In this document: positions 1 to 64,000 of the stretch, one piece after another | Numbering within the stretch: the stretch's first letter is position 1 | Layout of the letters: every line of letters starts with the position of its first letter | Assembly: GCA_009694195.1 (NCBI GenBank) | Contig: SHVQ01000009.1 | Coordinates: 10,294-74,293 of the forward strand | Source: Rhodospirillales bacterium | GTDB lineage: Bacteria > Pseudomonadota > Alphaproteobacteria > Rhodospirillales > SHVQ01 | DNA length: 64,000 nucleotides | Reading direction: 5' to 3' | The notes under the pieces: generated by a model | What the model was told of the DNA's origin: nothing | What the model saw: only the letters and a program-made list of their open reading frames with translations | The model's database searches: none | Program-made: the position numbers and the translations under genes

Positions 1-639
1 ACCGCGGCCAATGCCGTTTTGAAAGTTCTGGAAGAGCCGCCGACGCGCGCGATTCTGCTCCTCGTCTCCCACAATCCGGGGCGTCTTTTGCCGACCATCC
101 GGTCGCGCTGCCGCAGGCTTCCGCTACAGCCCTTGCCGACCGAAACCGTGATGGCTTTGCTGCAAGACTATCGGCCGGACCTTGAAGAGGCCGCGATCGC
201 CGATCTCGCGCGGCTTGCCGACGGCAGCATCGGGCGTGCGCTCACGCTCGCCCAGGAAGGCGGCCTCGACGTCTTCGACAAGCTCGCGCATTTGTTCGAG
301 TCGCTGCCGGAGCTCGATATTCCGGCACTCAGCAAGCTCGCCGAGCGGATTGGTAAGACAGATGCCGATGCCAGCTATCAGGCGGCCGTCGACCTCGTCT
401 TGCGCTGGCTTAATCGCGTGCTGGGCGAGGCAGCCGAGGCGACGCGCGAGAACACCGGTCTCTCCGGGCGCGAAGCTCAGTTCGTCCGGCGAATTGCCGG
501 CTTCGCGCGTCTTGATCGCTGGCTGGAGGTGTGGGACAAAATCGCGACCTTGCTCCGCCGGACGGAGAGCTCCAATCTCGACCGTAAGCAGGTGTTTTTG
601 AACGTATTTTTGACGATTGAGACCGCCGTCCGCCGGTGA
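1..639 (+). CDS. holB: DNA polymerase III subunit delta-prime, C-terminal part (5' end lies outside window)
   Basis: Frame 1 is open from nt 1 and reads TAANAVLKVLEEPP..LLLVSHNPGRLLPTIRSRCRRL, the clamp-loader delta-prime motifs. It is followed by metG, as is usual. Confidence 0.85.
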   Translation, partial: TAANAVLKVLEEPPTRAILLLVSHNPGRLLPTIRSRCRRLPLQPLPTETVMALLQDYRPDLEEAAIADLARLADGSIGRALTLAQEGGLDVFDKLAHLFESLPELDIPALSKLAERIGKTDADASYQAAVDLVLRWLNRVLGEAAEATRENTGLSGREAQFVRRIAGFARLDRWLEVWDKIATLLRRTESSNLDRKQVFLNVFLTIETAVRR

Positions 640-709
640 GACAGACCCGAGGGGCGTTCCCGGGCGCCCCATATCGGAGAATTGATGCCGCCCGGCCTAA
701 GGAGGGGCC

Positions 710-2272
710 ATGGCCCCGAAGCGCTTTTACGTGACGTCGCCGATCTACTACGTGAACGACGCGCCCCACATCGGGCACGCGTACACGACGCTCGCCTGCG
801 ACGTGCTCGCCCGCTTCAAGCGGCTCGACGGCTTCGAGGTCAAGTTCTTGACCGGCACCGACGAGCACGGCCAGAAGGTCGAGAAGTCGGCCGCCACTGC
901 CGGCATGGACCCGAAGGCCTTCACCGACAAGGTTTCGCAGAATTTCCGCGATCTCGCGGGCGCCATGAACTACAGCAACGACGACTTCATCCGGACGACC
1001 GAGCCGCGCCACGCCCGCGCCTGCCAGGCCTTGTGGCAGCGCCTGGAAGCGAGCGGCGACATCACGCTCGGGAAGTATGCCGGCTGGTACGCGGTCCGCG
1101 ACGAGGCCTTCTACGCCGAGAGCGAGCTCGCGACCGACAAGGAGGGCCGAAAAACAGCACCCTCGGGCGCGCCGGTCGAGTGGGTCGAGGAGCCGAGCTA
1201 TTTCTTCCGGCTCTCGGCCTGGCAGGACCGGCTTCTCCGGTTCTACGACGAGCACCCGGATTTCATCCTGCCGCCGACCCGCCGCAACGAAGTCGTGAGC
1301 TTCGTCAAAGGTGGGCTCGACGACCTCTCGGTCTCGCGCACGAGCTTCCGCTGGGGCGTGCCGGTGCCCGGCAACGACGCCCACATCATGTACGTGTGGC
1401 TGGACGCGCTCACCAACTACATGACCGCGGTCGGCTATCCCGACACGGACGCACGCGAATTCAAGACCTTTTGGCCGGCCGATCTCCACATGGTCGGGAA
1501 GGACATCCTCCGCTTTCACGCCGTCTATTGGCCGGCCTTTTTGATGGCTGCCGACCTGCCGCCGCCCCGGCGCGTGTACGCTCACGGCTGGTGGACGAAC
1601 GAGGGGCGAAAGATATCGAAGTCGCTCGGCAACGTAATCGACCCGTTGCAACTGATCGCGAAATACGGGCTCGACCAGGTGCGCTATTTCCTCCTCCGCG
1701 AAGTTCCGTTCGGCAACGACGGCGACTACTCCCACCGCGCCATGGTCAACCGCATGAACGGCGAGCTCGCCAACGACTTCGGCAATCTCGCCCAGCGCGT
1801 CCTCTCCATGATCGCCAGAAATTGCGGGGGCCGGGTGCCGGAGCCGGGCCCGCTCGCGGCCGACGACCGCGCGCTCCTCGATCAAGCCTACGGGCTCTTG
1901 GACGCGGTGCGCCAACGGATGGACGTGCAGGCCTTCCACGAATGCCTGGAGACCTTGTGGGTGGTCGTGCGGGCGGCCAATGCCTATGTGGACCGGCAGG
2001 CACCGTGGAAGCTCCGGAAGGAGGACCCGGCCCGCATGGGGACCGTGCTCTACGCGCTCACGGAGACCATCCGGTCGCTCGCGCTCCTCGCCCAGCCCTT
2101 CATGCCGGATTCATCCGCGCACATGCTTGACCAGGTGGCGGTCGCGCCCGAGAAGCGCGCCTTCGCCGCGTTCGGCCGCGCGCACGCCCTCAAGCCCGGC
2201 ACCCTGCTGCCGGCGCCCGCGCCCGTGTTCCCGCGGTTCGCCGAGGAGGAGGGGGTCGGCAAGTCTGCCTGA
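710..2272 (+). CDS. metG: methionine--tRNA ligase (short form without C-terminal tRNA-binding domain)
   Basis: 520-aa ORF. YVTSPIYYVNDAPHIGHAYTT carries the class I HIGH motif and GRKISKSLGN the KMSKS-type loop. An AGGAGG RBS lies just upstream. Confidence 0.95.
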   Translation: MAPKRFYVTSPIYYVNDAPHIGHAYTTLACDVLARFKRLDGFEVKFLTGTDEHGQKVEKSAATAGMDPKAFTDKVSQNFRDLAGAMNYSNDDFIRTTEPRHARACQALWQRLEASGDITLGKYAGWYAVRDEAFYAESELATDKEGRKTAPSGAPVEWVEEPSYFFRLSAWQDRLLRFYDEHPDFILPPTRRNEVVSFVKGGLDDLSVSRTSFRWGVPVPGNDAHIMYVWLDALTNYMTAVGYPDTDAREFKTFWPADLHMVGKDILRFHAVYWPAFLMAADLPPPRRVYAHGWWTNEGRKISKSLGNVIDPLQLIAKYGLDQVRYFLLREVPFGNDGDYSHRAMVNRMNGELANDFGNLAQRVLSMIARNCGGRVPEPGPLAADDRALLDQAYGLLDAVRQRMDVQAFHECLETLWVVVRAANAYVDRQAPWKLRKEDPARMGTVLYALTETIRSLALLAQPFMPDSSAHMLDQVAVAPEKRAFAAFGRAHALKPGTLLPAPAPVFPRFAEEEGVGKSA

Positions 2273-2311
2273 CGCCGGACCCGGGCCGTCTTCCCCCGCC
2301 ATATGTAAAAC

Positions 2312-2359
2312 CAGGGTATTTTAGCTACCCTGTTTATTGATTCCGGGTAAAAAATACCC
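2312..2359. promoter_or_regulatory. two inverted repeats sharing the half-site GGGTA/TACCC (CAGGGTA-N7-TACCCTG and GGGTA-N5-TACCC) in an AT-rich patch upstream of the DUF4160 gene; putative operator
   Basis: Read directly: 2312-2332 cagggtattttagctaccctg and 2345-2359 gggtaaaaaataccc. They lie 20-65 nt upstream of the 2378 start. The downstream partner protein carries an HTH. Confidence 0.35.
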
Positions 2360-2377
2360 TATGTTGTCGGTGTCGAG

Positions 2378-2617
2378 GTGGGGCCGGCCGTGCCGACACT
2401 GAAGGACTTCGAAGGATTTCGGATCATGATGCACATCGGCGATCACAACCCGCCCCACGTTCACATCATCGCGGGCGCCGCGCGGGCAACGGTGACGATC
2501 CGCGAGGGTGCTGTGATTGCGGGCATTGTGCCGCCGAGGATACTTCGCCGCGCGCGAGCGTGGATCGCGGAACACCGCGCAGCGTTGTTGGTGAGATGGG
2601 ACCAGTTGCAGGCATAG
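2378..2617 (+). CDS. DUF4160 domain protein
   Basis: 79 aa. FRIMMHIGDHNPPHVHI...ARAWIAEHRAALLVRWDQL matches the characteristic DHNPPHxH core of DUF4160. The true start may be the GTG about 12 nt downstream. Confidence 0.75.
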   Translation: MGPAVPTLKDFEGFRIMMHIGDHNPPHVHIIAGAARATVTIREGAVIAGIVPPRILRRARAWIAEHRAALLVRWDQLQA

Positions 2618-2629
2618 AAGGGTGAGGCG

Positions 2630-3115
2630 ATGACCGATTTGCCTTCGATTAAAACCGTTGAAACTCTCCCGGAGCCGTACCGGCTTCGTATAGCGTTCCG
2701 CGACGGCCGCACCGCCGATGTGGACCTGCAGGGGATCGTCCACCGCTACCAGGCGCTGGCGCCCGTGCGGGACCCCGAGCGCTTCCGCGCCGTGCGGATG
2801 ATCCGCTACGGCCACGGCATCACCTGGGGCAACGATCTCGACGTTTCGGCCGACACGCTCTCGGCCCTCGCCGACGCTCAGGCGCCGTTCGCGGCGGACG
2901 ACTTTCGCCGATGGCAGGAGACGGCCCGGCTCTCGAACCAGGAGGCGGCGGACGTCCTTGGGCTCTCGATCGAGACCATCAAGAAGTACCGTGCCGGCTC
3001 TCGGATCCCCGCGGTGGTCGCGCTTGCCTGCCGCGCGACCCAGCACGCCCCGGCGTTGCTTGCGGCCCGTTTTCGGCCGCGCCGGGCGGGTCGCCCGCGT
3101 AAAGCCGCAGCGTAA
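2630..3115 (+). CDS. DUF2442 domain protein fused to a C-terminal XRE-type helix-turn-helix
   Basis: 161 aa. The N-terminal IKTVETLPEPYRLRIAFRDGRTADVDL is DUF2442-like. The C-terminal RRWQETARLSNQEAADVLGLSIETIKKYRAGSRIP is a typical XRE HTH. It starts 12 nt after the DUF4160 stop. Confidence 0.7.
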   Translation: MTDLPSIKTVETLPEPYRLRIAFRDGRTADVDLQGIVHRYQALAPVRDPERFRAVRMIRYGHGITWGNDLDVSADTLSALADAQAPFAADDFRRWQETARLSNQEAADVLGLSIETIKKYRAGSRIPAVVALACRATQHAPALLAARFRPRRAGRPRKAAA

Positions 3116-3143
3116 CGCCCGCCCCCCGTGTTTCCCGTCTGCT

Positions 3144-3833
3144 TCAGCCCTTGCGCCAGACGGTCGCGAGCCACGGCTGCCGGTCGCGCGGGAGCCCGGC
3201 CGGGCGGTAGTAGTGCCCGAGCTCCGCAAATCCGGCAGCATTGACGTATTCGCGCCAGGCGTCGAGATCGAAGAAGCAGCCGTAGCGATCGCCGTTCAGG
3301 CCTTCCTCGTTGTTTCCTCGCGGGTTCGAGCAGAAGAGGACGCCACGGGGCCGCAAGCAGGCGGCGAGCTCCCGCAATACCCGCGGCAGCGCCAGGCTCG
3401 GCACGTGGAACAGCGCGGCATTCGCGAACACGCCGTCGAAACGGCCCTCGGGCAATGCCATCGCGAGAAAATCCTGATGCAAAACCTCGCAGCCGGAATA
3501 GGCGCGCGCCATGGCGACGAACGCCTCGGATCCGTCGAGGCCCACCGCGTCATGGCCGAGGGCGCGAAAATAGCGGAGGTCCCGGCCCGGCCCGCAACCG
3601 AGATCGAGAATGGCGTACGGAGGTTGGCCCTCGATCGCATCGAGCAGCGCCGCATAGTTCTGGCTGACGTCGTGATCCCGGGTGCCGTCCCAATACGCGC
3701 GGGCTTCCCGCTCGTAGTGGGCGATCGTCACTGCCGAAAAACGACGCAGCCGCTCCGCATCGGCTGGCGGCAGCACCTCCTTATCGCGCTCGTCCTTCCG
3801 GCCGCTGCCTCCCACCGCTACGCTCAACCTCAA
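3144..3833 (-). CDS. class I SAM-dependent methyltransferase (small-molecule type)
   Basis: 229 aa. ILDLGCGPGRDLRYF is SAM-binding motif I and VFANAALFHVP is motif post-II. No DPPY/NPPY DNA-methylase motif is present. Confidence 0.8.
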   Translation of the reverse strand: MRLSVAVGGSGRKDERDKEVLPPADAERLRRFSAVTIAHYEREARAYWDGTRDHDVSQNYAALLDAIEGQPPYAILDLGCGPGRDLRYFRALGHDAVGLDGSEAFVAMARAYSGCEVLHQDFLAMALPEGRFDGVFANAALFHVPSLALPRVLRELAACLRPRGVLFCSNPRGNNEEGLNGDRYGCFFDLDAWREYVNAAGFAELGHYYRPAGLPRDRQPWLATVWRKG

Positions 3834-3872
3834 GTGTTCGTATATCGATTTTGGATGCTACTGTGGCGCGCC

Positions 3873-4163
3873 ATGCCGAGTGGCAAGGCCTTCGCGGAGG
3901 CAAAATCCATGTTGCTGATGAAATCCGTCGCCGTGCCGATCGACGAGATATACATCCCGATGAAGCTCCGCAAGGCGTTCAACGCCGACAAGGTGCAGGA
4001 GCTTGCGGAAAGCATCCTCGAGCGCGGCTTGATTACGCCGATCCAGGTGCGTCGCGACGACGCCCGGTATGTCCTGGTCACCGGGCTGCATCGGCTCGAG
4101 GCGGCAAGGGTGCTGGGCGAAAAGACAATCGACGCCCTGATCGTCCAGGCACGCAGCCACTAA
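3873..4163 (+). CDS. stand-alone ParB/Sulfiredoxin-like N-terminal domain protein
   Basis: About 96 aa from the ATG at 3873 (alternative ATG at 3909). VPIDEIYIPMKLRKAFNADKVQELAESILERGLITPIQVRR...VLVTGLHRLEAARVLG resembles the ParB N-domain, with GLHR in place of GERR. Confidence 0.6.
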   Translation: MPSGKAFAEAKSMLLMKSVAVPIDEIYIPMKLRKAFNADKVQELAESILERGLITPIQVRRDDARYVLVTGLHRLEAARVLGEKTIDALIVQARSH

Positions 4164-4253
4164 TGCATGATTCGCGAACCCCGGGCGCGCCCGGGGGGCC
4201 GCGTCCGCGTCGAGGCCGCATCGGCCGTCGCTAACGGAATTACGGGTCCGCGC

Positions 4254-4547
4254 TTACGACAGGCTGCCGACGATCTTGCGGTACTCGGCCTCGGGGAAGG
4301 CCTTCAAGGTGTTGGTCGTGATGTTCCCGCGCGAGGTCAAGGTGAGCACGAACCGGGTTACCGTCTCGTCGTTCGCCGCCTCGAGCACGAAGACCAGGTC
4401 GTACGTGCCGATGGTGAGATACCAAGACGTGAGCTTGACGCCGAATTCCTTCATCAATTTCTTGGCCGAATCGAGACGCTTTGCCGAGTCTTTGACGCTC
4501 TTGATCCCTTGGCTGGTGTAATTGGCAAGGACGATATATGAAGCCAT
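4254..4547 (-). CDS. GYD domain protein
   Basis: 97 aa from the ATG at 4547. MASYIVLANYTSQGIKSVKDSAKRLDSAKKLMKEFGVKLTSWYLTIGTYDLVFVLEA is the GYD-family signature. The longer ORF-track version adds an implausible N-terminal extension. Confidence 0.8.
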   Translation of the reverse strand: MASYIVLANYTSQGIKSVKDSAKRLDSAKKLMKEFGVKLTSWYLTIGTYDLVFVLEAANDETVTRFVLTLTSRGNITTNTLKAFPEAEYRKIVGSLS

Positions 4548-4732
4548 GACATGCCCCCTGGGTTGACGTTGTCCCGCGCTTAGTCGCAGGCCCGGCGCGG
4601 CGTTTTCCGGACGTGCGCCGGAGCCGAGTGCCGTGACAAAATAGCGCCATTCCGGGCGGTGTGCCAGCCGGCCATCATTGGGCGGCGTCCATGGGATCGG
4701 CACGCGATAGACGGATCGGGCAGGGGAACGGA

Positions 4733-5515
4733 ATGCTGGTCGACAGCCACTGCCACTTGGACTTCCCGGACTTCGCCCAAGAGCTCGATGCCGTGGTCGC
4801 GCGCGCGGGCGCGGCCGGGATCGGGACGATGCTCACCATCGGCACCAAGGTTAGCGAGTTCCCGCGGGTCCTTGCGGTCGCCGAACGCTACGAGAACGTC
4901 TTCTGCACGGTCGGCATCCACCCCCACGAAGCCGGCAGGGAGCCCGGGACGACGGCGGACGACCTCGTCCGCATGGCCGAACACCCGAAGGTGGTCGGGT
5001 TCGGCGAAACCGGGCTCGACTTCTATTACGAGCACAGCCCCAGGGACGCCCAGGAGAAGAGCTTCCGGGCCCATGCCGCGGCTGCGCGGGCGGCCGGGCT
5101 CCCGCTGATCGTCCACAGCCGCGACGCCGACGGCGAGACCTCGCGTATCCTTCAGGAGGAGCACGCGAAGGGCCCGTTCATGGGGCTCGTCCACTGCTTC
5201 ACCGGCGGGCGGGGCCTTGCCGAGGCGGCCCTCGCGATCGGCTTCCACATCTCGTTTTCGGGCATCGTCACGTTCAAGAAGGCCGACGACCTCCGCGCCA
5301 TCGCCCGCGACGTGCCCGCCGACCGCATCATGGTGGAAACGGATTCTCCCTATCTGGCGCCCGTGCCCATGCGGGGAAAGCGGAATGAGCCCGCCTTTGC
5401 CGTTCACACGGCGGCGGTCCTCGCGGGCTTGCGCGGCGTGCCGGAGGCCGATTTCAATGCCGCCACGACGGAAACCTTCTTCCGCCTGTTCACCAAGGCC
5501 ACCCGAAAGCCATAG
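4733..5515 (+). CDS. tatD: TatD family metal-dependent hydrolase
   Basis: The internal ATG gives MLVDSHCHLDFPDF... with the HxH metal motif. FGETGLDFYY and HSRDA motifs are also present. The position after metG is conserved. Confidence 0.9.
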   Translation: MLVDSHCHLDFPDFAQELDAVVARAGAAGIGTMLTIGTKVSEFPRVLAVAERYENVFCTVGIHPHEAGREPGTTADDLVRMAEHPKVVGFGETGLDFYYEHSPRDAQEKSFRAHAAAARAAGLPLIVHSRDADGETSRILQEEHAKGPFMGLVHCFTGGRGLAEAALAIGFHISFSGIVTFKKADDLRAIARDVPADRIMVETDSPYLAPVPMRGKRNEPAFAVHTAAVLAGLRGVPEADFNAATTETFFRLFTKATRKP

Positions 5516-5519
5516 CGGC

Positions 5520-6296
5520 ATGCGCGTCACCATCCTCGGTTGCGGGAGCTCGGGCGGCGTGCCTGCGGTCGGGCTCGGATGGGGCCGGTGCCGCCCGGAC
5601 AACCCGCGGAACCGACGCCTCCGGCCGTCCATTCTGGTGCAGGAGAGCTCCACTAATCTACTAGTAGACACATCGCCCGATTTGCGCCAGCAGCTCCTCA
5701 ACGCGGACGTGCGTCGCCTCGACGCGGTTCTCTATACCCACGCCCATGCCGACCACCTGCACGGGATCGACGACCTCCGCGGCATCAACCGCGCGATGCA
5801 AAGCGCCATCCCAGCCTATGCCGACGCGCCGACCTGGCAAGGCATCCGCGCCCGGTTTGCATACGCCTTGGACCCGCTCAAGCCGGATGCGACGATCATC
5901 TACAAGCCGACGCTTGCCCAGCACGAGATCAAGGCGGGCGAAACGCTGACCATCGCCGGCATCCCGGTCCAGGCGTTCGATCAGAATCACGGGTATTCGC
6001 GCACCCTCGGGTTCCGGTTCGGCCCGATCGCGTACTCGACAGACCTGGTCGACCTCCCGGAGGAAGCGTTCGAAGCTCTGGCCGGGGTTCGCACCTGGAT
6101 CATTGGGGTCTTGAGCGAGACCCCACACCCGACCCACGCCCACGTGGAAAAAGCCCTCGGGTGGATCAAAAGGGTGGGTCCGACGCGGGCCGTGCTGACC
6201 CACCTGAGCCCGGACCTCGACTACGACGAGCTCATGAAGCAAGTCCCGAAGGGCGTCGAAGCGGCCTACGACGGGATGGCTCTCGAAGAGGGATGA
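5520..6296 (+). CDS. MBL-fold metallo-hydrolase (PhnP/GPMB-like)
   Basis: MRVTILGCGSSGGVP... with the HAHADHLHG (HxHxDH) motif. It starts 5 nt after the tatD stop. Confidence 0.85.
   Translation: MRVTILGCGSSGGVPAVGLGWGRCRPDNPRNRRLRPSILVQESSTNLLVDTSPDLRQQLLNADVRRLDAVLYTHAHADHLHGIDDLRGINRAMQSAIPAYADAPTWQGIRARFAYALDPLKPDATIIYKPTLAQHEIKAGETLTIAGIPVQAFDQNHGYSRTLGFRFGPIAYSTDLVDLPEEAFEALAGVRTWIIGVLSETPHPTHAHVEKALGWIKRVGPTRAVLTHLSPDLDYDELMKQVPKGVEAAYDGMALEEG
5657..5668. repeat. 12-bp perfect palindrome TCTACTAGTAGA embedded in the MBL CDS
   Basis: Read directly. It encodes NLLVD with the AT-rich codons CTA CTA GTA. It has the same core as the two copies at 10170-10214. Confidence 0.9.
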
Positions 6297-6505
6297 GATT
6301 TCGGCCCGGAAGCGGGGAATTTTCGCCGCTATGGGAGCTTAGCCGTACCGTGTAAGTCTCTGGTGTCTAAATCGGGTTTCATATTTTCCATAATATACAT
6401 TATGCGACAATCGGATTTTATCGGCCACCAAGACCTCCGCCGGGATCGCCGCCAAAAGCCGGCCCGCCGCGGCCGCCCATCCCTCCTTTCGGGAGCGCTT
6501 CGCCC

Positions 6506-7315
6506 ATGAGCAACGCCGCCAACGCACTCGACCGCCTGATCGCCATCATGGCTGCGCTCCGGCACCCGGGGAAAGGCTGCCCGTGGGATTTGGAACAGAC
6601 GTTCGCGACCATCGCCCCCCACACCATCGAGGAAGCCTACGAGGTCGCCGACGCCATCCAGAAGCACGACATGGAGGCGCTCAAGGACGAGCTCGGCGAC
6701 CTCCTGTTTCAGGTCGTCTACCACGCCCGGATGGCACAGGAGGCCGGCACCTTCACCGTCGCCGACGTGGCTGAAGCCATCTCGGACAAGCTCGTCCGCC
6801 GCCACCCCCACGTGTTCGGCTCGGCCGTGGTCGCCGATGCCGAGGCGCAAACCCGCGCCTGGGAGGATCAGAAAGCCGAGGAACGCAGGGCGCTGGGCGG
6901 CCGGGCGGCCGGGAGCGCCCTCGACGGCGTGATCGCCGGCCTCCCCGCCCTCACCCGCGGGGTCAAATTGCAGCGTCGCGCGGCCCGGGTTGGCTTCGAT
7001 TGGGACGACGCCAAGGGCGTGCTCGCCAAGCTCCGGGAAGAGATCGAGGAGCTCACGGAGGCGATAGAGGCGAAAGACGAAGCGCGGGCGGCCGACGAGC
7101 TGGGCGATCTCCTGTTCACGGGCGTCAACCTCGCCCGCAAGCTCGGGGTCGACCCGGAATCGGCGCTCCGGGGCGCCAACGCCAAGTTCGAATCTCGCTT
7201 CCGGCGGATGGAAAAATTGCTCGCCGAAAAAGGCCTCCGCTGCGAGGCCGCGACTCTTGACCAGATGGAGGCGGCCTGGGGCGAAGCGAAACGCGGCGAC
7301 AAAGCGGTTGGCTAG
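6506..7315 (+). CDS. mazG: nucleoside triphosphate pyrophosphohydrolase MazG
   Basis: 269 aa. LDRLIAIMAALRHPGKGCPWDLEQTFATIAPHTIEEAYEVADAI plus a second EEL/ELGDLLF repeat gives the tandem MazG domains. Confidence 0.9.
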   Translation: MSNAANALDRLIAIMAALRHPGKGCPWDLEQTFATIAPHTIEEAYEVADAIQKHDMEALKDELGDLLFQVVYHARMAQEAGTFTVADVAEAISDKLVRRHPHVFGSAVVADAEAQTRAWEDQKAEERRALGGRAAGSALDGVIAGLPALTRGVKLQRRAARVGFDWDDAKGVLAKLREEIEELTEAIEAKDEARAADELGDLLFTGVNLARKLGVDPESALRGANAKFESRFRRMEKLLAEKGLRCEAATLDQMEAAWGEAKRGDKAVG

Positions 7316-7393
7316 CGGGCCTCGACGCGCTTGCCGCGAGGGGCCTGGCCGGACTAGGGTTTCGGGCCGGGCATAGCAGCCGCGGCAAGTCTT

Positions 7394-7765
7394 ATGAATT
7401 TGCAGATGAAAAGGCTTTTCCGCCTGCTCCCGCTCGGGATCGCCCTCGCGATCGCCCTCGGCGGGTGCTATTTCCCGGTCCGTTTCGACGCCGAGATTGA
7501 GATCGACCGCGGTGGCTATTACTCCATGATCTTCAACGGCTACTTGGCGAAGGTCCCGCTTTACGCAGATCTCCGTCAGAACAAGCTCTCCCTCGCCCAG
7601 GAGAATGAGCGCGTCGAGCAGGTCAAGTCGGACCTAGTCCGCGACTCTTCGACCAAGGAGTTCCAGTACCATCGCCAAGGCCTGTTCAAGCTGCACTGGG
7701 AAAAGCAGGGCGACCTCCTGAAGGCGAAGTTTATTAGCTTCATCCGGCGAACGAAAACATGCTGA
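7394..7765 (+). CDS. putative lipoprotein (N-terminal part, or the first of two overlapping genes)
   Basis: Signal peptide plus lipobox, LGIALAIALGGC. The ORF ends at the TGA 7763-7765, overlapping the next ORF by 7 nt. Confidence 0.55.
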   Translation: MNLQMKRLFRLLPLGIALAIALGGCYFPVRFDAEIEIDRGGYYSMIFNGYLAKVPLYADLRQNKLSLAQENERVEQVKSDLVRDSSTKEFQYHRQGLFKLHWEKQGDLLKAKFISFIRRTKTC

Positions 7766-8022
7766 GCGTCATGTACGTGGACGATTCCCGCGCGGTCACC
7801 ATTCAAGGGGCGGCCATCGCGGACAAAATCTCGAAGCAGCTCCGCGACATCGGCCTCGACATGCAGGGCGACATCCGGGTGATCACCGACGCCAAGGTGG
7901 TGAGCCACAACGCGGCCAACGAGCAGCCCTTCCCGAAGAAAGGGCCCAAATTCAAAATGTATACGTGGAAGCTCCGGAGCATCGACGACCCGACGCCCAA
8001 GATGCTGATCGTGCTGCAGTAG
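7759..8022 (+). CDS. hypothetical protein (possible frameshifted continuation of the 7394 lipoprotein)
   Basis: 87-aa ORF in a different frame, with its ATG at 7759 inside ACATGCTGA. No signal peptide of its own. Coding-like composition. Confidence 0.45.
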   Translation: MLSVMYVDDSRAVTIQGAAIADKISKQLRDIGLDMQGDIRVITDAKVVSHNAANEQPFPKKGPKFKMYTWKLRSIDDPTPKMLIVLQ

Positions 8023-8054
8023 CGGGGCCGACGCCACCCCCGCCCTACGCGGCG

Positions 8055-8930
8055 TTATTTCTTCCGGAGCAGGCGGCGGAGCAGGCTCGAGGTGTCCCAG
8101 CGCCGCCCGCCCATGCTTTGGATCTCGGCGTAGAACTGGTCGACGAGGGCGGTCACCGGCAACAGCGCCCCATTGTTGCGCGCTTCGGCGATGCAGATGC
8201 CCAGGTCCTTCCGCATCCAGTCGACGGCGAACCCGAATTCGAACTTGTCCTCGAGCATGGTCGTGGCGCGATTGTCCATCTGCCAGGACTGGGCCGCGCC
8301 CTTGGAGATCACCTCGACGACCTTCTTCGCGTCGAGTCCCGACTTGACTGCGAAGGAGAGGCCCTCCGCGAGCCCCTGCACCAGCCCCGCGATGCAGATC
8401 TGGTTGACCATTTTCGTGAGCTGTCCCGCGCCCGAAGGCCCGAGCAGCGTCACCGCTCGCGCATAGGCCTTGATGACCGGCTCAGCCTTGGCGAACGCGT
8501 CCGCGTCGCCGCCGACCATGATGGTGAGCACGCCGTTCTTGGCCCCCATCTCGCCGCCGGAGACCGGCCCGTCGAGAAACGCGATGCCCTTCTCCTTTGC
8601 CGCCTTGTAAACCTCGCGGGCGACGATGGCGGACGCGGTCGTGTGGTCGACGAAGACGGTGCCCTTCTTCATGCCGGCAAGGATGCCGTCGTTGCCGTAA
8701 ACCACGCTCCGGAGGTCGTCGTCGTTGCCGACGCAGGCGCAGACCACATCGGCGCCGGCCGCGGCCTTGGCCGGAGTGTCGGCCGAGCGGCCGCCGTACT
8801 CCTTGGCCCAGGCGTCCGCTTTGGACTTGGTGCGATTGTAGACGGTGATGTCGTGCCCGCCCTTTTTCACCAAGTGGCCGGCCATGGGGTAGCCCATGAC
8901 GCCGAGCCCGATAAACGCTGCTTTGACCAT
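8055..8930 (-). CDS. NAD(P)-dependent beta-hydroxyacid dehydrogenase (3-hydroxyisobutyrate / 2-hydroxy-3-oxopropionate reductase family)
   Basis: 291 aa. The N-terminal AAFIGLGVMGYPMAGHL Rossmann motif and the GAGQLTKMVNQ and DWMRKDL family motifs are present. Confidence 0.85.
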   Translation of the reverse strand: MVKAAFIGLGVMGYPMAGHLVKKGGHDITVYNRTKSKADAWAKEYGGRSADTPAKAAAGADVVCACVGNDDDLRSVVYGNDGILAGMKKGTVFVDHTTASAIVAREVYKAAKEKGIAFLDGPVSGGEMGAKNGVLTIMVGGDADAFAKAEPVIKAYARAVTLLGPSGAGQLTKMVNQICIAGLVQGLAEGLSFAVKSGLDAKKVVEVISKGAAQSWQMDNRATTMLEDKFEFGFAVDWMRKDLGICIAEARNNGALLPVTALVDQFYAEIQSMGGRRWDTSSLLRRLLRKK

Positions 8931-9072
8931 GCGACCTCCTCCCGCTTAGACATGGCGGCGCCGGTTCGGAAGCTCTAGGGCCCTGGCGAACCGGCGCGAT
9001 GTTCGGAACAAGGTGTCGCCCGTTCCGGGCGGCGGCGTCAAGCGCCATCGGTGCGCGCGACAGCGTTAGCGC

Positions 9073-9885
9073 CTAGTCTTCGGCGCACAGGCGCTCAAGG
9101 GACTGCCAGCTCTCGGCATCGGTTGCAACGAGCAAGTCGGCCGTCACTTGGCCCTGCGCCGGATCGTAAGCACCCCTGCCCTCGGTCAAGGCTACGATAC
9201 CGCCGGCTTCCTTGGATATGAGCGCACCCGCAGCGTGATCCCACGGCTTGAGCGGCGATCCATAGCGCGCAAAATGAAGCAGCCCGCGGGCGAATTCCAT
9301 GTATTCGTGACCGACGCAACGATAGCGCTCCAGGGCACCCGGAATGACGGCGCGGCCGGTGGCACCTTTCGCGAGGATGCGTTGCTTTGTCCTGCGCCCG
9401 ACCGAGCCGCGCATCGTCTCGATTGGACGTAGTGCCGCCACGCGAAGGCGAGCGTTGTTGAGCCAAGCACCTTGTCCTTCGCCTGCCCACACGGTCTCGT
9501 TCTCGACCGGGGCATGGATCCATCCGGCGCGGGTTGTGCCGTCGATGCACAACGCGACGATGACGGCAAAGCAAGTCGTTCCGTTGATGAAATTCTGCGT
9601 CCCATCGATGGGGTCGAGAATCCATACCGGAGCCGCACCCTTGAGGAGGCGAAATTGACCGGGATCGGTTTCAGCCTGCTCTTCGCCAACAACCGTCGAG
9701 CCGGGAAGAAGGGCGCACAAATCCCGGGCGAGAACGCGTTCGACCGCGAGATCGACGGCGGTGACAACGTCGCCTGCACGCTTTTTACTGATATCAGCGT
9801 CGGTAAGCCGGCGGAAACGCGGGAGAATTTCTTCCGCTGCCGTCGCCCGGATAATCTGGGCGACTTTGTCGAAATCGGGAGTCAT
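9073..9885 (-). CDS. inositol monophosphatase family protein
   Basis: 270 aa. VVGEE, WILDPIDGTQNF and the WDHAAG motif of the IMPase/FBPase-like family are present. Confidence 0.85.
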   Translation of the reverse strand: MTPDFDKVAQIIRATAAEEILPRFRRLTDADISKKRAGDVVTAVDLAVERVLARDLCALLPGSTVVGEEQAETDPGQFRLLKGAAPVWILDPIDGTQNFINGTTCFAVIVALCIDGTTRAGWIHAPVENETVWAGEGQGAWLNNARLRVAALRPIETMRGSVGRRTKQRILAKGATGRAVIPGALERYRCVGHEYMEFARGLLHFARYGSPLKPWDHAAGALISKEAGGIVALTEGRGAYDPAQGQVTADLLVATDAESWQSLERLCAED

Positions 9886-9889
9886 TCCA

Positions 9890-10159
9890 TCAGGTTGTAT
9901 AGATTTCCCGGTCGCGGTGATAGGCCGCGGAGAAATCAGAGAGCATCTTCGCTGCTTCCCCGCTGTAATCGGCGCGTTGGACCAACGCCTGCGTTACGAA
10001 GCATGCGAATGTCACCGCCTCTCCCTTCCCTTTCAAGTTGAAGGCGCGGGAAAAATCGCCCAGGTATTCGTGGACTTTCATGCGTGCCATTACGTTGAGC
10101 TGGCGTTTCACCAGCCGGTGCTTGCCGCGCCACTTTCGCTGATTTCGTGCTGTTGCCAT
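9890..10159 (-). CDS. small basic protein, possible ribbon-helix-helix / RepB-like DNA-binding regulator
   Basis: 89 aa. The basic N-terminus ARNQRKWRGKHRLVKRQLNVMA is followed by helices. It ends 4 nt before the IMPase start. GC3 is lower than in its neighbours. Twin palindromes lie immediately upstream. Confidence 0.4.
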   Translation of the reverse strand: MATARNQRKWRGKHRLVKRQLNVMARMKVHEYLGDFSRAFNLKGKGEAVTFACFVTQALVQRADYSGEAAKMLSDFSAAYHRDREIYTT

Positions 10160-10169
10160 TGCGGTTTAA

Positions 10170-10214
10170 ACTACTAGTAGATCAGCCTTGCTTCGTTCTA
10201 TTCTACTAGTAGAT
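10170..10214. repeat. two copies of the palindrome (T)CTACTAGTAG(A), 21 bp apart
   Basis: Read directly: 10171-10180 ctactagtag and 10202-10213 tctactagtaga. They lie between the hflX stop (10239) and the small-ORF start (10159). Confidence 0.9.
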
Positions 10215-10238
10215 TAAATGCAACCCTGTTCCGGGCGA

Positions 10239-11603
10239 TCAGCCGGCCGTCTGCGTTCGCTGCCGATGGGTGAAGCGGGCGGCTTCGGCGGGAGCGAGGC
10301 GGACCTTGAGGTGGATGGCCGTCTCCTTGTCTGTGCGCTCGACCACCTCACCGTGGCTGTAGAGCCAGGCGAGCGCGGCCCCCTCGCTCGGCTTCAGCTC
10401 GATTTCGACGAGCGCTTCGCCTTCGCCGAGGCGGCGGTCGATAACGGCGAGCAGTTCCGGGCATCCCTCCCCCGTTTTCGCCGACAGCGGAACTACCAAA
10501 ACGTTCGCGCGGCGCGCCCGCGCCACGAGAACCCCGCGGTCGGCCGGACCCAACAGGTCGATCTTGTTCAACGCCTCGATGACGCGTCCGGTGTCACCGT
10601 TTTCAATACCAAGATCGTGCAAAACGGCCTGAACATCGTCGCGCTGCACCTCCGAGTCCGAGTGCGACGCATCGCGCACGTGTACGATGAGATCAGCCTC
10701 TAATACTTCCTCCAGTGTCGCGTGAAAGGCGTTTACGAGTTCGTGCGGCAGATCGGAGATGAATCCTACCGTGTCCGAGAGAATGACAGTGCGCCCGGAC
10801 GGCAGCTTGAGACCGCGCATCGTCGGATCGAGCGTGGCAAAAAGCTTATCCACGGCCGCCACTCGGGCCTTGGTGAGCTTATTGAACAAGGTCGACTTCC
10901 CCGCGTTCGTATAGCCGACCAGCGCGACTGCCGAATAAGGCACGCGCCGACGAGCCTTTCGATGGATATCCCGAGTGCGCCGCACGTCTTTGAGCTCTCG
11001 GCGAAGCTTGGTGATCCGCTCGTCCAGCAGCCGACGGTCCGTTTCTATCTGTGTTTCGCCCGGGCCGGCGAGAAAGCCAAATCCGCCCCGCTGCCGCTCG
11101 AGGTGGGTCCAGCTCCGTACGAGGCGGCTACGCTGGTATGTGAGCTGGGCAAGCTCAACTTGCAGGCGCCCGTCGCGGGAGCGTGCGCGCGAAGCGAAAA
11201 TCTCAAGAATTAGACCAGTTCGGTCAATGACCTTGCAATGCCATGCGCGTTCCAGATTGCGCTGTTGTACGGGGGTCAGCGCGGCATCCACAAAGACCAG
11301 AGGAATCGGTTGCGGTTCCCTCCCCTTTGAAGCGTCGTCGGCGCCGACGATCGTCCCGATCCGATCGACGGTTCCTTGCCCAAAAAGGGTCGCTGGCTTT
11401 GGCCTTGCGAGCGCAAGAGCTTCCGCATGGATGACGTCGAGGTCCAGGGCTTCGGTCAACCGCCGCGCTTCTTCGAGCCGGGCCTCTGGATTCCGGCACG
11501 CTGTACTTGCCGACTTGCGGTAGGGGTGGACGACGATGCACGGTGTTCGCCCACCGGCTCTCGTCGGAACCATTCTTCTGGATCGAGGGAATTCGGCGGT
11601 CAA
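10239..11603 (-). CDS. hflX: GTPase HflX
   Basis: 454 aa. [16 protein letters not shown] (G1), DTVGF (G3) and NKID (G4) are present. It lies directly downstream of hfq. The start is assigned to a TTG and is uncertain. Confidence 0.9.
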
Positions 11604-11860
11604 GAGACCTCTTCCGCCGCCTCTTCCTTGTCGGGTTCAAAAAGCTGAATTGGCACGGACGGCATCACGGTGGAGATTGCGTGCTTGTAAACGAGTTGGG
11701 TATGGCCGTCCCGGCGCAGCAACACCGAAAAATTATCGAACCATGTCACGATGCCTTGTAGCTTAACCCCATTCACCAGAAACACTGTAACCGGGGTCTT
11801 GTTCTTACGAATGTGGTTTAGGAACACATCCTGAACATTCTGCGATTTTTCGGGCGCCAT
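11600..11860 (-). CDS. hfq: RNA chaperone Hfq
   Basis: 86 aa from the ATG at 11860. [58 protein letters not shown] matches the Sm1/Sm2 motifs. Confidence 0.95.
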
Positions 11861-12014
11861 GGGCGAATTTTCCCCTCTTTTTTGTTGTACCTTTTGTTCC
11901 TGCCCAGCAGCGGAACATGGTTTTGTCATTGTTTCCCGGGTACGGGCTCTGCTGCGCTGGATGTATACCATAAGCCCTAGATAGGTCGATAATCCGAAAT
12001 TCATCGGTTCGGGA

Positions 12015-12677
12015 TCACAGGCTTTTCAGCAACTCCGCTAAGGCCCTCAAATCGGCCACATGATGTGTGGGTGGGTGCGCCGCAAATTCACCCGGTTCAG
12101 GTGGCGTGGCGCGTACGAGAACCGAAGTTAATTTCGAGTTGAATGCGCATTCGAGGTCGATATCAGCGTCGCCCGCGAACCACACGACTCCGCTGCGATC
12201 GACCCCGCTGCCTGAGAGCGCGAGATCAACAGGCTCACAAGCCGGCTTGTCGCGTGCCGCGTCTGATGCTCCGATCATGCGGCCGAAATAAGGTTCCCAT
12301 CCGAGGTGTGCGGCTTCAGTCCTCAGATGCTCCCCCCTTTTGTTGCTGACCACGGCGAGGTAAAGGCCGTGTTCCTTCAGAAGGTGGAGGAGCTCGCGGG
12401 CGCCCGGAAGCGGCGTGAGTTTTTGGAGATGAACGGCCTTGTAGCGATCGTAGAACACCTGACCCGCCTCCTCCCAGCGCTCGCCGAAGAGAAGCGGGAA
12501 ACTGTCGCGCATAGATTTTCGCACCCGGATCTTGGTCTCGGCGAGAGACCACGGGTCGCGTCCAAATGCCTGCAATGTCGCGTTGAGAGCGTCGTGGATG
12601 ACGCCCCAAGTGTCGACGAGCGTATTGTCCCAGTCGAACAGGATGGCGCTAGGTCGGCCGCCGATCGGCGCAGGCAC
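12015..12677 (-). CDS. HAD-superfamily hydrolase (phosphoglycolate phosphatase-like)
   Basis: [12 protein letters not shown] (the DxD motif I), VVSNK (motif II) and GDADID (motif IV) are present. The start is assigned to the GTG at 12677, just downstream of the dat stop. The track start at 12764 would overlap dat by 83 nt. Confidence 0.75.
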
Positions 12678-12681
12678 TCTC

Positions 12682-13551
12682 TTAAGCCTCGGGCTCCCCG
12701 GCCCGCTCCATGCGCTCGGCGTACATGTCGATGAGGTTTGTCGTAAGTTCGCCGATGTCACCATTTCCGATAGACGTGCCGTCGATGCGGGTCACGGCTT
12801 TCACATGGTTGGTGGAGCTCGTGAGGAAAGCCTCGCGCGCGGCCTTTGCCTCCTCGACCGTGAATGGCCGCTCTACGAACGTCACTCCGTTCTTGCGAGC
12901 GACCTCTAACACCGCAAGGCGTGTGATCCCATTCAGGATGGCGTGGCTCGCGTCGCGCGTGATCAACTCGCGTTTGCTGTTGACGATCCAGGCGTTGGTT
13001 GCCGTTCCTTCCGTTACACAGCCGTCGTCGTCGATCTGCCATGCCTCATAGGCGCCGGCTTCGACCGCCTGCTGCTTGCCAAGAATGTTCGGCAGAAGCG
13101 AAACCGACTTGATGTCGCGGCGTTCCCAACGGATGTCGGGAATCGTGATCACGTCGACCCCAACAGTTTTGGCTGCCTTTGCGTCATACTGCTTCAAGTG
13201 ACGCGCCGTCATGACGACTGCGCATTTGGCGTTCTTCGGGAATGCGTGGTCCCGGCGTGCGACTCCGCGGGTGATCTGCATATAGACGAAGCCATTCCGC
13301 ACGCGATTTCGGCGGATGACCTCACGGGTCACCGACTGGAGCGCGCGCCTAGACATCGGCCAAGGGATGCGGAGCGATTTCAGCGAGTGATCAAGACGGT
13401 CGAGGTGGCCTTTTTCGTCGAGCAAGTGCCCTTGCTGTACGGCGATTACTTCGTAGACGCCATCCGCGAACTGATATCCCCGGTCTTCCACATGCACTCT
13501 GGCTTCTCGATGAGGCACATAGCGCCCGTTCACATAGGCGATCCGCGACAT
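12682..13551 (-). CDS. dat: D-amino-acid (class IV) aminotransferase
   Basis: 289 aa. MSRIAYVNGRYVPHREARVHVEDRGYQFADGVYEV and EGTATNAW are typical fold-type IV aminotransferase motifs. Confidence 0.8.
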   Translation of the reverse strand: MSRIAYVNGRYVPHREARVHVEDRGYQFADGVYEVIAVQQGHLLDEKGHLDRLDHSLKSLRIPWPMSRRALQSVTREVIRRNRVRNGFVYMQITRGVARRDHAFPKNAKCAVVMTARHLKQYDAKAAKTVGVDVITIPDIRWERRDIKSVSLLPNILGKQQAVEAGAYEAWQIDDDGCVTEGTATNAWIVNSKRELITRDASHAILNGITRLAVLEVARKNGVTFVERPFTVEEAKAAREAFLTSSTNHVKAVTRIDGTSIGNGDIGELTTNLIDMYAERMERAGEPEA

Positions 13552-13737
13552 TCCATTCCTCCGTCCGCGAGTTCCTTGCCCGAGTCTCTCTGTGACGTAG
13601 CATAGCTCTAGAAATATGCCAATTGAACCGAGGACATACTCTCGACTGTGCCGTTAGCGGTGACGTTGTTCCTATCGAGAGCGCGTTGAGTGGCGGGGTT
13701 AGAGCCGAGAGCGGCCGGAATCCGCTGACGACATCCT

Positions 13738-15195
13738 TCACGGGCCGGCCTCTTCACCAACAGAGCTTGGGGCAGACACCAGGATCGGCCCGTCCTCTCC
13801 CCCGCTGTCGGGACGCGCTGTAATCCCGAGCGCCTTGAGCTTGCGATGAAGAGCGGCGCGCTCCATCCCGACAAAGGACGCCGTCCTCGAAATATTACGC
13901 CCAAACCGATTGAGCTGGGCAATGAGGTACTCCCTTTCAAAGACCTCGCGGGCGTCCCGCAGCGGCAGTCCCATGATCCGGCTGTTGCTCTCGACATTTT
14001 TGGAGCTCTCCGGCGAGGCGTCAAATTCGGGAGGTAGCATCGACGCGCGAATAGGTTTCGTGGGGTCGCCCGGCGCCATGATAACGAGGCGCTCGATGAT
14101 ATTTCGAAGTTCCCGCACGTTGCCCGGCCAGGGATAGGCTTGCAGTGCCGCGGCCGCGTCGTCGGCGAGCGGCCGACACGGGCGGCCAGTCGCTTCCGCT
14201 GCTCGTCGAAGAAAGACATCCGCAAGCAAAAGGATGTCTTCCCGCCGATCGCTCAGTGGAGGCACATTGATCGGAACCACATTGAGTCGATAGAACAGAT
14301 CCTCGCGAAATTGACCCGAACGGATTGCTTCTCCGATATCCTTGGTCGCTCCCGCGATTACCCGCACGTCAACTTCAACTCGAGTGCTCCCGCCCACCCG
14401 CTCGAAGACCTGCTCCTGCAGAACTCTCACGATCTTCCCTTGAGTCGCGAGCGGCATGTCCGTGACTTCGTCGAGAAAGAGCGTACCCGTGTGGGCCTGC
14501 TCAAAGGTCCCGATGCGGCGCAGTCCATCGCCGCCGGCGGGCGCCTTTTCGGTTCCGAACAGCTCGATCTCCACGCGATCCGGGCTCATGGATGCGCAAT
14601 TAAGTACGACAAAAGGTCCGTCCTTGCGTCGTGAGCGGGCATGAACGAGGCGCGCTACGACTTCTTTTCCAGATCCCGGGGGGCCTAGAATCAGAACGCG
14701 ACTATTCGTCGGTGAAACGCGCTCGAGCGCCGCCTGCACCTCTCGGATGGCAGTTGATCGACCGGTTAGCTCGGCCGCTGACGCGCCCGCGAGCAGCCGC
14801 AACTCGGCGTTCTCACGCGCAAGACGTGCCGCCTCAATTGCCCGCTGCACCAGGAGGAGAAGCCGATCCGCCTTGAATGGCTTTTCGATGAAATCGTAAG
14901 CACCGTCCTTGATCGCGGCGACCGCAGTTTCGATCGTCCCGTGCCCGCTCATCATGAGGACAGGCACGGCTGGATGTTGTTGCTTGATGTATTTCAGAAT
15001 CTGCAAGCCATCGAGCTTGCTGCCCTGCAACCAGATGTCGAGGAGAATAAGGCTTGGCGGCCTAGCTGCGATCGAGTCGATCGCGGCGCTGCTGTCCTTT
15101 GCCTCGCGCGTCTGATAGCCCTCGTCCGCCAATATGCCGGACGTGAGCGCACGGATGTCCGCCTCGTCATCGACAATGAGTACGTCGAATGGCAT
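13738..15195 (-). CDS. ntrX: sigma-54-dependent response regulator NtrX
   Basis: 485 aa. It has a receiver domain (ILLDIWL), an AAA+ domain (GPPGSGKE, GTLFLDE) and a C-terminal HTH, and follows ntrY. Confidence 0.9.
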   Translation of the reverse strand: MPFDVLIVDDEADIRALTSGILADEGYQTREAKDSSAAIDSIAARPPSLILLDIWLQGSKLDGLQILKYIKQQHPAVPVLMMSGHGTIETAVAAIKDGAYDFIEKPFKADRLLLLVQRAIEAARLARENAELRLLAGASAAELTGRSTAIREVQAALERVSPTNSRVLILGPPGSGKEVVARLVHARSRRKDGPFVVLNCASMSPDRVEIELFGTEKAPAGGDGLRRIGTFEQAHTGTLFLDEVTDMPLATQGKIVRVLQEQVFERVGGSTRVEVDVRVIAGATKDIGEAIRSGQFREDLFYRLNVVPINVPPLSDRREDILLLADVFLRRAAEATGRPCRPLADDAAAALQAYPWPGNVRELRNIIERLVIMAPGDPTKPIRASMLPPEFDASPESSKNVESNSRIMGLPLRDAREVFEREYLIAQLNRFGRNISRTASFVGMERAALHRKLKALGITARPDSGGEDGPILVSAPSSVGEEAGP

Positions 15196-15207
15196 AGCCC
15201 GGTAATC

Positions 15208-17484
15208 CTACGACCCTTGCGAAACCGTGGCGTCCAATACGGCCCTCGTCTGCGAATTCCCTTCGCGAGGCTCGGAAATCGGTTCCTCTGATTCACGGAA
15301 GATGAGCGACACCCGCGCTCCACCCTCTAGCCGATCCTCAAGAACCAGATCGCCGCCATGATCTTCCATGATTTTTTTTACGATGGCGAGCCCAAGTCCG
15401 GTGCCCTTCGTCCGCGTCGTTACATAAGGCTCTGTTAGCCGATCGCGTTCCTCGCTCGGCAGTCCCTGCCCGTTGTCCTCCACGACGATGCGCGTCACCC
15501 CGGCGGCTTCCCCGTTCTGCTCGACGGAGAGGCGGACCCAGCCAGGATCTCCGTCAGAGGGCCCCGCCCGTCGAAGGACGATCGATTCCGCGGCATTCTT
15601 CAAGAGATTGGCAATTGCTCGCGCGACTTGGCGGCCGTCGCATCTAAGGCCGATATCTTCTTGCGGGAGTCTGACGTCGAATGAAATTTCCGGAAACCGG
15701 TTGCATTCAAGGAAGACTGTCTCCCGGCAAATACGCGAAAGATTCTCTGGCTTAAGGGAAGGTTGCGGCATCCGCGCGAACGACGAGAACTCATCTACCA
15801 TCCGGCCGATGTCCTCGACTTGGCGAACGATGGTCTCGGTGCACTGGGCGAATGTCTCGGGTTCGCTCGTGATTTCCTTTAGATACTTCCGCTTGAGCCG
15901 CTCCGCGGAAAGCTGAATCGGCGTCAACGGGTTTTTTATTTCATGGGCGATGCGCCGCGCGACGTCCGCCCAGGCAGCCTTCCGCTGAGCGGACAGGAGT
16001 TCGGTGACATCGTCGAATGTAACGACGAAGCCGGCAGCCTCTGTTCCGGACCGCTCGCCCGCGATACGTACGAGGAATGTGTGGAAGGTGCCCTTCGTGA
16101 CGATCTTGATTTCTGCCTGACGGACTCGTTCGGGCCTGCGCATGGCCTCGGCGAGCAGTCCTGCCATTTCCGGGATCACGTCTGCAAGCAGCTTGCCGAT
16201 TGCGCTATCGATGTCGATCCCCAGGAGGTCGGAGGCCGAGCGGTTGGGAAGATTGATGCATCCGTTGGAATCAAGACCGATGACGCCGGCCGAGACGCCT
16301 GCCAACACGGTCTCCGTGAACCGGCGGCGTTCATCCAGTTCGCGATTGGCTTCGATCAACCCGCGCTGTTTATTCTCGATCTCAGAGGCCATATGATTGA
16401 AAGCCCGGCTTAGCGTCTGGAGGTCACGCGGCTCGACTCTGTTTTCAACGCGTACGCTGAGGTCGCCTTTACCGATCCGCTCGGCCGCTGCGACAAGACT
16501 GGCAATTGGAGCCGTAAGCTGAGTCGCCAGCATTAGACCAACCCAAACGGCGGCGAGCAAAACGAGCAGGGCGACCACCGCAAACATCATGATGAAGCTG
16601 AATTGAATGCCGACGCGCTCGCGTTCGATTGTGCGATACTGGGCCACCCCCCGCTCGACCCGCTGCATGTGGTCGAGCACGCGGCTATCGATTAGCCTTC
16701 CGACGATCAGGTAGGCATCTGGGAACCGATGGAGCCGCACAGCCGCCCTAACGCGGTCATCCTGTTCGCTCGTTAGAACTGCGATCTGGCCTGCGCGCGC
16801 AACTTCCATCGCCGCAGGGGGAATCAAATCGAATTCCAGAGCCTGGCTGAATTCCGATCGTGCAAGTGTTCTACCCGTGCTGTCGACGAGGATCGCCTCG
16901 CTTAGAGAGCGGAGCGATGCCTGTGCGGAGAGAACCTGAGAAAGAACGCGCGGATTAAGCATCAGATTGAACGCTTCGCGGTTGAGATCGTTGGCCATCG
17001 CGAGCGCATCGGCCCGGATATTCTCCCGGTGTTCCTGAAAGTAAGCTTTCGCGACAGTGTGCGAGTCTTCGATCGCGCGCTTTACCCGCTCGCTAAACCA
17101 AGCTTGCAACCCGATCTCGAGAAACGTCGCCGAAAAAATAGCGACAAGAACCGTCGGGACCGTCGCTACGAGGCCGAACAACACAACCAAGCGGACGTGA
17201 AGGCGTGATCCGGCGAGGCCGCGACGCCGCTCAAGCCAGAGCGCGAGCAGACGCCACCCGACGACGATTCCGAGGAGTACGAGTAACGCAATGTCGGCCT
17301 TCAAATAGTCGCCGATCGTTTGCAGATCTGACGTCCGGTTGGACATGGTCAAAACGGTGACCACGCCCCATACCATCGCGGCAATGCCCAGGGCATAGGC
17401 GAGCCAGCGGGCCAGGCTGACGCCAACAACCCGTACGCCGGTCCACCTCAAGAACAGAGGCGCACTCTGCTCCGTTTCGCTCAT
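15208..17484 (-). CDS. ntrY: sensor histidine kinase NtrY
   Basis: 758 aa. It has N-terminal TM helices, HAMP, PAS, an H-box ([12 protein letters not shown]) and an HATPase domain (GTGLGLAIV). Confidence 0.9.
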
Positions 17485-18920
17485 TTTCCGCCCCGCACGA
17501 CCGGAATATTAAGCTCGCGGATTTTTTTCCGAAGTGTATTTCGGTTAAGGCCGAGGACTTCCGCCGCTTTGATTTGATTGCCGCGGGTGGCCTTGAGCGT
17601 GAGGGTAATCAATGGCCGCTCGACCTCTCGCATCACTCTCTCGAATAGACCAGCAGCGGGCAGTTCCTTCCCGTGGGCCGAAAAGTACGCCGCCAAATGT
17701 TGCTCGATGGTCAAAGAAAGTCCGGGCGACTTGGCTTCCGTTGCGTCGATACTGTCGTGTCCGAGTTCGGCGTCGATGGCCTCGGGACCAATTACTTCTT
17801 GCGCGTACAGCGCGGCGAAACGGCTCACCAAATTCTCGAGCTCACGGACGTTCCCCGGCCACGGATGACGCGTGAGGCGCTCCATGGCAGCCGAATTGAG
17901 TACTTTCGGCGACAACCCTTGTTCCGCGACCTTTGCCATGAAATGGCGCACCAGTTCCTGAATATCTTCCGTACGGTGCCGCAACGCCGGGACCCGAACG
18001 GGGACTACGTTCAAGCGGTAATAAAGATCTTCCCGAAAGAATCCCTGGCGGATGAGGCGCGGTAGGTCACGGTGCGTCGCCGCGATAATACGCGCGTCTG
18101 CCCGGATTGGCGTACGACCGCCAACAGTGGTGTAAACGCCATCCTGCAGGACGCGCAGAAGGCGGGTTTGCGCTTCCATTGGCATGTCGCCGATTTCATC
18201 GAGGAAGAGCGTGCCTCCACGCGCTTGCTCAAATCGTCCCTGCGTTCGCTGCATTGCCCCCGTAAAAGCGCCCTTCTCGTGGCCGAACAACTCGCTCTCG
18301 ATCAATTCGCGTGGGATGGCTGCCATGTTGACAGCAACAAAGGCCCTCTTTTTGCGCTTGTCATAATCATGGAGCGCGCGGGCGATCAACTCCTTGCCGG
18401 TTCCTGATTCGCCCACGATCAGAACGGTAAGGTCGGTTCCCACAAGGCGGGCAACTGTCCGGTAGACCTCCTGCATGGCGGGCGAGCGACCGATCAGCGG
18501 GAGGCGCTCTTCTTGCGGGACCGCTGGCGAGAGCGCGGACGTTGGCGCGTACCGTGCCTCCAGAGCTTTTCGAACCGTGCTGACCAATTCATTGATGTCG
18601 AAAGGTTTGGGGAGATACTCGAAAGCTCCTCTCTCGGTCGCCTGAACGGCGGTGAGCAAGGTGCTCTGGGCACTCATTACGAGGATTCGAAGATTTGGCC
18701 GCGTCTTTCGGATGCGTGGAATAAGATCGAGACCGTTACCGTCAGGCATCACAACGTCGGTGATGACGAGGTCTCCTTCCCCCCGATCGATCCACTGCCA
18801 AAGTGTCGACGCATCGCCTGTGGTGCGCACGGTGTATCCAGCTCGGCCCAGCGCCTGGCTGACCACGGTGCGGATAGCGCTGTCATCGTCGGCAACCAGA
18901 ATTGTCGCGGACGTGTTCAA
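17481..18920 (-). CDS. ntrC: nitrogen regulation response regulator NtrC
   Basis: 479 aa. It has a receiver domain, a sigma-54 activator AAA+ domain ([22 protein letters not shown]) and a Fis-type HTH. Its stop overlaps the ntrY start. Confidence 0.92.
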
Positions 18921-20062
18921 CTGCGCGGCTCCCCTGCTTTATGTTCCGCTACCGAAGCAATTGGCAGCATGACCCGGAATACTGTGCCTCCGGTGCTGCT
19001 CTCGAACTCGACGACTCCTCCGTGGTCGCCGATCACCTTGGCAACAAGTGCAAGACCGAGCCCGCTGCCATTCGGCTTCGACGTCACGAAAGGATCGAAC
19101 AGGTAGGGCTTGATGTCTTCGGGAATGCCGGGGCCGCTGTCCCTTACGGTGACAACGAGGGGTAAATGAACACGCGTTGACCCGCCTGAGATCGCCAATT
19201 TGGGGCCGTGCTGATAGGCGGTCCTCAGAACAACCTCGCCACCCTCCGGAGGCAGCGCCTCGCAGGCATTTTTGACTAGATTAAGGAACGCCTGAATGAG
19301 CTGGTCGCGGTCGCCGAGCACGGGTGGTAGCGATGGATCGTATTGAGTTTCCAGTTGGGCATGGCGACCGAACCCTGCCCCGGCAATCCGGTGCACACGA
19401 TCGAGCACTTCGTGAATATTGACCGGCTTACGCTCAATGGATGTCAGGCCGACGAACATGGTCATGCGATCGACGAGGGCGCATATCCGGTCGGCTTCAT
19501 CGCGAATGAGCGCAGTAAGGGGAAGATCGGCCGGTGCGGCACCTTGTTCAAGGAGCTGGGCGGCCCCACGAATGCCAGACAGCGGGTTTTTCACCTCATG
19601 CGCGAAAAGTGCGCCCATTCCCGAAAGTGATCGTGCCGCGCCGCGATGCGCCAGCTGACGGTCCATCATCTCTGCGATTGAGCGTTCCTGGAGCGCGACG
19701 ACCACGAGACCTGGAGCGTCCGCCATCGGAGCCGCCTGAACATTGACCGTCCTTCGTCCGAAGCGGGCGGAATCCAGTGCAAGCCCGTAGTCGCTCACTG
19801 CAGACCCGCTTGTTCGCACTTGCTCGATCAACGAGAACAGCGGGCTATCGTCGGGCAGCAGATGGCGAAGCGACTTGCCCGCCAACTGGCTCCCACTCGA
19901 TTGAAAGAATCGCTCCGCTGCATCGTTCACGCGAAGAATGTTTGCATCTGCATCCACGACGGTGATCGGAAGTGGCAAGGCGTTGAGGACGGAAAACCCA
20001 TCGATCACCGTGTCCGCCAATGGCAGCGCGCTTGCAGCAGGAGCGGTCGAATCCCCTCTCAT
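18917..20062 (-). CDS. ntrB: nitrogen regulation sensor kinase NtrB
   Basis: 381 aa. It has PAS, an H-box ([12 protein letters not shown]) and an HATPase domain (GSGLGLALV), with 4-nt overlaps to dusB and ntrC. Confidence 0.9.
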
Positions 20063-21048
20063 GCCGCCAACCGTTCGACGAGCGGGACGTAAAATGCCTC
20101 GATCAAGGACTTCACCAGCTCCGGCTCCGAGACCTTATTCACTGCTGCCCGGAACTCGGCCGAGCCGGGCAGCCCCTTCGAATACCAGCCAATATGTTTT
20201 CGTGCGATGCGCGTTCCGGCTTCGCGGCCGTAATGAAGAAGCATGGCTTCGTAGTGCCCGAGCAGAGTGGCGAGCTGCACGCTAAGCGGTGGGTCGGGAA
20301 GCCGCTCACCTGTTTTAAGGTATTGGCGGACCTGACTCGGAAACCAAGGACGGCCGTACGTTCCGCGGCCGATCATCACTCCGTCCGCGCCGGATTCGGC
20401 GAGTATACGCGCGGCATCTTCGACCGAGGTTACGTCACCATTTGCGAAAACCGGGATGCCCACCGCCTCCTTCACGCTGCGAATAAATCTCCAGTCGGAG
20501 CGGCCCTCGTAGAATTGGCAGCGCGTTCGGCCGTGGATGAATACTGCCTTGATCCCGACGCTTTCAGCCACGCGAGCGAGGCTTGGCGCATTGCGGTTCG
20601 CGTCGTCCCAGCCGGTCCGCATCTTTAGGGTGACCGGAACCTTAACCGCGTTTACGACTGCTTCGAGAATCTGCGCCGCGCGCCGTTCGTTGCGCATGAG
20701 GGCTGATCCGGCGTCGCCATTGACGACCTTTTTGACCGGGCAACCCATGTTGATGTCGATGATCGGTGCGCCCCGGTCTTCATTCAAGCGCGCCGCTTCT
20801 GCCATCACCTGCGGCTCACATCCTGCAAGCTGGACGGAAACTGGAAATTCCTCCGGTGTATGGCTCGCCATCCTCAGCGTCTTGCGGGCTTCCATCAGCA
20901 TGGCCTGGCTTGCGATCATCTCGGAAACGACCAAGTCCACGCCCCAGCGTTTCACCACGCGACGAAACGGGACGTCTGTCACGCCCGACATAGGCGCCAA
21001 CACCGTTGGGCCGGCGAGCGAGATGGGGCCGATTTGGATAGCCGCCAT
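20059..21048 (-). CDS. dusB: tRNA-dihydrouridine synthase B
   Basis: LAPMSGVTDVPFR, IDINMGCP and the FMN-binding TIM-barrel motifs are present. The ATG at 21048 is preferred over the track start at 21087. Confidence 0.9.
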   Translation of the reverse strand: MAAIQIGPISLAGPTVLAPMSGVTDVPFRRVVKRWGVDLVVSEMIASQAMLMEARKTLRMASHTPEEFPVSVQLAGCEPQVMAEAARLNEDRGAPIIDINMGCPVKKVVNGDAGSALMRNERRAAQILEAVVNAVKVPVTLKMRTGWDDANRNAPSLARVAESVGIKAVFIHGRTRCQFYEGRSDWRFIRSVKEAVGIPVFANGDVTSVEDAARILAESGADGVMIGRGTYGRPWFPSQVRQYLKTGERLPDPPLSVQLATLLGHYEAMLLHYGREAGTRIARKHIGWYSKGLPGSAEFRAAVNKVSEPELVKSLIEAFYVPLVERLAA

Positions 21049-21144
21049 GAGCTGCAAGCTTTCAAATGCCCATAAAATTGGCAACAAGCCCTAGCCGGTG
21101 CGATTCTGACTAGAGATTAGGCGTTTTATGCCCCAAATCGGGCG

Positions 21145-21939
21145 CTATGCCAAGATCACATCGGTGACAAATTTGACCCCTGGATACCCGAGCGTGAGCA
21201 GCAGATAACCCAGCAACACGAGCCTTGCTGCCTGACGACCGCGTACGCCCCAGCGGTAATGGAGCACGAGAAGCGCACCGTTCACCAGGAACGCAGCGAT
21301 CGTCAGGATCGTTTTATGGTCCAGCACCAGGAGTGTTCGGTGCTCACCCCAGCGCACCGCCATGCCCGAAGCGAGCCCGACCGCGAGAACGACTTGCCCC
21401 ATCACTAACAGGCGGACCACGAGCCGCTCACTATCGGCAACCGACGGAAGCCAACGCGAGAGGTTGCTCCCCCGCTTCGCTTTGAGAGACCGCTCGTGAA
21501 GAAATGCTGCAAGCGCGGCAATTGCCCCGACTGTTAGCAGCGCGTAGGTCGCGATCGAAACGGCTATGTGAAGGTGAATCCATGTTCCCCCGCCTGCGAG
21601 TGGGCGATCAGGGGCGTTTTGCCAAAGCATGGCTATCACTCCGAGGGCTCCGAGATAGCCGGCAATAAGCGGCAGGAGACGCCACCCCTCGCGCGTCACC
21701 ACAGAAACGACGGCGAACACAACCATGCTGGCGCTAACCGTTACCCACAGTGTCGTTGAGAGATCGGCCCGCCAAGCCCCGTCCATGCGCACAATCGACC
21801 ACGTCAACGGGCCCAAGACCGCCAAGGCCAGCGACGCCCAGAATACAGAATCACGCGCAATATTCCGCCGCATTCCAGTCGCACATGCCGGCAAGAGCGC
21901 GAGAATTGCCGACGCGCTAAAAAGAACGTCCTGAGTCAT
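21145..21939 (-). CDS. polytopic membrane protein, cytochrome c assembly (CcsA/YpjD-like) family
   Basis: 264 aa with about 8 hydrophobic segments. It has the WG/W-rich helix pattern typical of the CcsA-like family. Confidence 0.55.
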   Translation of the reverse strand: MTQDVLFSASAILALLPACATGMRRNIARDSVFWASLALAVLGPLTWSIVRMDGAWRADLSTTLWVTVSASMVVFAVVSVVTREGWRLLPLIAGYLGALGVIAMLWQNAPDRPLAGGGTWIHLHIAVSIATYALLTVGAIAALAAFLHERSLKAKRGSNLSRWLPSVADSERLVVRLLVMGQVVLAVGLASGMAVRWGEHRTLLVLDHKTILTIAAFLVNGALLVLHYRWGVRGRQAARLVLLGYLLLTLGYPGVKFVTDVILA

Positions 21940-22115
21940 GGCCGAGAATCCAAGTCTGCGATTTCAGCGTAACCATGGTCGGTTAAATCGCTGTCATAAC
22001 GATTAATTCACACACATGATCGTGTTTTGGCATGGCTCTTGGCAAGCCCTGCCCGGGCGCCTAAGGTCGCGCGCAATTTTGAGAATACGCGATCGGGGGG
22101 CGACGGAAAAAATCC

Positions 22116-23291
22116 ATGGTTACCTGCGTGGCACTCGTGATCGCGGCCGGGCGTGGTACACGCTTCGACGCCAGCCTGCCGAAGCAATACTGGCCGCTCG
22201 GCGGCGCCCCCCTTATCAGGCGATCCCTCCTCCCATTCCTCGCGCATCCAGGGGTCACCGCGGTCCGCCCGGTGATTCACCCAGACGACCGCGTGCTTTT
22301 CGACAAAGCAGCGCGGGGCCTTTCCGTCCTTGAACCCGTCAGCGGTGGCGCAACCCGCCAAGAGTCGGTTCGCCTCGGTCTTGAAAGTCTGGCGAATATG
22401 GATCCAGATTTGGTGTTGATCCATGACGCTGCGCGACCGTTTCTCTCCGCCGATGTGATTACCCGAGTCATCGAAGCGCTTGGTGCCGGGCCCGCCGTAG
22501 TGCCCGCTCTGCCGGTGAGCGACACGTTGAAACGCGCGGACGGCACTCTAGTGGCCGAAACCGTCGACCGCCGAGAATTGTGGCGTGCGCAGACGCCTCA
22601 AGGGTTTAGATTTCGGGCTATCCTAGAAGCGCACCGAAAACTCGCAGGCCAAGAGTTGACAGACGACGCGGCGGTTGCCGAGCGGTTGGGCCTTTCGGTC
22701 ACCCTCGTCGTAGGAAGCGAAGACAACGCGAAAATCACAACCACGGACGATCTCGCGCGGGCCGAGCGTCATGCAAGCATGAGCCGCATTACACGTACGG
22801 GCATCGGGTTCGACGTCCACCGGTTCGGCCCCGGCGATCATGTCATGCTGGGCGGTCTCCGGATCGCGCATGACTCAGGCCTGATCGGCCACTCGGATGC
22901 TGACGTGGCGCTGCACGCATTGACTGATGCGTTACTCGGTGCGCTCGGCGTTGGCGATATCGGCGAGCATTTTCCGCCGACCGATCCCCGCTGGCGGGGC
23001 GAGCCCTCCGAAACGTTCGCCCGCCATGCCGGACGCCTGCTAACGGAGGGCGGTGGTGAAATCTCGAATGTGGATATCGTGATCATCTGCGAGCGACCCA
23101 AGATCGCGCCCCATCGTGCTGCCATCGTGCGCCAGATCTCGGAAATCCTCAGCGTCGATGCAGGGTGCGTTTCCGTCAAGGCGACGACCACCGAAAAGCT
23201 CGGTTTTACGGGCCGCGGCGAGGGAATCGCGGCACAAGCAATTGCTACCGTTCTAATGCCGCCGCCGGCGCTGGGTACGCGTCGGGTCTGA
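22116..23291 (+). CDS. ispDF: bifunctional 2-C-methyl-D-erythritol 4-phosphate cytidylyltransferase / MEcPP synthase
   Basis: 391 aa. The N-terminal AAGRGTRF is IspD. The C-terminal GIGFDVHRF...GHSDADVALHAL is IspF. Confidence 0.93.
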   Translation: MVTCVALVIAAGRGTRFDASLPKQYWPLGGAPLIRRSLLPFLAHPGVTAVRPVIHPDDRVLFDKAARGLSVLEPVSGGATRQESVRLGLESLANMDPDLVLIHDAARPFLSADVITRVIEALGAGPAVVPALPVSDTLKRADGTLVAETVDRRELWRAQTPQGFRFRAILEAHRKLAGQELTDDAAVAERLGLSVTLVVGSEDNAKITTTDDLARAERHASMSRITRTGIGFDVHRFGPGDHVMLGGLRIAHDSGLIGHSDADVALHALTDALLGALGVGDIGEHFPPTDPRWRGEPSETFARHAGRLLTEGGGEISNVDIVIICERPKIAPHRAAIVRQISEILSVDAGCVSVKATTTEKLGFTGRGEGIAAQAIATVLMPPPALGTRRV

Positions 23292-23327
23292 GCACGGGGG
23301 CCTTGGAAAAACGCGAAGAACTTTAAC

Positions 23328-23645
23328 CTATTGCTTGGTTTCTTTCGCAATCCACTCGAAATAGTCGGGATTGCCATCGCTGATCGGCAGAGCCAGCACG
23401 CATGGGCAGGCATAGCTGTGGACGGTCTTCACGGCGGCGACAACGCGTTCTACGAGATCCGGACGGGTTTTCAAGAAAAGCAGAGCTTCGCTTCGCTCTT
23501 CGAGCTTTCCCTGCCACCAGTAAAAGGATGTGGCGGTCGGCAGGACGTTGGCCGACGCGGCTAATCGCGCCTCCACAAGACTGCGGGCGATCGCGATTGC
23601 TTCCTCGCGCGTTGGCACCGTCACGTATACAAGCACCGTGCTCAT
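23328..23645 (-). CDS. cutA: divalent-cation tolerance protein CutA
   Basis: 105 aa. LVYVTVPTREEAIAIARSLVEARLAASANV...SFYWWQGKLE...HSYACPCVLALPI is the CutA1 signature. Confidence 0.88.
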   Translation of the reverse strand: MSTVLVYVTVPTREEAIAIARSLVEARLAASANVLPTATSFYWWQGKLEERSEALLFLKTRPDLVERVVAAVKTVHSYACPCVLALPISDGNPDYFEWIAKETKQ

Positions 23646-23693
23646 TCAATCGCTCCCATTCGGAATCTCCGGAATGCTGTTCCCCTATCTGGA

Positions 23694-24035
23694 ATGTTGT
23701 ATTACTCTTCAATGGATCAACCATCTGATCGTCCTGGGGAGATGCAAGAAATGCAAACGCAGGCGAAAATCATCCAGCTACGGCCAAAACGCCGTCCACG
23801 CGCAGTTCGTGGCGCACCGACCGAAAGCCAGCTCCGGTGGCTGGCGCGGGGGCTCGATCAACCGGGCGGCAAGCTTCCGCTGTTCGATGAGCAGGGACAG
23901 CATGTGAGCGAACGCACGGTCCGGAGTTGCATTCAGAAGGGGTGGGCGGCGCCGTGGTTTCAAAACCCGCTCAAACCCACGTGGCTTGTCTGCAAGCTAA
24001 CGGATCTGGGTCGGCGACTGTTCTCGGGGCGGTAG
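23694..24035 (+). CDS. hypothetical protein
   Basis: 113-aa ORF with coding-like composition. No motif recognised and the start is uncertain. Confidence 0.4.
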   Translation: MLYYSSMDQPSDRPGEMQEMQTQAKIIQLRPKRRPRAVRGAPTESQLRWLARGLDQPGGKLPLFDEQGQHVSERTVRSCIQKGWAAPWFQNPLKPTWLVCKLTDLGRRLFSGR

Positions 24036-24065
24036 GCTACGCTCGCGAAGGGGTCTGCCGGCTCC

Positions 24066-24290
24066 TCACTCCCAGAACCACTTGGCGCACTCGCGGTCCT
24101 GCTGATTCCGGGTAAGCCCGACATCATCGAGTTGGCCGTCGTCGAGCCCGCAAAGGTGGCGGCGCGTTGCGCTTCGCCGGAGCCAATTCGCGAAGTTCGC
24201 GCGGATGTCGCGGAAGAGACACCCGCCGAAGTTCCAGCCCGTGACAGGATCGGGATAGGGATTGCTGTTTTGCATGCGGCCAAACTGCAC
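24066..24290 (-). CDS. DUF1127 domain protein
   Basis: The C-terminal LCGLDDGQLDDVGLTRNQ matches the DUF1127 motif (L.D..L.DIGL.R). Confidence 0.65.
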   Translation of the reverse strand: MQFGRMQNSNPYPDPVTGWNFGGCLFRDIRANFANWLRRSATRRHLCGLDDGQLDDVGLTRNQQDRECAKWFWE

Positions 24291-24382
24291 GCCTTTGAGC
24301 GGGGCATGCTACGATGGAGACCGAAGCATCCCGCAATGGCGAGGCCATAGAGTGGGGCTGCGATCTCCCAAGGAGTTGAGCC

Positions 24383-25081
24383 GTGGTCAGCAATGCACAA
24401 TTCGCAGAAGTGGCCGCGCTTGCCGGCGATCCGGCGCGGGCGAGCATGCTCAACGCATTGATGGACGGGCGTGCCTTGACAGCGTCCGAGTTGGCGAACA
24501 TCGCGGGCATCGCGCCCCAAACGGCGAGCACCCATCTCGGACGTCTGACCCGAGCGGAACTTCTTGCCGTCGAAAAGCAGGGGCGCCACCGTTACCATCG
24601 GCTCGCCTCCCCGGCCGTTGCCCTGATGATCGAAAGCATCATGCAGGTGGCATTGGGGACGAATGTTCCGGTGCGGAAGCTCGTCACGGGGCCGAAGGAT
24701 CCGGCGTTGCGCCAGGCGCGCATCTGTTATGACCACATTGCCGGCCGCCTCGGCGTCGCCCTTGCCGATGCCTTGATTGCCGCCGGCCACGTGGAGTTGG
24801 CGAGCGACGGCGGCCTTGTCACCGATACCGGAATTGCGTTCTTTCAGCGGCTCGGCGTCGACCTCGGGAAGCGGGGCGCGAAGGGCAAGAGGATTCTCTG
24901 CCGCCCCTGTCTCGACTGGAGCGAGCGCCGGCCGCACCTGGCGGGTGCCGTGGGCGCTGCACTCTGCGCCCATTCCTTTTCCGCCGGTTGGATCCGTCGC
25001 ATCAAGAGCACGCGGGCCGTGACCATCTCGCCCAAGGGACAGCGCGCGTTCCGGGAAAGTTTTGGCGTCAGGCTGGCCTGA
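24383..25081 (+). CDS. ArsR/SmtB-type winged-helix transcriptional regulator with C-terminal extension
   Basis: FAEVAALAGDPARASMLNALMDGRALTASELANIAGIAPQTASTHLGRLTRAELLAVEKQGRHRYHRL is a classical ArsR HTH. Confidence 0.8.
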   Translation: MVSNAQFAEVAALAGDPARASMLNALMDGRALTASELANIAGIAPQTASTHLGRLTRAELLAVEKQGRHRYHRLASPAVALMIESIMQVALGTNVPVRKLVTGPKDPALRQARICYDHIAGRLGVALADALIAAGHVELASDGGLVTDTGIAFFQRLGVDLGKRGAKGKRILCRPCLDWSERRPHLAGAVGAALCAHSFSAGWIRRIKSTRAVTISPKGQRAFRESFGVRLA

Positions 25082-25108
25082 CCCGGATCGCGCCTGGGAT
25101 CAGCCGGG

Positions 25109-25465
25109 TCAGCGCTTTTCGCCGACGCCTTCCACATCGACGTAGCCCATTTCGATCGCGTGCTGGAGTGCCGCAAACGCCGTCCGCGCCTCTTCGAACA
25201 TCTCGCGTCGCGCCCGCAGTTCGTCGATCTCCGCGCGGTTTGGGGTGTCGCCATGCTCGTTGACGCCGAGCTTGAAGGCGGCTTCCAGGTAGCGGGCCCG
25301 GAGCCGACCCACCGTGACCGCGAAGGACAGGATCGTTTCTCGATTCAGTTTCGGGATGCGCTTGTGGATGATCTCGCAGTTGGCGACCCGAATGGCTTGC
25401 TCGACCTCCTTAAGGTAGTGCTTCTGCGCGATCAGCCGTTGGTAATCGCTCTGAGATTCGTTCAT
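25109..25465 (-). CDS. hypothetical protein (helical)
   Basis: 118-aa ORF with good coding composition. No motif recognised. Confidence 0.45.
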   Translation of the reverse strand: MNESQSDYQRLIAQKHYLKEVEQAIRVANCEIIHKRIPKLNRETILSFAVTVGRLRARYLEAAFKLGVNEHGDTPNRAEIDELRARREMFEEARTAFAALQHAIEMGYVDVEGVGEKR

Positions 25466-25570
25466 GGGGACCCCCTTTTGAGCGCGACCGAATCATCCTC
25501 CGTTGGCGGGTGCTTTTCAATACGTCGATTTACCTGCGCAATTGACGTTTCTCCGACTTGCTCGTAAGGG

Positions 25571-25942
25571 ATGAATCTCAGATCCTGGGGGACCGGGCTT
25601 AAGCGGGGACCGTCTGTGACCGACCGGCCCGAAAAGCTGCTCATTTGCATCAACCGCCGCTTCGGGGGCGATAAGCCGTCTTGCGCCGCGCGCGGCAGCA
25701 TTTCCATTGCAGATGCGATCGAGGCAGGGACCAAGACACGTCGAATCGCTTTAGACGTGGAACGGATCGTTTGCCTCGGTCAGTGTTTGCATGAGCCCAG
25801 CATGCGCCTCGCGCCCGGCGGGCGGTTTTTTCTCGGCATCCAACCGAGCGACGTAGAAGCACTTCTCGCCAAATTCGAAGCCAGTTTCGGGCCCCGGGTC
25901 GAGGAAGACGATACGCCGCCGATCCATCTTCTAGGGTCCTGA
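25571..25942 (+). CDS. thioredoxin-like [2Fe-2S] ferredoxin domain protein
   Basis: LLICINRRFGGDKPSCAARG ... IVCLGQCLHEPSM shows the Cys spacing typical of (2Fe-2S) ferredoxin-domain proteins. Confidence 0.6.
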   Translation: MNLRSWGTGLKRGPSVTDRPEKLLICINRRFGGDKPSCAARGSISIADAIEAGTKTRRIALDVERIVCLGQCLHEPSMRLAPGGRFFLGIQPSDVEALLAKFEASFGPRVEEDDTPPIHLLGS

Positions 25943-26237
25943 GCTTCTCAGGGAAACCCCTACAGCCTTTTCATATCCCCTATCGTGAAGGGTCTTTTCG
26001 CACGCTCCTAACCGGGCCCGGGTGAGCGCTGAATTTACCTCAATTGAACGTCACAGTCCTTTAATATTACTCATAATTTAACTATTTTCTTAAGTGTCGC
26101 CAGCGATGCACTGACGGTTCTCACCCGCGGAGGACATAGGGGACACCCCTAAATGTATCCTTGACCAGACAATATTGGGATGGTGCAATTGATATTGACG
26201 TTTTTCGGCGACGGCGACCGGCTCTGGACAAGCGACA

Positions 26238-27017
26238 GTGGCTCAAACATTCTTTCACCCGTTTCCGAAGTACCTTCAAATCCGGGATATCCTTACGCGT
26301 CGTCTCGCCCATGAATTTCAACCCGGCGACAGAATCCCAACCGAGCATGCGCTTTCCGAACAGTTCGGCGTGAGCCGCGAGACCGTGCGCGAAGCGCTCG
26401 CCGGCCTCGAAAAGGAAGGCGTAATCCGCCGTCACCAAGGGCGTGGGACCTTTGTGGAGCGGCTGCCCGACGGCGTGTTCTCGGCGGAGCGAGTGACTGG
26501 CTTAGTCGAAGATTTCACAGAATTTAAGCTGGATACGTGGTCGGAGACGCTTCAAAGCGGACCCGCGACTGCTCCGACCGGCATCGTACGCGCCCTACGG
26601 CTGGCCAATGGTGAAACCCCTTATCGCATTTGTCGGCTTCGGAGCCTCGACGGCAAACCCCTCGCCCATCTGGATGCCTACTTTCCACCCGCCATCGGGA
26701 CCCGCCTTGCCGGCATCGACTTGCGGAAGACCACACTCATGGCCGAACTTCGCAACACGCTCGGCATCGATATCCAGGAGGAGCGGCAAGAGGTGGACGC
26801 GGTTACCGCGGACACCGAAATGGCAACGCTTCTCGGCGTCGCTCTCGGCGCTCCTCTCCTCTGCGTTCGCCGCTATTTCCGTGGTGCGGACGCTTTGCAC
26901 TCCGTCATCATCTTCGTCTCCCATTTCCGCGCCGACCGTTACTTCTACACCGTCAACCTGGGATCTTCCGACCGTCCTCAACGTAGTTCGAAGCCGCGCA
27001 AAGCCCAACAGGGGTAA
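26238..27017 (+). CDS. GntR family (HutC subfamily, UTRA domain) transcriptional regulator
   Basis: YLQIRDILTRRL...IPTEHALSEQFGVSRETVREALAGLEKEGVIRRHQGRGTFV is a GntR winged helix. The C-terminal half is UTRA-like. Confidence 0.85.
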   Translation: MAQTFFHPFPKYLQIRDILTRRLAHEFQPGDRIPTEHALSEQFGVSRETVREALAGLEKEGVIRRHQGRGTFVERLPDGVFSAERVTGLVEDFTEFKLDTWSETLQSGPATAPTGIVRALRLANGETPYRICRLRSLDGKPLAHLDAYFPPAIGTRLAGIDLRKTTLMAELRNTLGIDIQEERQEVDAVTADTEMATLLGVALGAPLLCVRRYFRGADALHSVIIFVSHFRADRYFYTVNLGSSDRPQRSSKPRKAQQG

Positions 27018-27249
27018 TGAGGTCAAAATGCGACTTCTCCAGCGTGTCAAAAAAACGGACACCCGCCGGATCGGCCGCCGCCCGCAACGCATTCTGCGGC
27101 AGATCGTCAAACGCCGGGAAAGCTTCTCCGGCCATCTCGTTCCCTTGTTCCGCCGCCCGGCGCATGGGCACGAGGAAGCGCGCCAACCCCTGCACTGACG
27201 GCGGCGTCCGGCCCGCCCAGGAAGACGACAGCGAGAGAGGGAGGAGATC

Positions 27250-28083
27250 ATGCGAAAGACGGCGTTTGCGGTGCTTGCCCTATTGGCCGCCGCGGTAACG
27301 AACGACGGAGCCCTTGCCCAGCAGCAGTCGGTTCTCGAACAGGTGAAGGCCGCGGGCGTGCTCAAGGCGGGGGTGCGCAAGGACGTGGCCGATTTCGGCT
27401 TCACCGACCCCAAGGGCGAGATCGTCGGCTTCGACGTAGATATCGCGCGCGGCATCGCCGAGAAGCTCGGCGTCAAGATCGAGCTCGTGCCCGTCACCTC
27501 GGCGACCCGGGTGCCCCTCCTACACCAGGGCCGTATCGACCTGATTGCCGCCACCATGACCCAATACCGCTCGCGCGAGGACGCGGTCGATTTTTCGGTC
27601 GGCTACTTCTTCAGCCCGCAGACCCTTCTCGTGAAAAAGACAAGTAATATCAAAACCTAGGCCGATATGAAGAACAAGAAGGCAGGGTCCGCCCTCGGCG
27701 CCGGCGCGGTCGAGAACATGAAGAAGGTCGAGCCGACGATCACCGTGAAGGCGTTCCAGAATTACCCGGAGGCCTTCATCGCCCTCGATCAGGGGCTGAT
27801 CGACGCCATCGGCACCGACATCACCATCCTCGCCTCGCTCCGGGCGAGCGCCAAGAACCCGAAGGATTATGTGCTGCTCAAGGAAGCGGTCTACGGCGGC
27901 GGCCACTACTGCATCGCCGTCCGCGAGAACGATTCCAAGTGGCGGGACGCCGTCAACCACGCCCTCCACGACATGTGGCGCGACGGCACGTGGGCCAAGG
28001 CCTACGACAAATGGATCGGCGCGGGCTCGCGCCTGAACCTCGGCAAGGACGAGATCGACTTCAAAATGTACATCTGGGATTGA
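27250..28083 (+). pseudogene. amino-acid ABC transporter substrate-binding protein (family 3) interrupted by an in-frame TAG at 27658-27660
   Basis: ORFs 27250-27660 and 27667-28083 are in the same frame. Joined, they give signal peptide + GFDVDIARGIAEKLGVK ... NIKT*ADMKNKKAGSALG ... TDITILA, a complete SBP_bac_3-like protein with one stop. Confidence 0.8.
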
Positions 28084-28110
28084 AGAGCACCGCAAACGAC
28101 GGAGAAAAGA

Positions 28111-29481
28111 ATGAACGCCAAGAAAGCGCGCGAAATCGTCAAACGCTGGATGTTTCCGACGGAGCGGTCCAGCTACATGGGCGGTCTTGAGGACCGGCCC
28201 ATTCTCGAATCCTCGCGCGGAAGCACGGTCACCGACCTCGACGGCAAGACCTATCTCGACTTCCAGTCGGGGCAAATGGGCGCCGCGCTCGGCCACCAGC
28301 ACCCCCGCATCGTCGCCTGCATCGAGAAGACGCTGAAGAAGCTCATGCACGCGACCAACACGATGCTGAACGTGCCCAGGCTCCAGCTCCACGAGCGGCT
28401 CGGCAAGATTCTTCCGAAGCCGCTGCAGAAATCGATCTTTCTCGTCAGCGGGTCCGACTCGATCGAGGGCGCGATCGACCTTGCGCGCAAGGCAACGGGC
28501 GGCCTCGACGTGATCGGAACCCATGCGAGCCTGCACGGGTCCACGTCCTACCTCACGCGCTCGCTCTCCTTCAACTGGAGCCGGAAGAAGCACACCATCG
28601 TCGCGCCCGCGACGTCGGCCATCTTCGCGCCCTACTGCTACCGCTGCCCGCTCAAGCTCACCTTTCCAAAGTGCGAGATTCAGTGCCTGAAGGCGGGCAT
28701 GGAGCTCGCCGACGCAAACTTCACGAGCAAGCCCGCGGCCTTCATCTCCGAACCGATCCTGAGCGCGGGCGGCGTCATCGTCCCGCCGCCCGGGTTTTTC
28801 ACCGCCGTCCGCAAGGCGTGCGACGAGCGCGGCATGCTGGTGATCCAGGACGAGGCGCAAACCGGACTCGGCAAGACCGGCAAGATGTTCGGCTTCCAGC
28901 ACGAGCCTGGGTTCGTTCCGGACATCATCGCGATTTCCAAGCACTTCGGCGGCGGCCTCCCGATCAGCGCGGTCGTCACCAGCGCCGCGATCGCCGTGCG
29001 GGCCGTGAAGAACGGCTACTTCGCGACGCGCAGCCACGCGACCGATCCGATCCTCTGCGCGACCGGCAAGGAAAGTATCGACATCGTCGTGGACGAGGAC
29101 CTGCCCGGCCGCGCCGCCCGCATCGAGCGCCGGGTGAAGGGCGCCTTCCAGCAGATGGCGAAGGAGTTCGAGCTGATCGGCGACATCCGTGGCCGCGGCG
29201 TGCTCCTCGGCATCGAGCTCGTCACCGACCGCGAAAAGAAGACCCCGGCCAACGAGGAGAACCGCAGGATATTCATGCACGCCATGGAGAAGGGGCTGAT
29301 CTATCAGACCCGGGGCGCGGGTAACCTCACGAACGTCATCCGGCTCGTGCCGCCGATGACGACCAGCGACGCCGAGATCGACCGGGCGCTTTCGATCCTC
29401 TACGACGGCATCCGCGCCGTCAACAAGGGGCGTACACGCGCAAAGTCGACTGCCGTCGGATACGCCAAGGCTGCGGAGTAG
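28111..29481 (+). CDS. class III (omega) aminotransferase
   Basis: 456 aa. SGSDSIEGAI, VIQDEAQTGLGKTGKMF and the PLP-lysine context DIIAISKHFGGGLPISAV are present. Confidence 0.88.
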   Translation: MNAKKAREIVKRWMFPTERSSYMGGLEDRPILESSRGSTVTDLDGKTYLDFQSGQMGAALGHQHPRIVACIEKTLKKLMHATNTMLNVPRLQLHERLGKILPKPLQKSIFLVSGSDSIEGAIDLARKATGGLDVIGTHASLHGSTSYLTRSLSFNWSRKKHTIVAPATSAIFAPYCYRCPLKLTFPKCEIQCLKAGMELADANFTSKPAAFISEPILSAGGVIVPPPGFFTAVRKACDERGMLVIQDEAQTGLGKTGKMFGFQHEPGFVPDIIAISKHFGGGLPISAVVTSAAIAVRAVKNGYFATRSHATDPILCATGKESIDIVVDEDLPGRAARIERRVKGAFQQMAKEFELIGDIRGRGVLLGIELVTDREKKTPANEENRRIFMHAMEKGLIYQTRGAGNLTNVIRLVPPMTTSDAEIDRALSILYDGIRAVNKGRTRAKSTAVGYAKAAE

Positions 29482-29519
29482 CACCGCGGCTACCGAATTC
29501 GTGACCCTTGGGGGCTATC

Positions 29520-29553
29520 GGGAGCGGGCATCAAGCCCGCCCCTTTCTTTTTT
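29520..29553 (+). terminator. intrinsic terminator after the aminotransferase gene
   Basis: GGG(A)GCGGGC-atcaa-GCCCGCCCC stem-loop followed by TTTCTTTTTT. Confidence 0.65.
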
Positions 29554-29626
29554 CGGCCCAGCCCCGTCCTTGCTCGTCACGGCCATGGCGGGTTATTAGT
29601 CCTCCATTCGCTCGCCAGGATTCCCC

Positions 29627-31858
29627 ATGCGGATTGCTGCTGCTATTTCTGATTTCGTCGGGACCGACCGCAAGTCAGTGATTCCGGCCCTCACGACCGC
29701 GGTGGTGACGGGCTTTCTCGCGATCGTCACCTGCGTCTCCTACCCGGCCGTCATCTTCTCGGGGCCTCTCGAAGTCTATTTGACCACCGGGATCGGCATC
29801 GGGCTCGTGAGCGCGGTCGTGATCGGCACCGCGGTCGCGCTCACCAGCACGTTTCCCGGATGCATCGGGTACTCGCAGTCGGAGCCGGCCGTCGTCATCG
29901 GGATCATCGCGGCCTCCATGACCTCGATGCTGCAGGCGTCCCAGCACGCGGAGCAGATTCTCCCGACGCTCTTCGCCATCACCATCGTGTCGTCGGCTCT
30001 TTGCGGCGCGGCATTTCTGCTGCTCGGCCAATTCCGGCTCGGAAATCTCGTTCGCTACATTCCGTTTCCCGTCGTCGGCGGATTCCTTGCGGGCTGCGGC
30101 TGGCTTCTCCTGAAGGCGGGCCTATCCTCCATGAGCGGCTTTCGGGTCGGTGCGGGCAACTGGCTCACGCTGTTTGAGCTCGCGACCCTCGGCAAGTGGG
30201 TGCCGGGCGCCGCGGCCGGGTTCGTGCTGTGGGCGTTGCAGACGAAGCGGAGCCACTTCCTCAACATGCCGGCCGTGCTCGTGGGCTCTGTCGCGCTCTT
30301 TTGGCTCGCGGCGGGCCTCGGCGGGGCTTCGGCTGACGAGCTTCGCCGCGCGGGCTGGCTCCTCGGCCCCTTCCCCGAGGGCGGCGGCATCTGGTCGCCC
30401 CTCCAGCACGCGGTTGCAATCACGGACGCCGCGTGGGGACTGTTCCCGCGCCATGCGATCGAGTTCGCGACGCTCGTGCTGCTCGCCTCGATCGGCGCGC
30501 TTCTCAACGCGAGCAGCATCGAGATCGCCGTCCGCCGCGACTTCGATCTCAACCGCGACCTCAAGGGGATCGGGGTCGCCAATCTTTTGTGCGCGGCCGC
30601 CGGTGGCCTTCCCGGCTTTCAGTCCTTGAGCGGCTCGGTGTTGACCCATCGCCTGGGAACACCCGTGCGCCTCGTCGGGCTCACGACGGCGGCCGTGTGC
30701 CTTGCCGCCCTCCTGTTCGGCTCTACCGTGCTGATGTACGTCCCGAAGCTCGTGATCGGGAACATCCTCATCTACATGGCGATCGGATTCCTCGTCGACT
30801 GGCTCTACTTGGGCTACCGCCGCATGGAGCTTCCGGACTACGCGGTGCTGGTCATCGTGTTCGTTGCCGTCGTCACCATCGGCTTCGTCGAGGCGATCGG
30901 CATCGGCACGGTCGCCGGGATCATCATGTTCGTGATCCGCTACAGCAAGATCAGCATCGCCAAAAACATCCTTTCGGGCTCCACCTATCACAGCAACGTC
31001 GAGCGCGCGGAGCCGCTCCGCCGGTTCCTGCAGGAGCACGGCGACCGCATCTTCATCCTGAGCCTGCAGGGGTTCATGTTTTTCGGAACGTCCAATTCCC
31101 TGACGACCGTCGTCCAGGACCGGCTCAACGACCCGGGCCTGCCGCCCCTCCGTTACCTGGTTATCGATTTCAGGCTGGTCAACGGGATGGATGCCTCCGC
31201 CGCCGCAAGCTTCACCAAGCTCTCCCAGTACGCCGACGAGAAGCGGTTCCACATCGTCTTCACCAGCCTGTCGCGCCCGATTGCCGATCTCCTCAAGCGG
31301 GAACAGGTCTACGAAGGTCTTCACCCGTACGTCCGCGTCCTCCCCGATCTCGACCGCGGCCTCGAATGGAGCGAGAACGACCTCATCCAGTCCCACGAGC
31401 ACAGCCGCCTGCCGGTTGCCGAAGCCTTCCAGGCGCGCATTCGCGCCATGTTTCCGAAGGCCGCCGACGCCGAGACGTTTCTTCGCTATTTCGAGCGCGC
31501 GGACTACGGGGAGGGCGAGACCCTGGTTGCCCAGGGAGCGACCTCGGACGAGTTCTATTTCGTCGAGAGCGGGACGGTCTCCATCACGCTCGAGACCGCG
31601 GGTGGACAGAATATCCGCCTCCGTACCATGGGCGCCGGGACGATCGTCGGCGAGATCGCCTTTTATCTCGGCGAGCCGCGCTCGGCCTCGGTCGTCGCCG
31701 GTGAGACGACCCGTGCATACCGCCTGACCAAGGCCCGGCTCGAGGACATGAAGCGCGACCATCCCGAGCTCGCAAGCGCGCTGCACGAGTATATGGCGAG
31801 AACGCTATGCACGAAGCTGATCGACACCAACCGCGTGGTCGGCGTGCTGAGCCAGTGA
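29627..31858 (+). CDS. SulP/SLC26 family anion transporter fused to STAS and a C-terminal cyclic-nucleotide-binding domain
   Basis: 743 aa with a polytopic N-terminal half. STAS region: IFILSLQGFMFFGTS...LVIDFRLVNGMDASA. cNMP domain: GETLVAQGATSDEFYFVESGTVSI...GAGTIVGEIAFYLGEPRSASVVA. Confidence 0.85.
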   Translation: MRIAAAISDFVGTDRKSVIPALTTAVVTGFLAIVTCVSYPAVIFSGPLEVYLTTGIGIGLVSAVVIGTAVALTSTFPGCIGYSQSEPAVVIGIIAASMTSMLQASQHAEQILPTLFAITIVSSALCGAAFLLLGQFRLGNLVRYIPFPVVGGFLAGCGWLLLKAGLSSMSGFRVGAGNWLTLFELATLGKWVPGAAAGFVLWALQTKRSHFLNMPAVLVGSVALFWLAAGLGGASADELRRAGWLLGPFPEGGGIWSPLQHAVAITDAAWGLFPRHAIEFATLVLLASIGALLNASSIEIAVRRDFDLNRDLKGIGVANLLCAAAGGLPGFQSLSGSVLTHRLGTPVRLVGLTTAAVCLAALLFGSTVLMYVPKLVIGNILIYMAIGFLVDWLYLGYRRMELPDYAVLVIVFVAVVTIGFVEAIGIGTVAGIIMFVIRYSKISIAKNILSGSTYHSNVERAEPLRRFLQEHGDRIFILSLQGFMFFGTSNSLTTVVQDRLNDPGLPPLRYLVIDFRLVNGMDASAAASFTKLSQYADEKRFHIVFTSLSRPIADLLKREQVYEGLHPYVRVLPDLDRGLEWSENDLIQSHEHSRLPVAEAFQARIRAMFPKAADAETFLRYFERADYGEGETLVAQGATSDEFYFVESGTVSITLETAGGQNIRLRTMGAGTIVGEIAFYLGEPRSASVVAGETTRAYRLTKARLEDMKRDHPELASALHEYMARTLCTKLIDTNRVVGVLSQ

Positions 31859-31889
31859 TTGGGAACGTCCGTTCCAGCTCTACGAACCG

Positions 31890-31937
31890 TTGACATCTTC
31901 GGCGATTGGCAATAAATGTAGTGCTGTAACTACATTT
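31890..31937 (+). promoter_or_regulatory. putative promoter (TTGACA-17-TAAATG) with overlapping 9-bp inverted repeat AAATGTAGT-N6-ACTACATTT; likely Phd/VapC operator
   Basis: Read directly: TTGACA at 31890-31895 and the inverted repeat at 31914-31937. They end 10 nt before the antitoxin ATG. Confidence 0.4.
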
Positions 31938-31946
31938 TTGTCGGCC

Positions 31947-32189
31947 ATGAAAACCGTCTCTGCACGCGCGGCTAATCAGTCGTTCTCGAAGCTTCTCGCC
32001 CGCGCGGCGGCCGGCGAGGAGGTCGTCATCACGCGCCGCGGCAAGCCGGTGGCGAAGATCGGTCCGATCGCCAAACGCACCGCCGACAAGGCTCGCGAAG
32101 CTGCAATCAAACGGATGATTACCCGGATGCGGAAAGGTATGCATCTCGGCGGTGTTCGCTACACCCGTGACCAGATGCACGAACGTTGA
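31947..32189 (+). CDS. type II antitoxin, Phd/YefM family
   Basis: MKTVSARAANQSFSKLLARAAAGEEVVITRRGKPVAKIGPI is a typical Phd N-terminus. Its stop overlaps the toxin start. Confidence 0.8.
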   Translation: MKTVSARAANQSFSKLLARAAAGEEVVITRRGKPVAKIGPIAKRTADKAREAAIKRMITRMRKGMHLGGVRYTRDQMHER

Positions 32190-32647
32190 AATTCACGTTC
32201 GACACAAACGTTCTCGTTTATGCGACGGACGTGGATGCCAGCGAGAAGCATACGATCGCGGCTGATTTGATCACACGCGCCACGAAGGCGGATTGCGTGC
32301 TCATTCTCCAAAGCCTATCGGAGTTCTTTAACGTCGCGATGCGCCAGGCCCGGCTGGAACTCGCGGACGCTGTCGGATTCGTCGAGGATTGGGGCTCCGT
32401 CTTCCCGGTCGTCGCAGCCGACAAACGAACGCTGTTGATCGCGATGGATGCGGTCCGTCATCACATGATTCCGCTTTGGGACGCTATGCTGTGGGCGACA
32501 GCACGACAAGCTGGCTGCCACCTTCTGCTCACCGAGGATTTCCAAGATGGGAGAACGCTCGAAGGCGTGACCTTTGTTAATCCGTTTCTTCCTCACAACG
32601 AAACCCTGATCTCCACAGTCTTGGCGAGTCCGGCAGGAGAGCCTTGA
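32186..32647 (+). CDS. vapC: type II toxin, PIN-domain ribonuclease VapC
   Basis: MKFTFDTNVLVYATD carries the first PIN acidic residue. LLLTEDFQDG is a later acidic motif. 153 aa. Confidence 0.8.
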   Translation: MKFTFDTNVLVYATDVDASEKHTIAADLITRATKADCVLILQSLSEFFNVAMRQARLELADAVGFVEDWGSVFPVVAADKRTLLIAMDAVRHHMIPLWDAMLWATARQAGCHLLLTEDFQDGRTLEGVTFVNPFLPHNETLISTVLASPAGEP

Positions 32648-32713
32648 CACCCCTGCCCCGCGCGGGCAGAGAGGGGCGGCCTTGAAGCCCCGCGCCTGAA
32701 CGAGTCCCTGCCG

Positions 32714-33694
32714 ATGCCCCGAACGTCCCGCCGAGCCGCCAAGACGCCGTCCAAAGACGACATCGCGCGGCTCTATCGCGGGCTTTTCCTCATTCGCCGG
32801 GCGGAAGAGGAGGTCGAGCACGTCTACCCCTCGGACAAGATCAAGAGCCCGGTTCATCTCGCCATCGGCCAGGAAGCGGTGTCGGTCGCCATCTGCGACG
32901 CCTTGCGCCCCGATGACGTGCTCGGATGCACCTACCGCTCCCATGCCGCGTATCTCGCCAAAGGCGGCGATCTCGGAGCGATGATGGCCGAGATGTACGG
33001 AAAGGCGACGGGGTGTGCCCGCGGCAAGGGCGGTTCCATGCACCTGGTCGACATGCAGCACCTGCTGCTCGGAGCGTCGGCGGTGGTCGGCACCGGGATT
33101 CCCATCGCGGCCGGCTACGCCATCGCGCTCAAACGCGAAAAGAAGCGCCGTGTCGCGGTCACGCTCTTCGGCGACGGGGCGACAGAAGAAGGCTGCTTCT
33201 ACGAGACGCTCAACTTCGCAGGACTTCACAAGCTGCCGCTGCTCTTCGTCTGCGAAAACAATTTTTATTCCATTCACACCCACATCTCGAAGCGGTGGTC
33301 GAATCTGGACGTGTGCGGGCGGGCGCGCGCGTTCGGCGTGCCGGCGAAGCAGATCGTCGACGGTGATATCTTCAAAATTCGTGCGGCGGCCGCGGCCGCC
33401 GTCGATCGCATCCGCCGGGGCGGCGGGCCCGAGTTCCTCGAGATTCATACCTACCGCTGGCGCCAGCACGTGGGTCCCGGCGGCGACTACGACGCGGGCT
33501 ACCGGAGCGAGCGCGAGGCCAGGAAGTGGATGAAATCCGATCAGGTCGCTCGCCTCGCCGCCATGTTGGCATCCGCCACACGGGTGCGGATCGAAGACGA
33601 GGTAAACGCCAAAATCTCGGAGGCCATCGCCTTCGCCGAATCGAGCCCGTTCCCAGGGCCTGAGGATCTTCTCGCCGATGTCTTCGCCGACTGA
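32714..33694 (+). CDS. ThDP-dependent dehydrogenase E1 component, alpha subunit (pyruvate/acetoin dehydrogenase E1-like)
   Basis: 326 aa. YRSHAAYLAKGG, GKGGSMHL and the ThDP motif FGDGATEEGCFYETLNFA...LFVCENNFYS are present. Confidence 0.85.
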   Translation: MPRTSRRAAKTPSKDDIARLYRGLFLIRRAEEEVEHVYPSDKIKSPVHLAIGQEAVSVAICDALRPDDVLGCTYRSHAAYLAKGGDLGAMMAEMYGKATGCARGKGGSMHLVDMQHLLLGASAVVGTGIPIAAGYAIALKREKKRRVAVTLFGDGATEEGCFYETLNFAGLHKLPLLFVCENNFYSIHTHISKRWSNLDVCGRARAFGVPAKQIVDGDIFKIRAAAAAAVDRIRRGGGPEFLEIHTYRWRQHVGPGGDYDAGYRSEREARKWMKSDQVARLAAMLASATRVRIEDEVNAKISEAIAFAESSPFPGPEDLLADVFAD

Positions 33695-34751
33695 CCGCAA
33701 GGGCCGGCTGCTCACGTACGTGGGGGCACTGCAAGAGGCCGTCTCTCAGGAGATGGACCGCGACCCATCCGTGTTCGTGATGGGTCTCGATGTCGTCGAT
33801 CACAAAGGCATCCAAGGCTCGACGCAAGGGCTTCCCGAACGCTTCGGTCCAGACCGCGTGTTTCACACGCCGCTCTCCGAGGACGCGATGGCAGGCGTTG
33901 CCATCGGCGCCGCGATGGCGGGGATGCGCCCGATCTACGTTCACATCCGCATGGACTTCCTCATGCTCTGCATGAACCAGCTCATCAATATCGCGGCCAA
34001 GGCCCGCTACATGTACGGCGGCCAGGTCAGCGTTCCGATGGTCGTGCGCAGCATGATCGGCAAGTCGTGGGGCCAGGGCGCGCAGCATAGCCAGGGCCTG
34101 CATGCCATGTTCATGCATGTCCCCGGTCTGAAGGTCGTGGCGCCGGCGACCGCCTATGACGCCAAAGGGTGCCTCATCGCGGCAATTCGCGACAACAATC
34201 CGGTGATTTTCGTCGAACACCGGCTACTTTACTTCACCGACGCCTACGTACCTGAGGAATCCTATACCGTGCCGTTCGGACACGCCCGCGTGTGCACGCC
34301 CGGAGACGACATCACGATCGTCGGGATATCGAACATGCTGGTCGAGGCCTTGCGCGCGCGCGAGCTTTTGACAGAGGTCGGAATCCACGCCGAGGTCATC
34401 GATCCCATCTCGCTCGTGCCGCTCGACTCTGAAACAATTGTCCGCTCGGTCGCACGCACGAAGCGCCTTCTCGTCGTCGACAATGCGTGGACGACATGCG
34501 GGGCGAGCGCCGAGATCATGGCGCGTGTGATCGAGACGCTGGAACCGAGAGAGCTCCGCGCGATCCGGCGCCTCGGCTTCGCGCCCTCGACATGCCCGAC
34601 CACGCCCTCTCTCGAACGGCTCTTCTATCCGAATCCCGCCTCTATTGCCTCGGCCGCGCACGCCATGGTACGCCCCGAGGCCGATCGCTGGGAACCGAGC
34701 GCGGAAACGGCCGCGCTCGCCTACCAGATGAACTTTCGGGGGCCATTCTGA
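33678..34751 (+). CDS. ThDP-dependent dehydrogenase E1 component, beta subunit (transketolase-like pyrimidine-binding and C-terminal domains)
   Basis: 357 aa. LTYVGALQEAVSQEMDRDPSVFVMGLDV...RVFHTPLSEDAMAGVAIGAAMAGMRPI. It overlaps the alpha stop by 17 nt. Confidence 0.85.
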   Translation: MSSPTDRKGRLLTYVGALQEAVSQEMDRDPSVFVMGLDVVDHKGIQGSTQGLPERFGPDRVFHTPLSEDAMAGVAIGAAMAGMRPIYVHIRMDFLMLCMNQLINIAAKARYMYGGQVSVPMVVRSMIGKSWGQGAQHSQGLHAMFMHVPGLKVVAPATAYDAKGCLIAAIRDNNPVIFVEHRLLYFTDAYVPEESYTVPFGHARVCTPGDDITIVGISNMLVEALRARELLTEVGIHAEVIDPISLVPLDSETIVRSVARTKRLLVVDNAWTTCGASAEIMARVIETLEPRELRAIRRLGFAPSTCPTTPSLERLFYPNPASIASAAHAMVRPEADRWEPSAETAALAYQMNFRGPF

Positions 34752-35938
34752 GCAAGCCGCAGTCGCCCGCGCACTATTCGCTTGCCGCATCCTCCTGGGG
34801 CCCGGAGGAGACCGAAGCCGCTCGTCGCGTTCTCGATAGCGGCTTCGTCACCATGGGCGACAACGTGGCCCGCTTTCAAAAAGAATTCGCCGCCTACTTC
34901 GGGATGAAACACGCGGTGATGACGAATTCCGGCTCATCGGCCAATCTGATCGCGGTCGCCAGTCTCTTCTTCAAGAAGGATCGCCCGCTTCAGCGCGGCG
35001 ACGAGGTGATCGTCCCGGCCATCTCCTGGAGCACGACCTACCATCCGCTCCAGCAGTACGGCCTGAAGCTCCGCTTCGTCGACGTGAACCTGGAGACCCT
35101 CAACATCGACGAGACGAAGCTCGAAGAAGCATTGACGCCGCGGACGCGAATGATCATTGCGGTCAGCATCCTCGGCAATCCCGCGCCGCTCGACGTCATC
35201 CGAGACTTTGCCGACCGCCACGACCTCTATTTCATGGAGGACAACTGCGAATCCATGGACGCCGAGATCGAGGGACGGAAGACCGGCACATTTGGTGACC
35301 TCAACACGTTCAGCTTCTTCTTCTCCCATCACATCTCGACGATGGAAGGCGGCATGGTGCTGACGGACGACACGGAGCTCGCGCACCTCTGCCTCGCCTT
35401 GCGCGCGCACGGCTGGACGCGGGACCTGCCGGTCGGAAGCCCGCTTTTCGAGCGCCGCTCCAACGATCACTTCGAGGCCTACCGGTTCATTCTGCCCGGC
35501 TATAACGTCCGGCCGCTGGAAATTTCGGGAGCGATCGGGCGCGAGCAGTTGAAAAAACTGCCGGCGATGACCGAGGCCCGCCGCAGGAACTGGGCCGTGT
35601 TTCACGGGCTCTTCGCGGGCGACGAGCGTTTCATTATCCAACGCGAAAACGGAAAGACATCCTGTTTTTGCTTCACGATCGTGCTCAATCCGAAGCGCAA
35701 CCCAAACCGCGAGCGCATCTTCGAGGCGCTCCGCGACGCCGACATCGGCTTCCGCATCATTACCGGCGGTTGCTTTCTTGCCCACGACGCGATCAAGTAT
35801 TTCGACTACACGACGGTCGGCACGATGGAGAACGCGTTTACGGCGCATGAGCTCGGTTTCTTTGTCGGCAACCACCCCTACGACCTGACGCCGCAGATCG
35901 GGCGCCTGCGCGATGTCCTCGACCGCGCCTGCCGGTAG
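34747..35938 (+). CDS. colD: PLP/PMP-dependent NDP-4-keto-6-deoxyhexose 3-dehydratase, ColD-like (DegT/DnrJ/EryC1 family with His replacing the catalytic Lys)
   Basis: YSLAASSWGPEE..., NSGSSANL, EDNCESM, FSFFFSHHISTMEGG (HH at 35327-35332) and LRAHGWTR are present. No canonical start lies before the conserved N-terminus; the only candidates are ATT at 34747 or CTG at 34750, overlapping the E1-beta TGA. Confidence 0.75.
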
Positions 35939-35945
35939 ACCGTCG

Positions 35946-36890
35946 ATGGCCAAGCCGCTCAACATTCTCGTCACCGGCGGCGGCGGCTATCTGGGATCGG
36001 TCCTGGTCCCGGAGTTGCTCGCGGCCGGGCACCGGGTCACGGTGCTCGACACCTTCATGTACCGGCAGAACTCGCTCGCGAGCGTATGCTCCGATCCCAA
36101 CTTCGACGTCGTACGCGGCGACGCCCGCAATCCCGACACTTTGACGCCCTTGATAAAGCGGGCCGACCTTGCGATTCCTCTGGCGGCCATCGTCGGCGCA
36201 CCCGCCTGCGACCGCGATCGGGTTGCGGCCGAAAGCGTCAACCGAGATGCCGTCGTCACGCTGCTGGGCCTTCTCGGCCGCAACCAGCGGGTCATGATGC
36301 CGATCACCAACAGCGGCTATGGTGTCGGCGAGAAGGGCAAGTTCTGTACAGAGGACACGCCGCTCCGGCCGGTCTCGCTGTACGGCCGGACGAAGGTCGA
36401 GGCCGAAAGAGCGGCGCTCGAGCGCGGCAATTGCATCAGCTTCCGTCTCGCGACCGTGTTCGGCATGGCACCGCGCATGCGGATCGATCTCTTGGTCAAT
36501 GATTTCGTCCACCGCGCCGTCTACGACCGCGCGGTCGTCGTGTTCGAGGGCCACTTCAAGCGCAACTACATCCACATCCGCGACGTGGCGCGCGCGTTCC
36601 TGCATGGCATCGAGCGCTTCGATGCGATGAAGGACCGGCCTTACAACGTCGGCCTCTCGGACGCCAATCTCTCGAAGATCGAGCTTTGCGAGCGGATCAA
36701 AAAACATCTGCCGAAATTCGTTTACCTGGAGGCGCCGGTCGGGGAGGACCCGGACAGGCGCGACTACATCGTCTCCAACGCCAGAATCGAGGCAACGGGC
36801 TTCCGTCCGCGCCATACCCTCGACGAAGGCATCGGCGAGCTCATCAAAGGATACAAGATGATCCGCGATGCGAGGTTCGGGAACGTGTAG
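35946..36890 (+). CDS. NAD-dependent epimerase/dehydratase (extended SDR)
   Basis: LNILVTGGGGYLGSVLVPELLAAGHRVTVLD is the Rossmann motif and SLYGRTKVEAE is the YxxxK motif. The ATG at 35946 lies 8 nt after the ColD-like stop. Confidence 0.85.
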   Translation: MAKPLNILVTGGGGYLGSVLVPELLAAGHRVTVLDTFMYRQNSLASVCSDPNFDVVRGDARNPDTLTPLIKRADLAIPLAAIVGAPACDRDRVAAESVNRDAVVTLLGLLGRNQRVMMPITNSGYGVGEKGKFCTEDTPLRPVSLYGRTKVEAERAALERGNCISFRLATVFGMAPRMRIDLLVNDFVHRAVYDRAVVVFEGHFKRNYIHIRDVARAFLHGIERFDAMKDRPYNVGLSDANLSKIELCERIKKHLPKFVYLEAPVGEDPDRRDYIVSNARIEATGFRPRHTLDEGIGELIKGYKMIRDARFGNV

Positions 36891-36940
36891 GGGCGGACAT
36901 TCCTCTCCCGCCCCTACTCTCGCAAAACGGCCTGCTCCGA

Positions 36941-37150
36941 TCAGTGTGACCGGGTGTGCCTGCGATCCCGGTCGAGGATCTGGTCCGCGACCTTTTTCTG
37001 CTCGTCGCTGAACGCCGCGTAGAGCGGCTTTGCGGCGGCCACGACTTCGGTCGCGCGCGTCGAGGCCTCGGCGAGGAATTGCTGGCGTCGCTCCAGGCGC
37101 TCGATCGCCGTTCCCTTCTGGTCGCGCCTCTCCGATTTTCCCTTCTGCAT
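36941..37150 (-). pseudogene. Spy/CpxP (LTXXQ-type) family C-terminal fragment, probable gene remnant
   Basis: ...ERLERRQQFLAEASTRATEVVAAAKPLYAAFSDEQKKVADQILD resembles the C-terminal helix of periplasmic CpxP/Spy-like proteins. No signal peptide or N-terminal half; the rest of the track ORF is antisense to the pentapeptide gene. Confidence 0.3.
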
Positions 37151-37186
37151 GGATTCGTCGAACGCGCGGGCCTGACGAAGAAGGAC

Positions 37187-37633
37187 ATGCGTCGGCTCAA
37201 CCTGCGCGGCGTTAATTTCAGCGGCATGGGGATGCGCGGCGTGAACCTCAAAGAGGCCACTTTGAGCGATGGCTTGTTCATCTTCACCACCCTTTCGTAC
37301 GCGGATCTCAGCGGCGCCAAAGCCGAGGGCGCCGATTTCGACGCCGCGGCCCTCACCCACTCGAATTTCACCGGCGCCTTCCTCAAAAAGGCGAACTTTC
37401 GTCCCGTGGAAGTCTTCGGCGCCGACGGCAAGTCGACCGGACAGTCGTGGTACGCGAACCTGTCGAACACGAACTTCACCGGCGCCGACCTCACGGAGGC
37501 GCATTTCCGCGAAGCCAATCTCGAGGGCGCCAATTTCGACAAAGCCACCGTCAAGGGCACGCATTTCGAGAAATGCAAGATCGATTCGAAGACGGAGCCG
37601 GAGCTTCGTAAGCTGGGCGCGCTCGTGAGTTGA
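37187..37633 (+). CDS. pentapeptide-repeat protein
   Basis: MRRLNLRGVNFSGMGMRGVNLKEATLSDG...ADLSGAKAEGADFDAAALTHSNFTGAFLKKANF...NFTGADLTEAHFREANLEGANFDKATVKGTHFEKCKI shows the A(D/N)LxX periodicity. The start is uncertain. Confidence 0.7.
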   Translation: MRRLNLRGVNFSGMGMRGVNLKEATLSDGLFIFTTLSYADLSGAKAEGADFDAAALTHSNFTGAFLKKANFRPVEVFGADGKSTGQSWYANLSNTNFTGADLTEAHFREANLEGANFDKATVKGTHFEKCKIDSKTEPELRKLGALVS

Positions 37634-37766
37634 GGCGCGGTCCGGGCAAACGCCCGCCTAGGCCGGAGCCTGGAACTTCTGTAGTATCCGCCCCGTCGCG
37701 GAGTCGCCGGGCTTTCCCTGCTACGCGTTGGAGCGTACAGGCGTGGCGCCGGACAAGGTCTTTTGA

Positions 37767-39248
37767 ATGGATCTCGTGCTCGTCAATCCCGGTGGCCGGG
37801 AGGCCATCTACCAGGAGCTCGGCACCGACCTCACGGCGGTCGAGCCGCCGCTTTGGTGCCGGCTTCTCGCCGGCTATGCGCGGGACCGCGGCCACTCCGT
37901 CGCCATCCTCGATTCGGAGGCCGAATCGTGGGGTCCGGAGACGGTGGCGAAGCGGGTCGCGGAGCTCGACCCCAGGCTCGTCTGCATGGTGGTGTTCGGC
38001 CATCAGCCGTCCGCCTCCACGCAGCAGATGGTCGGCGCGAGCGCGGCCTGCGCCGCGATCAAGCGGGCGGCGCCGGCCGTTCCCCTCCTCATCGTCGGCG
38101 GCCACGTCTCGGCTTTGCCCGCGCGCACCTTGCGGGAGGAAAGCGTCGATTACGCCTGCAAGGGCGAGGGACCGGTCACCGTCGACCGCCTGCTCGCGGC
38201 CTTGAAGGCCGACCGCGCATCCGACCTGAGTACCATTCCCGGCCTTGTGTGGCGCGATGGAGACGCCGTTCGCGTCAACCCGTCGGCACCGTTGATCCAG
38301 GACCTCGACGCGGACCTCCACGGCAACGCATGGGACCTGCTGCCGATGGAGAAGTACCGGGCGCACAACTGGCAGTGCTTCGGGGATCTGAATAGCCGGA
38401 AGCCCTACGCGTCGATCTATACGTCCCTCGGCTGTCCCTATAAGTGCCACTTCTGCTGCATCAACGCGCCGTTCGAGGTGAACCGCTACCGGATGCGCAA
38501 CCCGGACAAGGTGGCCGCCGAAATCGACCGCCTCCACGCCGCTTACGGGGTGAAGACGATCAAGATCATCGATGAGATGTTCGTGCTGAACGAGCGGCAC
38601 GTGCTCGCGATCTGCGATCGCCTGATCGAGCGCGACTACGACCTGAACATCTGGGCCTATGCGCGGGTCGACACGGTGAAGCAGCACATGCTGGACCGGC
38701 TCCGGCGCGCGGGCGTGCGCTGGCTCGCGCTCGGCATCGAGTCGGGCTCGAAGCACGTCCGTGACGGGGCGCTGAAATCGCTGAAGCAGGACGACATCGT
38801 CGGCATCGTCAGGGCGATCCAAGCCGCCGATATCAACGTCATCGGGAATTTCATCTTCGGCCTGCCCGACGACAACATCGACACCATGCGTGAAACGCTC
38901 GGCCTCGCACAGGGGCTCAACTGCGAGTTCGCCAACTTCTATTCGGCCATGGCCTATCCGGGCTCTCCCCTCTACGCGACGGCACTCGCGAAGGGATGGC
39001 CGCTTCCCGAGCGCTGGTCCGGCTATTCACAGCACAGCTACGATTGCCTCCCGCTGCCGACCGAGTCGCTCTCGGCCGCCGCCGTCCTCAAGTTCCGCGA
39101 CGAGGCTTTCCACGAATACTTCGCGAGCCCGCGCTATCTTGAAATGGTGCAGCGCCGGTTCGGCCGCGAGACCCGTGCCCACATCGAGGACATGGCCGGC
39201 CACCGCCTCAGGCGAAAAATCCTCGAGGGGCGGGAAGCCGCCGAATGA
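37767..39248 (+). CDS. B12-binding-domain radical SAM enzyme (class B, probable C-methyltransferase)
   Basis: 493 aa. The N-terminal Rossmann-like LVLVNP...VAILDSEAE...LVCMVVFG...LLIVGGHVSALP is cobalamin-domain-like. The CPYKCHFC (Cx3Cx2C) motif lies at 38433-38456. Confidence 0.8.
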   Translation: MDLVLVNPGGREAIYQELGTDLTAVEPPLWCRLLAGYARDRGHSVAILDSEAESWGPETVAKRVAELDPRLVCMVVFGHQPSASTQQMVGASAACAAIKRAAPAVPLLIVGGHVSALPARTLREESVDYACKGEGPVTVDRLLAALKADRASDLSTIPGLVWRDGDAVRVNPSAPLIQDLDADLHGNAWDLLPMEKYRAHNWQCFGDLNSRKPYASIYTSLGCPYKCHFCCINAPFEVNRYRMRNPDKVAAEIDRLHAAYGVKTIKIIDEMFVLNERHVLAICDRLIERDYDLNIWAYARVDTVKQHMLDRLRRAGVRWLALGIESGSKHVRDGALKSLKQDDIVGIVRAIQAADINVIGNFIFGLPDDNIDTMRETLGLAQGLNCEFANFYSAMAYPGSPLYATALAKGWPLPERWSGYSQHSYDCLPLPTESLSAAAVLKFRDEAFHEYFASPRYLEMVQRRFGRETRAHIEDMAGHRLRRKILEGREAAE

Positions 39249-40006
39249 CCGAAGCTCGGGATTTGTCGGGCGTCGCGGTCGCCGTTCTCGCGGGCGGGCT
39301 CGGCACCCGAATTCGGGCCACGCTCGGCGACACGCCGAAGGTGCTGGCGCCGGTCAACGGCCGCGCCTATCTCGATCATCTCCTCGACCGCCTAGCCGTC
39401 CACCGGCCTGCCCGGATCGTCCTCTGCCTCGGCGACCGCTCCGAGCGCGTGCTTGCCCATCTGGAACGCCACCCTCGGCGCGGTCCGGCGATCGAATCCC
39501 TCGTCGAGAGCGCTCCGCTGGGAACGGCCGGGGCCCTTCGCCACGCATTGCCGCGGTTGACCACGGAGCCGGTGCTCGTCATGAACGGCGACAGCTGGAT
39601 CGACGCCGACCTCGGCGCCTTTGTCGCCGCCCATCGAAAGCATGGTGCGCCTGCTTCGATCTTCTGCGCCCGCGTGGACGATGCCTCCCGCTTCGGGCGC
39701 GTCGAGGTGGACCTGCAAGGCTACGTCGTCCGCTTCGTTGAAAAAGATCGGGCGGGCCGGGGCGCGGCGCTGATCAACGCCGGGGTCTACGCCTTCTCGC
39801 AAGCGGTCCTCGGCCGCGTCAAGACCGGCACCGGGGCATCCCTCGAATACGACGTGCTGGCCAAGCTCGCGCCGGGGACGCTCTATGCGCACACCGTTAG
39901 GGGCGCCGCCTTCGTCGACATCGGCACGCCCGAGGGTCTTGCGCGCGCGGCCGAGGTGCTGCCGAAAGCCCTTCCCGAAAACATTCGTCGAACGGGGGCG
40001 GCGTGA
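39245..40006 (+). CDS. sugar-1-phosphate nucleotidyltransferase (HddC/ManC-like)
   Basis: VAVLAGGLGTRIRATLGDTPKVLAPVNG is the G-x-G-T-R motif, and ESAPLGTAGAL is present. An ATGA overlap links it to the upstream radical SAM gene. Confidence 0.85.
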   Translation: MTEARDLSGVAVAVLAGGLGTRIRATLGDTPKVLAPVNGRAYLDHLLDRLAVHRPARIVLCLGDRSERVLAHLERHPRRGPAIESLVESAPLGTAGALRHALPRLTTEPVLVMNGDSWIDADLGAFVAAHRKHGAPASIFCARVDDASRFGRVEVDLQGYVVRFVEKDRAGRGAALINAGVYAFSQAVLGRVKTGTGASLEYDVLAKLAPGTLYAHTVRGAAFVDIGTPEGLARAAEVLPKALPENIRRTGAA

Positions 40007-41007
40007 TCATCAGCCGCACGCCTTTCCGCGTGTCCCTTTTCGGCGGCGGCTCCGATTATCCGCTCTGGTACCGCGCGCACGGCGGCGCCGTGATCGGCTT
40101 CGCCATCAACAAGTACTGCTACATCAGCATGCGGCCGCTGCCCCCGTTCTTCGACCACAAGTACCGCATCGTTTATTCCCGCATCGAGAACGTGAATGCG
40201 ATCGAAGAAATCCAGCACCCGGCCGTGCGCCACGTGCTCGGCAATACCGGGATGGATTTCGGTGTCGAGATCCACCACGACGGCGATCTGCCGGCCCGCT
40301 CGGGGCTCGGGTCGAGCTCGTCGTTCACGGTTGGGCTCCTGAACGCCGTCCACGCCCAGTATGGACGGATGTCGACCAAGGCGCAGCTTGCCGAGGAGGC
40401 GATCCGCATCGAGCAAGACGTGATCCGCGAGAACGTCGGCTCCCAGGATCAGGTATGGGCGGCCTACGGCGGGCTCAACCGGGTGGATTTCCGGCGCGAC
40501 GGCAGTTTCGGGGTCGACCCGATCATCATGAACGGAGAGCGGCAGGACCGCCTGATCAAGTCCTTCATGCTGGTGTTCACCGGTCTTTCCCGCCAGGCGA
40601 GCGAGATCGCCGGGAAAAAGATCGCCAACCTAAAAAACCGCGAAGGCCACATCCGCTCGATGATGGGGATGGTGGACGAGGCGGCGGCGATTCTCGGCTC
40701 GTCAAGTCGGCCGCTGGAAGAACTGGGCGTCCTGCTGCACGAATCCTGGCGCTTGAAACGGGAGCTCACGGACGGCATCACCAATGCGACGATCGATTCC
40801 ATTTACGAGGCAGCGCGCGCGGCGGGCGCCGTCGGCGGCAAGCTCATGGGCGCCGGCGGCGGGGGATTCATGCTGTTCTTCGCCGCGCCGGAGCGCCAGC
40901 AGGCGATCCGCGACGCCCTCGCCAAGCTCGTGCACGTCGCTGTTGACGTCGACCGCGCGGGCAGCCGCATCGTGGTCTATGAACCGGACGGCCTTCACAA
41001 GCGCTGA
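40003..41007 (+). CDS. GHMP-family sugar kinase (HddA-like)
   Basis: IISRTPFRVSLFGGGSDYP is an HddA-type N-terminus. PARSGLGSSSSFTVG is GHMP motif II. GKLMGAGGGGF is motif III. Confidence 0.85.
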   Translation: MIISRTPFRVSLFGGGSDYPLWYRAHGGAVIGFAINKYCYISMRPLPPFFDHKYRIVYSRIENVNAIEEIQHPAVRHVLGNTGMDFGVEIHHDGDLPARSGLGSSSSFTVGLLNAVHAQYGRMSTKAQLAEEAIRIEQDVIRENVGSQDQVWAAYGGLNRVDFRRDGSFGVDPIIMNGERQDRLIKSFMLVFTGLSRQASEIAGKKIANLKNREGHIRSMMGMVDEAAAILGSSSRPLEELGVLLHESWRLKRELTDGITNATIDSIYEAARAAGAVGGKLMGAGGGGFMLFFAAPERQQAIRDALAKLVHVAVDVDRAGSRIVVYEPDGLHKR

Positions 41008-41019
41008 GGATCGGCTGGA

Positions 41020-41619
41020 ATGGTGAAGCCCGCGGGAGAGAAAGGGGCGCCGCCTGTCTCCGTGCGCGGGCGCCGCCTGCTCGGCGAGAACCGCGTGTGG
41101 AACGTGTACCTCGACCATATCGTCGGCGAGTCCGGTGCCGCCATCGAGGACTATCTGGTCGTCGAGCCGAAGGGCCTTGGCGCCACCGGCATCGGCGGCG
41201 TCGCCATCCTTCCGATCTGGGAGGGCGACATCGTGCTGCTGAAGGCCTACCGCCACCCCGTCCGCCTCTACACGTGGGAGCTCGCGCGCGGATTCCTCGA
41301 CCCCGGGGAAGAGCCCGCGGCCGCCGCGCTTCGCGAGATGGAGGAAGAAACCGGCCTCACGTGCGCTCCGGCCGACATCCGGCCGCTCGGCTACGTGCTT
41401 CCCGAATCGAGCACGATCGCCGGCAAGGAGGCCGTCTTCGTCGCCTTGAAGTGCAGGCCGGGCGGCGCCGTCGACACCAGCGAGCCCGGGCTCGGGAATC
41501 GCCACCGGTTTTCACCGCAAGACGTGAAGCGCATGCTGGCGCGCTACGAGATCGAGGACGCAACCGCGGTCGTGACTCTCTATCGATATTTCGCGCTCGG
41601 CGACGAGCCCGCGCGCTAG
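41020..41619 (+). CDS. NUDIX hydrolase (nucleotide-sugar/ADP-ribose pyrophosphatase-like)
   Basis: The Nudix box GFLDPGEEPAAAALREMEEETGL is present. Confidence 0.85.
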   Translation: MVKPAGEKGAPPVSVRGRRLLGENRVWNVYLDHIVGESGAAIEDYLVVEPKGLGATGIGGVAILPIWEGDIVLLKAYRHPVRLYTWELARGFLDPGEEPAAAALREMEEETGLTCAPADIRPLGYVLPESSTIAGKEAVFVALKCRPGGAVDTSEPGLGNRHRFSPQDVKRMLARYEIEDATAVVTLYRYFALGDEPAR

Positions 41620-41620
41620 C

Positions 41621-42496
41621 TCACGCGGCCGGCTTCCGGCCGGCGACGATGCGGAGGCCGCCGAACGGAAACCGGACACCCGCGCGGATCAACGCGATCT
41701 CGGCGGATAGAACGGCTTCCAGCGTGCGATTGAGCGGCGCCGGCAACAGGTGCTCGGCCTCGAACGCGCGGGTCGACTTTTTCGCGAGCAGGCGGCGTGA
41801 CAGGTACTGGGGCACGAAGAGCGACGCCATGAAGGACGTATCCAGCAGAACCTCGAAACCGGCCTCTCGCGCCTTGTCGGCGAGTTCATGGCCTTGATAG
41901 CGCCGGACGTGGCCGGTCTCGGCGTCGAGCCGGCTCCAGAACGCCATGTGCTGGGGCACCGTGAGAAGCACGCCGCCCCCGGGTCGGATCGCCCGGTGAA
42001 TGGCGCGGAGCGCGCCCACGTCGTCCTCGATGTGCTCGACCACATCGAAGGCGCCGACCACATCGAAGTGCTCGGCGAACGGGATGCGCGAGGCCTCCGT
42101 ATGGAAGAGCGTTGCGGCGTCGCCGATCCGCTCCGTGGTGACGGCGAGCGAATCGAGGGCGAGGTCGCTGCCGTAGAGCTCAAGCTCGGGGTTCGCGGAC
42201 CGGATGCCATCGAGGACATAGCCGGTTCCGACGCCCAGGTCGTAGAGCCTGCGTGCGGCGGGAAAAAGCGAGGCAAGCGCCCAAAGAATCAGGCGGCGGC
42301 GCGTCCGGTGATAGAAGCTCTGCTCCTCGCACGCCACCATGCGGGTGTAGACGCCGCGGTTGAACTCCTTCGGCCCCGCGACCTCGCCTGCGACGAAGCT
42401 CGGCCAGCCGTTCACCATGCGGGGCGCGTAGCCGCACGCCTCGCAGCGCCAATCCGCGGCCGTGACCGGCTTGCCGCAGCCAACGCACTGTTTCAT
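41621..42496 (-). CDS. class I SAM-dependent methyltransferase with N-terminal Cys4 zinc ribbon
   Basis: From the ATG at 42496: MKQCVGCGKPV..WRCEACGY, then LYDLGVGTGYV (motif I) and VGAFDVVEHIEDD. The track start at 42736 runs through REP-like repeats. Confidence 0.8.
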   Translation of the reverse strand: MKQCVGCGKPVTAADWRCEACGYAPRMVNGWPSFVAGEVAGPKEFNRGVYTRMVACEEQSFYHRTRRRLILWALASLFPAARRLYDLGVGTGYVLDGIRSANPELELYGSDLALDSLAVTTERIGDAATLFHTEASRIPFAEHFDVVGAFDVVEHIEDDVGALRAIHRAIRPGGGVLLTVPQHMAFWSRLDAETGHVRRYQGHELADKAREAGFEVLLDTSFMASLFVPQYLSRRLLAKKSTRAFEAEHLLPAPLNRTLEAVLSAEIALIRAGVRFPFGGLRIVAGRKPAA

Positions 42497-42544
42497 CGGG
42501 GGGACCCTAGTTGGCTTAACCACCGGCATCAAGGTAAGAGCGTG

Positions 42545-42705
42545 AGAATATTTCGTCACTCCCGCGAACACGGGAGTCCAGGGAAACTGGAAACAGATCG
42601 AAAAATCTGGGTTCCCGCTCCTCATCCTGAGCCGCGCGCCTCTCCTTCGAGACGCAGCCAGTGGCTGCTCCTCAGGATGAGGCGCGCGAGTCGAAGGACG
42701 CGGGA
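42545..42705. repeat. REP-like palindromic elements in the divergent intergenic region
   Basis: ACTCCCG-cgaaca-CGGGAGT hairpin, then the long inverted repeat CCTCATCCTGAG ... CTCAGGATGAGG. Translation gives the HPEE/LRMR-type junk peptides typical of such repeats. Confidence 0.6.
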
Positions 42706-42783
42706 ACGACGCGGTGGCGGTCCCTCCGCTTGACACCCCCTGCCCCCGGCCATATACGCCGGACCACGAAAGAGGGGGCCTGA

Positions 42784-43776
42784 ATGGGCCAGTTTCTCGC
42801 CGACATCCGCGAGCATCGCAGCTTCGTGCTCGGTTTCGCGCCTATCGCCGCGCTTGCGCTGGCCATGGGCGTGGGAGCGCCGCTCGCCATTCAGTCCCTC
42901 GGAGATCGGATTCCGGTCGTGGGGGCGCTGCTGCACGCGATCGGGATCGCGTTCGATCCGAAAATCCTCTACCTGCCGCTCGGCATGGTGTTCGTCACCC
43001 TCGTGAGCCTCGGGATCGAAGCCGCCGGCCTCGGCTATCGCGATTCCACCGTGCGCCGCATCCTGACGAACCGGTCGCCGTCCGTGCGCACGGACCTGTT
43101 CTATTTTCTGCTGCGCGTTTCCGGCCTCACGGCCCTCATCGCCTTTCTGGTCTCGTTCGGGACGTTCGGGCTGCTCGTCGGCTGGATCGAGCAGCGGGTG
43201 GATCTCCGGGTGCTGCAACACGTCGAGAACCCGGCTGTCCAGTTCGCGGCCGTGGCGCTCGCGCAGTCGCTCGCCTTCTACCTCTTCCATCGCCTCATGC
43301 ACACGAAGCTCTTGTGGGAGGTTCACAAGGTCCATCACTCGGCCGAGGACTACAATCCGCTGCTTCCCTACCGGAACCACCCCATCGATTTCCTCGGCGC
43401 CACCCTGCTCGGCGCGCTTTTCGCGGCCGTGCTGGGTGCCGGCGCCGAAGTCGTGACCGCCTGGAGCGTGGCTAACGGCTTCTACCAGTCGCTCGTCCAT
43501 TCCCGGCTTCAATGGAAATGGAAATGGCTGGAGTCCGTCGTCATCACGCCCGCCGCCCATCGCGTCCACCATTCGACGGCGCCCGAGCACTTCAACCGCA
43601 ACTACGGCATCCTCACATTTTGGGATTGGCTGTTCGGAACCTACTACGCGCCGCGCGGGGAGCCGGCCGAGATCGGCGTCGCCGACCGCGCCAATTTCAA
43701 CACCGACCGGTATTTCGCCGAGATGGGCCTCGTCGTCCTCCGGTGGCTCGGGCGCGCGCGGGCGGGGCGCGGATGA
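42784..43776 (+). CDS. fatty acid hydroxylase / sterol desaturase superfamily membrane di-iron enzyme
   Basis: 330 aa and polytopic. It carries the His boxes HRLMH, HKVHHS and HRVHHS. Confidence 0.8.
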   Translation: MGQFLADIREHRSFVLGFAPIAALALAMGVGAPLAIQSLGDRIPVVGALLHAIGIAFDPKILYLPLGMVFVTLVSLGIEAAGLGYRDSTVRRILTNRSPSVRTDLFYFLLRVSGLTALIAFLVSFGTFGLLVGWIEQRVDLRVLQHVENPAVQFAAVALAQSLAFYLFHRLMHTKLLWEVHKVHHSAEDYNPLLPYRNHPIDFLGATLLGALFAAVLGAGAEVVTAWSVANGFYQSLVHSRLQWKWKWLESVVITPAAHRVHHSTAPEHFNRNYGILTFWDWLFGTYYAPRGEPAEIGVADRANFNTDRYFAEMGLVVLRWLGRARAGRG

Positions 43777-45248
43777 CCGCGCCGGCACGCTCTCGCGCCC
43801 GGCCGTTTCCCTTCTATGTGCTGGCGGCGCTCGTCTATGCGAGCCTGCTCGCCGTCGCCGTGCTTTATCTCGCTTACCCCGCGTTCATCGATCACGGCGA
43901 GCCCAGCACGCTCTTGATCGCCTGGCGTCTTCTCCAAGGCTTGCCTGCCTACCCGCCGTTTTCGGCGCCCGAGCGGATCACCAACATTTACGGGCCCCTC
44001 GCCTACGGCGTGAATACGGTCGTGCTCGCCGCGTTCGGCCCTTCGATCCCGGCCGGCAAGGCGGCCGCGGTCGCGGCCGCCATCGCCATGCCGGCGATGA
44101 TCTTCTGGAGCCGCATCCGCGACGGCTGGACGGTCGCCGCGGCCGGAGTTCTGCTGGCGGCAGGCTACGCGCTCCTTCACTTGCCCGCCACGGTGTGGAA
44201 CCGCCCGGATTCCTTCGTGGCGCTCTGCGTCGCCGTTGCGCTCGCGGTCTTGCGGATGCAAAGCCTGGATGGCCGCGAGACCCTGCGCGCCCTCCTGATC
44301 GCGCTCTGCGCGGCGCTTGCGGCGGGCGCCAAGCTGCACGCGGCGCTCTACTTCGCGCCCATCGTCCTCTTTTACGTCTGGGAGCGCGGGCTCGGAACGC
44401 TCATCCTCATGGGCGCCGCCGGAGCGCTTCTGGTGCTGGCGCCGTTCGCGCTGCCGCCCTTCTCGCTCGTCGACTATCTCTCCTGGTTCGAGCCGGTGGC
44501 GGCCGGCAAGCAGAACTCGTGGGGCGTCTTTCTCAAGGTTTTCCGCTACTCGCTGTTCTATTTCGCGCCGCTCGTGTTTCCGCTGCTCGATCGGAAGACG
44601 CTGCGCGCCCGCGACTGGGCGTACGTCGGCGCCTACGCGGGATGCCTCGTCTTGTCGTTCTTCCCCGCCTCGAAGCCGGGCGCCGGGATGCATTACCTCT
44701 TGCCGTTCGCCCCCATTGCCGTCGATATCGCGCTCCGCTACGGCGCCGCGGGGTTCACCAAGCGGATGGCGACAGCCGCGGCCGCCATCCTCGCCCTCGC
44801 CCTTCTCGCGGTCAGCATGCCCATCCAGGAACGCTTCGTTCGCGCGCTGCACTGGGACGAGGCCCGCGCCGTCGGCGGCGAGATTCGGCAGATCATGGCC
44901 GACTTCAGCGGCCGGACCATCGAAATGGGCGTCGGCGACACCGTCGTCTCCTACCCCCGCACGTTCCAGAAGACGATCCTGGTCACGGCGGGGCACCCCT
45001 ACTCACTCGACGCGGCGATCGTGACGGAGACGGCCTATCTCAAGATCCCGCTGCCGCCGGAGACGGTTGCCCGCATTCGCGCCTGCCGCACGGACGTTTG
45101 GCTCATCCCCGCGGGCGAGCGCCCGTTCGCCATGGTCGGCTATTACGCGATGCCGGCGTTCGGCCAGGAGTTCCAGGACGCGTTCCTCGCCGCCTACGAG
45201 AAGCGCCGGAGCTATCGGTACTTCGACGCTTGGGCCTGCCGGCGTTAG
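43773..45248 (+). CDS. polytopic membrane protein, probable GT-C-fold glycosyltransferase (ArnT/PMT_2-like architecture)
   Basis: 491 aa with about 10 TM segments, then a ~150-aa soluble C-terminal domain. An ATGA overlap links it to the hydroxylase gene. Called on architecture and context only. Confidence 0.5.
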   Translation: MTAPARSRARPFPFYVLAALVYASLLAVAVLYLAYPAFIDHGEPSTLLIAWRLLQGLPAYPPFSAPERITNIYGPLAYGVNTVVLAAFGPSIPAGKAAAVAAAIAMPAMIFWSRIRDGWTVAAAGVLLAAGYALLHLPATVWNRPDSFVALCVAVALAVLRMQSLDGRETLRALLIALCAALAAGAKLHAALYFAPIVLFYVWERGLGTLILMGAAGALLVLAPFALPPFSLVDYLSWFEPVAAGKQNSWGVFLKVFRYSLFYFAPLVFPLLDRKTLRARDWAYVGAYAGCLVLSFFPASKPGAGMHYLLPFAPIAVDIALRYGAAGFTKRMATAAAAILALALLAVSMPIQERFVRALHWDEARAVGGEIRQIMADFSGRTIEMGVGDTVVSYPRTFQKTILVTAGHPYSLDAAIVTETAYLKIPLPPETVARIRACRTDVWLIPAGERPFAMVGYYAMPAFGQEFQDAFLAAYEKRRSYRYFDAWACRR

Positions 45249-46201
45249 CCGGACATCGGACCGCCCGGCTCGAAGCCGATCTTGTCCTGGATGATGAAGC
45301 GGGGGCGCCCGCGCACTTCCTTGTAAATCCGCAGCACGTAGAGCCCGAGCGTGCCGATCGCGGCGACGATCGTCGCCCAAAAAAATGTGAGGAGCCCGAT
45401 AAACGCGAGCGTGCGGCCGCCCGCGTGGCCGGCGAGGCTCATCAGAAGGCCCGCGAGGACGGCCACGACCGCGGCGATGATCCCGATCAGCCCCGTGCCG
45501 GCAATCACATAGATCGGGACGAACGAAAAGGACGTGATCGCGGTGATGAAGGCCTTCGCCGGATTACGGCTGAACAGCGGGAATTTGCTGGTTCCACGCG
45601 CGCGCCCGACCCGCTCGTAGGGCACGGTCTCCTGACGGAACCCGATCCAGGCCGCAAGCCCGCGAATGTAGGGATCGTATTCCTTCAGGCACAGAAACTG
45701 ATCGAGCGCGCGGCGGGAGAGTAGCTTGAAATCTCCCGCCTCGACCGGAAGCTTGAGGGTCGAAAAAAAACGGATGATCTGATACGCCCGCTTGGTCACC
45801 CATTTCTTGAGCCAGGTCTCTCCCTTGCGATCGAGCCGCACGGTGTGGATGACGTCCGCGCCCGCCCGCCAGCGCTGTAACAGCTCCGGCAGAAGCTCGG
45901 GCGGGTCCTGCAGATCGCTGTCCATGTAGATGAGCGCGTCGCCCGAAGCCACGCTCATGCCGGCCAGCACGCCCTCCGACGGCCCGAAGCGGCGCGACAG
46001 CGTGATGACCTTGATCCGGGGGTTCCTTTCCCGCTCGCCGAGGAGAACCTCGAGCGAACGGTCGGTCGAGGCGTCGTTGACGAAGATGAGCTCGTAGTCC
46101 TCGGGTCCCGGCTCGAGCGCCTTCGCCACTCGCGCGATCAATTCCGGCAGGTTCTGTTCCTCGTTCCGAAACGAGAACACGACGGAAACAAGCTGCGTCA
46201 T
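45245..46201 (-). CDS. family 2 glycosyltransferase, polyprenyl-phosphate sugar transferase type (ArnC/GtrB/DPM1-like)
   Basis: From the ATG at 46201: VSVVFSFRNEEQNL..YELIFVNDASTDRS, YMDSDLQDPPE (the DxD region) and two C-terminal TM helices. Confidence 0.85.
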   Translation of the reverse strand: MTQLVSVVFSFRNEEQNLPELIARVAKALEPGPEDYELIFVNDASTDRSLEVLLGERERNPRIKVITLSRRFGPSEGVLAGMSVASGDALIYMDSDLQDPPELLPELLQRWRAGADVIHTVRLDRKGETWLKKWVTKRAYQIIRFFSTLKLPVEAGDFKLLSRRALDQFLCLKEYDPYIRGLAAWIGFRQETVPYERVGRARGTSKFPLFSRNPAKAFITAITSFSFVPIYVIAGTGLIGIIAAVVAVLAGLLMSLAGHAGGRTLAFIGLLTFFWATIVAAIGTLGLYVLRIYKEVRGRPRFIIQDKIGFEPGGPMSG

Positions 46202-46338
46202 TCTGCGCCCTCCCGCTGCCGTGTACGCTATCTCGGGAACCGAAAGCAAGCCGCCGCAGGGCACGGGCGCCCTGAATTGCATCCCGCTCGATCTCCCTTT
46301 ACGATGCAGCCGATTCCAGAGGATGTGAGCGGGATTCA

Positions 46339-48396
46339 GTGCCGAAGCGCAAAAAAGTCGTTTATTTCAACGAGTACAACGTCCGCATGGGGCGGGCGAC
46401 GTACTTTCCCCTGGTTTCCGGGATCCTGCGCGCTTACGCGGAGACCAACCCCCCCGTCAAAGCCGGCTACAAGTTCAAGCCGTTCATCTTCTATCTCGAC
46501 GCAGCCGACCGCATTCTCGCCCAGTACGACGAGGCGCCCGACGTCGCCGCCTTCTCGATCGCCATGTGGAACGAGCAGCTGAGCCTGCACGTCGCCCGCG
46601 TGATCAAGGAGCGCTGGCCCGCGTGTCTGATCGTCTTCGGCGGCTGCCAGACCCCGCACCATCCGGAGGACTATTTCGCCGAGCATCCGTTTATCGACGT
46701 GGCGGTGCGGGCGGAAGGGGAAGAAGCGTTCTACGGCGTGATGGAGCGCTTTCTCGAGTCCCGCGATTTCAAGGGGATCGTGAACGTCTCCTACCGGCAC
46801 CCGCAGACCGGCGCCATCGTTTACAACCCGGAAGAGTCGGAATTCGGCCGCGATCTCGATTCCTATCCGTCGCCCTACCTGGAAGGGCTCTTCAACTACA
46901 TGTTCGAGGCCCATCCGGAGATCGACTTCCAGGCGATCGTCGAGACCAACCGGGGCTGCCCGTTTCTCTGCACGTTCTGCTACTGGGGCCGCGGCGGCAC
47001 CACGCGCAAATACCGCTACCACGACCTCGGCCGGGTCGAGGCCGAGATCAATTGGGCGGGGCACCGCCGCATCAAGTACATGTTCAACGCCGATTCCAAT
47101 TTCGGCATGCACAAGCGCGATCCCGAGATCGCCAAGTTTCTCGTCTCGACGAAGAAAAAGTACGGATTTCCGGAGAAGTTCCGCACCTGTTGGGGAAAGA
47201 ACACCGACGAGAACATTTTCGCGATTGCCTCGCTCCTGCATGAGCACGAGCTCGAAAAAGGCATCACCCTCGCCCGCCAGAGCAACAGCAAGAAGGTGCT
47301 CGCCAACATCAAGCGCGGCAACATCAAGCTCGCGACCTACGAAAACCTGCAGCGGCTGTTCAACGACCGCGAGATTCCCGTCTATTCGGAGATGATCCTG
47401 GGGCTGCCCGGCGAGACGTACGAAAGCTGGCGGGACGGGATCGAAGAGCTGCTGCGGGCCGGTCTCAAGAACCAGCTCTTCGTCTACCAATGCGAGGTCT
47501 ACCCGAACACCGAGCTCGGCGAGCCCGCGTACCAGAAGAAATTCGGCATCGTGACCAAGCGCATCGAGTTGCGCGAAATCCACGGCAGCGTGCGCGACGC
47601 CAACTGGGTCCCGGAGTATCAGGACATCATCGTCGCGAGCGACTCGATGACGGTCGAGGACTGGCGGCGGATGACGCGCTTCTCGACTCTGACCATGCTC
47701 ATGCACAGCATGAAGGTGGGCTTCTTCCTGATCTCTTATCTCACCGACCGGTTCGGCATCGCGTACACGAGCTTCATCGAGCACATTTCGGACCGCCGGA
47801 TGGCCGCCGGCACGGGCGCGATGCTGCTGACCGAGCTCGCCCTCTACGACGATTACACGCAGCGGCTGCTCGACGGGAAAGGACGCGGACTCGAAATGCC
47901 GGGGTTCGGCGACTTCTACTGGGACGTGGAGGAAGCGAGCTTCCTCCGGCTCGCCGGGGACTTCGACCGGTTCTACCGCGAGCTCTTCGACGTGGTCTGC
48001 GGGTTCCTCGACGGCCGCGGCATCGTTTACGACCGGGACGAGGTGTCGGACGCGCTCCAATACCAGCGCCTCCGCATGCCGACCGCCGCGCCCGCATCAG
48101 GAACGGAAGCCGCGTTCCGCACCAACATGCCGGAGTACTTCGCCCGCCGCTTCGGGACCGAGCCGATCCCGGTCGCAGCGGAACGTCAGGCCTTGCATCC
48201 GAAGCCCAAGGATTTCGGCGGGGACCGCGTGCGCTTCGCGCGCGAGTCGATCCTCTGGGGGCGGAAGAGCGGCACGATGCTGGTCGACTGCGACTGGGCG
48301 TCGGTCGACCGGCCATGGGTCACGTCCGAGACCCTCGCGCAGCCGCACGCCAAGCCGGCCGTCGAGCTTCCCCGCGCCGCGAACTTGGGCGAGTAG
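46339..48396 (+). CDS. B12-binding-domain radical SAM enzyme with long C-terminal extension
   Basis: 685 aa. The N-terminal cobalamin-domain-like VAAFSIAMWNEQ...LIVFGGCQ is present. The CPFLCTFC (Cx3Cx2C) motif lies at 46957-46980. About 250 aa follow with no recognised motif. Confidence 0.8.
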   Translation: MPKRKKVVYFNEYNVRMGRATYFPLVSGILRAYAETNPPVKAGYKFKPFIFYLDAADRILAQYDEAPDVAAFSIAMWNEQLSLHVARVIKERWPACLIVFGGCQTPHHPEDYFAEHPFIDVAVRAEGEEAFYGVMERFLESRDFKGIVNVSYRHPQTGAIVYNPEESEFGRDLDSYPSPYLEGLFNYMFEAHPEIDFQAIVETNRGCPFLCTFCYWGRGGTTRKYRYHDLGRVEAEINWAGHRRIKYMFNADSNFGMHKRDPEIAKFLVSTKKKYGFPEKFRTCWGKNTDENIFAIASLLHEHELEKGITLARQSNSKKVLANIKRGNIKLATYENLQRLFNDREIPVYSEMILGLPGETYESWRDGIEELLRAGLKNQLFVYQCEVYPNTELGEPAYQKKFGIVTKRIELREIHGSVRDANWVPEYQDIIVASDSMTVEDWRRMTRFSTLTMLMHSMKVGFFLISYLTDRFGIAYTSFIEHISDRRMAAGTGAMLLTELALYDDYTQRLLDGKGRGLEMPGFGDFYWDVEEASFLRLAGDFDRFYRELFDVVCGFLDGRGIVYDRDEVSDALQYQRLRMPTAAPASGTEAAFRTNMPEYFARRFGTEPIPVAAERQALHPKPKDFGGDRVRFARESILWGRKSGTMLVDCDWASVDRPWVTSETLAQPHAKPAVELPRAANLGE

Positions 48397-48420
48397 CCCC
48401 CTTCGAGACGCCCAAACGAA

Positions 48421-48452
48421 AGCCCCGCCCCGGGTTTCTCCGGAGCGGGGCT
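48421..48452. terminator. 13-bp stem hairpin (1 mismatch) between convergent genes; T-rich tail on the minus strand
   Basis: AGCCCCGCCCCGG-gtttct-CCGGAGCGGGGCT. On the minus strand it is followed by TTTCGTTTGGG. A second 7-bp hairpin lies at 48457-48476. Confidence 0.5.
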
Positions 48453-48474
48453 CGCGAACCGAGTACGAGCTCGG

Positions 48475-48723
48475 TTACTGAACCTTCAGAATTTTCTTCG
48501 CGTCGCCGAGCGTCTTCACGGAGTCGGCGTGCTTTCCGTCCTTGTGCTGCTTCTCGCCGTTGGCGCGGAGTTCTTTCACTTTTTTCGCGTCCGCATCCGA
48601 GAGCTTCGGATTCTTGGCGAGAGCTTCGTCGATCTTCTTCATATCCGCCGGGCACTGGCTTGCGAAGGCCGGGCCGGCGGCAAACAGAGCGATCACGGCG
48701 AGAGCAAGAATGCGCTTGATCAT
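48475..48723 (-). CDS. small secreted Lys-rich protein, unknown function
   Basis: 82 aa. It has a signal peptide MIKRILALAVIALFAAGPAFA|SQ followed by a charged helical region. Confidence 0.55.
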   Translation of the reverse strand: MIKRILALAVIALFAAGPAFASQCPADMKKIDEALAKNPKLSDADAKKVKELRANGEKQHKDGKHADSVKTLGDAKKILKVQ

Positions 48724-48882
48724 AAGTCCTCCAAAAAGATGCCGTCCAAAAGCAGCTGGCGACTATGTAGGATACACAAATGTGCCAGCCGTGGGGTCAC
48801 TTTTCGCGCGCGATCGTGTTGTTTTGATGGCGGCCGCACGGCATTCTGTGGGCCAGGAAACTTGTTATAGGACAAGGCGTTA

Positions 48883-49518
48883 ATGGATATTGCGATCATT
48901 TCCGACACGGTTTGCCCATGGTGCTACATCGGCAAGCGGCGGCTTGAGAAGGCGCTCGCGTCCCGCCCGAACCTGAAGGTGCGCCAGCGCTGGCGGCCCT
49001 TCCTCCTCAATCCGGAGATGCCGCCGGAAGGCATCGACCGCAACGCGTATTTGCTGCGTAAGTTCGGCAGCGAAGCGCGCATCCGGCGAATCTACGGCGC
49101 GATCGAGGAAGCCGGGCAATCCGTCGAGATCGATTTCGCCTTCGATCGCATCGGGCGCACGCCCAATTCCGTGAACTCGCACCGGCTGGTGCGCTTCGCC
49201 GAGCGCTCAGGACTCGCGAACGAGGCCGTCGAAGCCGCCTTCATCGCCTACTTCGAAAGCGGGCAAAACATCGGCGACACGGACGTGCTCACGGGCATCG
49301 GGAAGGAGATCGGCCTCGATCCGGCGGGCTTGCGCGCATACCTGGAGAGCGACGAGGACGTCCAGTTCGTTTACCAGGAAAACGCCGATGCGCATCGGCT
49401 GGGCGTCAGCGGCGTTCCCTCGTTCCTGTTCAACGATCACATGATCCTCTCGGGCGCGCACGAGCCCTCCGTGCTCGTCCGCATGCTCGATGCGGCGGCG
49501 GCCGAGACGGCGGCTTAG
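48883..49518 (+). CDS. DsbA-family thiol oxidoreductase (FrnE-like)
   Basis: MDIAIISDTVCPWCYIGKRRL carries the CPWC active site. GVSGVPSFLF is also present. Confidence 0.85.
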   Translation: MDIAIISDTVCPWCYIGKRRLEKALASRPNLKVRQRWRPFLLNPEMPPEGIDRNAYLLRKFGSEARIRRIYGAIEEAGQSVEIDFAFDRIGRTPNSVNSHRLVRFAERSGLANEAVEAAFIAYFESGQNIGDTDVLTGIGKEIGLDPAGLRAYLESDEDVQFVYQENADAHRLGVSGVPSFLFNDHMILSGAHEPSVLVRMLDAAAAETAA

Positions 49519-49531
49519 GACGCGCATCGTC

Positions 49532-49596
49532 ATCGCCGGGCTTGACCCGGCGATCCACGACTTAAAGACGTAGATGCCCGGCACAAGGCCGGGCAT
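49532..49596. repeat. REP-like element: two hairpins ATCGCCGGG-cttga-CCCGGCGAT and ATGCCCGGC-acaag-GCCGGGCAT
   Basis: Read directly, between the convergent dsbA-like and mfd genes. Translation gives the MPGLVPGI-type junk peptide typical of this repeat family. Confidence 0.7.
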
Positions 49597-49625
49597 GACA
49601 GCGATGGAAAAGCCCTTTGCTCTCG

Positions 49626-52600
49626 TCACGCCGCCGCGCGGGTGGCGATCTCGGCGAGGCGGTTCAGGAGGTATTGGACGCCCTTCAGGCGCTCGGACGG
49701 ATCGTCCCAGGCGCGCATGTAGACGAGCCGGTGGTCGGGCCGAAGCTTGGCGCTTCCCCGCTGGCGGGTGATGAACTCGACCAGGCCCGCCGGGTTGGCG
49801 TACCGGGTGTTGCGGAAGGCGACGAGCGCCCCTTTCGGGCCGGCTTCCACCCGCTCGACGCCGGCGTCGCGGCAGAGGCGCTTGAGCGCGACCGTCGCCA
49901 AAAGGTTCTCGACCTCCGGCGGCACCGGCCCGAAGCGGTCGATGAGCTCGGCAGCGAACGCATCGATTTCTTCCCGCGCGGTCAGCGTCGACATTCTCCG
50001 ATAGAGCCCCATGCGGATGTTGAGATCGGCGATGTAGGGCTCCGGAATGAGGATCGGCAGGCCGATGCTGATCTGCGGGCTCCAGTCCTCGCCCGCGTCT
50101 TCGCGCGTCCCGAGCCCGCGGGTCTCCGCCACCGCCTCTTCCAGCATCTGCTGGTAGAGCTCGATCCCGACTTCGCGGATGTGGCCGGACTGCTCCTCGC
50201 CCAGAAGATTGCCGGCGCCCCGGATGTCGAGATCGTGGCTGGCGAGCGCGAACCCGGCGCCGAGCGTATCCAGCGTTTGCATGACCTCGAGGCGCTTCTG
50301 GGCGTCGGGCGTGAGCGCCTGGTCGGGCGGCAGGGAGAGGTAGGCATAGGCCCGGACTTTCGCCCGCCCCACGCGGCCGCGGAGCTGATAGAGCTGGGCG
50401 AGGCCGAACATGTCCGCCCGGTGGATGACGATCGTGTTGACGTTCGGCATGTCGAGGCCGGACTCGATGATGTTGGTCGCAAGCAACAGATCGTACTTGC
50501 CGGCGCAAAAGGCTCCCACCGCGTCCTCGAGCTGGCGCGCGGGCATGCGGCCGTGGGCCTTCACCATCTTGATTTCCGGGACCAGCACCTTCAGGCGCCG
50601 GGCCAGGTCGTCCATGTCGGCGATGCGCGGGCACACGTAGAAGGTCTGCCCGCCGCGGAACCGCTCGCGCATGATGGCTTCACGGATGATGACCGGATCG
50701 TAGGGCAGCACGTAGGTCCGCACAGCCAGGCGGTCGACGGGCGGCGTCGCGATGATGCTCATCTCGCGAATCCCCGAGAGCGCGAGCTGGAGGGTGCGCG
50801 GGATCGGCGTCGCGGTCAGTGTGAGGACGCGCACGTCCGCCGCGAGCTTTTTCAGGCGCTCCTTGTGGGCGACGCCGAAATGCTGCTCCTCGTCGACGAC
50901 GAGGAGGCCGAGATCGCGGAAACGGATGTCCTTGGCGAGCAGCGCGTGGGTGCCGATCACGATGTCGATCTTCCCGTCCGCAAGCCCCTCCTTCGCGGCC
51001 TTGGCGGCCTTCGGCGGCACCAGGCGGGAAATCTCGGCGACGTTCACGGGAAATCCGGCGAAGCGGTTGCGGAAGACCTCGAAATGCTGGCGGGAGAGCA
51101 GCGTCGTCGGCACCACCACGCCGACCTGGCGGCCGGAGAGCGCCACGATGAACGCCGCGCGCAAGGCGACCTCGGTCTTGCCGAAGCCGACGTCGCCGCA
51201 GACCAGGCGGTCGGTGTTGCGCTCGCTGCCGAGGTCCGCCAGCACGTCCTGGATCGCGCGCTCCTGATCTTCCGTTTCCACGTAAGGAAAGCGCGAGCAG
51301 AACTCCTCGTAGGCGCCGGCCGGGGGACTCAACGCGAGCGCCGGCTCCAACGCGCGGACGGCGGCGATCTTGATGAGCTCGGCCGCCATCTCGCGCACGA
51401 GGTTTTTCAGCCGCGCCTTGCGCGCCTGCCACGCCTGGCTGCCCAGGCGGTCGAGATGGACGTCCGTCTCTTCCGAGCCGTAGCGGGAAACGAGCTCCAG
51501 GTTCTCGACGGGGAGGAAGAGCTTGTCGCCGCCGGCGTAGATTAACCGGAGGCAGTCGTGAGGCGCGCCCGAGACTTGGATCGCTTGCAGCCCCTCGAAG
51601 CGGCCGATGCCGTGGTCCACGTGAACGACGAGATCGCCCTCGCTCAAGGACGAGACTTCGGCGATGAAGTTCTCCGCCCGCACCTGCCGCCGGGCCGGCC
51701 GGTTCAGGCGGTCGCCGAGGATGTCCTGCTCGGTGATGACGGCGAGGCCCGCGGCCGTGAAGCCGCGCTCGAGGCCGACGACGGCGAGATCGATCGCGTC
51801 CGCGGCCCCGGCGCCGCCGCTGAAGGTCTCGACCGGATTTTGGCGGTCGAGGCCGTGCTCGGCGAGCAACCCCGCGAGGCGCGCGCGCGAGCCCTGGGTG
51901 AAGGCGGTGACGACGACGCGCCTTCCCTCGCCTGCATGGCTCCGGACGTGATCGCGGACCGCGTCGAACACGCTCGCGTCGGGCTGAACGCGGGCATCGG
52001 CAAACGGCCGTCCCGGCCGGCCGCCGGCGTCGATGGTGCGGGCGCGCTCAGGACCGGCGGACGCATCGGCAAGGTCGGCGGCGGCAAAGGGAAACAGCCG
52101 GCCGACCGGATAGCCCACGAGCCGCTTCTCCCATTCGGCGGGATCGAGGAAGAGCGTCTCCGGGCGCAGCGGCCGATACGGCGCGCCTCCTTCCGACCGG
52201 TTCCGGCCGAGGAAGTCGAGGCGGGCGGTGAAGTACTCGGCGATCAGATCGAGCCGCGCCTTCATCGCCTCGGCGAATTCGTTGTCGAGCACGAGGGCGG
52301 CGCCGGGCACGTAGTCGAACAGCGTCTCCAGGCGCCCGCCGTGGAACAGCGGGAGCCAGTGCTCCATGCCCGGGTGCCGGCGCCCCGCCGAAACCGCCTC
52401 GAACAGCGGATCGTCCTCGCCCGTGACTCCGAAGGCTTCCCGGTAGGCAACTCGAAACCGCGCGATGGAGTCGGAGTCGAGAAACACCTCGCTCACCGGC
52501 TTGAGGACGACCGCCGCCACCTCCCCCGTCGTCCGCTGGGTCGTCGGATCGAAGGTGCGGAGCCGCTCCAGTTCGTCGCCGAAGAAGTCGAGGCGAAGCG

Positions 52601-53114
52601 GCATGGCAAGCCCGGGGGGGAAAATGTCAACGATGCCGCCGCGGACCGCGTACTCGCCGGGCTCGACCACGGTGTCGGCGCGTCCGTAGCCGTTCCGGGA
52701 GAGATAGCCCAGCAGATCCTCGGGCGCGATGCACGTCCCCGGTGCCAGCGCCAGCGTTCGACCTGCGAACGCCGCGCGGGTCGGGACCCGCTGGAGGATC
52801 GCCGCCACGGTGGTGAGGATCACGCGGCCGCCCGGGGCTTCGGACTTTTCCCTGAGCCGGGTCAGGGTGTCGAGCCGCCGGCTCACGAGGTGCGCGTTCG
52901 GCGACATCCTGTCGTAGGGCAGGCAATCCCACGCCGGGAACTCCAGGACCTCGGTCTCGGGAGCGAAGAATTGCAGCGCCTCGCTCTTCCTGGCCAGGCT
53001 CACGTCGTTGCGGGCGACGCAGACGATGTCCGTCCCGCAGGCGAGCTCGGCCAGCACGAAGGCGTCGAACCCCTCCGGCGCGCCCGCGATGACGACGCGG
53101 CCGGGCCGACCCAT
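49626..53114 (-). CDS. mfd: transcription-repair coupling factor Mfd
   Basis: LVCGDVGFGKTEVALRA (helicase motif I), LVVDEEQHFGV (motif II) and CarD-like and TRG regions are present. The ATG at 53114 is preferred; the track start at 53249 would overlap sdhE by 92 nt. Confidence 0.93.
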   Translation of the reverse strand: MGRPGRVVIAGAPEGFDAFVLAELACGTDIVCVARNDVSLARKSEALQFFAPETEVLEFPAWDCLPYDRMSPNAHLVSRRLDTLTRLREKSEAPGGRVILTTVAAILQRVPTRAAFAGRTLALAPGTCIAPEDLLGYLSRNGYGRADTVVEPGEYAVRGGIVDIFPPGLAMPLRLDFFGDELERLRTFDPTTQRTTGEVAAVVLKPVSEVFLDSDSIARFRVAYREAFGVTGEDDPLFEAVSAGRRHPGMEHWLPLFHGGRLETLFDYVPGAALVLDNEFAEAMKARLDLIAEYFTARLDFLGRNRSEGGAPYRPLRPETLFLDPAEWEKRLVGYPVGRLFPFAAADLADASAGPERARTIDAGGRPGRPFADARVQPDASVFDAVRDHVRSHAGEGRRVVVTAFTQGSRARLAGLLAEHGLDRQNPVETFSGGAGAADAIDLAVVGLERGFTAAGLAVITEQDILGDRLNRPARRQVRAENFIAEVSSLSEGDLVVHVDHGIGRFEGLQAIQVSGAPHDCLRLIYAGGDKLFLPVENLELVSRYGSEETDVHLDRLGSQAWQARKARLKNLVREMAAELIKIAAVRALEPALALSPPAGAYEEFCSRFPYVETEDQERAIQDVLADLGSERNTDRLVCGDVGFGKTEVALRAAFIVALSGRQVGVVVPTTLLSRQHFEVFRNRFAGFPVNVAEISRLVPPKAAKAAKEGLADGKIDIVIGTHALLAKDIRFRDLGLLVVDEEQHFGVAHKERLKKLAADVRVLTLTATPIPRTLQLALSGIREMSIIATPPVDRLAVRTYVLPYDPVIIREAIMRERFRGGQTFYVCPRIADMDDLARRLKVLVPEIKMVKAHGRMPARQLEDAVGAFCAGKYDLLLATNIIESGLDMPNVNTIVIHRADMFGLAQLYQLRGRVGRAKVRAYAYLSLPPDQALTPDAQKRLEVMQTLDTLGAGFALASHDLDIRGAGNLLGEEQSGHIREVGIELYQQMLEEAVAETRGLGTREDAGEDWSPQISIGLPILIPEPYIADLNIRMGLYRRMSTLTAREEIDAFAAELIDRFGPVPPEVENLLATVALKRLCRDAGVERVEAGPKGALVAFRNTRYANPAGLVEFITRQRGSAKLRPDHRLVYMRAWDDPSERLKGVQYLLNRLAEIATRAAA

Positions 53115-53157
53115 GGCCTCGCCGAGCAGGGGCGAATTATGAATCGGATGCAATGGC

Positions 53158-53409
53158 TTATCGCTCACGCTTGCGGGCTCGGATGAGGGCGAGGACATCG
53201 TGGTCGTGGCGCGCGGGCGCCTGGGTTTTCTCCATGATCCAGTCGACAAGATCGGCGTCGGTTTCCTGCAGGAGCGCCTCGAAGCGGTCGAGCTGGGGCT
53301 CCGTCAGGCGGGCCAGATACGCCGCGGCAAAGCCGCCGATCAGGACGTCCGACTCCTTCGTCCCCCGATGGGTGCTCTGATACAGAAGTCGTTTGCGGCG
53401 GATGTCCAT
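53158..53409 (-). CDS. sdhE: succinate dehydrogenase assembly factor 2 (SdhE/DUF339)
   Basis: 83 aa. RRKRLLYQSTHRGTKESDVLIGGFA...LTEPQLDRFEALLQETDADLVDWI is the family signature. Confidence 0.85.
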   Translation of the reverse strand: MDIRRKRLLYQSTHRGTKESDVLIGGFAAAYLARLTEPQLDRFEALLQETDADLVDWIMEKTQAPARHDHDVLALIRARKRER

Positions 53410-53490
53410 GCAACGGTCGCAATCGGCGGTTTGCCCGGGGAAGCGGCGGCCCCAAACCGGGATACGCCGGCAGTCCCATAATCAATGATC

Positions 53491-53516
53491 GTCATTCCCG
53501 CTTACGCGGGAATGAC
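53491..53516. repeat. REP-like hairpin GTCATTCCCGC-ttac-GCGGGAATGAC
   Basis: Read directly in the sdhE/recG divergent region. It is related to the copy at 58060-58079. Confidence 0.7.
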
Positions 53517-53609
53517 GAGGAAAATGTGCGTCGATCTCGGCGCTCCTGTCATAGCGGCGGCTCTAGGATATAGTTCGTCGCCTGCGTTCTGTCAGCACGC
53601 CCTTTTGGA

Positions 53610-55691
53610 ATGCGCCCGGAAGTCCTGTTCCCGCTGTTCAAGCCCGTCGGCGCGCTGAAGGGGATCGGTCCCCGGTTGGCGAAGCTGGTGGAGACGCTCG
53701 CGGGCCCGCGCGTGGTGAACCTGCTGTGGCACCTGCCGTCCGGCATCATCGACCGCCGCTACGCGCCCAAGATCGGCGAGGCCGAGCCCGGGCGCATCGC
53801 CACGATCACCGTCCGCGTCGATCGGCACCGGAAACCGCCGAACCGCAGGATTCCCTACAAGGTCCAGTGCTCCGACGAGACGGGAACGCTCACCCTCGTC
53901 TTCTTTCACGCCCACGCGGACTATCTCGCGGGCGCCCTGCCCACGGGCGAGATGCGCGTCGTCAGCGGCCGTGTGGACGATTACGACGGCGATATCCAGA
54001 TGACTCATCCGGATCATATCGCCGAGGTCGCGGAACTGGCTCGGCTGCAGACGGTGGAGCCGGTCTATCCGTTGACCGAGGGCCTGTCGCTCAAGGTTCT
54101 GAGCCGGGCGGTCCGCGCGGCGGTCGCGCTCGCGCCGCCGCTCGAAGAGTGGATCGATCCGACGTTTGTTGCGCGTCAGGGCTGGAAACCGTGGCGCGAC
54201 GCGCTCACCGAGGCGCACGCGCCGGCGACGACGGAAGCCCTCGATCCGGCGACTCCCGCGCGGTGCCGGCTCGCCTATGACGAACTGCTCGCGAACCAGG
54301 TGGCCTTGTGCCTCGTCCGCGCGAGCTTTCGCCGCCTCTCCGGGCGCCGGCTGCAGGGCGACGGTGCGTTGCGGGCGAAGGTGCTGGCGGCCCTTCCCTT
54401 CCAGCTCACGCCCGCGCAGCAGACGGCCGTGTCCGAGATCGTCGCCGACATGGAGTCCGACTCGCGCATGCTGCGCCTCCTCCAGGGCGATGTCGGGAGC
54501 GGCAAGACGGTGGTCGCGCTGCTCGCCATGCTGAACGCGGTCGAATCCGGGACGCAGGCGGCGCTGATGGCCCCGACGGACGTGCTCGCGCGCCAGCACA
54601 TGGCGACGCTCGAGCCGCTCGCGGCGGCGGCCGGCGTCCCGATCGTCCTTCTGACCGGGCGCGAGAAAGGCAAGGCCCGAGAGATCGCGCTCGCCCGCAT
54701 CGCCGAAGGCGAGGCGCCGCTGGTCGTCGGCACCCACGCGCTGTTCCAGGAGGACGTCGCGTTCCGCGATCTCGGCCTCGCCGTGATCGACGAGCAGCAC
54801 CGCTTCGGCGTCCATCAGCGGCTCATGCTGGCGGCCAAGGGGCGCGCGGCCGACGTGCTCGTGATGACGGCGACGCCGATCCCCCGCACGCTCATGCTGA
54901 CGGCCTACGGCGACATGGACGTCTCCCGCTTGACCGGCAAGCCGCCGGGGCGCCGGCCGGTGGACACGCGCCTGGTGCCGACCGAGCGCACCGACGAAGT
55001 GATCGAAGCCGTCGGGCGCTCGGTGAAACAGGGCGCCGGAGTCTATTGGGTCTGCCCGCTGATCGAGGAATCGGAAGCCCTCGACGTGGCGGCGGCGGAG
55101 GATCGCCACCGCGCGCTCGCCCAGGCCTTCCCCGGCACGGTCGGATTGCTCCACGGCCGCATGAAGGAGGCCGAGCGCGACCGCACCATGGCGGCCTTCG
55201 AGGCGGGCGACATCCGCATCCTGGTCGCGACCACCGTGATCGAGGTGGGCGTGGACGTGGCGCACGCGACGGTGATGGTGGTCGAGCACGCCGAGCGCTT
55301 CGGCCTAGCGCAGCTCCATCAGCTTCGGGGGCGGGTCGGGCGCGGGGAAAAGCCCTCCACGTGTCTTCTCCTCTACGCGAAGCCGCTTACGCCGTCGGCG
55401 GAGTCCCGCCTTCGCATCATGCGGGAGACCGAGGACGGCTTTCGCATCGCCGAGGAAGACCTGCGCCTGCGGGGCGCCGGCGAAGTGCTGGGCACCCGGC
55501 AAAGCGGCGTTCCCGAATTCCGCCTGGCCGACCTTTCCGCGCACGGAGAGCTGCTCGGAGCCGCCCGCGACGACGCCCTCCTGGTGCTGCAGAAGGACCC
55601 GGAGCTCCGCCAGCCCCGCGGGCAGGCGGTGCGGACGCTGCTCTATCTGTTCGAACGCGACGCGGTCGCCCGCAACCTGCGCTCGGGGTGA
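53610..55691 (+). CDS. recG: ATP-dependent DNA helicase RecG
   Basis: 693 aa. A wedge/OB region, LLQGDVGSGKTVVALLA (motif I), AVIDEQHRFGV (motif II) and QLHQLRGRVGRG (motif VI) are present. Confidence 0.93.
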   Translation: MRPEVLFPLFKPVGALKGIGPRLAKLVETLAGPRVVNLLWHLPSGIIDRRYAPKIGEAEPGRIATITVRVDRHRKPPNRRIPYKVQCSDETGTLTLVFFHAHADYLAGALPTGEMRVVSGRVDDYDGDIQMTHPDHIAEVAELARLQTVEPVYPLTEGLSLKVLSRAVRAAVALAPPLEEWIDPTFVARQGWKPWRDALTEAHAPATTEALDPATPARCRLAYDELLANQVALCLVRASFRRLSGRRLQGDGALRAKVLAALPFQLTPAQQTAVSEIVADMESDSRMLRLLQGDVGSGKTVVALLAMLNAVESGTQAALMAPTDVLARQHMATLEPLAAAAGVPIVLLTGREKGKAREIALARIAEGEAPLVVGTHALFQEDVAFRDLGLAVIDEQHRFGVHQRLMLAAKGRAADVLVMTATPIPRTLMLTAYGDMDVSRLTGKPPGRRPVDTRLVPTERTDEVIEAVGRSVKQGAGVYWVCPLIEESEALDVAAAEDRHRALAQAFPGTVGLLHGRMKEAERDRTMAAFEAGDIRILVATTVIEVGVDVAHATVMVVEHAERFGLAQLHQLRGRVGRGEKPSTCLLLYAKPLTPSAESRLRIMRETEDGFRIAEEDLRLRGAGEVLGTRQSGVPEFRLADLSAHGELLGAARDDALLVLQKDPELRQPRGQAVRTLLYLFERDAVARNLRSG

Positions 55692-55716
55692 GGTGATTCG
55701 GTGACGCAAGCAGAGT

Positions 55717-55791
55717 CCCACCTCACCCTCCCGCTAACGCGGGTCCCTCCCTCTCCGCCCTGAAGGGCGGAGAGGGTTGGGGTGAGGTGGG
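55717..55791. repeat. nested REP-like palindrome: outer CCCACCTCACCC/GGGTGAGGTGGG, inner CCCTCTCCGCCC-tgaa-GGGCGGAGAGGG
   Basis: Read directly between recG and the YciI-like gene. The track start at 55787 for the next ORF lies inside it. Confidence 0.7.
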
Positions 55792-55819
55792 TGGCAACAT
55801 CGGCAGAGGAGTTATCTCC

Positions 55820-56146
55820 ATGGATTTCGTGGTCATCGGCTTCGACAAGCCCGGCGATCTTCGGAAGCGGCTCCGCGCGGCGCATCTTGAGTATGTACGC
55901 GACACGCAGGACCGGTTCAAATTCGGCGGCCCGCTCATCGCTGAGGACGGTCGGGTGCTCGGCAGCCTCCTCATCCTGACGTTCCCGACCCGGGTGGCGC
56001 TCGAGGACCACCTCGCCGAAGATCCCTACGTCAAGGGCGGCTTGTTCGAGTCCGTGCGCATCCACGAGACGCGACAGATCGTGCCGGAGGCTTCGCCGGG
56101 CGCGCTTGCCCAGGAGATCGCCAGGCAGAAGGCGGAATCGAAATAG
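55820..56146 (+). CDS. YciI family protein
   Basis: MDFVVIGFDKPGDLRKRLRAAHLEYV...DPYVKGGLFESVRIH. An AGAGGA RBS lies 9 nt upstream of the ATG at 55820. Confidence 0.8.
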   Translation: MDFVVIGFDKPGDLRKRLRAAHLEYVRDTQDRFKFGGPLIAEDGRVLGSLLILTFPTRVALEDHLAEDPYVKGGLFESVRIHETRQIVPEASPGALAQEIARQKAESK

Positions 56147-56147
56147 C

Positions 56148-56906
56148 TCAGCCGGCCGAGGGGATGTCGGTTTTGGCGGGTGCGACGAACCTGGCGACCT
56201 TGGGATCGGACTCCGCCGTCCCGCGGTCGGGCGGGACGACGAGGCCGCAGCTCACGACCAGCTTGATCGCCTCTTCGACCGTCATGTCGAGCGCCACGAC
56301 CTGCTTCTTCGGGACGAAAAGAAGGAAGCCCGAGGTCGGGTTCGGCGTCGTCGGCACGAAGACGTTGACGTAGTCTTCCCCGGTCGCGCGCTGGACCTCG
56401 CCCTTGGCGCGCCCGGTCACGAAGGCAATCGCCCAGACGCCCGGGCGCGGGTACTCGACGAGGACCGCCTTGCGGAAGGCGTTCGACTGGCGGGCCACCA
56501 CGGTTTCGACGATCTGCTTGGCCGCGCCGTAGATGTTCCGGATGACCGGCATCCGTTGGACGATGCGCTCGCCCATCCGCAGCACGAGGCGGCCGACAAA
56601 TCCGGCGGCGGCCCAGCCGACGAGGGTGAGGCCGATGATGACGATCACGAGGCCGAGCCCGGGGATGCCATAGGGCAGATAGGTCTTCGGGTTGTACTTC
56701 TGTGGGATAAGCGAGACGACGGCGACATCGATAAAGTCGATGAACGCCCAGGCGAGATACAACGTGATGCCGATCGGGGCGACGACCAGCACTCCCGTCA
56801 GGAAGTACGTACGGAGGTGGTGCCAAACTCGATTGAAGGTCTTCGGCGGCGTCAGACCGCGGCTGGGCGGAGTCGGCTGGGGGTCGTGGCCAGGGGTGGC
56901 TTGCAT
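56148..56906 (-). CDS. DUF502 domain membrane protein
   Basis: LRTYFLTGVLVVAPIGITLYLAWAFIDFID...IPGLGLVIVIIGLTLVG...PNPTSGFLLFVP are typical DUF502 motifs. The start is uncertain (56906 or 56951). Confidence 0.8.
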   Translation of the reverse strand: MQATPGHDPQPTPPSRGLTPPKTFNRVWHHLRTYFLTGVLVVAPIGITLYLAWAFIDFIDVAVVSLIPQKYNPKTYLPYGIPGLGLVIVIIGLTLVGWAAAGFVGRLVLRMGERIVQRMPVIRNIYGAAKQIVETVVARQSNAFRKAVLVEYPRPGVWAIAFVTGRAKGEVQRATGEDYVNVFVPTTPNPTSGFLLFVPKKQVVALDMTVEEAIKLVVSCGLVVPPDRGTAESDPKVARFVAPAKTDIPSAG

Positions 56907-57063
56907 GCTTTGGGGCCTTGCGTTGAAAGGACGTCGTGGAAGGCGCTGCACCCCTGTGGCGTGGCTTTAGCGTCCGCGCCGACGCCTAACAAGCGTTCGC
57001 GTAGCACATCGCGCTTTTCGCCGCCAGCCGGTTTCGGCCGGACAGGCGGCAAGCGCGGCAGGT

Positions 57064-57419
57064 CTACTTCTGCTGTCCCTGAATTTGGCGGAGGTTCTCG
57101 ACCAGAATCTTCAGGAGCCCCCGGACGAAGGGGTCGGCTTTCCTGAGCTTCTCCTCGAAGGTCGGCTTCGAAACCACGATGACGGTGCCGCCCTTCGCCA
57201 TGCGGGCGCCGCCATGCGCGGCTTCGCGTCCACCAGCGCCATCTCGCCGAAGATGGCGCCCGGCCCGAGCGTCGCAAGGCTGGTGGGCTGCCCGTCGATG
57301 GTCTTGTAGATTTCAACGGCACCCGCCTGAACGACGAAGGCGGCGCTGCCGTCGTCCCCTTCCTTGAAGACGTGGTCGCCCTCCTTCAACGTTTTCCGTT
57401 CAATAACGGCGTCGGCCAT
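57064..57419 (-). pseudogene. single-domain cyclic-nucleotide-binding protein with an apparent 1-nt frameshift near 57203-57212
   Basis: The frame from the ATG at 57419 gives MADAVIERKTLKEGDHVFKEGDDGSAAFVVQAGAVEIY...GAIFGEMALVDAKPR, then degenerates. My hand translation of the adjacent frame gives ..ARMAKGGTVIVVSKPTFEEKLRKADPFVRGLLKILVENLRQIQGQQK*, ending at the TAG 57064-57066. Confidence 0.65.
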
Positions 57420-57526
57420 TTCGTTCTTTAAACCCCCTTGAAGGACGCGGCTCCCCTTGCCTCCCGGATTCGAGCGTTTACTATAACCCGCTCGGACCAA
57501 AGTTTCACCTTTGCCTGCGGGATTGC

Positions 57527-58081
57527 ATGAAAATGGGCCGGAAAGCGGCTGTCACGGGCGAGCCGACAGGCCAGTCGCGCGATTACCCCTCGCGCCCGTT
57601 CGTGGGCGTCGGCGTCGTCGTCCTCCGGGGCGAGGACGTGCTGCTCATCCGCCGCGGCAAGCCGCCGCGGCTCGGCGGCTGGAGCTTGCCGGGCGGGTGC
57701 CAGGAGACCGGCGAGACCGTCCATGAGGCCGCCCGGCGCGAGATCATGGAGGAGACGGGCGTGGCGATCGAGGTCCTCGGCCTGGTCGATGTCGTGGATT
57801 CGATCCAGAAGGACGCCGACGGCCGGGTCCGGCAGCACTACACGCTCATCGACGTCGGCGCCGCCTGGCGCGGGGGGAAGCCGAAGGCCGGCGGCGACGC
57901 GCTTGCGGCCGAATGGGTTCCCGTCGCGGATATTTCCACGCTCGGGCTCTGGACGGAAACCGAGCGGGTCATTCGCAAAGCGGTGGCCCTTTGGGGCGGA
58001 ATTCAAGCGAAGCCGTCACCCCCGCGGAAGCGGGGGTCCAGGACGTCAAGAAAGACTGGATTCCCGCGTACGCGGGAATGA
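57527..58081 (+). CDS. NUDIX hydrolase
   Basis: The Nudix box GGCQETGETVHEAARREIMEETGV is present. The last ~20 codons run through REP-like hairpins. Confidence 0.85.
   Translation: MKMGRKAAVTGEPTGQSRDYPSRPFVGVGVVVLRGEDVLLIRRGKPPRLGGWSLPGGCQETGETVHEAARREIMEETGVAIEVLGLVDVVDSIQKDADGRVRQHYTLIDVGAAWRGGKPKAGGDALAAEWVPVADISTLGLWTETERVIRKAVALWGGIQAKPSPPRKRGSRTSRKTGFPRTRE
58019..58079. repeat. REP-like hairpins CCCCCGC-ggaa-GCGGGGG and ATTCCCGCG-ta-CGCGGGAAT
   Basis: Read directly at 58019-58036 and 58060-58079, between convergent genes and overlapping the 3' end of the Nudix ORF. Confidence 0.7.
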
Positions 58082-58102
58082 CGACAAAGAGACAGGTCTC
58101 GT

Positions 58103-59467
58103 TTACCGCTCCCGGAACGAATGGCTGACCGACGAATAGATCGGCTTCAAGAGATATTCGAGCAGCGTCTTCCGGCCCGTGTGGACGTCGGCCTGCACGG
58201 TCATGCCGGGCACGATGCGGTTGCGCTCGGGGTTGTATCCGACGTACGTGCGGTCGAGGCTGACGATCCCCTTGTAGAAGGGGTTTCCCTTCTCGTCGAG
58301 GAACGTCGAGGCCGAGATGTCCTTGAGCTCGCCCGTGATGCCGCCGTAGCGGGCAAAGTCGAACGTCGTCACCTTGACGGTCACCGGCTGGCCGACCTGC
58401 ACGTGGCCGACGTCGCGTGTGGTGATGCGGGTCTCGACGACGAGCTCCTTGTCCAGCGGCACGATTTCAAGGGCGACCTGGCCCGGCGTGATGACGCCGC
58501 CGATGGTGTGGGTCTTCAGCCCCTTCACGATGCCGCGCACGGGCGCCTTGACGTGCAGCCGCTGCACCTTGTCCTCGGCCTTGTTGAGGTTCTCCCGGAG
58601 TTGCGCCAGCTCGGCGGTCACCGTCCCCATTTCGCGGAGCGCCGTCTCGCGCAAGTCCGTGTCGAGCTGGGCAAGGCGGCTTTCCGCCTCGCCGAGCGCC
58701 TCCCGCGTGCGCGTGCGGTCGTTGCGGAGCTTCGCGATGTCGCCGTGGGCCTGATTCACCTGGCGCTGCACGTCGAGGTAAACGATCTTGGAGGACAGGC
58801 CCTTTTGGAACAGCTGCTCGCGCATGGCGAGCTCTTCTTCGAGGATGGCGATGTTGCGGCTGAGCGTCTCTTCCTGGTGGACGAAGATCGCCAGCTCCGA
58901 CTTCCGCTGCTTGATCTGGTCGAAGACGACCTCGCGCCAGCCGGCAGCCGCCTTCTTCACGCTCTCGTAGATCGCCTTTTGATCGTCGATGAGGTTCTGG
59001 TAGGTGGCGCTCACAACCGCCCAGTCGGGATTGACGCCGAGCCCGATCGCGCGAAGGCGCTCGGACTGCAGATGCAAGGCGGCGACGCGCGCCCGGAGCT
59101 GATCCTGTTCGGAAAGGGTCCCGGCGGCATCGAGGCGCAGCAGGGTCTGGCCCTTGTCCACCATCTCGCCCTCGACCACGAGCAGCTGGGAAATGATCCC
59201 GCCCTCCAGGTGCTGAATCGCCTGCACCTGCCCGGTCGGAATCACCTCGCCCGAAGTCGCCGCGACCTCGTCCACGTCGGTTGCCGCCGCCCACACGAGG
59301 AAGGCGCAAATGACGACGCCGATCGTGATCATGCCGACTCGGATGAGCCCCGTGCTCCCGCCCTCCTCCAGGATCACGGACTGGGCCAGGAAGCGCGTCT
59401 GCCGGTCGCCGCGGCGGATGCGGCGGCCTTCGTTCGCGGTCGGGGCAGCGAGGGCGGTGTCGCTCAT
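58103..59467 (-). CDS. HlyD-family type I secretion membrane fusion (periplasmic adaptor) protein
   Basis: 454 aa. It has an N-terminal TM anchor, long coiled-coil segments, and C-terminal PGMTVQADVHTGRKTLLEYLLKPI, typical of T1SS MFPs. A 4-nt overlap links it to the ABC gene. Confidence 0.9.
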   Translation of the reverse strand: MSDTALAAPTANEGRRIRRGDRQTRFLAQSVILEEGGSTGLIRVGMITIGVVICAFLVWAAATDVDEVAATSGEVIPTGQVQAIQHLEGGIISQLLVVEGEMVDKGQTLLRLDAAGTLSEQDQLRARVAALHLQSERLRAIGLGVNPDWAVVSATYQNLIDDQKAIYESVKKAAAGWREVVFDQIKQRKSELAIFVHQEETLSRNIAILEEELAMREQLFQKGLSSKIVYLDVQRQVNQAHGDIAKLRNDRTRTREALGEAESRLAQLDTDLRETALREMGTVTAELAQLRENLNKAEDKVQRLHVKAPVRGIVKGLKTHTIGGVITPGQVALEIVPLDKELVVETRITTRDVGHVQVGQPVTVKVTTFDFARYGGITGELKDISASTFLDEKGNPFYKGIVSLDRTYVGYNPERNRIVPGMTVQADVHTGRKTLLEYLLKPIYSSVSHSFRER

Positions 59468-62223
59468 AGGAAGTCCTTCGGCATTTGCTTGCGCACGTCC
59501 GCGGCGGGGCCGAACGCGCGGACGTTGCCGGCTTCGAGCCAGATCATCTTATCGGCGAGCTTCAGGTGGCTGGGCCGGTGGGTGACGAGCAGCGCCGTGG
59601 TCGTGCCGCGGAGGCTGTCCAGGCGCTGCATGAACGCCTGGTCCCCGGCGAAGTCGAGGCCGTTGCCCGGCTCGTCGAACAGCATGATCGGCGCCCGCTT
59701 CAGATACCCGCGCGCGAGATTGAGGCGCTGAAGGACGCTCGTCGGCATCTGGCCGGATCCCGAATCCCCGATGCGGATCTCGAAGCCCCGCCGGGCCCAT
59801 TTTCCCGAGCCCTGCTGCATGGCCTCGATCTCCTGGAGGACGCCCGCCTCATCGGCCGCGCGCCGGAGATCGTTCAGGGTCGCCGTCGGGTGGGCGAGCC
59901 TGAGGTTCTGGGCGATCGTCCCGTAGAAGAACTGGAATCCTTGCGGCACATAGGCAACCGCGTGCCGGAGCTCGATGATGTCCATCTGCCGGATGTCCTG
60001 GTCGTCGATCCGGATATTGCCGGCTTGCGGCTGATACATGCCGACGATGAGCTTGAGGATCGTCGATTTGCCGGAGCCGTTGCCGCCCACGACCGCGACC
60101 ACTTCGCCGGGCTCGATATCGAAGCTGACGCCGACCAGCGCGGGGTCGGTATCCGGGCTGTAGCGCAAGGAGACGCGCGAGAACGAGACCCGTCCGGCGA
60201 GCCGGCGGATCGGCGTGACGAGCTTATGTTGTTCGCGCTCGGCCTTCAGGTTCATGAGCGCGTTGATCTGGTTGATGCTCGAACGCACCTGGGTCAGCCG
60301 CGTGAGCGACACGAAAACGGTCTGCAGCGGGGCCAGCACGCGCCATACGAGCGTCATCGAGGCGACGAGAGCGCCGACCGTCATGTCGCCGTTGATCACC
60401 CGGTAGACGCCGAAAACGACGGTCGCAAGGCCGGACGCCGTCATCAGGATCGTCGAAACCGTCTGCACGAGGGAGGAATATTGCGCGGTGTAGAAGCTGT
60501 TCAGGGCCGCCTTCGCGGAGGCCTTGCGGAACCGCTCGAGCCATGTGTGCTCGGCCGCGCTGTATTTCACCGCCCGCATGGTCCCGAGCGTCTCGATCAA
60601 AAGCTCCTGCCGGCGCGAGGCGCCTCGCGCGGCCTTGGAGACGCTGGTGCGGATCAGCGGCTGCATGACGACGGCAAGCAGACAGAACATCGCCATCATG
60701 ACGATGGGGACGAAGACGAGCGGGCCGCCGAGAAACGCGATGGTGACGAGGAAGATGATCGTGAACGGAAGTTCGAAGAACGTGAGCGCCATCGGGCCGG
60801 TGAAAAAATCCCTGACCGTCTCGAAGTCCTTCATGCGCGCGACCTGGGCGCCGACCGTCGCCCGTTCGGTGAAGGCCGGCGGCAGGAACAAGATGCGGTG
60901 GAACACGGCGTTGCCGACGATGTTGTCGAGGCGGGCGCCGACGTAAGCCATGATCCGCGTCCGGATGATCCTGAGCACGGCGTCGCAGGCGATCGAGATG
61001 CCGACCCCGATGGCAAAATAGGCGAGGGTCGAGAGCGAGCCGGTCGCGATGACCTTGTCGTAGACCGCCATGGTGAACAGCGGCGTCGCGAGCGCCAGCA
61101 CGTTCAAGACGAACGTGACCCCGAGAATTTGATAGACGAGGCCGCGGAAGCGGTCGGACATGGCGTTGAACCAGCCGATCTTCTGCTGGACCGGCAGGAG
61201 ATCGTCTTCCTCCAGCCGCGTGAAGAAGTAGACGGTGCCCCGGGTCCGGGCGATCGGAACCTCGGCGTGCGACGCCGTGGCGCCATTGAAGACGCGAATG
61301 TGGTTGGCGTCCAATCCCAGGAGAACGAGGGCGTCGCCGTCGTCCGGCAGGAAGAGGCACGGCATCAGCCGGGGATCGACCGAATGCAGGCGGAGGCGGA
61401 CCGGCCGGCTTTCATAGTGCAGGTTCGCCATCACGTTGCGGAACGACGTGATGTCCAGGTTATCGACGAAGTGCGGAATCGATTCGGCGATGTGGCGCGG
61501 GTCGCCCCGCCAGTTCATTCCCTGCAGCAAGGGGACGAGGCAATTGGAAAGATCGGTCTTCTCCCGGAGGCCCGCAAGCGCCGAATCGGCAAGCACAGCC
61601 ACGCTCGGAAGCTCGCCCCGTTCCTCGGGCGAGGGCGCGCGGGGCGCGGCGGCCGGAGCCGTCGGCATCCGGAGAGGAGCGGCCGCCGGTTGCTCGGCGG
61701 ATGGCTGAATCTTGGGAGCGGGCTGCGGGGCCTTGAGCTCCGGGAGCGGCACGCGCGGCCGCGGGATCTCGGGCTTCGCTTCGACCGCCGGCGGTTTCGG
61801 CGGCAGCCGGATCGAGGGTTTCGACGCCTCGGGCGGCGCGGGCGGCCGCGACGCAGCCTTCAACCCCGCCGGCTCAAGCTTGGGAGCACTTTCCGGGGCA
61901 CGCAGTGGCGCGACCGCTGGAGCCGGTACCTTCGGCACCGGTGCGGCAGCCGGAGCAACTTTCAGGTCCTCGATGCGCGGCTCGCGGACGGCCGGCTTCG
62001 GCGCCGCCCTCGGAGCGAGCGGGGCCGTCGGTTCGATCCGCGGTTTCGGCGCGACCGGCCGAAGCGCTTCCGCGCGCTTATCGGGCAGCGGCGGCGCATC
62101 GCGAAGCCGCGAGCGCTGGCGGGGCATGACGGCCCGGCCGCGCATCGGCGGCGGCTTCGAGGAGTCCGGATTGGCGTCGGCCAGATCGGTGTCGATGGCC
62201 TCGATTTTGGAGAGCGAGGTCAT
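59464..62223 (-). CDS. type I secretion ABC transporter (PrtD/HlyB-type permease-ATPase) with C39-like N-domain, Pro/Ala-rich N-terminal extension and degenerate signature motif
   Basis: 919 aa. The TMD carries TPLFTMAVYDKVI. Walker A is GGNGSGKST, the Q-loop YVPQ, Walker B IMLFDEP and the H-loop THR. The LSGGQ position reads MPTSV (59734-59748). Residues 1-215 are low-complexity P/A/K-rich. Confidence 0.88.
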   Translation of the reverse strand: MTSLSKIEAIDTDLADANPDSSKPPPMRGRAVMPRQRSRLRDAPPLPDKRAEALRPVAPKPRIEPTAPLAPRAAPKPAVREPRIEDLKVAPAAAPVPKVPAPAVAPLRAPESAPKLEPAGLKAASRPPAPPEASKPSIRLPPKPPAVEAKPEIPRPRVPLPELKAPQPAPKIQPSAEQPAAAPLRMPTAPAAAPRAPSPEERGELPSVAVLADSALAGLREKTDLSNCLVPLLQGMNWRGDPRHIAESIPHFVDNLDITSFRNVMANLHYESRPVRLRLHSVDPRLMPCLFLPDDGDALVLLGLDANHIRVFNGATASHAEVPIARTRGTVYFFTRLEEDDLLPVQQKIGWFNAMSDRFRGLVYQILGVTFVLNVLALATPLFTMAVYDKVIATGSLSTLAYFAIGVGISIACDAVLRIIRTRIMAYVGARLDNIVGNAVFHRILFLPPAFTERATVGAQVARMKDFETVRDFFTGPMALTFFELPFTIIFLVTIAFLGGPLVFVPIVMMAMFCLLAVVMQPLIRTSVSKAARGASRRQELLIETLGTMRAVKYSAAEHTWLERFRKASAKAALNSFYTAQYSSLVQTVSTILMTASGLATVVFGVYRVINGDMTVGALVASMTLVWRVLAPLQTVFVSLTRLTQVRSSINQINALMNLKAEREQHKLVTPIRRLAGRVSFSRVSLRYSPDTDPALVGVSFDIEPGEVVAVVGGNGSGKSTILKLIVGMYQPQAGNIRIDDQDIRQMDIIELRHAVAYVPQGFQFFYGTIAQNLRLAHPTATLNDLRRAADEAGVLQEIEAMQQGSGKWARRGFEIRIGDSGSGQMPTSVLQRLNLARGYLKRAPIMLFDEPGNGLDFAGDQAFMQRLDSLRGTTTALLVTHRPSHLKLADKMIWLEAGNVRAFGPAADVRKQMPKDFL

Positions 62224-62405
62224 AATTGGACCGGCCGGCCAAACGTGTAGTGTTTAAGACGTTGCCCCAACGCTCCAATGCCTCGTTCCCACCCAGAATT
62301 GCCGAGGCTGCTCCGGTGGTCCTGACCCCCCGCTTTCGCGGAGGCGACAGCACGTTGCGCCGCCGACGGCTGCGGCACGACCAGGCCGAGCGAATCAAGC
62401 AGCTC

Positions 62406-62714
62406 ATGTTCACCTTCGACGACCTCGTGCGCTTGGACGCGGGCGGCATCCAGACGCTCTTGCGCCAGGTCGAGAAGGACAAGCTCGCGATGGCCCTCAA
62501 GGGCGCGGCCGACGAAGTCAAGCAGCTCTTCTTCGCCAACATGTCCGAGCGCGCGGGCAAGATGCTGAAGGAAGACATGGAGGCCATGGGCGCCGTGCGG
62601 CTCAAGGACGTGGACGACGCCCAGGCCGCGGTCGTGTCCGTCGCGAAATCGCTCGCCGACGCGGGCGAGATCGTGATCGCCGGCTCCAGCCAAGAGGACG
62701 AGCTGGTCTTCTGA
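62406..62714 (+). CDS. stand-alone FliG C-terminal (torque-helix) domain protein
   Basis: [91 protein letters not shown] matches FliG_C over its full length. There is no room upstream for the FliG N/M domains because the ABC gene starts at 62223. The start could be further upstream in frame. Confidence 0.65.
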
Positions 62715-62890
62715 GCGGCCGGCGTGAGCGCCTCACACGAATCGTTCGATAGCCCGGCGAAAACGATCACGCCGGCTTTCGCCCTCGCGGCAGCGTTGCT
62801 TCGACGTGCGACCTCTGCATCGCGGTCTGGACGTCCGAGTGTTGCGACTCTAACGGATGATACCCGGCAGCCAAGCCTTCGCTCCTCCCG

Positions 62891-64000
62891 TCACCCAGGC
62901 CAAGCGGCCAAGGGGATTCTTGCGGGGATTCCCCGCAAGACCCCAGGGGGCATTTGCGGGGGACACCCCCGCAAGACCCCAAGGCCGCGCGAGTCGAAGG
63001 ACGCTTCGCTCGGCCGGGGTGACGATTGAGGAATACGAGGGGACTCATCCGTTGGCGTCAATCCACTCGGAGTCTGTCTACTGCGCGGCCGAGGGGGGGC
63101 GGTTCGTACCCCCGTCACGTTGGCGCCGTCCGCGTCCAGCCGTTCGGTCAGGAAGCCGATCAGCCGCTCCGTCGGCAAGGCCGGGCTCAAGAAGTAGCCC
63201 TGGATTTCGTCGCAGCGGTATTGGCGGAGAATGTCGAGCTGCTCGGCCGTCTCCACTCCTTCCGCCACGATCCGCCGGTTGAGCGTATGGCCCATGGTGA
63301 TGATGGTGCGAATGATCTCGGCGTCGTCCGCGCTCGTCGCGATGTCGGCGACGAAGCTCCGGTCGATCTTGATCGTGTCGATCGGGAACCGCTTGAGATA
63401 GCTCAGCGACGAATAGCCGGTCCCGAAGTCGTCCATGGCCACATGGATGCCCTTCTCGTGCAGCGCCCTGAGCGCCACCACGGTTCTCTGGGTGTCCGAC
63501 ATCAACATGCTCTCGGTGATCTCGATTTCGAGATGGGCGGGCTCGACGCCCGTTTCCTCGAGCACGCGCTCGACGACCGACACGAAGGCCGCTTCGCGGA
63601 GCTGGCGCGCCGAGAGATTGACGGCGACGCGGATCGGCGGGAGGCCCGCGCGGCGCCAAGCGAGATGCTGCTGGCAGGCGGTGCGGATGGCCCATTCGCC
63701 CACTTCCACCACCATTCCCGTCTCTTCCAGCACGGGGATGAAGCGCCCGGGCGAGACGCTGCCGAGCGTCTTGTTGTCCCACCGGAGCAACGCTTCGGCC
63801 GTTGCGATGCGGCCGGTGGCCAAGTCGAGCTTCGGTTGGAAATGGAGCGTGAATTCGCCGTTCTCGAGCGCCTTGCCAAGCCCGTTCTTCAGGACCAGGC
63901 GTTCTTTCATCTCCTGATTGAGATCGCTGGTGAAGAACTGATAGTTCGCCTTGCCCTGCTCCTTCGCACGGTACATGGCGGAGTCCGCGTTGCGGAGAAG
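62891..64000 (-). CDS. GGDEF-EAL c-di-GMP signalling protein, C-terminal part (5' end outside window)
   Basis: The frame is open to the window edge: LLRNADSAMYRAKEQGKANYQFF is the end of a GGDEF domain. The EAL domain follows with EALLRW, DDFGTGYSSLSYLKRFPIDTIKID and EGVET. A ~90-aa low-complexity tail comes after it. Confidence 0.85.
   Translation of the reverse strand, partial: LLRNADSAMYRAKEQGKANYQFFTSDLNQEMKERLVLKNGLGKALENGEFTLHFQPKLDLATGRIATAEALLRWDNKTLGSVSPGRFIPVLEETGMVVEVGEWAIRTACQQHLAWRRAGLPPIRVAVNLSARQLREAAFVSVVERVLEETGVEPAHLEIEITESMLMSDTQRTVVALRALHEKGIHVAMDDFGTGYSSLSYLKRFPIDTIKIDRSFVADIATSADDAEIIRTIITMGHTLNRRIVAEGVETAEQLDILRQYRCDEIQGYFLSPALPTERLIGFLTERLDADGANVTGVRTAPPRPRSRQTPSGLTPTDESPRIPQSSPRPSEASFDSRGLGVLRGCPPQMPPGVLRGIPARIPLAAWPG
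62918..62985. repeat. tandem pair of ~35-bp hairpin units (TCTTGCGGGGA-t-TCCCCGCAAGA + gaccccagg; TTGCGGGGG-aca-CCCCCGCAA + gaccccaagg)
   Basis: Read directly. They lie inside the last ~30 codons of the EAL ORF and between it and the convergent FliG_C ORF. Confidence 0.8.

What the first reader, a model, noticed from the sequence alone, without database searches (positions are those of the whole stretch)
37767..39248. First cobalamin-type radical SAM enzyme, translationally coupled to the sugar activation genes
It has an N-terminal B12-binding-like Rossmann region plus CPYKCHFC (38433-38456). Its stop overlaps (ATGA) the start of the nucleotidyltransferase, which in turn overlaps the GHMP kinase. 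Class B radical SAM enzymes methylate unactivated carbons; sugar C-methylation by GenK/GenD1 in gentamicin biosynthesis is a precedent. Tight coupling with nucleotide-sugar formation suggests that its substrate is a sugar or sugar nucleotide. I am not aware of a described example in Gram-negative envelope glycan biosynthesis.
Basis: partly seen in the sequence, partly recalled or inferred. Interest (0 to 1): 0.6.

Follow-up and report, generated by a model that had tools for sequence, protein, structure and literature searches.

The report
B12-type radical enzyme, heptose sugar cassette
The gene is a real vitamin-B12-type radical SAM enzyme from an unstudied, highly conserved family that travels with a gene set for rebuilding an activated seven-carbon sugar, so it probably carries out a still-unknown radical step on a cell-surface sugar.

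Summary
Observation confirmed. ORF 37767-39248 (+) encodes a 493-aa protein with a B12-binding domain, a radical SAM domain and CPYKCHFC at 38433-38456. It overlaps the nucleotidyltransferase gene by ATGA, and that gene overlaps the GHMP kinase gene by GTGA.

It reaches no curated family cut-off (BchE, HpnJ, AprD4, HpnR, PhpK, TsrM and others). It belongs to a large uncharacterised family: 573 genome loci at 64-76% identity across several phyla, plus 86 viral contigs.

Its neighbourhood is conserved. It holds an HddA-like kinase, an HddC-like nucleotidyltransferase, a close homologue of PDB 6vo6 (Cj1427, a GDP-heptose C4-dehydrogenase, by my recollection), a true ColD-type 3-dehydratase and a ThDP E1 alpha/beta pair. 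In an even sample of 300 alphaproteobacterial genomes, the radical SAM gene and the cassette-type E1 beta co-occur in 13 of 14 (p 4e-19). Two fusions to the nucleotidyltransferase exist.

The chemistry is not settled: C-methylation about 0.4, carbocycle formation about 0.2, radical dehydration about 0.2. Cobalamin dependence cannot be tested here. I found no paper describing this family. It is a new variant of a known kind, of moderate to high interest.

The parts
37767..39248 (+). Class B (B12-binding domain + radical SAM) enzyme, 493 aa: the finding itself
   Evidence: ORF and translation. Pfam PF02310 + PF04055. No NCBIfam cut-off reached. AF2 model and Foldseek hits to TsrM, AprD4, MgmA, CysS, OxsB and TokK.
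37836..38192 (+). N-terminal Rossmann-type B12-binding-like domain (aa 24-142)
   Evidence: PF02310, 63.1 bits. Family-invariant residues E26, P28, D49, G78, P81, A83, S84, M88, G111, E134, G135. This domain aligns with the N-terminal domains of the BchE, ApyD, BzaD, HpnR and TsrM models but not with that of AprD4.
38433..38456 (+). CPYKCHFC: the CxxxCxxC motif for the radical SAM [4Fe-4S] cluster
   Evidence: Read directly from the sequence. C223, C227 and C230 are 100% conserved in 153 homologues.
39245..40006 (+). HddC-like sugar-1-phosphate nucleotidyl(guanylyl)transferase, ATGA-coupled to the radical SAM gene
   Evidence: PF00483. Best PDB matches 6jq8/5xhw, '6-deoxy-D-mannoheptose pathway protein', E 7.5e-30. 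Present next to the radical SAM gene in 27/48 loci. Fused to it in P0013 and P0115.
40003..41007 (+). HddA/WcbL-like GHMP kinase (heptose 7-phosphate C1-kinase type), GTGA-coupled
   Evidence: PF00288 + PF08544. Best PDB matches 4usk/4usm, 3k85 and 4n3o (heptose kinases), E 1e-28 to 1e-32. The most frequent neighbour: 40/48 loci.
41020..41619 (+). NUDIX hydrolase (optional cassette member)
   Evidence: PF00293. Present in 14/48 loci, always just after the kinase.
35913..36890 (+). [quoted passage not shown]
   Evidence: phmmer E 3.6e-109, 368 bits over aa 17-324. Lacks the dehydratase Asp/Glu motif (sequence). Present in 38/48 genome loci and 37/54 viral loci, mostly directly upstream of the radical SAM gene.
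34745..35938 (+). ColD-type PLP/PMP sugar 3-dehydratase (His in place of the Schiff-base Lys)
   Evidence: 394 bits, E 6e-117 to ColD/WbdK structures 2gms and 3gr9. HH in FSFFFSHHISTMEGG. Present in 39/48 loci. The start codon is uncertain.
32714..34751 (+). ThDP-dependent E1 alpha (32714-33694) and E1 beta (33678-34751) pair without E2/E3: the presumed C-branching enzyme
   Evidence: Pfam E1_dh and Transket_pyr/Transketolase_C. Below the PDH equivalog cut-offs. Present in 33-34/48 loci. Genome-wide co-occurrence with the radical SAM gene: 13 of 14, p 4e-19.
43776..46282 (.). GT-C-like multi-pass membrane protein (about 43776-45248, +) and ArnC/PgfS-like GT2 (45245-46282, -): the likely lipid-carrier loading and periplasmic transfer module
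   Evidence: GT2: PF00535; PgfS 201 bits, ArnC 137 bits. Homologues sit beside the cassette in 14 (GT2) and 10 (GT-C-like) of 48 loci. The GT-C-like protein has no Pfam hit; its role is inferred.

Best explanation
The gene encodes a class B radical SAM enzyme: an N-terminal cobalamin-type Rossmann domain followed by a [4Fe-4S]/SAM barrel. It is a fixed component of a horizontally mobile cassette for tailoring GDP-heptose.

**Inferred pathway**
1. [quoted passage not shown] GmhA and GmhB would be supplied from elsewhere in the genome.
2. The 6vo6-like (Cj1427-type) SDR oxidises C4.
3. The ColD-type enzyme removes the 3-OH.
4. The ThDP E1 alpha/beta pair adds a two-carbon unit from pyruvate to the C4 ketone.
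5. The radical SAM enzyme acts on this GDP-linked intermediate. The reduced cluster cleaves SAM, and the 5'-deoxyadenosyl radical abstracts a hydrogen from an unactivated sugar or side-chain carbon.
6. As the single most likely outcome, the substrate radical takes a methyl group from methylcobalamin, as in GenK, GenD1 and Fom3.
7. The finished sugar is loaded on undecaprenyl phosphate by the GT2 and transferred outside the membrane by the GT-C-like protein.

**Shown here:** domain architecture, family membership tests, gene coupling, conserved synteny, fusions and co-occurrence.

**Inferred:** every chemical step, the order of the steps, cobalamin use and the acceptor.

My confidence that the substrate is a GDP-heptose-derived sugar nucleotide is about 0.8. 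My confidence in the whole statement, including methyl transfer, is 0.4.
For: - **Architecture and fold:**
- **Cobalamin-type domain:** N-terminal domain motifs are invariant across 153 homologues at 40-100% identity. The domain aligns to bona fide B12 families but not to AprD4's degenerate domain.
- **Gene coupling:** translational coupling to the nucleotidyltransferase and kinase.
- **Synteny in 48 genome loci:** kinase 40, ColD 39, SDR 38, E1 beta 34, nucleotidyltransferase 27.
- **Synteny in 54 viral loci:** SDR 37, ThDP enzyme 37, ColD-like 31, kinase only 9. This points to the tailoring steps rather than sugar activation.
- **Fusions:** two radical SAM-nucleotidyltransferase fusions.
- **Co-occurrence:** with cassette-type E1 beta in 13 of 14 positive genomes out of 300 sampled, p 4e-19.
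- **Neighbour identities:**
- **Biochemical precedent:** Cj1427 plus the HS:5 C3-dehydratase make GDP-3-deoxy-4-keto-heptose without a 4,6-dehydratase (PMC10680097). Consistently, 5 of 15 cassette genomes have no Gmd.
- **Nucleotide-tagged substrate precedent:** Fom3 is a class B enzyme acting on a nucleotide-tagged substrate (PMC8158854).
- **Cobalamin supply:** CobS is present in the genome.
- **From my own knowledge:** most characterised class B enzymes, and all those known to act on carbohydrates (GenK, GenD1, MoeK5), are C-methyltransferases.
Against: - No test here addresses methyl transfer or cobalamin binding.
- The best profile scores are to BchE (149 bits) and HpnJ (146 bits), which are not methylases. 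All scores are far below cut-offs.
- The best structural TM-scores and the best PDB sequence E-value are to AprD4, a B12-independent sugar diol-dehydratase.
- No natural C-methylated 3-deoxy-4-C-branched heptose is known to me.
- The order of steps is unknown.
- GmhB was not found in this 73%-complete genome.
- Some loci (about 8 of 48) show none of the cassette genes within 10 kb. In at least one such case, Azospirillum lipoferum 4B, the missing genes lie 20 kb away on the same plasmid.
Confidence: 0.4

Rival explanations
1. Same substrate class, different chemistry: the enzyme forms a C-C bond within the sugar (a carbocyclase). The 5'-deoxyadenosyl radical abstracts H from C7 of the 4-C-acetyl-3-deoxy-heptose. 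The C7 radical adds to the branch carbonyl (C8) and closes a cyclopentane fused to the pyranose. The product would be a caryose-like 4,8-cyclo-3,9-dideoxy-nonose.
For: - The best profile similarity is to BchE and HpnJ, both linked to five-membered carbocycle formation. The hpnJ knock-out stops at BHT-glucosamine (PMC9092360).
- Radical SAM sugar carbocyclisation has further genetic precedent in calditol synthase.
- Caryose has exactly the features the cassette enzymes would give: heptose backbone, 3-deoxy, quaternary C4, terminal methyl from a C2 unit. Its biosynthesis is stated to be unknown.
- The conserved core has no dedicated ketoreductase for the acetyl branch. An Fcl-like SDR occurs in only 16 of 80 loci. 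A cyclisation that consumes the carbonyl would explain this.
- The enzyme is tightly coupled to the ThDP enzyme.
Against: - All profile scores are far below family cut-offs, so the ranking is weak evidence.
- HpnJ has never been reconstituted.
- Caryose is known only from Burkholderia (Trinickia) caryophylli, whose genome I could not reach.
- The cassette occurs in about 5% of alphaproteobacterial genera, yet no such sugar has been reported from them.
Confidence: 0.22
2. The enzyme is an AprD4-like radical dehydratase or another redox-neutral radical enzyme (deoxygenation of the C6/C7 diol of the heptose side chain, or an epimerisation). It would need no cobalamin, and a neighbouring SDR would reduce the resulting carbonyl.
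For: - AprD4 is the best PDB match by sequence (E 3.7e-18) and by TM-score (0.69-0.71 query-normalised, 0.75-0.76 target-normalised), and it acts on a sugar.
- An SDR lies directly upstream in most loci, resembling the AprD4/AprD3 pair.
- The cassette lacks a 4,6-dehydratase. Related natural branched sugars (yersiniose, erwiniose, caryophyllose) are 3,6-dideoxy.
Against: - The match to AprD4 covers only the radical SAM barrel (aa 155-423).
- The N-terminal domain scores well above the Pfam B12-binding cut-off and is strictly conserved, which argues for a bound cofactor.
- The upstream SDR is a close homologue of PDB 6vo6, which I recall as the C4-dehydrogenase Cj1427, not of a reductase.
Confidence: 0.18
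3. The enzyme acts before nucleotide activation, on a free sugar or sugar phosphate. It would create the unusual substrate that the GHMP kinase then phosphorylates.
For: The kinase is the most frequent neighbour (40/48). Some loci hold only the radical SAM gene plus the kinase and a GT2. The kinase scores far below the HddA equivalog cut-off (120 vs 600 bits), so its substrate may differ.
Against: Viral loci keep the radical SAM gene with the SDR and ThDP enzyme but mostly drop the kinase (9/54) and nucleotidyltransferase (1/54). Fusion is to the nucleotidyltransferase, not the kinase. There is strong co-occurrence with E1 beta, which acts on NDP-4-keto sugars in known pathways.
Confidence: 0.08
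4. The substrate is not a carbohydrate (a lipid, tetrapyrrole or peptide), and the sugar genes are neighbours by coincidence.
For: Most class B families with the best profile scores act on non-sugars. The window also holds a fatty-acid hydroxylase and a methyltransferase.
Against: Those window-specific genes are absent from other loci (1/48 each). Synteny, fusions and co-occurrence all involve sugar-nucleotide enzymes across phyla and phages. No family cut-off is reached.
Confidence: 0.04

Closest known systems
Campylobacter jejuni capsular GDP-heptose tailoring (HddA, HddC, Cj1427 C4-dehydrogenase, HS:5 C3-dehydratase)
   Same: The kinase and nucleotidyltransferase are of the same type. The SDR matches PDB 6vo6 at 368 bits. 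A ColD-type 3-dehydratase is present. The demonstrated route to GDP-3-deoxy-4-keto-heptose needs no 4,6-dehydratase (PMC10680097).
   Different: The C. jejuni pathways finish with cupin epimerases and C4-reductases. They have no ThDP enzyme and no radical SAM enzyme. Here the 4-keto intermediate is apparently diverted to C-branching and radical chemistry.
GenK / GenD1 (gentamicin) and MoeK5: class B radical SAM C-methyltransferases acting on sugars
   Same: The same two-domain architecture, and a carbohydrate substrate (inferred here). The mechanism I rank first is their mechanism.
   Different: Their substrates are aminoglycoside or phosphoglycolipid intermediates, not NDP-sugars, and they belong to actinomycete antibiotic clusters. 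Sequence relation was not tested here: no models or sequences were available. Methyl transfer is unproven for this family.
Fom3 with Fom1 and FomD (fosfomycin)
   Same: A class B radical SAM enzyme whose substrate carries a nucleotide put on by a partner nucleotidyltransferase and later removed by a hydrolase (PMC8158854). The gene order here, nucleotidyltransferase - radical SAM - (NUDIX), and the fusions echo this logic.
   Different: The Fom3 substrate is a phosphonate, not a sugar. The nucleotide is CMP. There is no sequence membership.
HpnJ (hopanoid cyclitol ether), calditol synthase Cds and BchE: radical SAM carbocycle formers
   Same: HpnJ and BchE are the best-scoring curated families (146 and 149 bits). 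HpnJ and Cds are genetically linked to converting a sugar into a five-membered carbocycle.
   Different: Scores are 3-4 fold below the equivalog cut-offs. No hopanoid or bacteriochlorophyll genes are adjacent. The substrates of those enzymes are lipid- or tetrapyrrole-bound.
AprD4 / AprD3 (apramycin C3' deoxygenation)
   Same: The closest solved structure. It has a sugar substrate and a partner SDR encoded alongside.
   Different: AprD4 does not bind cobalamin (PMC12931638). Only the barrel aligns. The AprD4 equivalog score is 86 vs a cut-off of 500.
Sugar-branching ThDP E1 alpha/beta pairs (Pau11/Pau12, AviB1/AviB2) and YerE (yersiniose)
   Same: An orphan E1 alpha/beta next to a 3-dehydratase. 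The expected product is a 4-C-acetyl or 1-hydroxyethyl branch on a 3-deoxy-4-keto NDP-sugar (PMC4753412 abstract).
   Different: Those pathways use 6-deoxyhexoses or pentoses and a ketoreductase, and contain no radical SAM partner.

Membership tests
Class B (cobalamin-binding) radical SAM enzymes | Radical SAM barrel with a CxxxCxxC cluster motif | tested here: met
   PF04055 at 61.2 bits. C223/C227/C230 invariant. Fold matches.
Class B (cobalamin-binding) radical SAM enzymes | N-terminal Rossmann-type B12-binding domain | tested here: met
   PF02310 at 63.1 bits vs cut-off 32.1. The Foldseek match to TsrM is long (441-553 alignment columns), and the TsrM sequence match spans aa 33-401.
Class B (cobalamin-binding) radical SAM enzymes | Actual binding of, and dependence on, cobalamin | not testable with these tools
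   Indirect only: the domain is conserved and CobS is in the genome. AprD4 shows that the fold alone is not proof.
GenK/GenD1-type sugar C-methyltransferases | Sequence membership or orthology | not tested
   No model or sequence of GenK or GenD1 was available in the libraries searched.
GenK/GenD1-type sugar C-methyltransferases | Methyl transfer from methylcobalamin to an sp3 sugar carbon | not testable with these tools
   Needs an enzyme assay.
BchE (TIGR02026) | Equivalog score and bacteriochlorophyll gene context | tested here: not met
   149 bits vs cut-off 481. No bch genes in the window.
HpnJ (TIGR03471) | Equivalog score and hopanoid gene context | tested here: not met
   146 bits vs cut-off 578. 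The conserved neighbours are sugar-nucleotide genes.
AprD4 radical SAM diol-dehydratase (NF033070) | Equivalog score over the full length | tested here: not met
   86 bits vs cut-off 500. Only aa 145-411 align.
Conserved GDP-heptose tailoring cassette (uncharacterised; defined here by synteny) | Adjacent HddA-like kinase, 6vo6-like (Cj1427-type) SDR, ColD-type dehydratase and ThDP E1 pair | tested here: met
   All are present in the window and recur in 33-40 of 48 loci.
Conserved GDP-heptose tailoring cassette (uncharacterised; defined here by synteny) | The substrate really is GDP-D-glycero-D-manno-heptose | tested here: inconclusive
   - The kinase and nucleotidyltransferase are only 100-115-bit relatives of the heptose enzymes.
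- GmhA-like genes lie beside the cassette in 5 loci and GmhB-like genes in 5 loci.
- The own genome has a GmhA-like gene but no detected GmhB.

The most novel reading that the evidence does not exclude
The radical SAM enzyme is a sugar carbocyclase. It joins C7 of a GDP-linked 3-deoxy-4-C-acetyl-heptose to the branch carbonyl, making a caryose-type bicyclic nonose. The cassette would then be the long-unknown route to carbocycle-fused higher sugars of Gram-negative O-antigens (caryose, and perhaps relatives such as bradyrhizose). Such sugars would be far more widespread, including in phage-encoded pathways, than structural chemistry has so far shown.
Probability: 0.2. Interest if true: 0.85.

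Novelty: new variant of a known kind. Interest (0 to 1): 0.6.

Why it matters
Class B radical SAM enzymes perform chemically hard reactions on unactivated carbons, and only a few dozen have known functions. None is described for primary envelope glycan or sugar-nucleotide metabolism.

This family is strongly conserved: 64-76% identity across phyla, which equals or exceeds the 73% best match found for the housekeeping RecG of this genome. It is present in about 5% of sampled alphaproteobacterial genera and is also carried on viral contigs.

Its partners define a short, reconstitutable pathway starting from a known compound (GDP-heptose) and using enzymes with characterised homologues. Finding its reaction would add a new radical step to nucleotide-sugar biochemistry. 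It would identify an undescribed surface sugar. It could also explain the unknown origin of carbocyclic or higher branched sugars in lipopolysaccharides. Cultured carriers exist for genetics (Azospirillum lipoferum 4B, Azospirillum halopraeferens, Magnetospirillum moscoviense, Tistlia consotensis).

Tried and rejected
1. **The radical SAM enzyme supplies the 4-keto sugar that ColD needs.** I considered this because the cassette lacks a 4,6-dehydratase and 5 of 15 cassette genomes lack Gmd. I dropped it when the adjacent SDR proved to be a close homologue of PDB 6vo6, which I recall as Cj1427. Cj1427 plus a C3-dehydratase is documented to suffice.

2. **A BtrN-like dehydrogenase with an auxiliary Fe-S cluster.** Only the three motif cysteines are invariant. 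C131, C231 and C283 are 94-97% conserved, so there is no clear second cluster site.

3. **The bradyrhizose gene cluster.** The published candidate cluster is built around a dTDP-glucose 4,6-dehydratase, and no radical SAM gene is mentioned (PMC4743980). From memory, bradyrhizose is not 3-deoxy. I kept it only as a distant analogy.

4. **Azospirillum lipoferum 4B as an exception** (radical SAM gene without ColD or E1 nearby). This is resolved: SDR, E1 alpha/beta and the ColD-like gene lie 20 kb away on the same plasmid.

5. **Literature searches** for this enzyme combination found nothing relevant.

6. **Confirming from a paper that PDB 6vo6 is Cj1427** failed. That identification rests on my memory and the depositor's generic name.

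7. **Reaching the Trinickia (Burkholderia) caryophylli genome** was not possible.

8. **Residue-level inspection of the cobalamin pocket** was not possible because model coordinates are not exposed.
Full report
**1. The observation**

The ORF at 37767-39248 (+) starts with ATG, ends with TGA and encodes 493 residues. Its third-position G+C is 0.87 against 0.45 at second positions, the pattern of real genes in this 64% G+C window.

Pfam finds a B12-binding domain (aa 24-142, 63.1 bits, cut-off 32.1) and a Radical_SAM domain (aa 218-380, 61.2 bits, cut-off 29.5). CPYKCHFC is encoded exactly at 38433-38456.

The stop overlaps the ATG of the next gene (ATGA at 39245-39248). That gene's stop overlaps the GTG of the GHMP kinase gene (GTGA at 40003-40006). 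No terminator-like site lies on the + strand in between.

An AlphaFold2 model built on 20 homologues is confident (pLDDT 82, pTM 0.86). It matches the solved class B enzymes TsrM, MgmA, CysS, OxsB and TokK, and the B12-free AprD4, at Foldseek E 5e-21 to 1e-15.

**2. Which family**

Against NCBIfam, the protein reaches no curated cut-off:

| Family | Score (bits) | Cut-off (bits) |
|---|---|---|
| BchE | 149 | 481 |
| HpnJ | 146 | 578 |
| ApyD | 134 | 750 |
| PhpK | 96 | 600 |
| AprD4 | 86 | 500 |
| HpnR | 83 | 650 |
| TsrM | 58 | 500 |
| KedN5 | 48 | 700 |

It does belong to a large, tight family of its own.
- The protein database returns thousands of relatives. The best 120 are all at least 70% identical over the full length and carry only generic or mistaken names.
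- The species-level genome collection holds 573 loci. The best 80 are 64-76% identical. They come from Rhodospirillales (Magnetospirillum, Azospirillum, Tistlia, Desertibaculum), other Alphaproteobacteria, Acidobacteriota, Verrucomicrobiota, Chloroflexota and others.
- In an even sample of 300 alphaproteobacterial genomes, 14 carry it, each in a different family-level group. It is a patchy, accessory gene.
- IMG/VR holds 86 viral contigs with homologues of 40-65% identity.

Across 153 of these sequences, only the three motif cysteines are invariant among cysteines, so I see no second cluster site. Many residues of the N-terminal domain are invariant (E26, P28, D49, G78, P81, A83, S84, M88, G111, E134, G135). 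That domain aligns with the N-terminal domains of true B12 families. It does not align with that of AprD4, where only aa 145-411 match. This favours a functional cofactor domain but does not prove cobalamin binding.

**3. The surroundings in the window**

The host genome is a 2.5-Mb, 73%-complete assembly of an uncultured member of the Rhodospirillales. The genes around the finding are:

| Coordinates | Strand | Product |
|---|---|---|
| 32714-33694 | + | E1 alpha |
| 33678-34751 | + | E1 beta |
| about 34745-35938 | + | DegT-family protein |
| 35913-36890 | + | Extended SDR |
| 36956-37633 | + | Pentapeptide-repeat protein |
| 37767-39248 | + | Radical SAM enzyme (the finding) |
| 39245-40006 | + | Nucleotidyltransferase |
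| 40003-41007 | + | GHMP kinase |
| 41020-41619 | + | NUDIX hydrolase |
| 41621-42736 | - | Methyltransferase |
| 42784-43776 | + | Fatty-acid-hydroxylase-type protein |
| about 43776-45248 | + | Multi-pass membrane protein |
| 45245-46282 | - | GT2 |
| 46339-48396 | + | Second B12/radical SAM protein |

Comparison with solved structures sharpens these labels.
- The DegT-family protein is a true ColD: 394 bits, E 6e-117 to GDP-4-keto-6-deoxymannose 3-dehydratase structures. It has His in place of the Schiff-base Lys.
- The kinase is closest to the heptose kinases WcbL and HddA.
- The nucleotidyltransferase is closest to the Yersinia '6-deoxy-D-mannoheptose pathway protein', HddC.
- The SDR matches PDB 6vo6 at 368 bits, E 3.6e-109. 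[quoted passage not shown] I could not confirm the entry's identity from a paper.

Earlier notes of this scan on related cassettes in other genomes named Cj1427 as the closest known enzyme. That prompted this test.

**4. Conservation of the context**

Of the genome loci, 48 have at least 5 kb on both sides. The window's genes recur in them as follows:

| Gene | Loci (of 48) |
|---|---|
| GHMP kinase | 40 |
| ColD | 39 |
| SDR | 38 |
| E1 beta | 34 |
| E1 alpha | 33 |
| Nucleotidyltransferase | 27 |
| NUDIX | 14 |
| GT2 | 14 |
| GT-C-like | 10 |
| Methyltransferase | 1 |
| Hydroxylase | 1 |
| Second radical SAM | 1 |
| Pentapeptide protein | 0 |

The usual order is E1 alpha - E1 beta - ColD - SDR - radical SAM - (nucleotidyltransferase) - kinase - (NUDIX).

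Clustering all neighbouring ORFs adds an Fcl-like SDR (16 loci), a GmhA-like SIS protein (5 loci) and a GmhB-like HAD phosphatase (5 loci). No 4,6-dehydratase appears.

Two protein clusters are in-frame fusions of the radical SAM enzyme to a nucleotidyltransferase 52% identical to the window's.

In 54 viral loci with flanks, the picture shifts. The SDR occurs in 37, usually directly upstream. A ThDP E1-alpha-like enzyme occurs in 37, usually directly downstream. ColD-like genes occur in 31. The kinase occurs in only 9 and the nucleotidyltransferase in 1. The tailoring core is therefore SDR + radical SAM + ThDP enzyme, with or without ColD.

An unbiased test agrees. Among 300 evenly sampled alphaproteobacterial genomes, 14 have the radical SAM gene, 16 have a cassette-type E1 beta (at least 60% identity) and 13 have both. 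They are usually a few kb apart on one contig (Fisher p 4e-19).

The apparent exception, Azospirillum lipoferum 4B, has Fcl-like - radical SAM - kinase - NUDIX. It carries SDR, E1 alpha/beta and the ColD-like gene 20 kb away on the same plasmid.

**5. What the pathway probably is**

Raushel and co-workers showed two steps. [quoted passage not shown] The HS:5 C3-dehydratase (PLP, glutamate) then gives GDP-D-glycero-4-keto-3-deoxy-heptose. No 4,6-dehydratase is needed (PMC10680097).

That fits the cassette's content. It also fits the finding that 5 of 15 cassette-bearing genomes, one of them a complete chromosome, have no Gmd-type dehydratase at all.

Orphan E1 alpha/beta pairs are linked to adding a two-carbon branch at C4 of 4-keto NDP-sugars in antibiotic pathways. 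C-4 hydroxyethyl-branched sugars also occur in Gram-negative polysaccharides (abstract of PMC4753412). The roles of Pau11/Pau12 and AviB1/AviB2 are from my own knowledge.

The GT2 resembles ArnC and PgfS. With the GT-C-like membrane protein it forms the usual pair for loading a sugar on undecaprenyl phosphate and transferring it outside the membrane. That last point is inference.

The own genome has a GmhA-like gene (181 bits, below cut-off), no detected GmhB, a Gmd on another contig and CobS.

**6. What the radical SAM enzyme does**

The evidence fixes its place in the pathway, not its chemistry. I rank three readings.

(a) *C-methylation via methylcobalamin (about 0.4).* This is the commonest class B reaction and the only one so far shown on carbohydrates (GenK, GenD1, MoeK5; my own knowledge). 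Fom3 is a precedent for a class B enzyme that works on a nucleotide-tagged substrate made by a partner nucleotidyltransferase and later hydrolysed (PMC8158854).

(b) *Carbocycle formation (about 0.2).*
- The best profile matches are to BchE and HpnJ.
- hpnJ and calditol synthase are genetically tied to turning a sugar into a cyclopentane ring (PMC9092360).
- Caryose (4,8-cyclo-3,9-dideoxy-nonose) has an origin stated there to be unknown. It has exactly the features expected from heptose + 3-deoxygenation + a C2 branch at C4 + C7-C8 closure.
- This would also explain why the core cassette has no ketoreductase for the branch.

(c) *An AprD4-like dehydration or other redox-neutral radical step (about 0.2).* AprD4 is the closest solved structure and acts on a sugar with a partner SDR. 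Only its barrel aligns, however, and AprD4 lacks cobalamin (PMC12931638).

Action before nucleotide activation (about 0.08) and a non-sugar substrate (about 0.04) are disfavoured by the viral loci, the fusions and the co-occurrence data.

**7. Comparison with what is known, and novelty**

A 2026 review of B12-dependent radical SAM enzymes does not mention sugar, GDP, heptose or lipopolysaccharide at all. Full-text searches for this enzyme combination found nothing. The library is incomplete, so this is absence of evidence only.

The protein is a class B radical SAM enzyme by architecture. It is not a member of any characterised family. It works in a context, primary sugar-nucleotide tailoring for an envelope glycan, that is not described for this class. 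I rate it a new variant of a known kind.

The same cassette has been noted by this scan in many other genomes. This window is therefore one more instance of a recurrent, still unexplained system, not a unique find.

**8. Verdict**

- Observation: confirmed.
- Interpretation: partly supported. The sugar-nucleotide substrate is supported and sharpened to a GDP-heptose-derived branched intermediate. Methylation and cobalamin dependence are untested.
- Interest: 0.6.

Noticed in passing
window 46339-48396 (+): A second B12-binding/radical SAM protein (685 aa). It is most like the KedN5 family of C-methyltransferases (261 bits, cut-off 700), has a long C-terminal extension and is divergent from the GT2 gene. 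It recurs beside the cassette in only 1 of 48 loci, so it is a local add-on.
   Followed up: partly
window 36956-37633 (+): A pentapeptide-repeat protein gene sits between the SDR and the radical SAM gene, followed by a 133-bp gap. No other locus (0/48) has it at this place, so it looks like a recent insertion into the operon.
   Followed up: partly
window 31890-32647 (+): A Phd/YefM-type antitoxin (31890-32189) overlaps a PIN-domain toxin gene (32186-32647) immediately upstream of the cassette. This would fit a mobile-island border.
   Followed up: no
window 34745-34770: The ColD-type gene has no ATG, GTG or TTG near the point where homology to ColD begins. In-frame candidates next to the E1 beta stop are ATT 34745 and CTG 34748. 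The only canonical in-frame start (GTG 34487) would overlap E1 beta by 265 bp.
   Followed up: partly
window 27250-28083 (+): A family-3 solute-binding protein is split into two adjacent ORFs (27250-27660 and 27667-28083). Each matches one half of the Pfam model. This is a probable interrupted gene or sequencing error.
   Followed up: no
loci L084-L163 (IMG/VR viral contigs): 86 viral contigs, many 50-150 kb, carry homologues of the radical SAM enzyme (40-65% identity). They usually sit between a homologue of the window's 6vo6-like SDR and a single E1-alpha-like ThDP enzyme, but mostly without the kinase or nucleotidyltransferase. I did not examine what phages use this sugar chemistry for.
   Followed up: partly
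L164 (Azospirillum lipoferum 4B plasmid p6, record 40744-43009): Genes for S-methyl-5'-thioadenosine phosphorylase and MtnA lie directly beside the ColD-like/E1 block. This may be a salvage route for 5'-deoxyadenosine produced by the radical SAM enzyme.
   Followed up: no
proteins P0013 (727 aa) and P0115 (748 aa): Natural fusions of this radical SAM enzyme (N-terminal) with the HddC-like nucleotidyltransferase (C-terminal, 52% identical to the window's).
   Followed up: yes
window about 10000-27000: This stretch has a lower G+C content (59-61%) and weaker third-position bias than the rest of the window (64-70%). It includes ntrY-like and dus genes and a GTA-like tail protein fragment.
   Followed up: no

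Follow-up and report, generated by a model that had tools for sequence, protein, structure and literature searches.

The window (the whole stretch of DNA analysed, 64,000 nucleotides of a Rhodospirillales genome) contains a gene for a type I secretion system (T1SS) ABC protein, here called ABC2, followed by a gene for a HlyD-type adaptor and preceded by a short junction and a flagellar gene remnant. The features are as follows, with the evidence for each in brackets:

58103..59467, minus strand: HlyD-family membrane fusion protein (TIGR01843, 403 bits vs a cut-off of 209)
59464..62223, minus strand: ABC2 gene, 919 aa (open reading frame and translation, Pfam and NCBIfam matches, AlphaFold2 and Foldseek)
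59467..60228, minus strand: nucleotide-binding domain, NBD (PF00005; alignment to the HlyB NBD)
59566..59592, minus strand: H-loop LLVTHRPSH with switch His, intact (sequence)
59668..59688, minus strand: Walker B IMLFDEP with catalytic Glu, intact (sequence)
59734..59748, minus strand: degenerate signature MPTSV replacing LSGGQ (alignment and motif conservation)
59791..59814, minus strand: near-invariant 8-residue insertion QGSGKWAR, specific to ABC2 (HlyB is gapped there)
60061..60087, minus strand: Walker A GGNGSGKST, intact (sequence)
60229..61188, minus strand: transmembrane domain (TMD) with type IV exporter fold (PF00664; long helices in the model)
61189..61608, minus strand: C39-like domain (CLD), residues ~206-345 (domain-only AlphaFold2 model and Foldseek)
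61609..62184, minus strand: Pro/Ala/Lys/Arg-rich linker, residues 14-205, probably disordered (composition, pLDDT, GC3)
62185..62223, minus strand: conserved peptide at the N-terminus, MTSLSKIEAIDTD, marking the true start (homologue starts)
62224..62378, no strand: 155-bp junction where the partner gene, ABC1, should end (REP-like dispersed repeat at ~62319-62351, palindrome at 62226-62243)
62379..62714, plus strand: remnant of the FliG C-terminus, no more than the final ~111 residues, pointing towards the ABC2 start (PF01706)

A preliminary description had read the minus-strand frame at 59464-62223 as a T1SS ABC protein, and its 919 residues with CLD, TMD and NBD confirm that reading. The parts run in the order N-terminal motif, disordered linker, CLD, TMD and NBD. 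Pfam places ABC_membrane (PF00664) at residues 369-626 and ABC_tran (PF00005) at residues 698-852. The top NCBIfam match, TIGR03375 (type_I_sec_LssB), spans residues 225-914 at 524 bits, less than its cut-off of 693, and the HlyB profile TIGR01846 scores 342 bits, below its cut-off of 726. Foldseek searches with the full AlphaFold2 model returned HlyB as top match (8dck_A/7sgr_A, ~700 columns), with chains of TM287/288, TmrAB and BmrCD also among the matches. Fold and Pfam evidence together give a C39-like fold at the N-terminus, then a six-helix exporter TMD and an NBD: ABC2 is a type I secretion ABC protein with a C39-like domain.

Modelled alone, the CLD reached a pLDDT of 88, and its top Foldseek matches (TM ~0.6) included 3b79 (the C39-like domain of a Vibrio T1SS ABC protein), 3zua (the HlyB CLD), LahT (6mpz was also listed) and the peptidase domains of PCAT1 and ComA. 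A conserved Cys228 starts the first long helix in the model, and no His was seen by eye ahead of strand 299-304. The N-terminal domain had no Pfam C39 match (PF03412), even at E<=10, and phmmer found no match for it among PDB peptidase domains. Identity as a C39 bacteriocin-processing peptidase, judged by a PF03412 match and a catalytic Cys/His pair, is not supported.

The Walker A, Q-loop (AYVPQ), Walker B and H-loop motifs are all present, as had been claimed. The claimed degeneracy of the signature at 59734-59748 also stands at those exact positions: HMMER alignment to HlyB (7sgr/8dck) sets 'gqMPTSVLQRLNLAR' opposite 'gl-SGGQRQRIAIAR', with MPTSV exactly at the LSGGQ position, and a count of 27 residues back from Walker B agrees with this register, which answers the worry that the motif had been misaligned. 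Essentially all close homologues carry MPTS[LVF]LQR, the looser pattern [MLI][PT][TAS][STN]xxQ[RKG] occupies the signature position in 113 of 114 non-fused close homologues, and LSGGQ was absent from each of the ~50 parsable full-length proteins that represent the broader C39-like-domain family. With the pattern this general, MPTSV is a family trait, neither chance nor lesion. Directly ahead of the X-loop and signature lies the QGSGKWAR insertion, in which Q804, G805, S806, G807, K808, W809 and R811 are each at least 90% conserved and which ABC1 lacks.

ABC2-type genes are common in Rhodospirillales. A census of 150 genomes of the order found 96 ABC2-type and 96 ABC1-type genes, both in the same 65 genomes; the family is present in genomes assembled as single ~4-Mb contigs, and some matches are labelled Magnetospirillum. 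ABC1 lies immediately upstream of ABC2, in the same orientation, for 94 of the 96, and contig ends part the other two, leaving no lone ABC2-type gene (0/96) in these 65 other genomes. Adjacency was seen in the orthologous loci L011, L012, L014, L016 and L024, and some lineages carry natural ABC1-ABC2 fusions of 1291-1441 aa (the fused protein P0105 is followed by HlyD; RTX and OEP genes are found near the fused homologue in L013). The order ABC1, ABC2, HlyD, with a single adaptor, is invariable, and in relatives genes for DUF2927 and a Sec-signal protein precede the three.

The two ABC proteins differ in both domains and defects. ABC1 has ~578 aa and no N-terminal domain, the C39-like domain being carried by ABC2. 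It retains Walker A and B, lacks the switch His (H-loop VTPRPS) and has the signature LPKGI; in almost all of 120 homologues Pro replaces the H-loop His (Ser does so in a few), with LP[KR]G[IF] as the signature. The defects are thus complementary: His to Pro in the ABC1 H-loop vs MPTSx in the ABC2 signature, with the other ABC2 motifs intact. ABC2 has a canonical P-loop, catalytic Glu and His, and the ABC1 signature opposing them is LP[KR]G[IF], not LSGGQ. The preliminary description had offered a heterodimeric partner as one meaning of the degenerate signature; for the family this idea is strongly supported (adjacency in 94/96, fusions, complementary defects), whereas in the genome studied here the partner gene is absent.

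As judged from these motifs, the pairing appears to follow the usual heterodimeric-exporter pattern with one degenerate ATP site. ATP sites would form in trans between ABC1 and ABC2, so that the dead signature of ABC2 would complete the crippled site of ABC1. The ABC1 Walker motifs and ABC2 MPTSx would make a degenerate site that binds ATP without hydrolysis, and the catalytic residues of ABC2, opposite the less diverged LPKGI loop of ABC1, would make the single working site. Because LPKGI is also non-canonical, the predicted 'active' site would be no textbook consensus site. The C39-like domain presumably handles unfolded cargo, by analogy with HlyB.

Heterodimeric type IV ABC exporters with one degenerate site include TM287/288, TmrAB, BmrCD and TAP1/TAP2 (PMC7756269). 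As in these, ABC1 and ABC2 are two unlike half-transporters in which a defect in one NBD is matched by the signature of the other: the His to Pro change in the ABC1 H-loop pairs with MPTSx of ABC2, and the other site keeps Walker A, Glu and His. Unlike them, ABC1/ABC2 belongs to type I secretion, has its own HlyD adaptor and carries a C39-like domain on just one of the two subunits, ABC1 has retained its Walker B Glu and lost the switch His, and the signature serving the predicted active site (LPKGI) is non-canonical, a comparison in which ABC1/ABC2 are read from sequence.

The HlyB/HlyD/TolC and LssB type (PDB 7SGR, 8DCK, 3ZUA) shares the domain order CLD, TMD, NBD, and HlyB matches ABC2 best in both sequence and fold, with the HlyD adaptor encoded next to it through an overlapping stop and start. 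HlyB is, unlike ABC2, a homodimer with canonical LSGGQ. ABC2 further differs from HlyB and LssB in falling under the NCBIfam cut-offs, lacking LSGGQ and bearing a ~200-aa disordered N-terminal tail, and from HlyB in that a second ABC gene accompanies it in all relatives. The NHLP/Nif11 bacteriocin exporters (TIGR03796, TIGR03797, with HlyD TIGR03794) likewise combine a HlyD-type protein with a pair of ABC subunits, only one of which has a peptidase-type domain at its N-terminus. Unlike those subunits, ABC2 scores 257 against a cut-off of 853 (TIGR03796) and 221 against 709 (TIGR03797), with ABC1 similarly far below; its N-terminal domain has no Pfam C39 match, and precursor peptide genes are absent.

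The Vibrio MARTX 'atypical' four-component T1SS consists of RtxB, RtxD, RtxE and TolC (Boardman & Satchell 2004, in PMC3034196). It combines a single adaptor with two distinct ABC proteins, each of which is reported to be necessary for secretion. The ABC1/ABC2 family similarly appears to pair two ABC proteins with one adaptor; the order is rtxB-rtxD-rtxE there vs ABC1-ABC2-HlyD here, a comparison made by gene order and description. No MARTX-type cargo or rtxHCA-like genes are present near the ABC2 loci. Identity as a MARTX-type system, taken as the rtxBDE order with divergent rtxHCA genes, is not supported.

The N-terminal region rich in Pro, Ala, Lys and Arg (residues 1-215, 61579-62223) is real, cytoplasmic and atypical, as proposed: it contains 24% Pro, 20% Ala, 16% Lys+Arg and 11% Asp+Glu, and its codons hold no DNA tandem repeat. 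Whether orthologues begin at an internal Met, leaving the extension untranslated, had been a concern. The start motif M..LSKIEAxD opens 90 of 114 non-fused homologues, the codons of the start peptide differ from those of orthologues at synonymous third positions, and in L024, where the protein is annotated short, the frame runs unbroken from the motif. These comparisons indicate that the extension is translated from a conserved start peptide and that the short forms are start miscalls, annotations that omit 200-400 N-terminal residues. AlphaFold2 pLDDT stays below 50 from residue 1 to ~205, and the linker, with an in-frame GC3 of 0.81 and no Pfam match even at E<=10, is probably disordered. 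Motif plus linker range from 40 to 415 aa across homologues, and more distant family members lack the extension. Of the supposed conservation, then, the start peptide is kept, whereas the linker is hypervariable and clade-specific with no conserved domain, so the extension is best read as a tether with a conserved N-terminal peptide rather than a conserved domain. Such a flexible tether would most likely present a short binding motif (the ~12-residue start peptide) to a cytoplasmic partner.

In this genome ABC2 and HlyD look intact. The HlyD gene is full length, overlaps ABC2 by 4 bp (stop/start) in an evident operon, and its product is 64% identical to the L014 and L016 orthologues. ABC2 itself (P0001) departs from the family at 7 of 324 columns that are at least 88% conserved, and 7 is also the median for the family; this lack of relaxed constraint fits very recent loss of the partner, continued function and assembly artefact equally well. 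Upstream, the junction at 62224..62378 has no ABC1 homology. The FliG remnant beyond it matches residues 229-339 of the complete L012 FliG at 75% identity and covers TIGR00207 positions 228-337 only. FlhA survives in this genome only as a C-terminal fragment with a TAG stop, and the cNMP gene near ABC2-HlyD is frameshifted.

The two half-transporter genes do not occur together in the window or assembly: tblastn of the assembly found no ABC1, DUF2927 or 360-aa gene, and of FliG the last 111 residues only. The second T1SS ABC gene suggested as a possible pairing partner was therefore not recovered, no ABC1 orthologue being present in this metagenome-assembled genome (MAG) of 49 contigs and 73% completeness. 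The genome's two other genes for T1SS-like ABC proteins, one on contig C2 and one on C6, were rejected as partners because they belong to unrelated systems. The C2 gene carries a TAA stop; C6 has a lone T1SS ABC (signature LPVGIRRR) whose TolC-cargo-ABC-HlyD locus is complete in other respects, and there the TolC-like ORF, part of that other T1SS, was recognised by reading its sequence. The window holds no cargo or OMF gene.

On both flanks of the junction gene order matches L014 and L016, with the EAL gene on one side and ABC2, HlyD, NUDIX, cNMP, DUF502, RecG, Sdh5 and Mfd on the other. The FliG remnant and REP-like repeat, standing in place of ABC1 and two upstream periplasmic-protein genes, are probably a deletion scar. 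Our favoured reading, to which we assign a probability of roughly 0.7, is that ABC2 is half of an asymmetric two-gene T1SS exporter widespread in Rhodospirillales, here most probably orphaned by a ~4 kb deletion.

ABC1 might instead exist in the organism, its absence reflecting an incomplete or mis-joined metagenome assembly of a normal ABC1-ABC2-HlyD operon. The draft state of the MAG allows for this, the REP-like element at ~62319-62351 and a 63-nt repeat at 62838-62900 (in the stretch from the FliG remnant to the EAL gene; it recurs on C38, C21 and C4 at 97-98% identity) could have misled the assembler, and ABC2 and HlyD are wholly intact and conserved like partnered orthologues. We consider it unlikely, though not negligible, because the EAL orthologue and ABC2-HlyD flank the odd ~670-bp segment and derive from the same ancestral locus: a single mis-join is improbable, and an artefact would require two, the second leading back to where the first departed. 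The REP-like match beside ABC2 is moreover only ~22-38 nt at 82-95% identity, no fragments of ABC1, DUF2927 or the 360-aa gene turned up on any other contig or contig end, and the flagellar genes are decaying independently, as the FlhA fragment attests.

Loss of ABC1 need not have silenced what is left. ABC2 could act as a homodimer with two LSGGQ-less sites and a slow or regulatory ATPase, still secreting with HlyD, or an unrelated half-transporter could be recruited via the N-terminal peptide. ABC2 keeps all of its own catalytic residues, its frame and HlyD are intact without excess substitutions at conserved columns, and the C6 protein, with its similar non-canonical signature, hints that lone LSGGQ-less T1SS ABCs may exist. 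Either form of continued use seems to us a long shot. Against the homodimer, all 96 ABC2-type genes elsewhere have ABC1, lineages that altered the architecture fused the two and dropped neither, and the frameshift in the cNMP gene, a syntenic neighbour of the operon in the loci examined, suggests decay around the ABC2 locus.

Orphaning by deletion remains the favoured reading for this genome, and with its obligate partner missing here, ABC2 should not be annotated as a stand-alone HlyB/LapB-type exporter. The textbook ABC transporter of type I secretion is a homodimer whose two ATP sites are equivalent, and the design with one crippled site is well known from work on exporters of drugs and peptides. 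We found no published description of a heterodimeric T1SS design beyond the genetic two-ABC precedent of MARTX. Our comparisons suggest that a large alphaproteobacterial group assembles a T1SS pump from a pair of dissimilar halves in which one ATP site is crippled, to which the family adds a conserved N-terminal peptide on a predicted disordered tether and the QGSGKW insertion beside the dead signature. The ABC1/ABC2 family is a natural system for asking what role the second ATP site plays in protein secretion.

The ABC2 gene of the window and two features of its nucleotide-binding domain (NBD) are placed as follows:

59464-62223, minus strand: ABC2, an ORF of 919 residues.
59734-59748, minus strand: codons for MPTSV in ABC2, placed by HMMER alignment to HlyB.
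59791-59814, minus strand: nearly invariant eight-residue insertion QGSGKWxR in ABC2.

ABC2 matched the Pfam families ABC_membrane and ABC_tran, and its top NCBIfam model was the LssB-type type I secretion system (T1SS) permease/ATPase (residues 225-914; 524 bits, below the cut-off of 693). AlphaFold2, given 50 homologues as input, folded residues ~206-919 confidently, and the top Foldseek matches of the full model were full-length HlyB (8dck, 7sgr), with PCAT1 next. The C39-like domain (CLD) by itself has no sequence match in PDB or Pfam, and its identity comes only from fold comparison, in which the model of this domain alone (residues 205-350, pLDDT 88) matched C39-like and C39 peptidase domains (3b79, 3zua, LahT, PCAT1, and ComA). 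ABC2 overlaps the gene directly after it by 4 bp, and that gene encodes a genuine HlyD-family T1SS adaptor (TIGR01843, 403 bits).

The preliminary description had placed MPTSVLQR at the position of the ABC signature, and the HMMER alignment returned the same codons, with MPTSVLQR opposite LSGGQRQR of HlyB. An ungapped count from Walker B gives the same register and the motif is conserved, which rules out a misalignment and upholds the proposed degeneracy of the C-loop. MPTS[LVF]LQR or a near variant occupies the signature position in nearly all of the 120 best ABC2 homologues; since the motif is kept across homologues, it is not a lesion in ABC2. When 1.8 billion representatives were searched with the CLD alone, 470 clusters matched at E ≤ 0.001, and LSGGQ occurred in none of the full-length matches that could be parsed. 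The ABC2 NBD keeps Walker A, the Q-loop, Walker B with the Glu, and the His of the H-loop. The QGSGKWxR insertion, which is missing from HlyB and ABC1, sits in the helical subdomain, directly upstream of the X-loop and the dead signature.

At orthologous loci in public assemblies, a second half-transporter (ABC1, ~578 aa, without an N-terminal domain) is encoded directly upstream of the ABC2-type gene, with HlyD after it. One other lineage encodes both as a single ~1300-aa polypeptide in the order ABC1-CLD-ABC2, followed by HlyD. In a census of 150 further genomes from the order of the source, 96 ABC2-type and 96 ABC1-type genes were confined to an identical set of 65 genomes; 94 pairs are adjacent and co-oriented with ABC1 first, and the remaining two are split by contig ends in fragmented assemblies. 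In 120 ABC1 homologues the NBD keeps Walker A, the Q-loop, and Walker B, while the H-loop is VTPRPS (His replaced by Pro, at times Ser), with LP[KR]G[IF] at the signature position. Because ATP sites are composite, the MPTSx loop of ABC2 would complete the His-less site of ABC1, leaving it doubly degenerate, and the intact P-loop, Glu, and His of ABC2 would be closed by the LPKGI loop of ABC1. These motif states suggest the complementary pattern reviewed for heterodimeric ABC exporters with one degenerate ATP site (PMC7756269), though here the signature of the ‘active’ site is also unusual. The heterodimeric partner anticipated for ABC2 is thus supported for the ABC1/ABC2 family, where we infer the mechanism from adjacent pairs and complementary motifs, but not in the source assembly, which has no ABC1.

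Residues 1-215 of ABC2 are rich in Pro and Ala (44%) and in Lys and Arg (16%), with pLDDT <50 in the AlphaFold2 model. Tandem Repeats Finder gave just a trivial 7-nt array, ruling out a repeat array. The preliminary description had allowed that orthologues might start at an internal Met, leaving this extension untranslated. On that reading it would be an artefact, produced by an ORF that runs long in GC-rich DNA. A start peptide, M..(I/S)LSK(I/L)EAxD, opens 90 of the 114 non-fused homologues, a few bases past the ABC1 stop codon except at three loci of relatives (L011, L012, and L024), where a small ORF lies between. Gene calls for most of the other 24 are short or truncated; in the sole motif-less case checked (L024, annotated at 719 aa), the ORF is unbroken from the start motif. 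Changes in the extension DNA relative to orthologues fall at synonymous third positions. Because the start peptide is conserved, the substitutions are synonymous, and the ‘short’ orthologue has an unbroken ORF, the extension is translated, and we reject the artefact reading. The motif plus linker varies from 40 to 415 aa, and distant members of the wider family have neither start motif nor long linker, so that the two are a clade-specific addition. We read the extension as a flexible tether in the cytoplasm that would present a short putative binding motif. The idea that the motif stands in for covalent fusion to ABC1 is weakened: fused forms do not have it, yet neither do distant split members.

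The intervening ORFs encode 60-65 aa (L011:7792-7974, L012:7807-8004, and about 2650-2840 in L024). Their N-termini repeat the ABC2 start motif (LKKLEASD, LLKIEAVD), and each looks like a duplicated leader peptide. Upstream of ABC1, relatives carry DUF2927 genes, one or two in number, together with a gene for a protein of 360-420 aa that matches no family:

L011:2967-5848: DUF2927 and 360-420-aa genes.
L012:3938-5865: DUF2927 and 360-420-aa genes.
L016:4128-6064: DUF2927 and 360-420-aa genes.

Most of these proteins have a hydrophobic N-terminal segment that reads as Sec-signal-like, which rules them out as cargo; they are candidate periplasmic accessories to this secretion system. The source assembly has none of them.

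In the window, the 155 bp upstream of 62223 have no ABC1 homology and hold a short dispersed REP-like repeat. The features that bear on this absence are:

About 62319-62351: shorter REP-like element, with dozens of 22-38-nt matches genome-wide.
62379-62714, plus strand (opposite to ABC2): FliG remnant, C-terminal ~111 residues.
62838-62900: 63-nt element, copied at 97-98% identity on contigs C38, C21, and C4 of the source assembly.
57067-57419, minus strand: single-domain cNMP-binding gene, frameshifted near 57213.

The two repeat elements flank the FliG remnant, which has a very high GC3 (0.95) and is 75% identical to the full-length FliG adjoining the operon in L012. Beyond it the dispersed 63-nt element is followed by the 3'-terminal part of an EAL gene, an orthologue (72%) of the one ahead of ‘401-aa, DUF2927, ABC1, ABC2’ in L016; downstream, synteny is kept (HlyD, NUDIX, cNMP, DUF502, RecG, Sdh5, and Mfd). 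A genuine deletion of ~4 kb is the reading we favour, since both flanks of the odd segment derive from a single ancestral locus and decay is seen elsewhere in the genome (the cNMP frameshift, a stop within the FlhA fragment, and a TAA stop in a separate T1SS ABC gene). ABC1, DUF2927, the 360-aa gene, and a full FliG were found nowhere else in the assembly, which is 73% complete.

The cNMP gene, which in five of six loci examined lies downstream of the operon at a distance of a few genes, matches orthologue residues 1-69 in one frame and 70-118 in another. For FlhA, the assembly yields a single match, a C-terminal piece interrupted by an in-frame TAG (G000:C15:355-1074). Decay of flagellar genes seems to be under way in the source organism.

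The suggested search for a second T1SS ABC gene to pair with ABC2 found two in the source assembly, neither of which fits. The first, LssB-like (G000:C2:19782-21929, plus strand), is ruled out by its canonical LSGGQ, an in-frame TAA within the first TM region, and ~31% identity to ABC1; its Pro/Ala-rich C-terminal tail extends past the contig end. The second (~27% identity) belongs to a distinct T1SS locus (G000:C6:4037-11088) and is ruled out by its own TolC-like gene, 768-aa Gly-rich putative cargo, and HlyD gene. This single 582-aa ABC protein has LPVGIRRR in place of LSGGQRQR and retains the H-loop His, and could represent a solitary T1SS ABC that lacks the canonical signature. ABC2 is an orphaned half in its source genome, without relaxed constraint: across 324 conserved columns it deviates at 7, which is the family median.

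Our literature search found no published description of the ABC1-ABC2-HlyD family. Published two-ABC secretion sets are represented by MARTX RtxB/RtxD/RtxE (PMC3034196) and by NHLP bacteriocin exporters (NCBIfam TIGR03796, TIGR03797); neither matches the present family in gene order, score, or context. A design with two unlike ABC proteins recurs widely.
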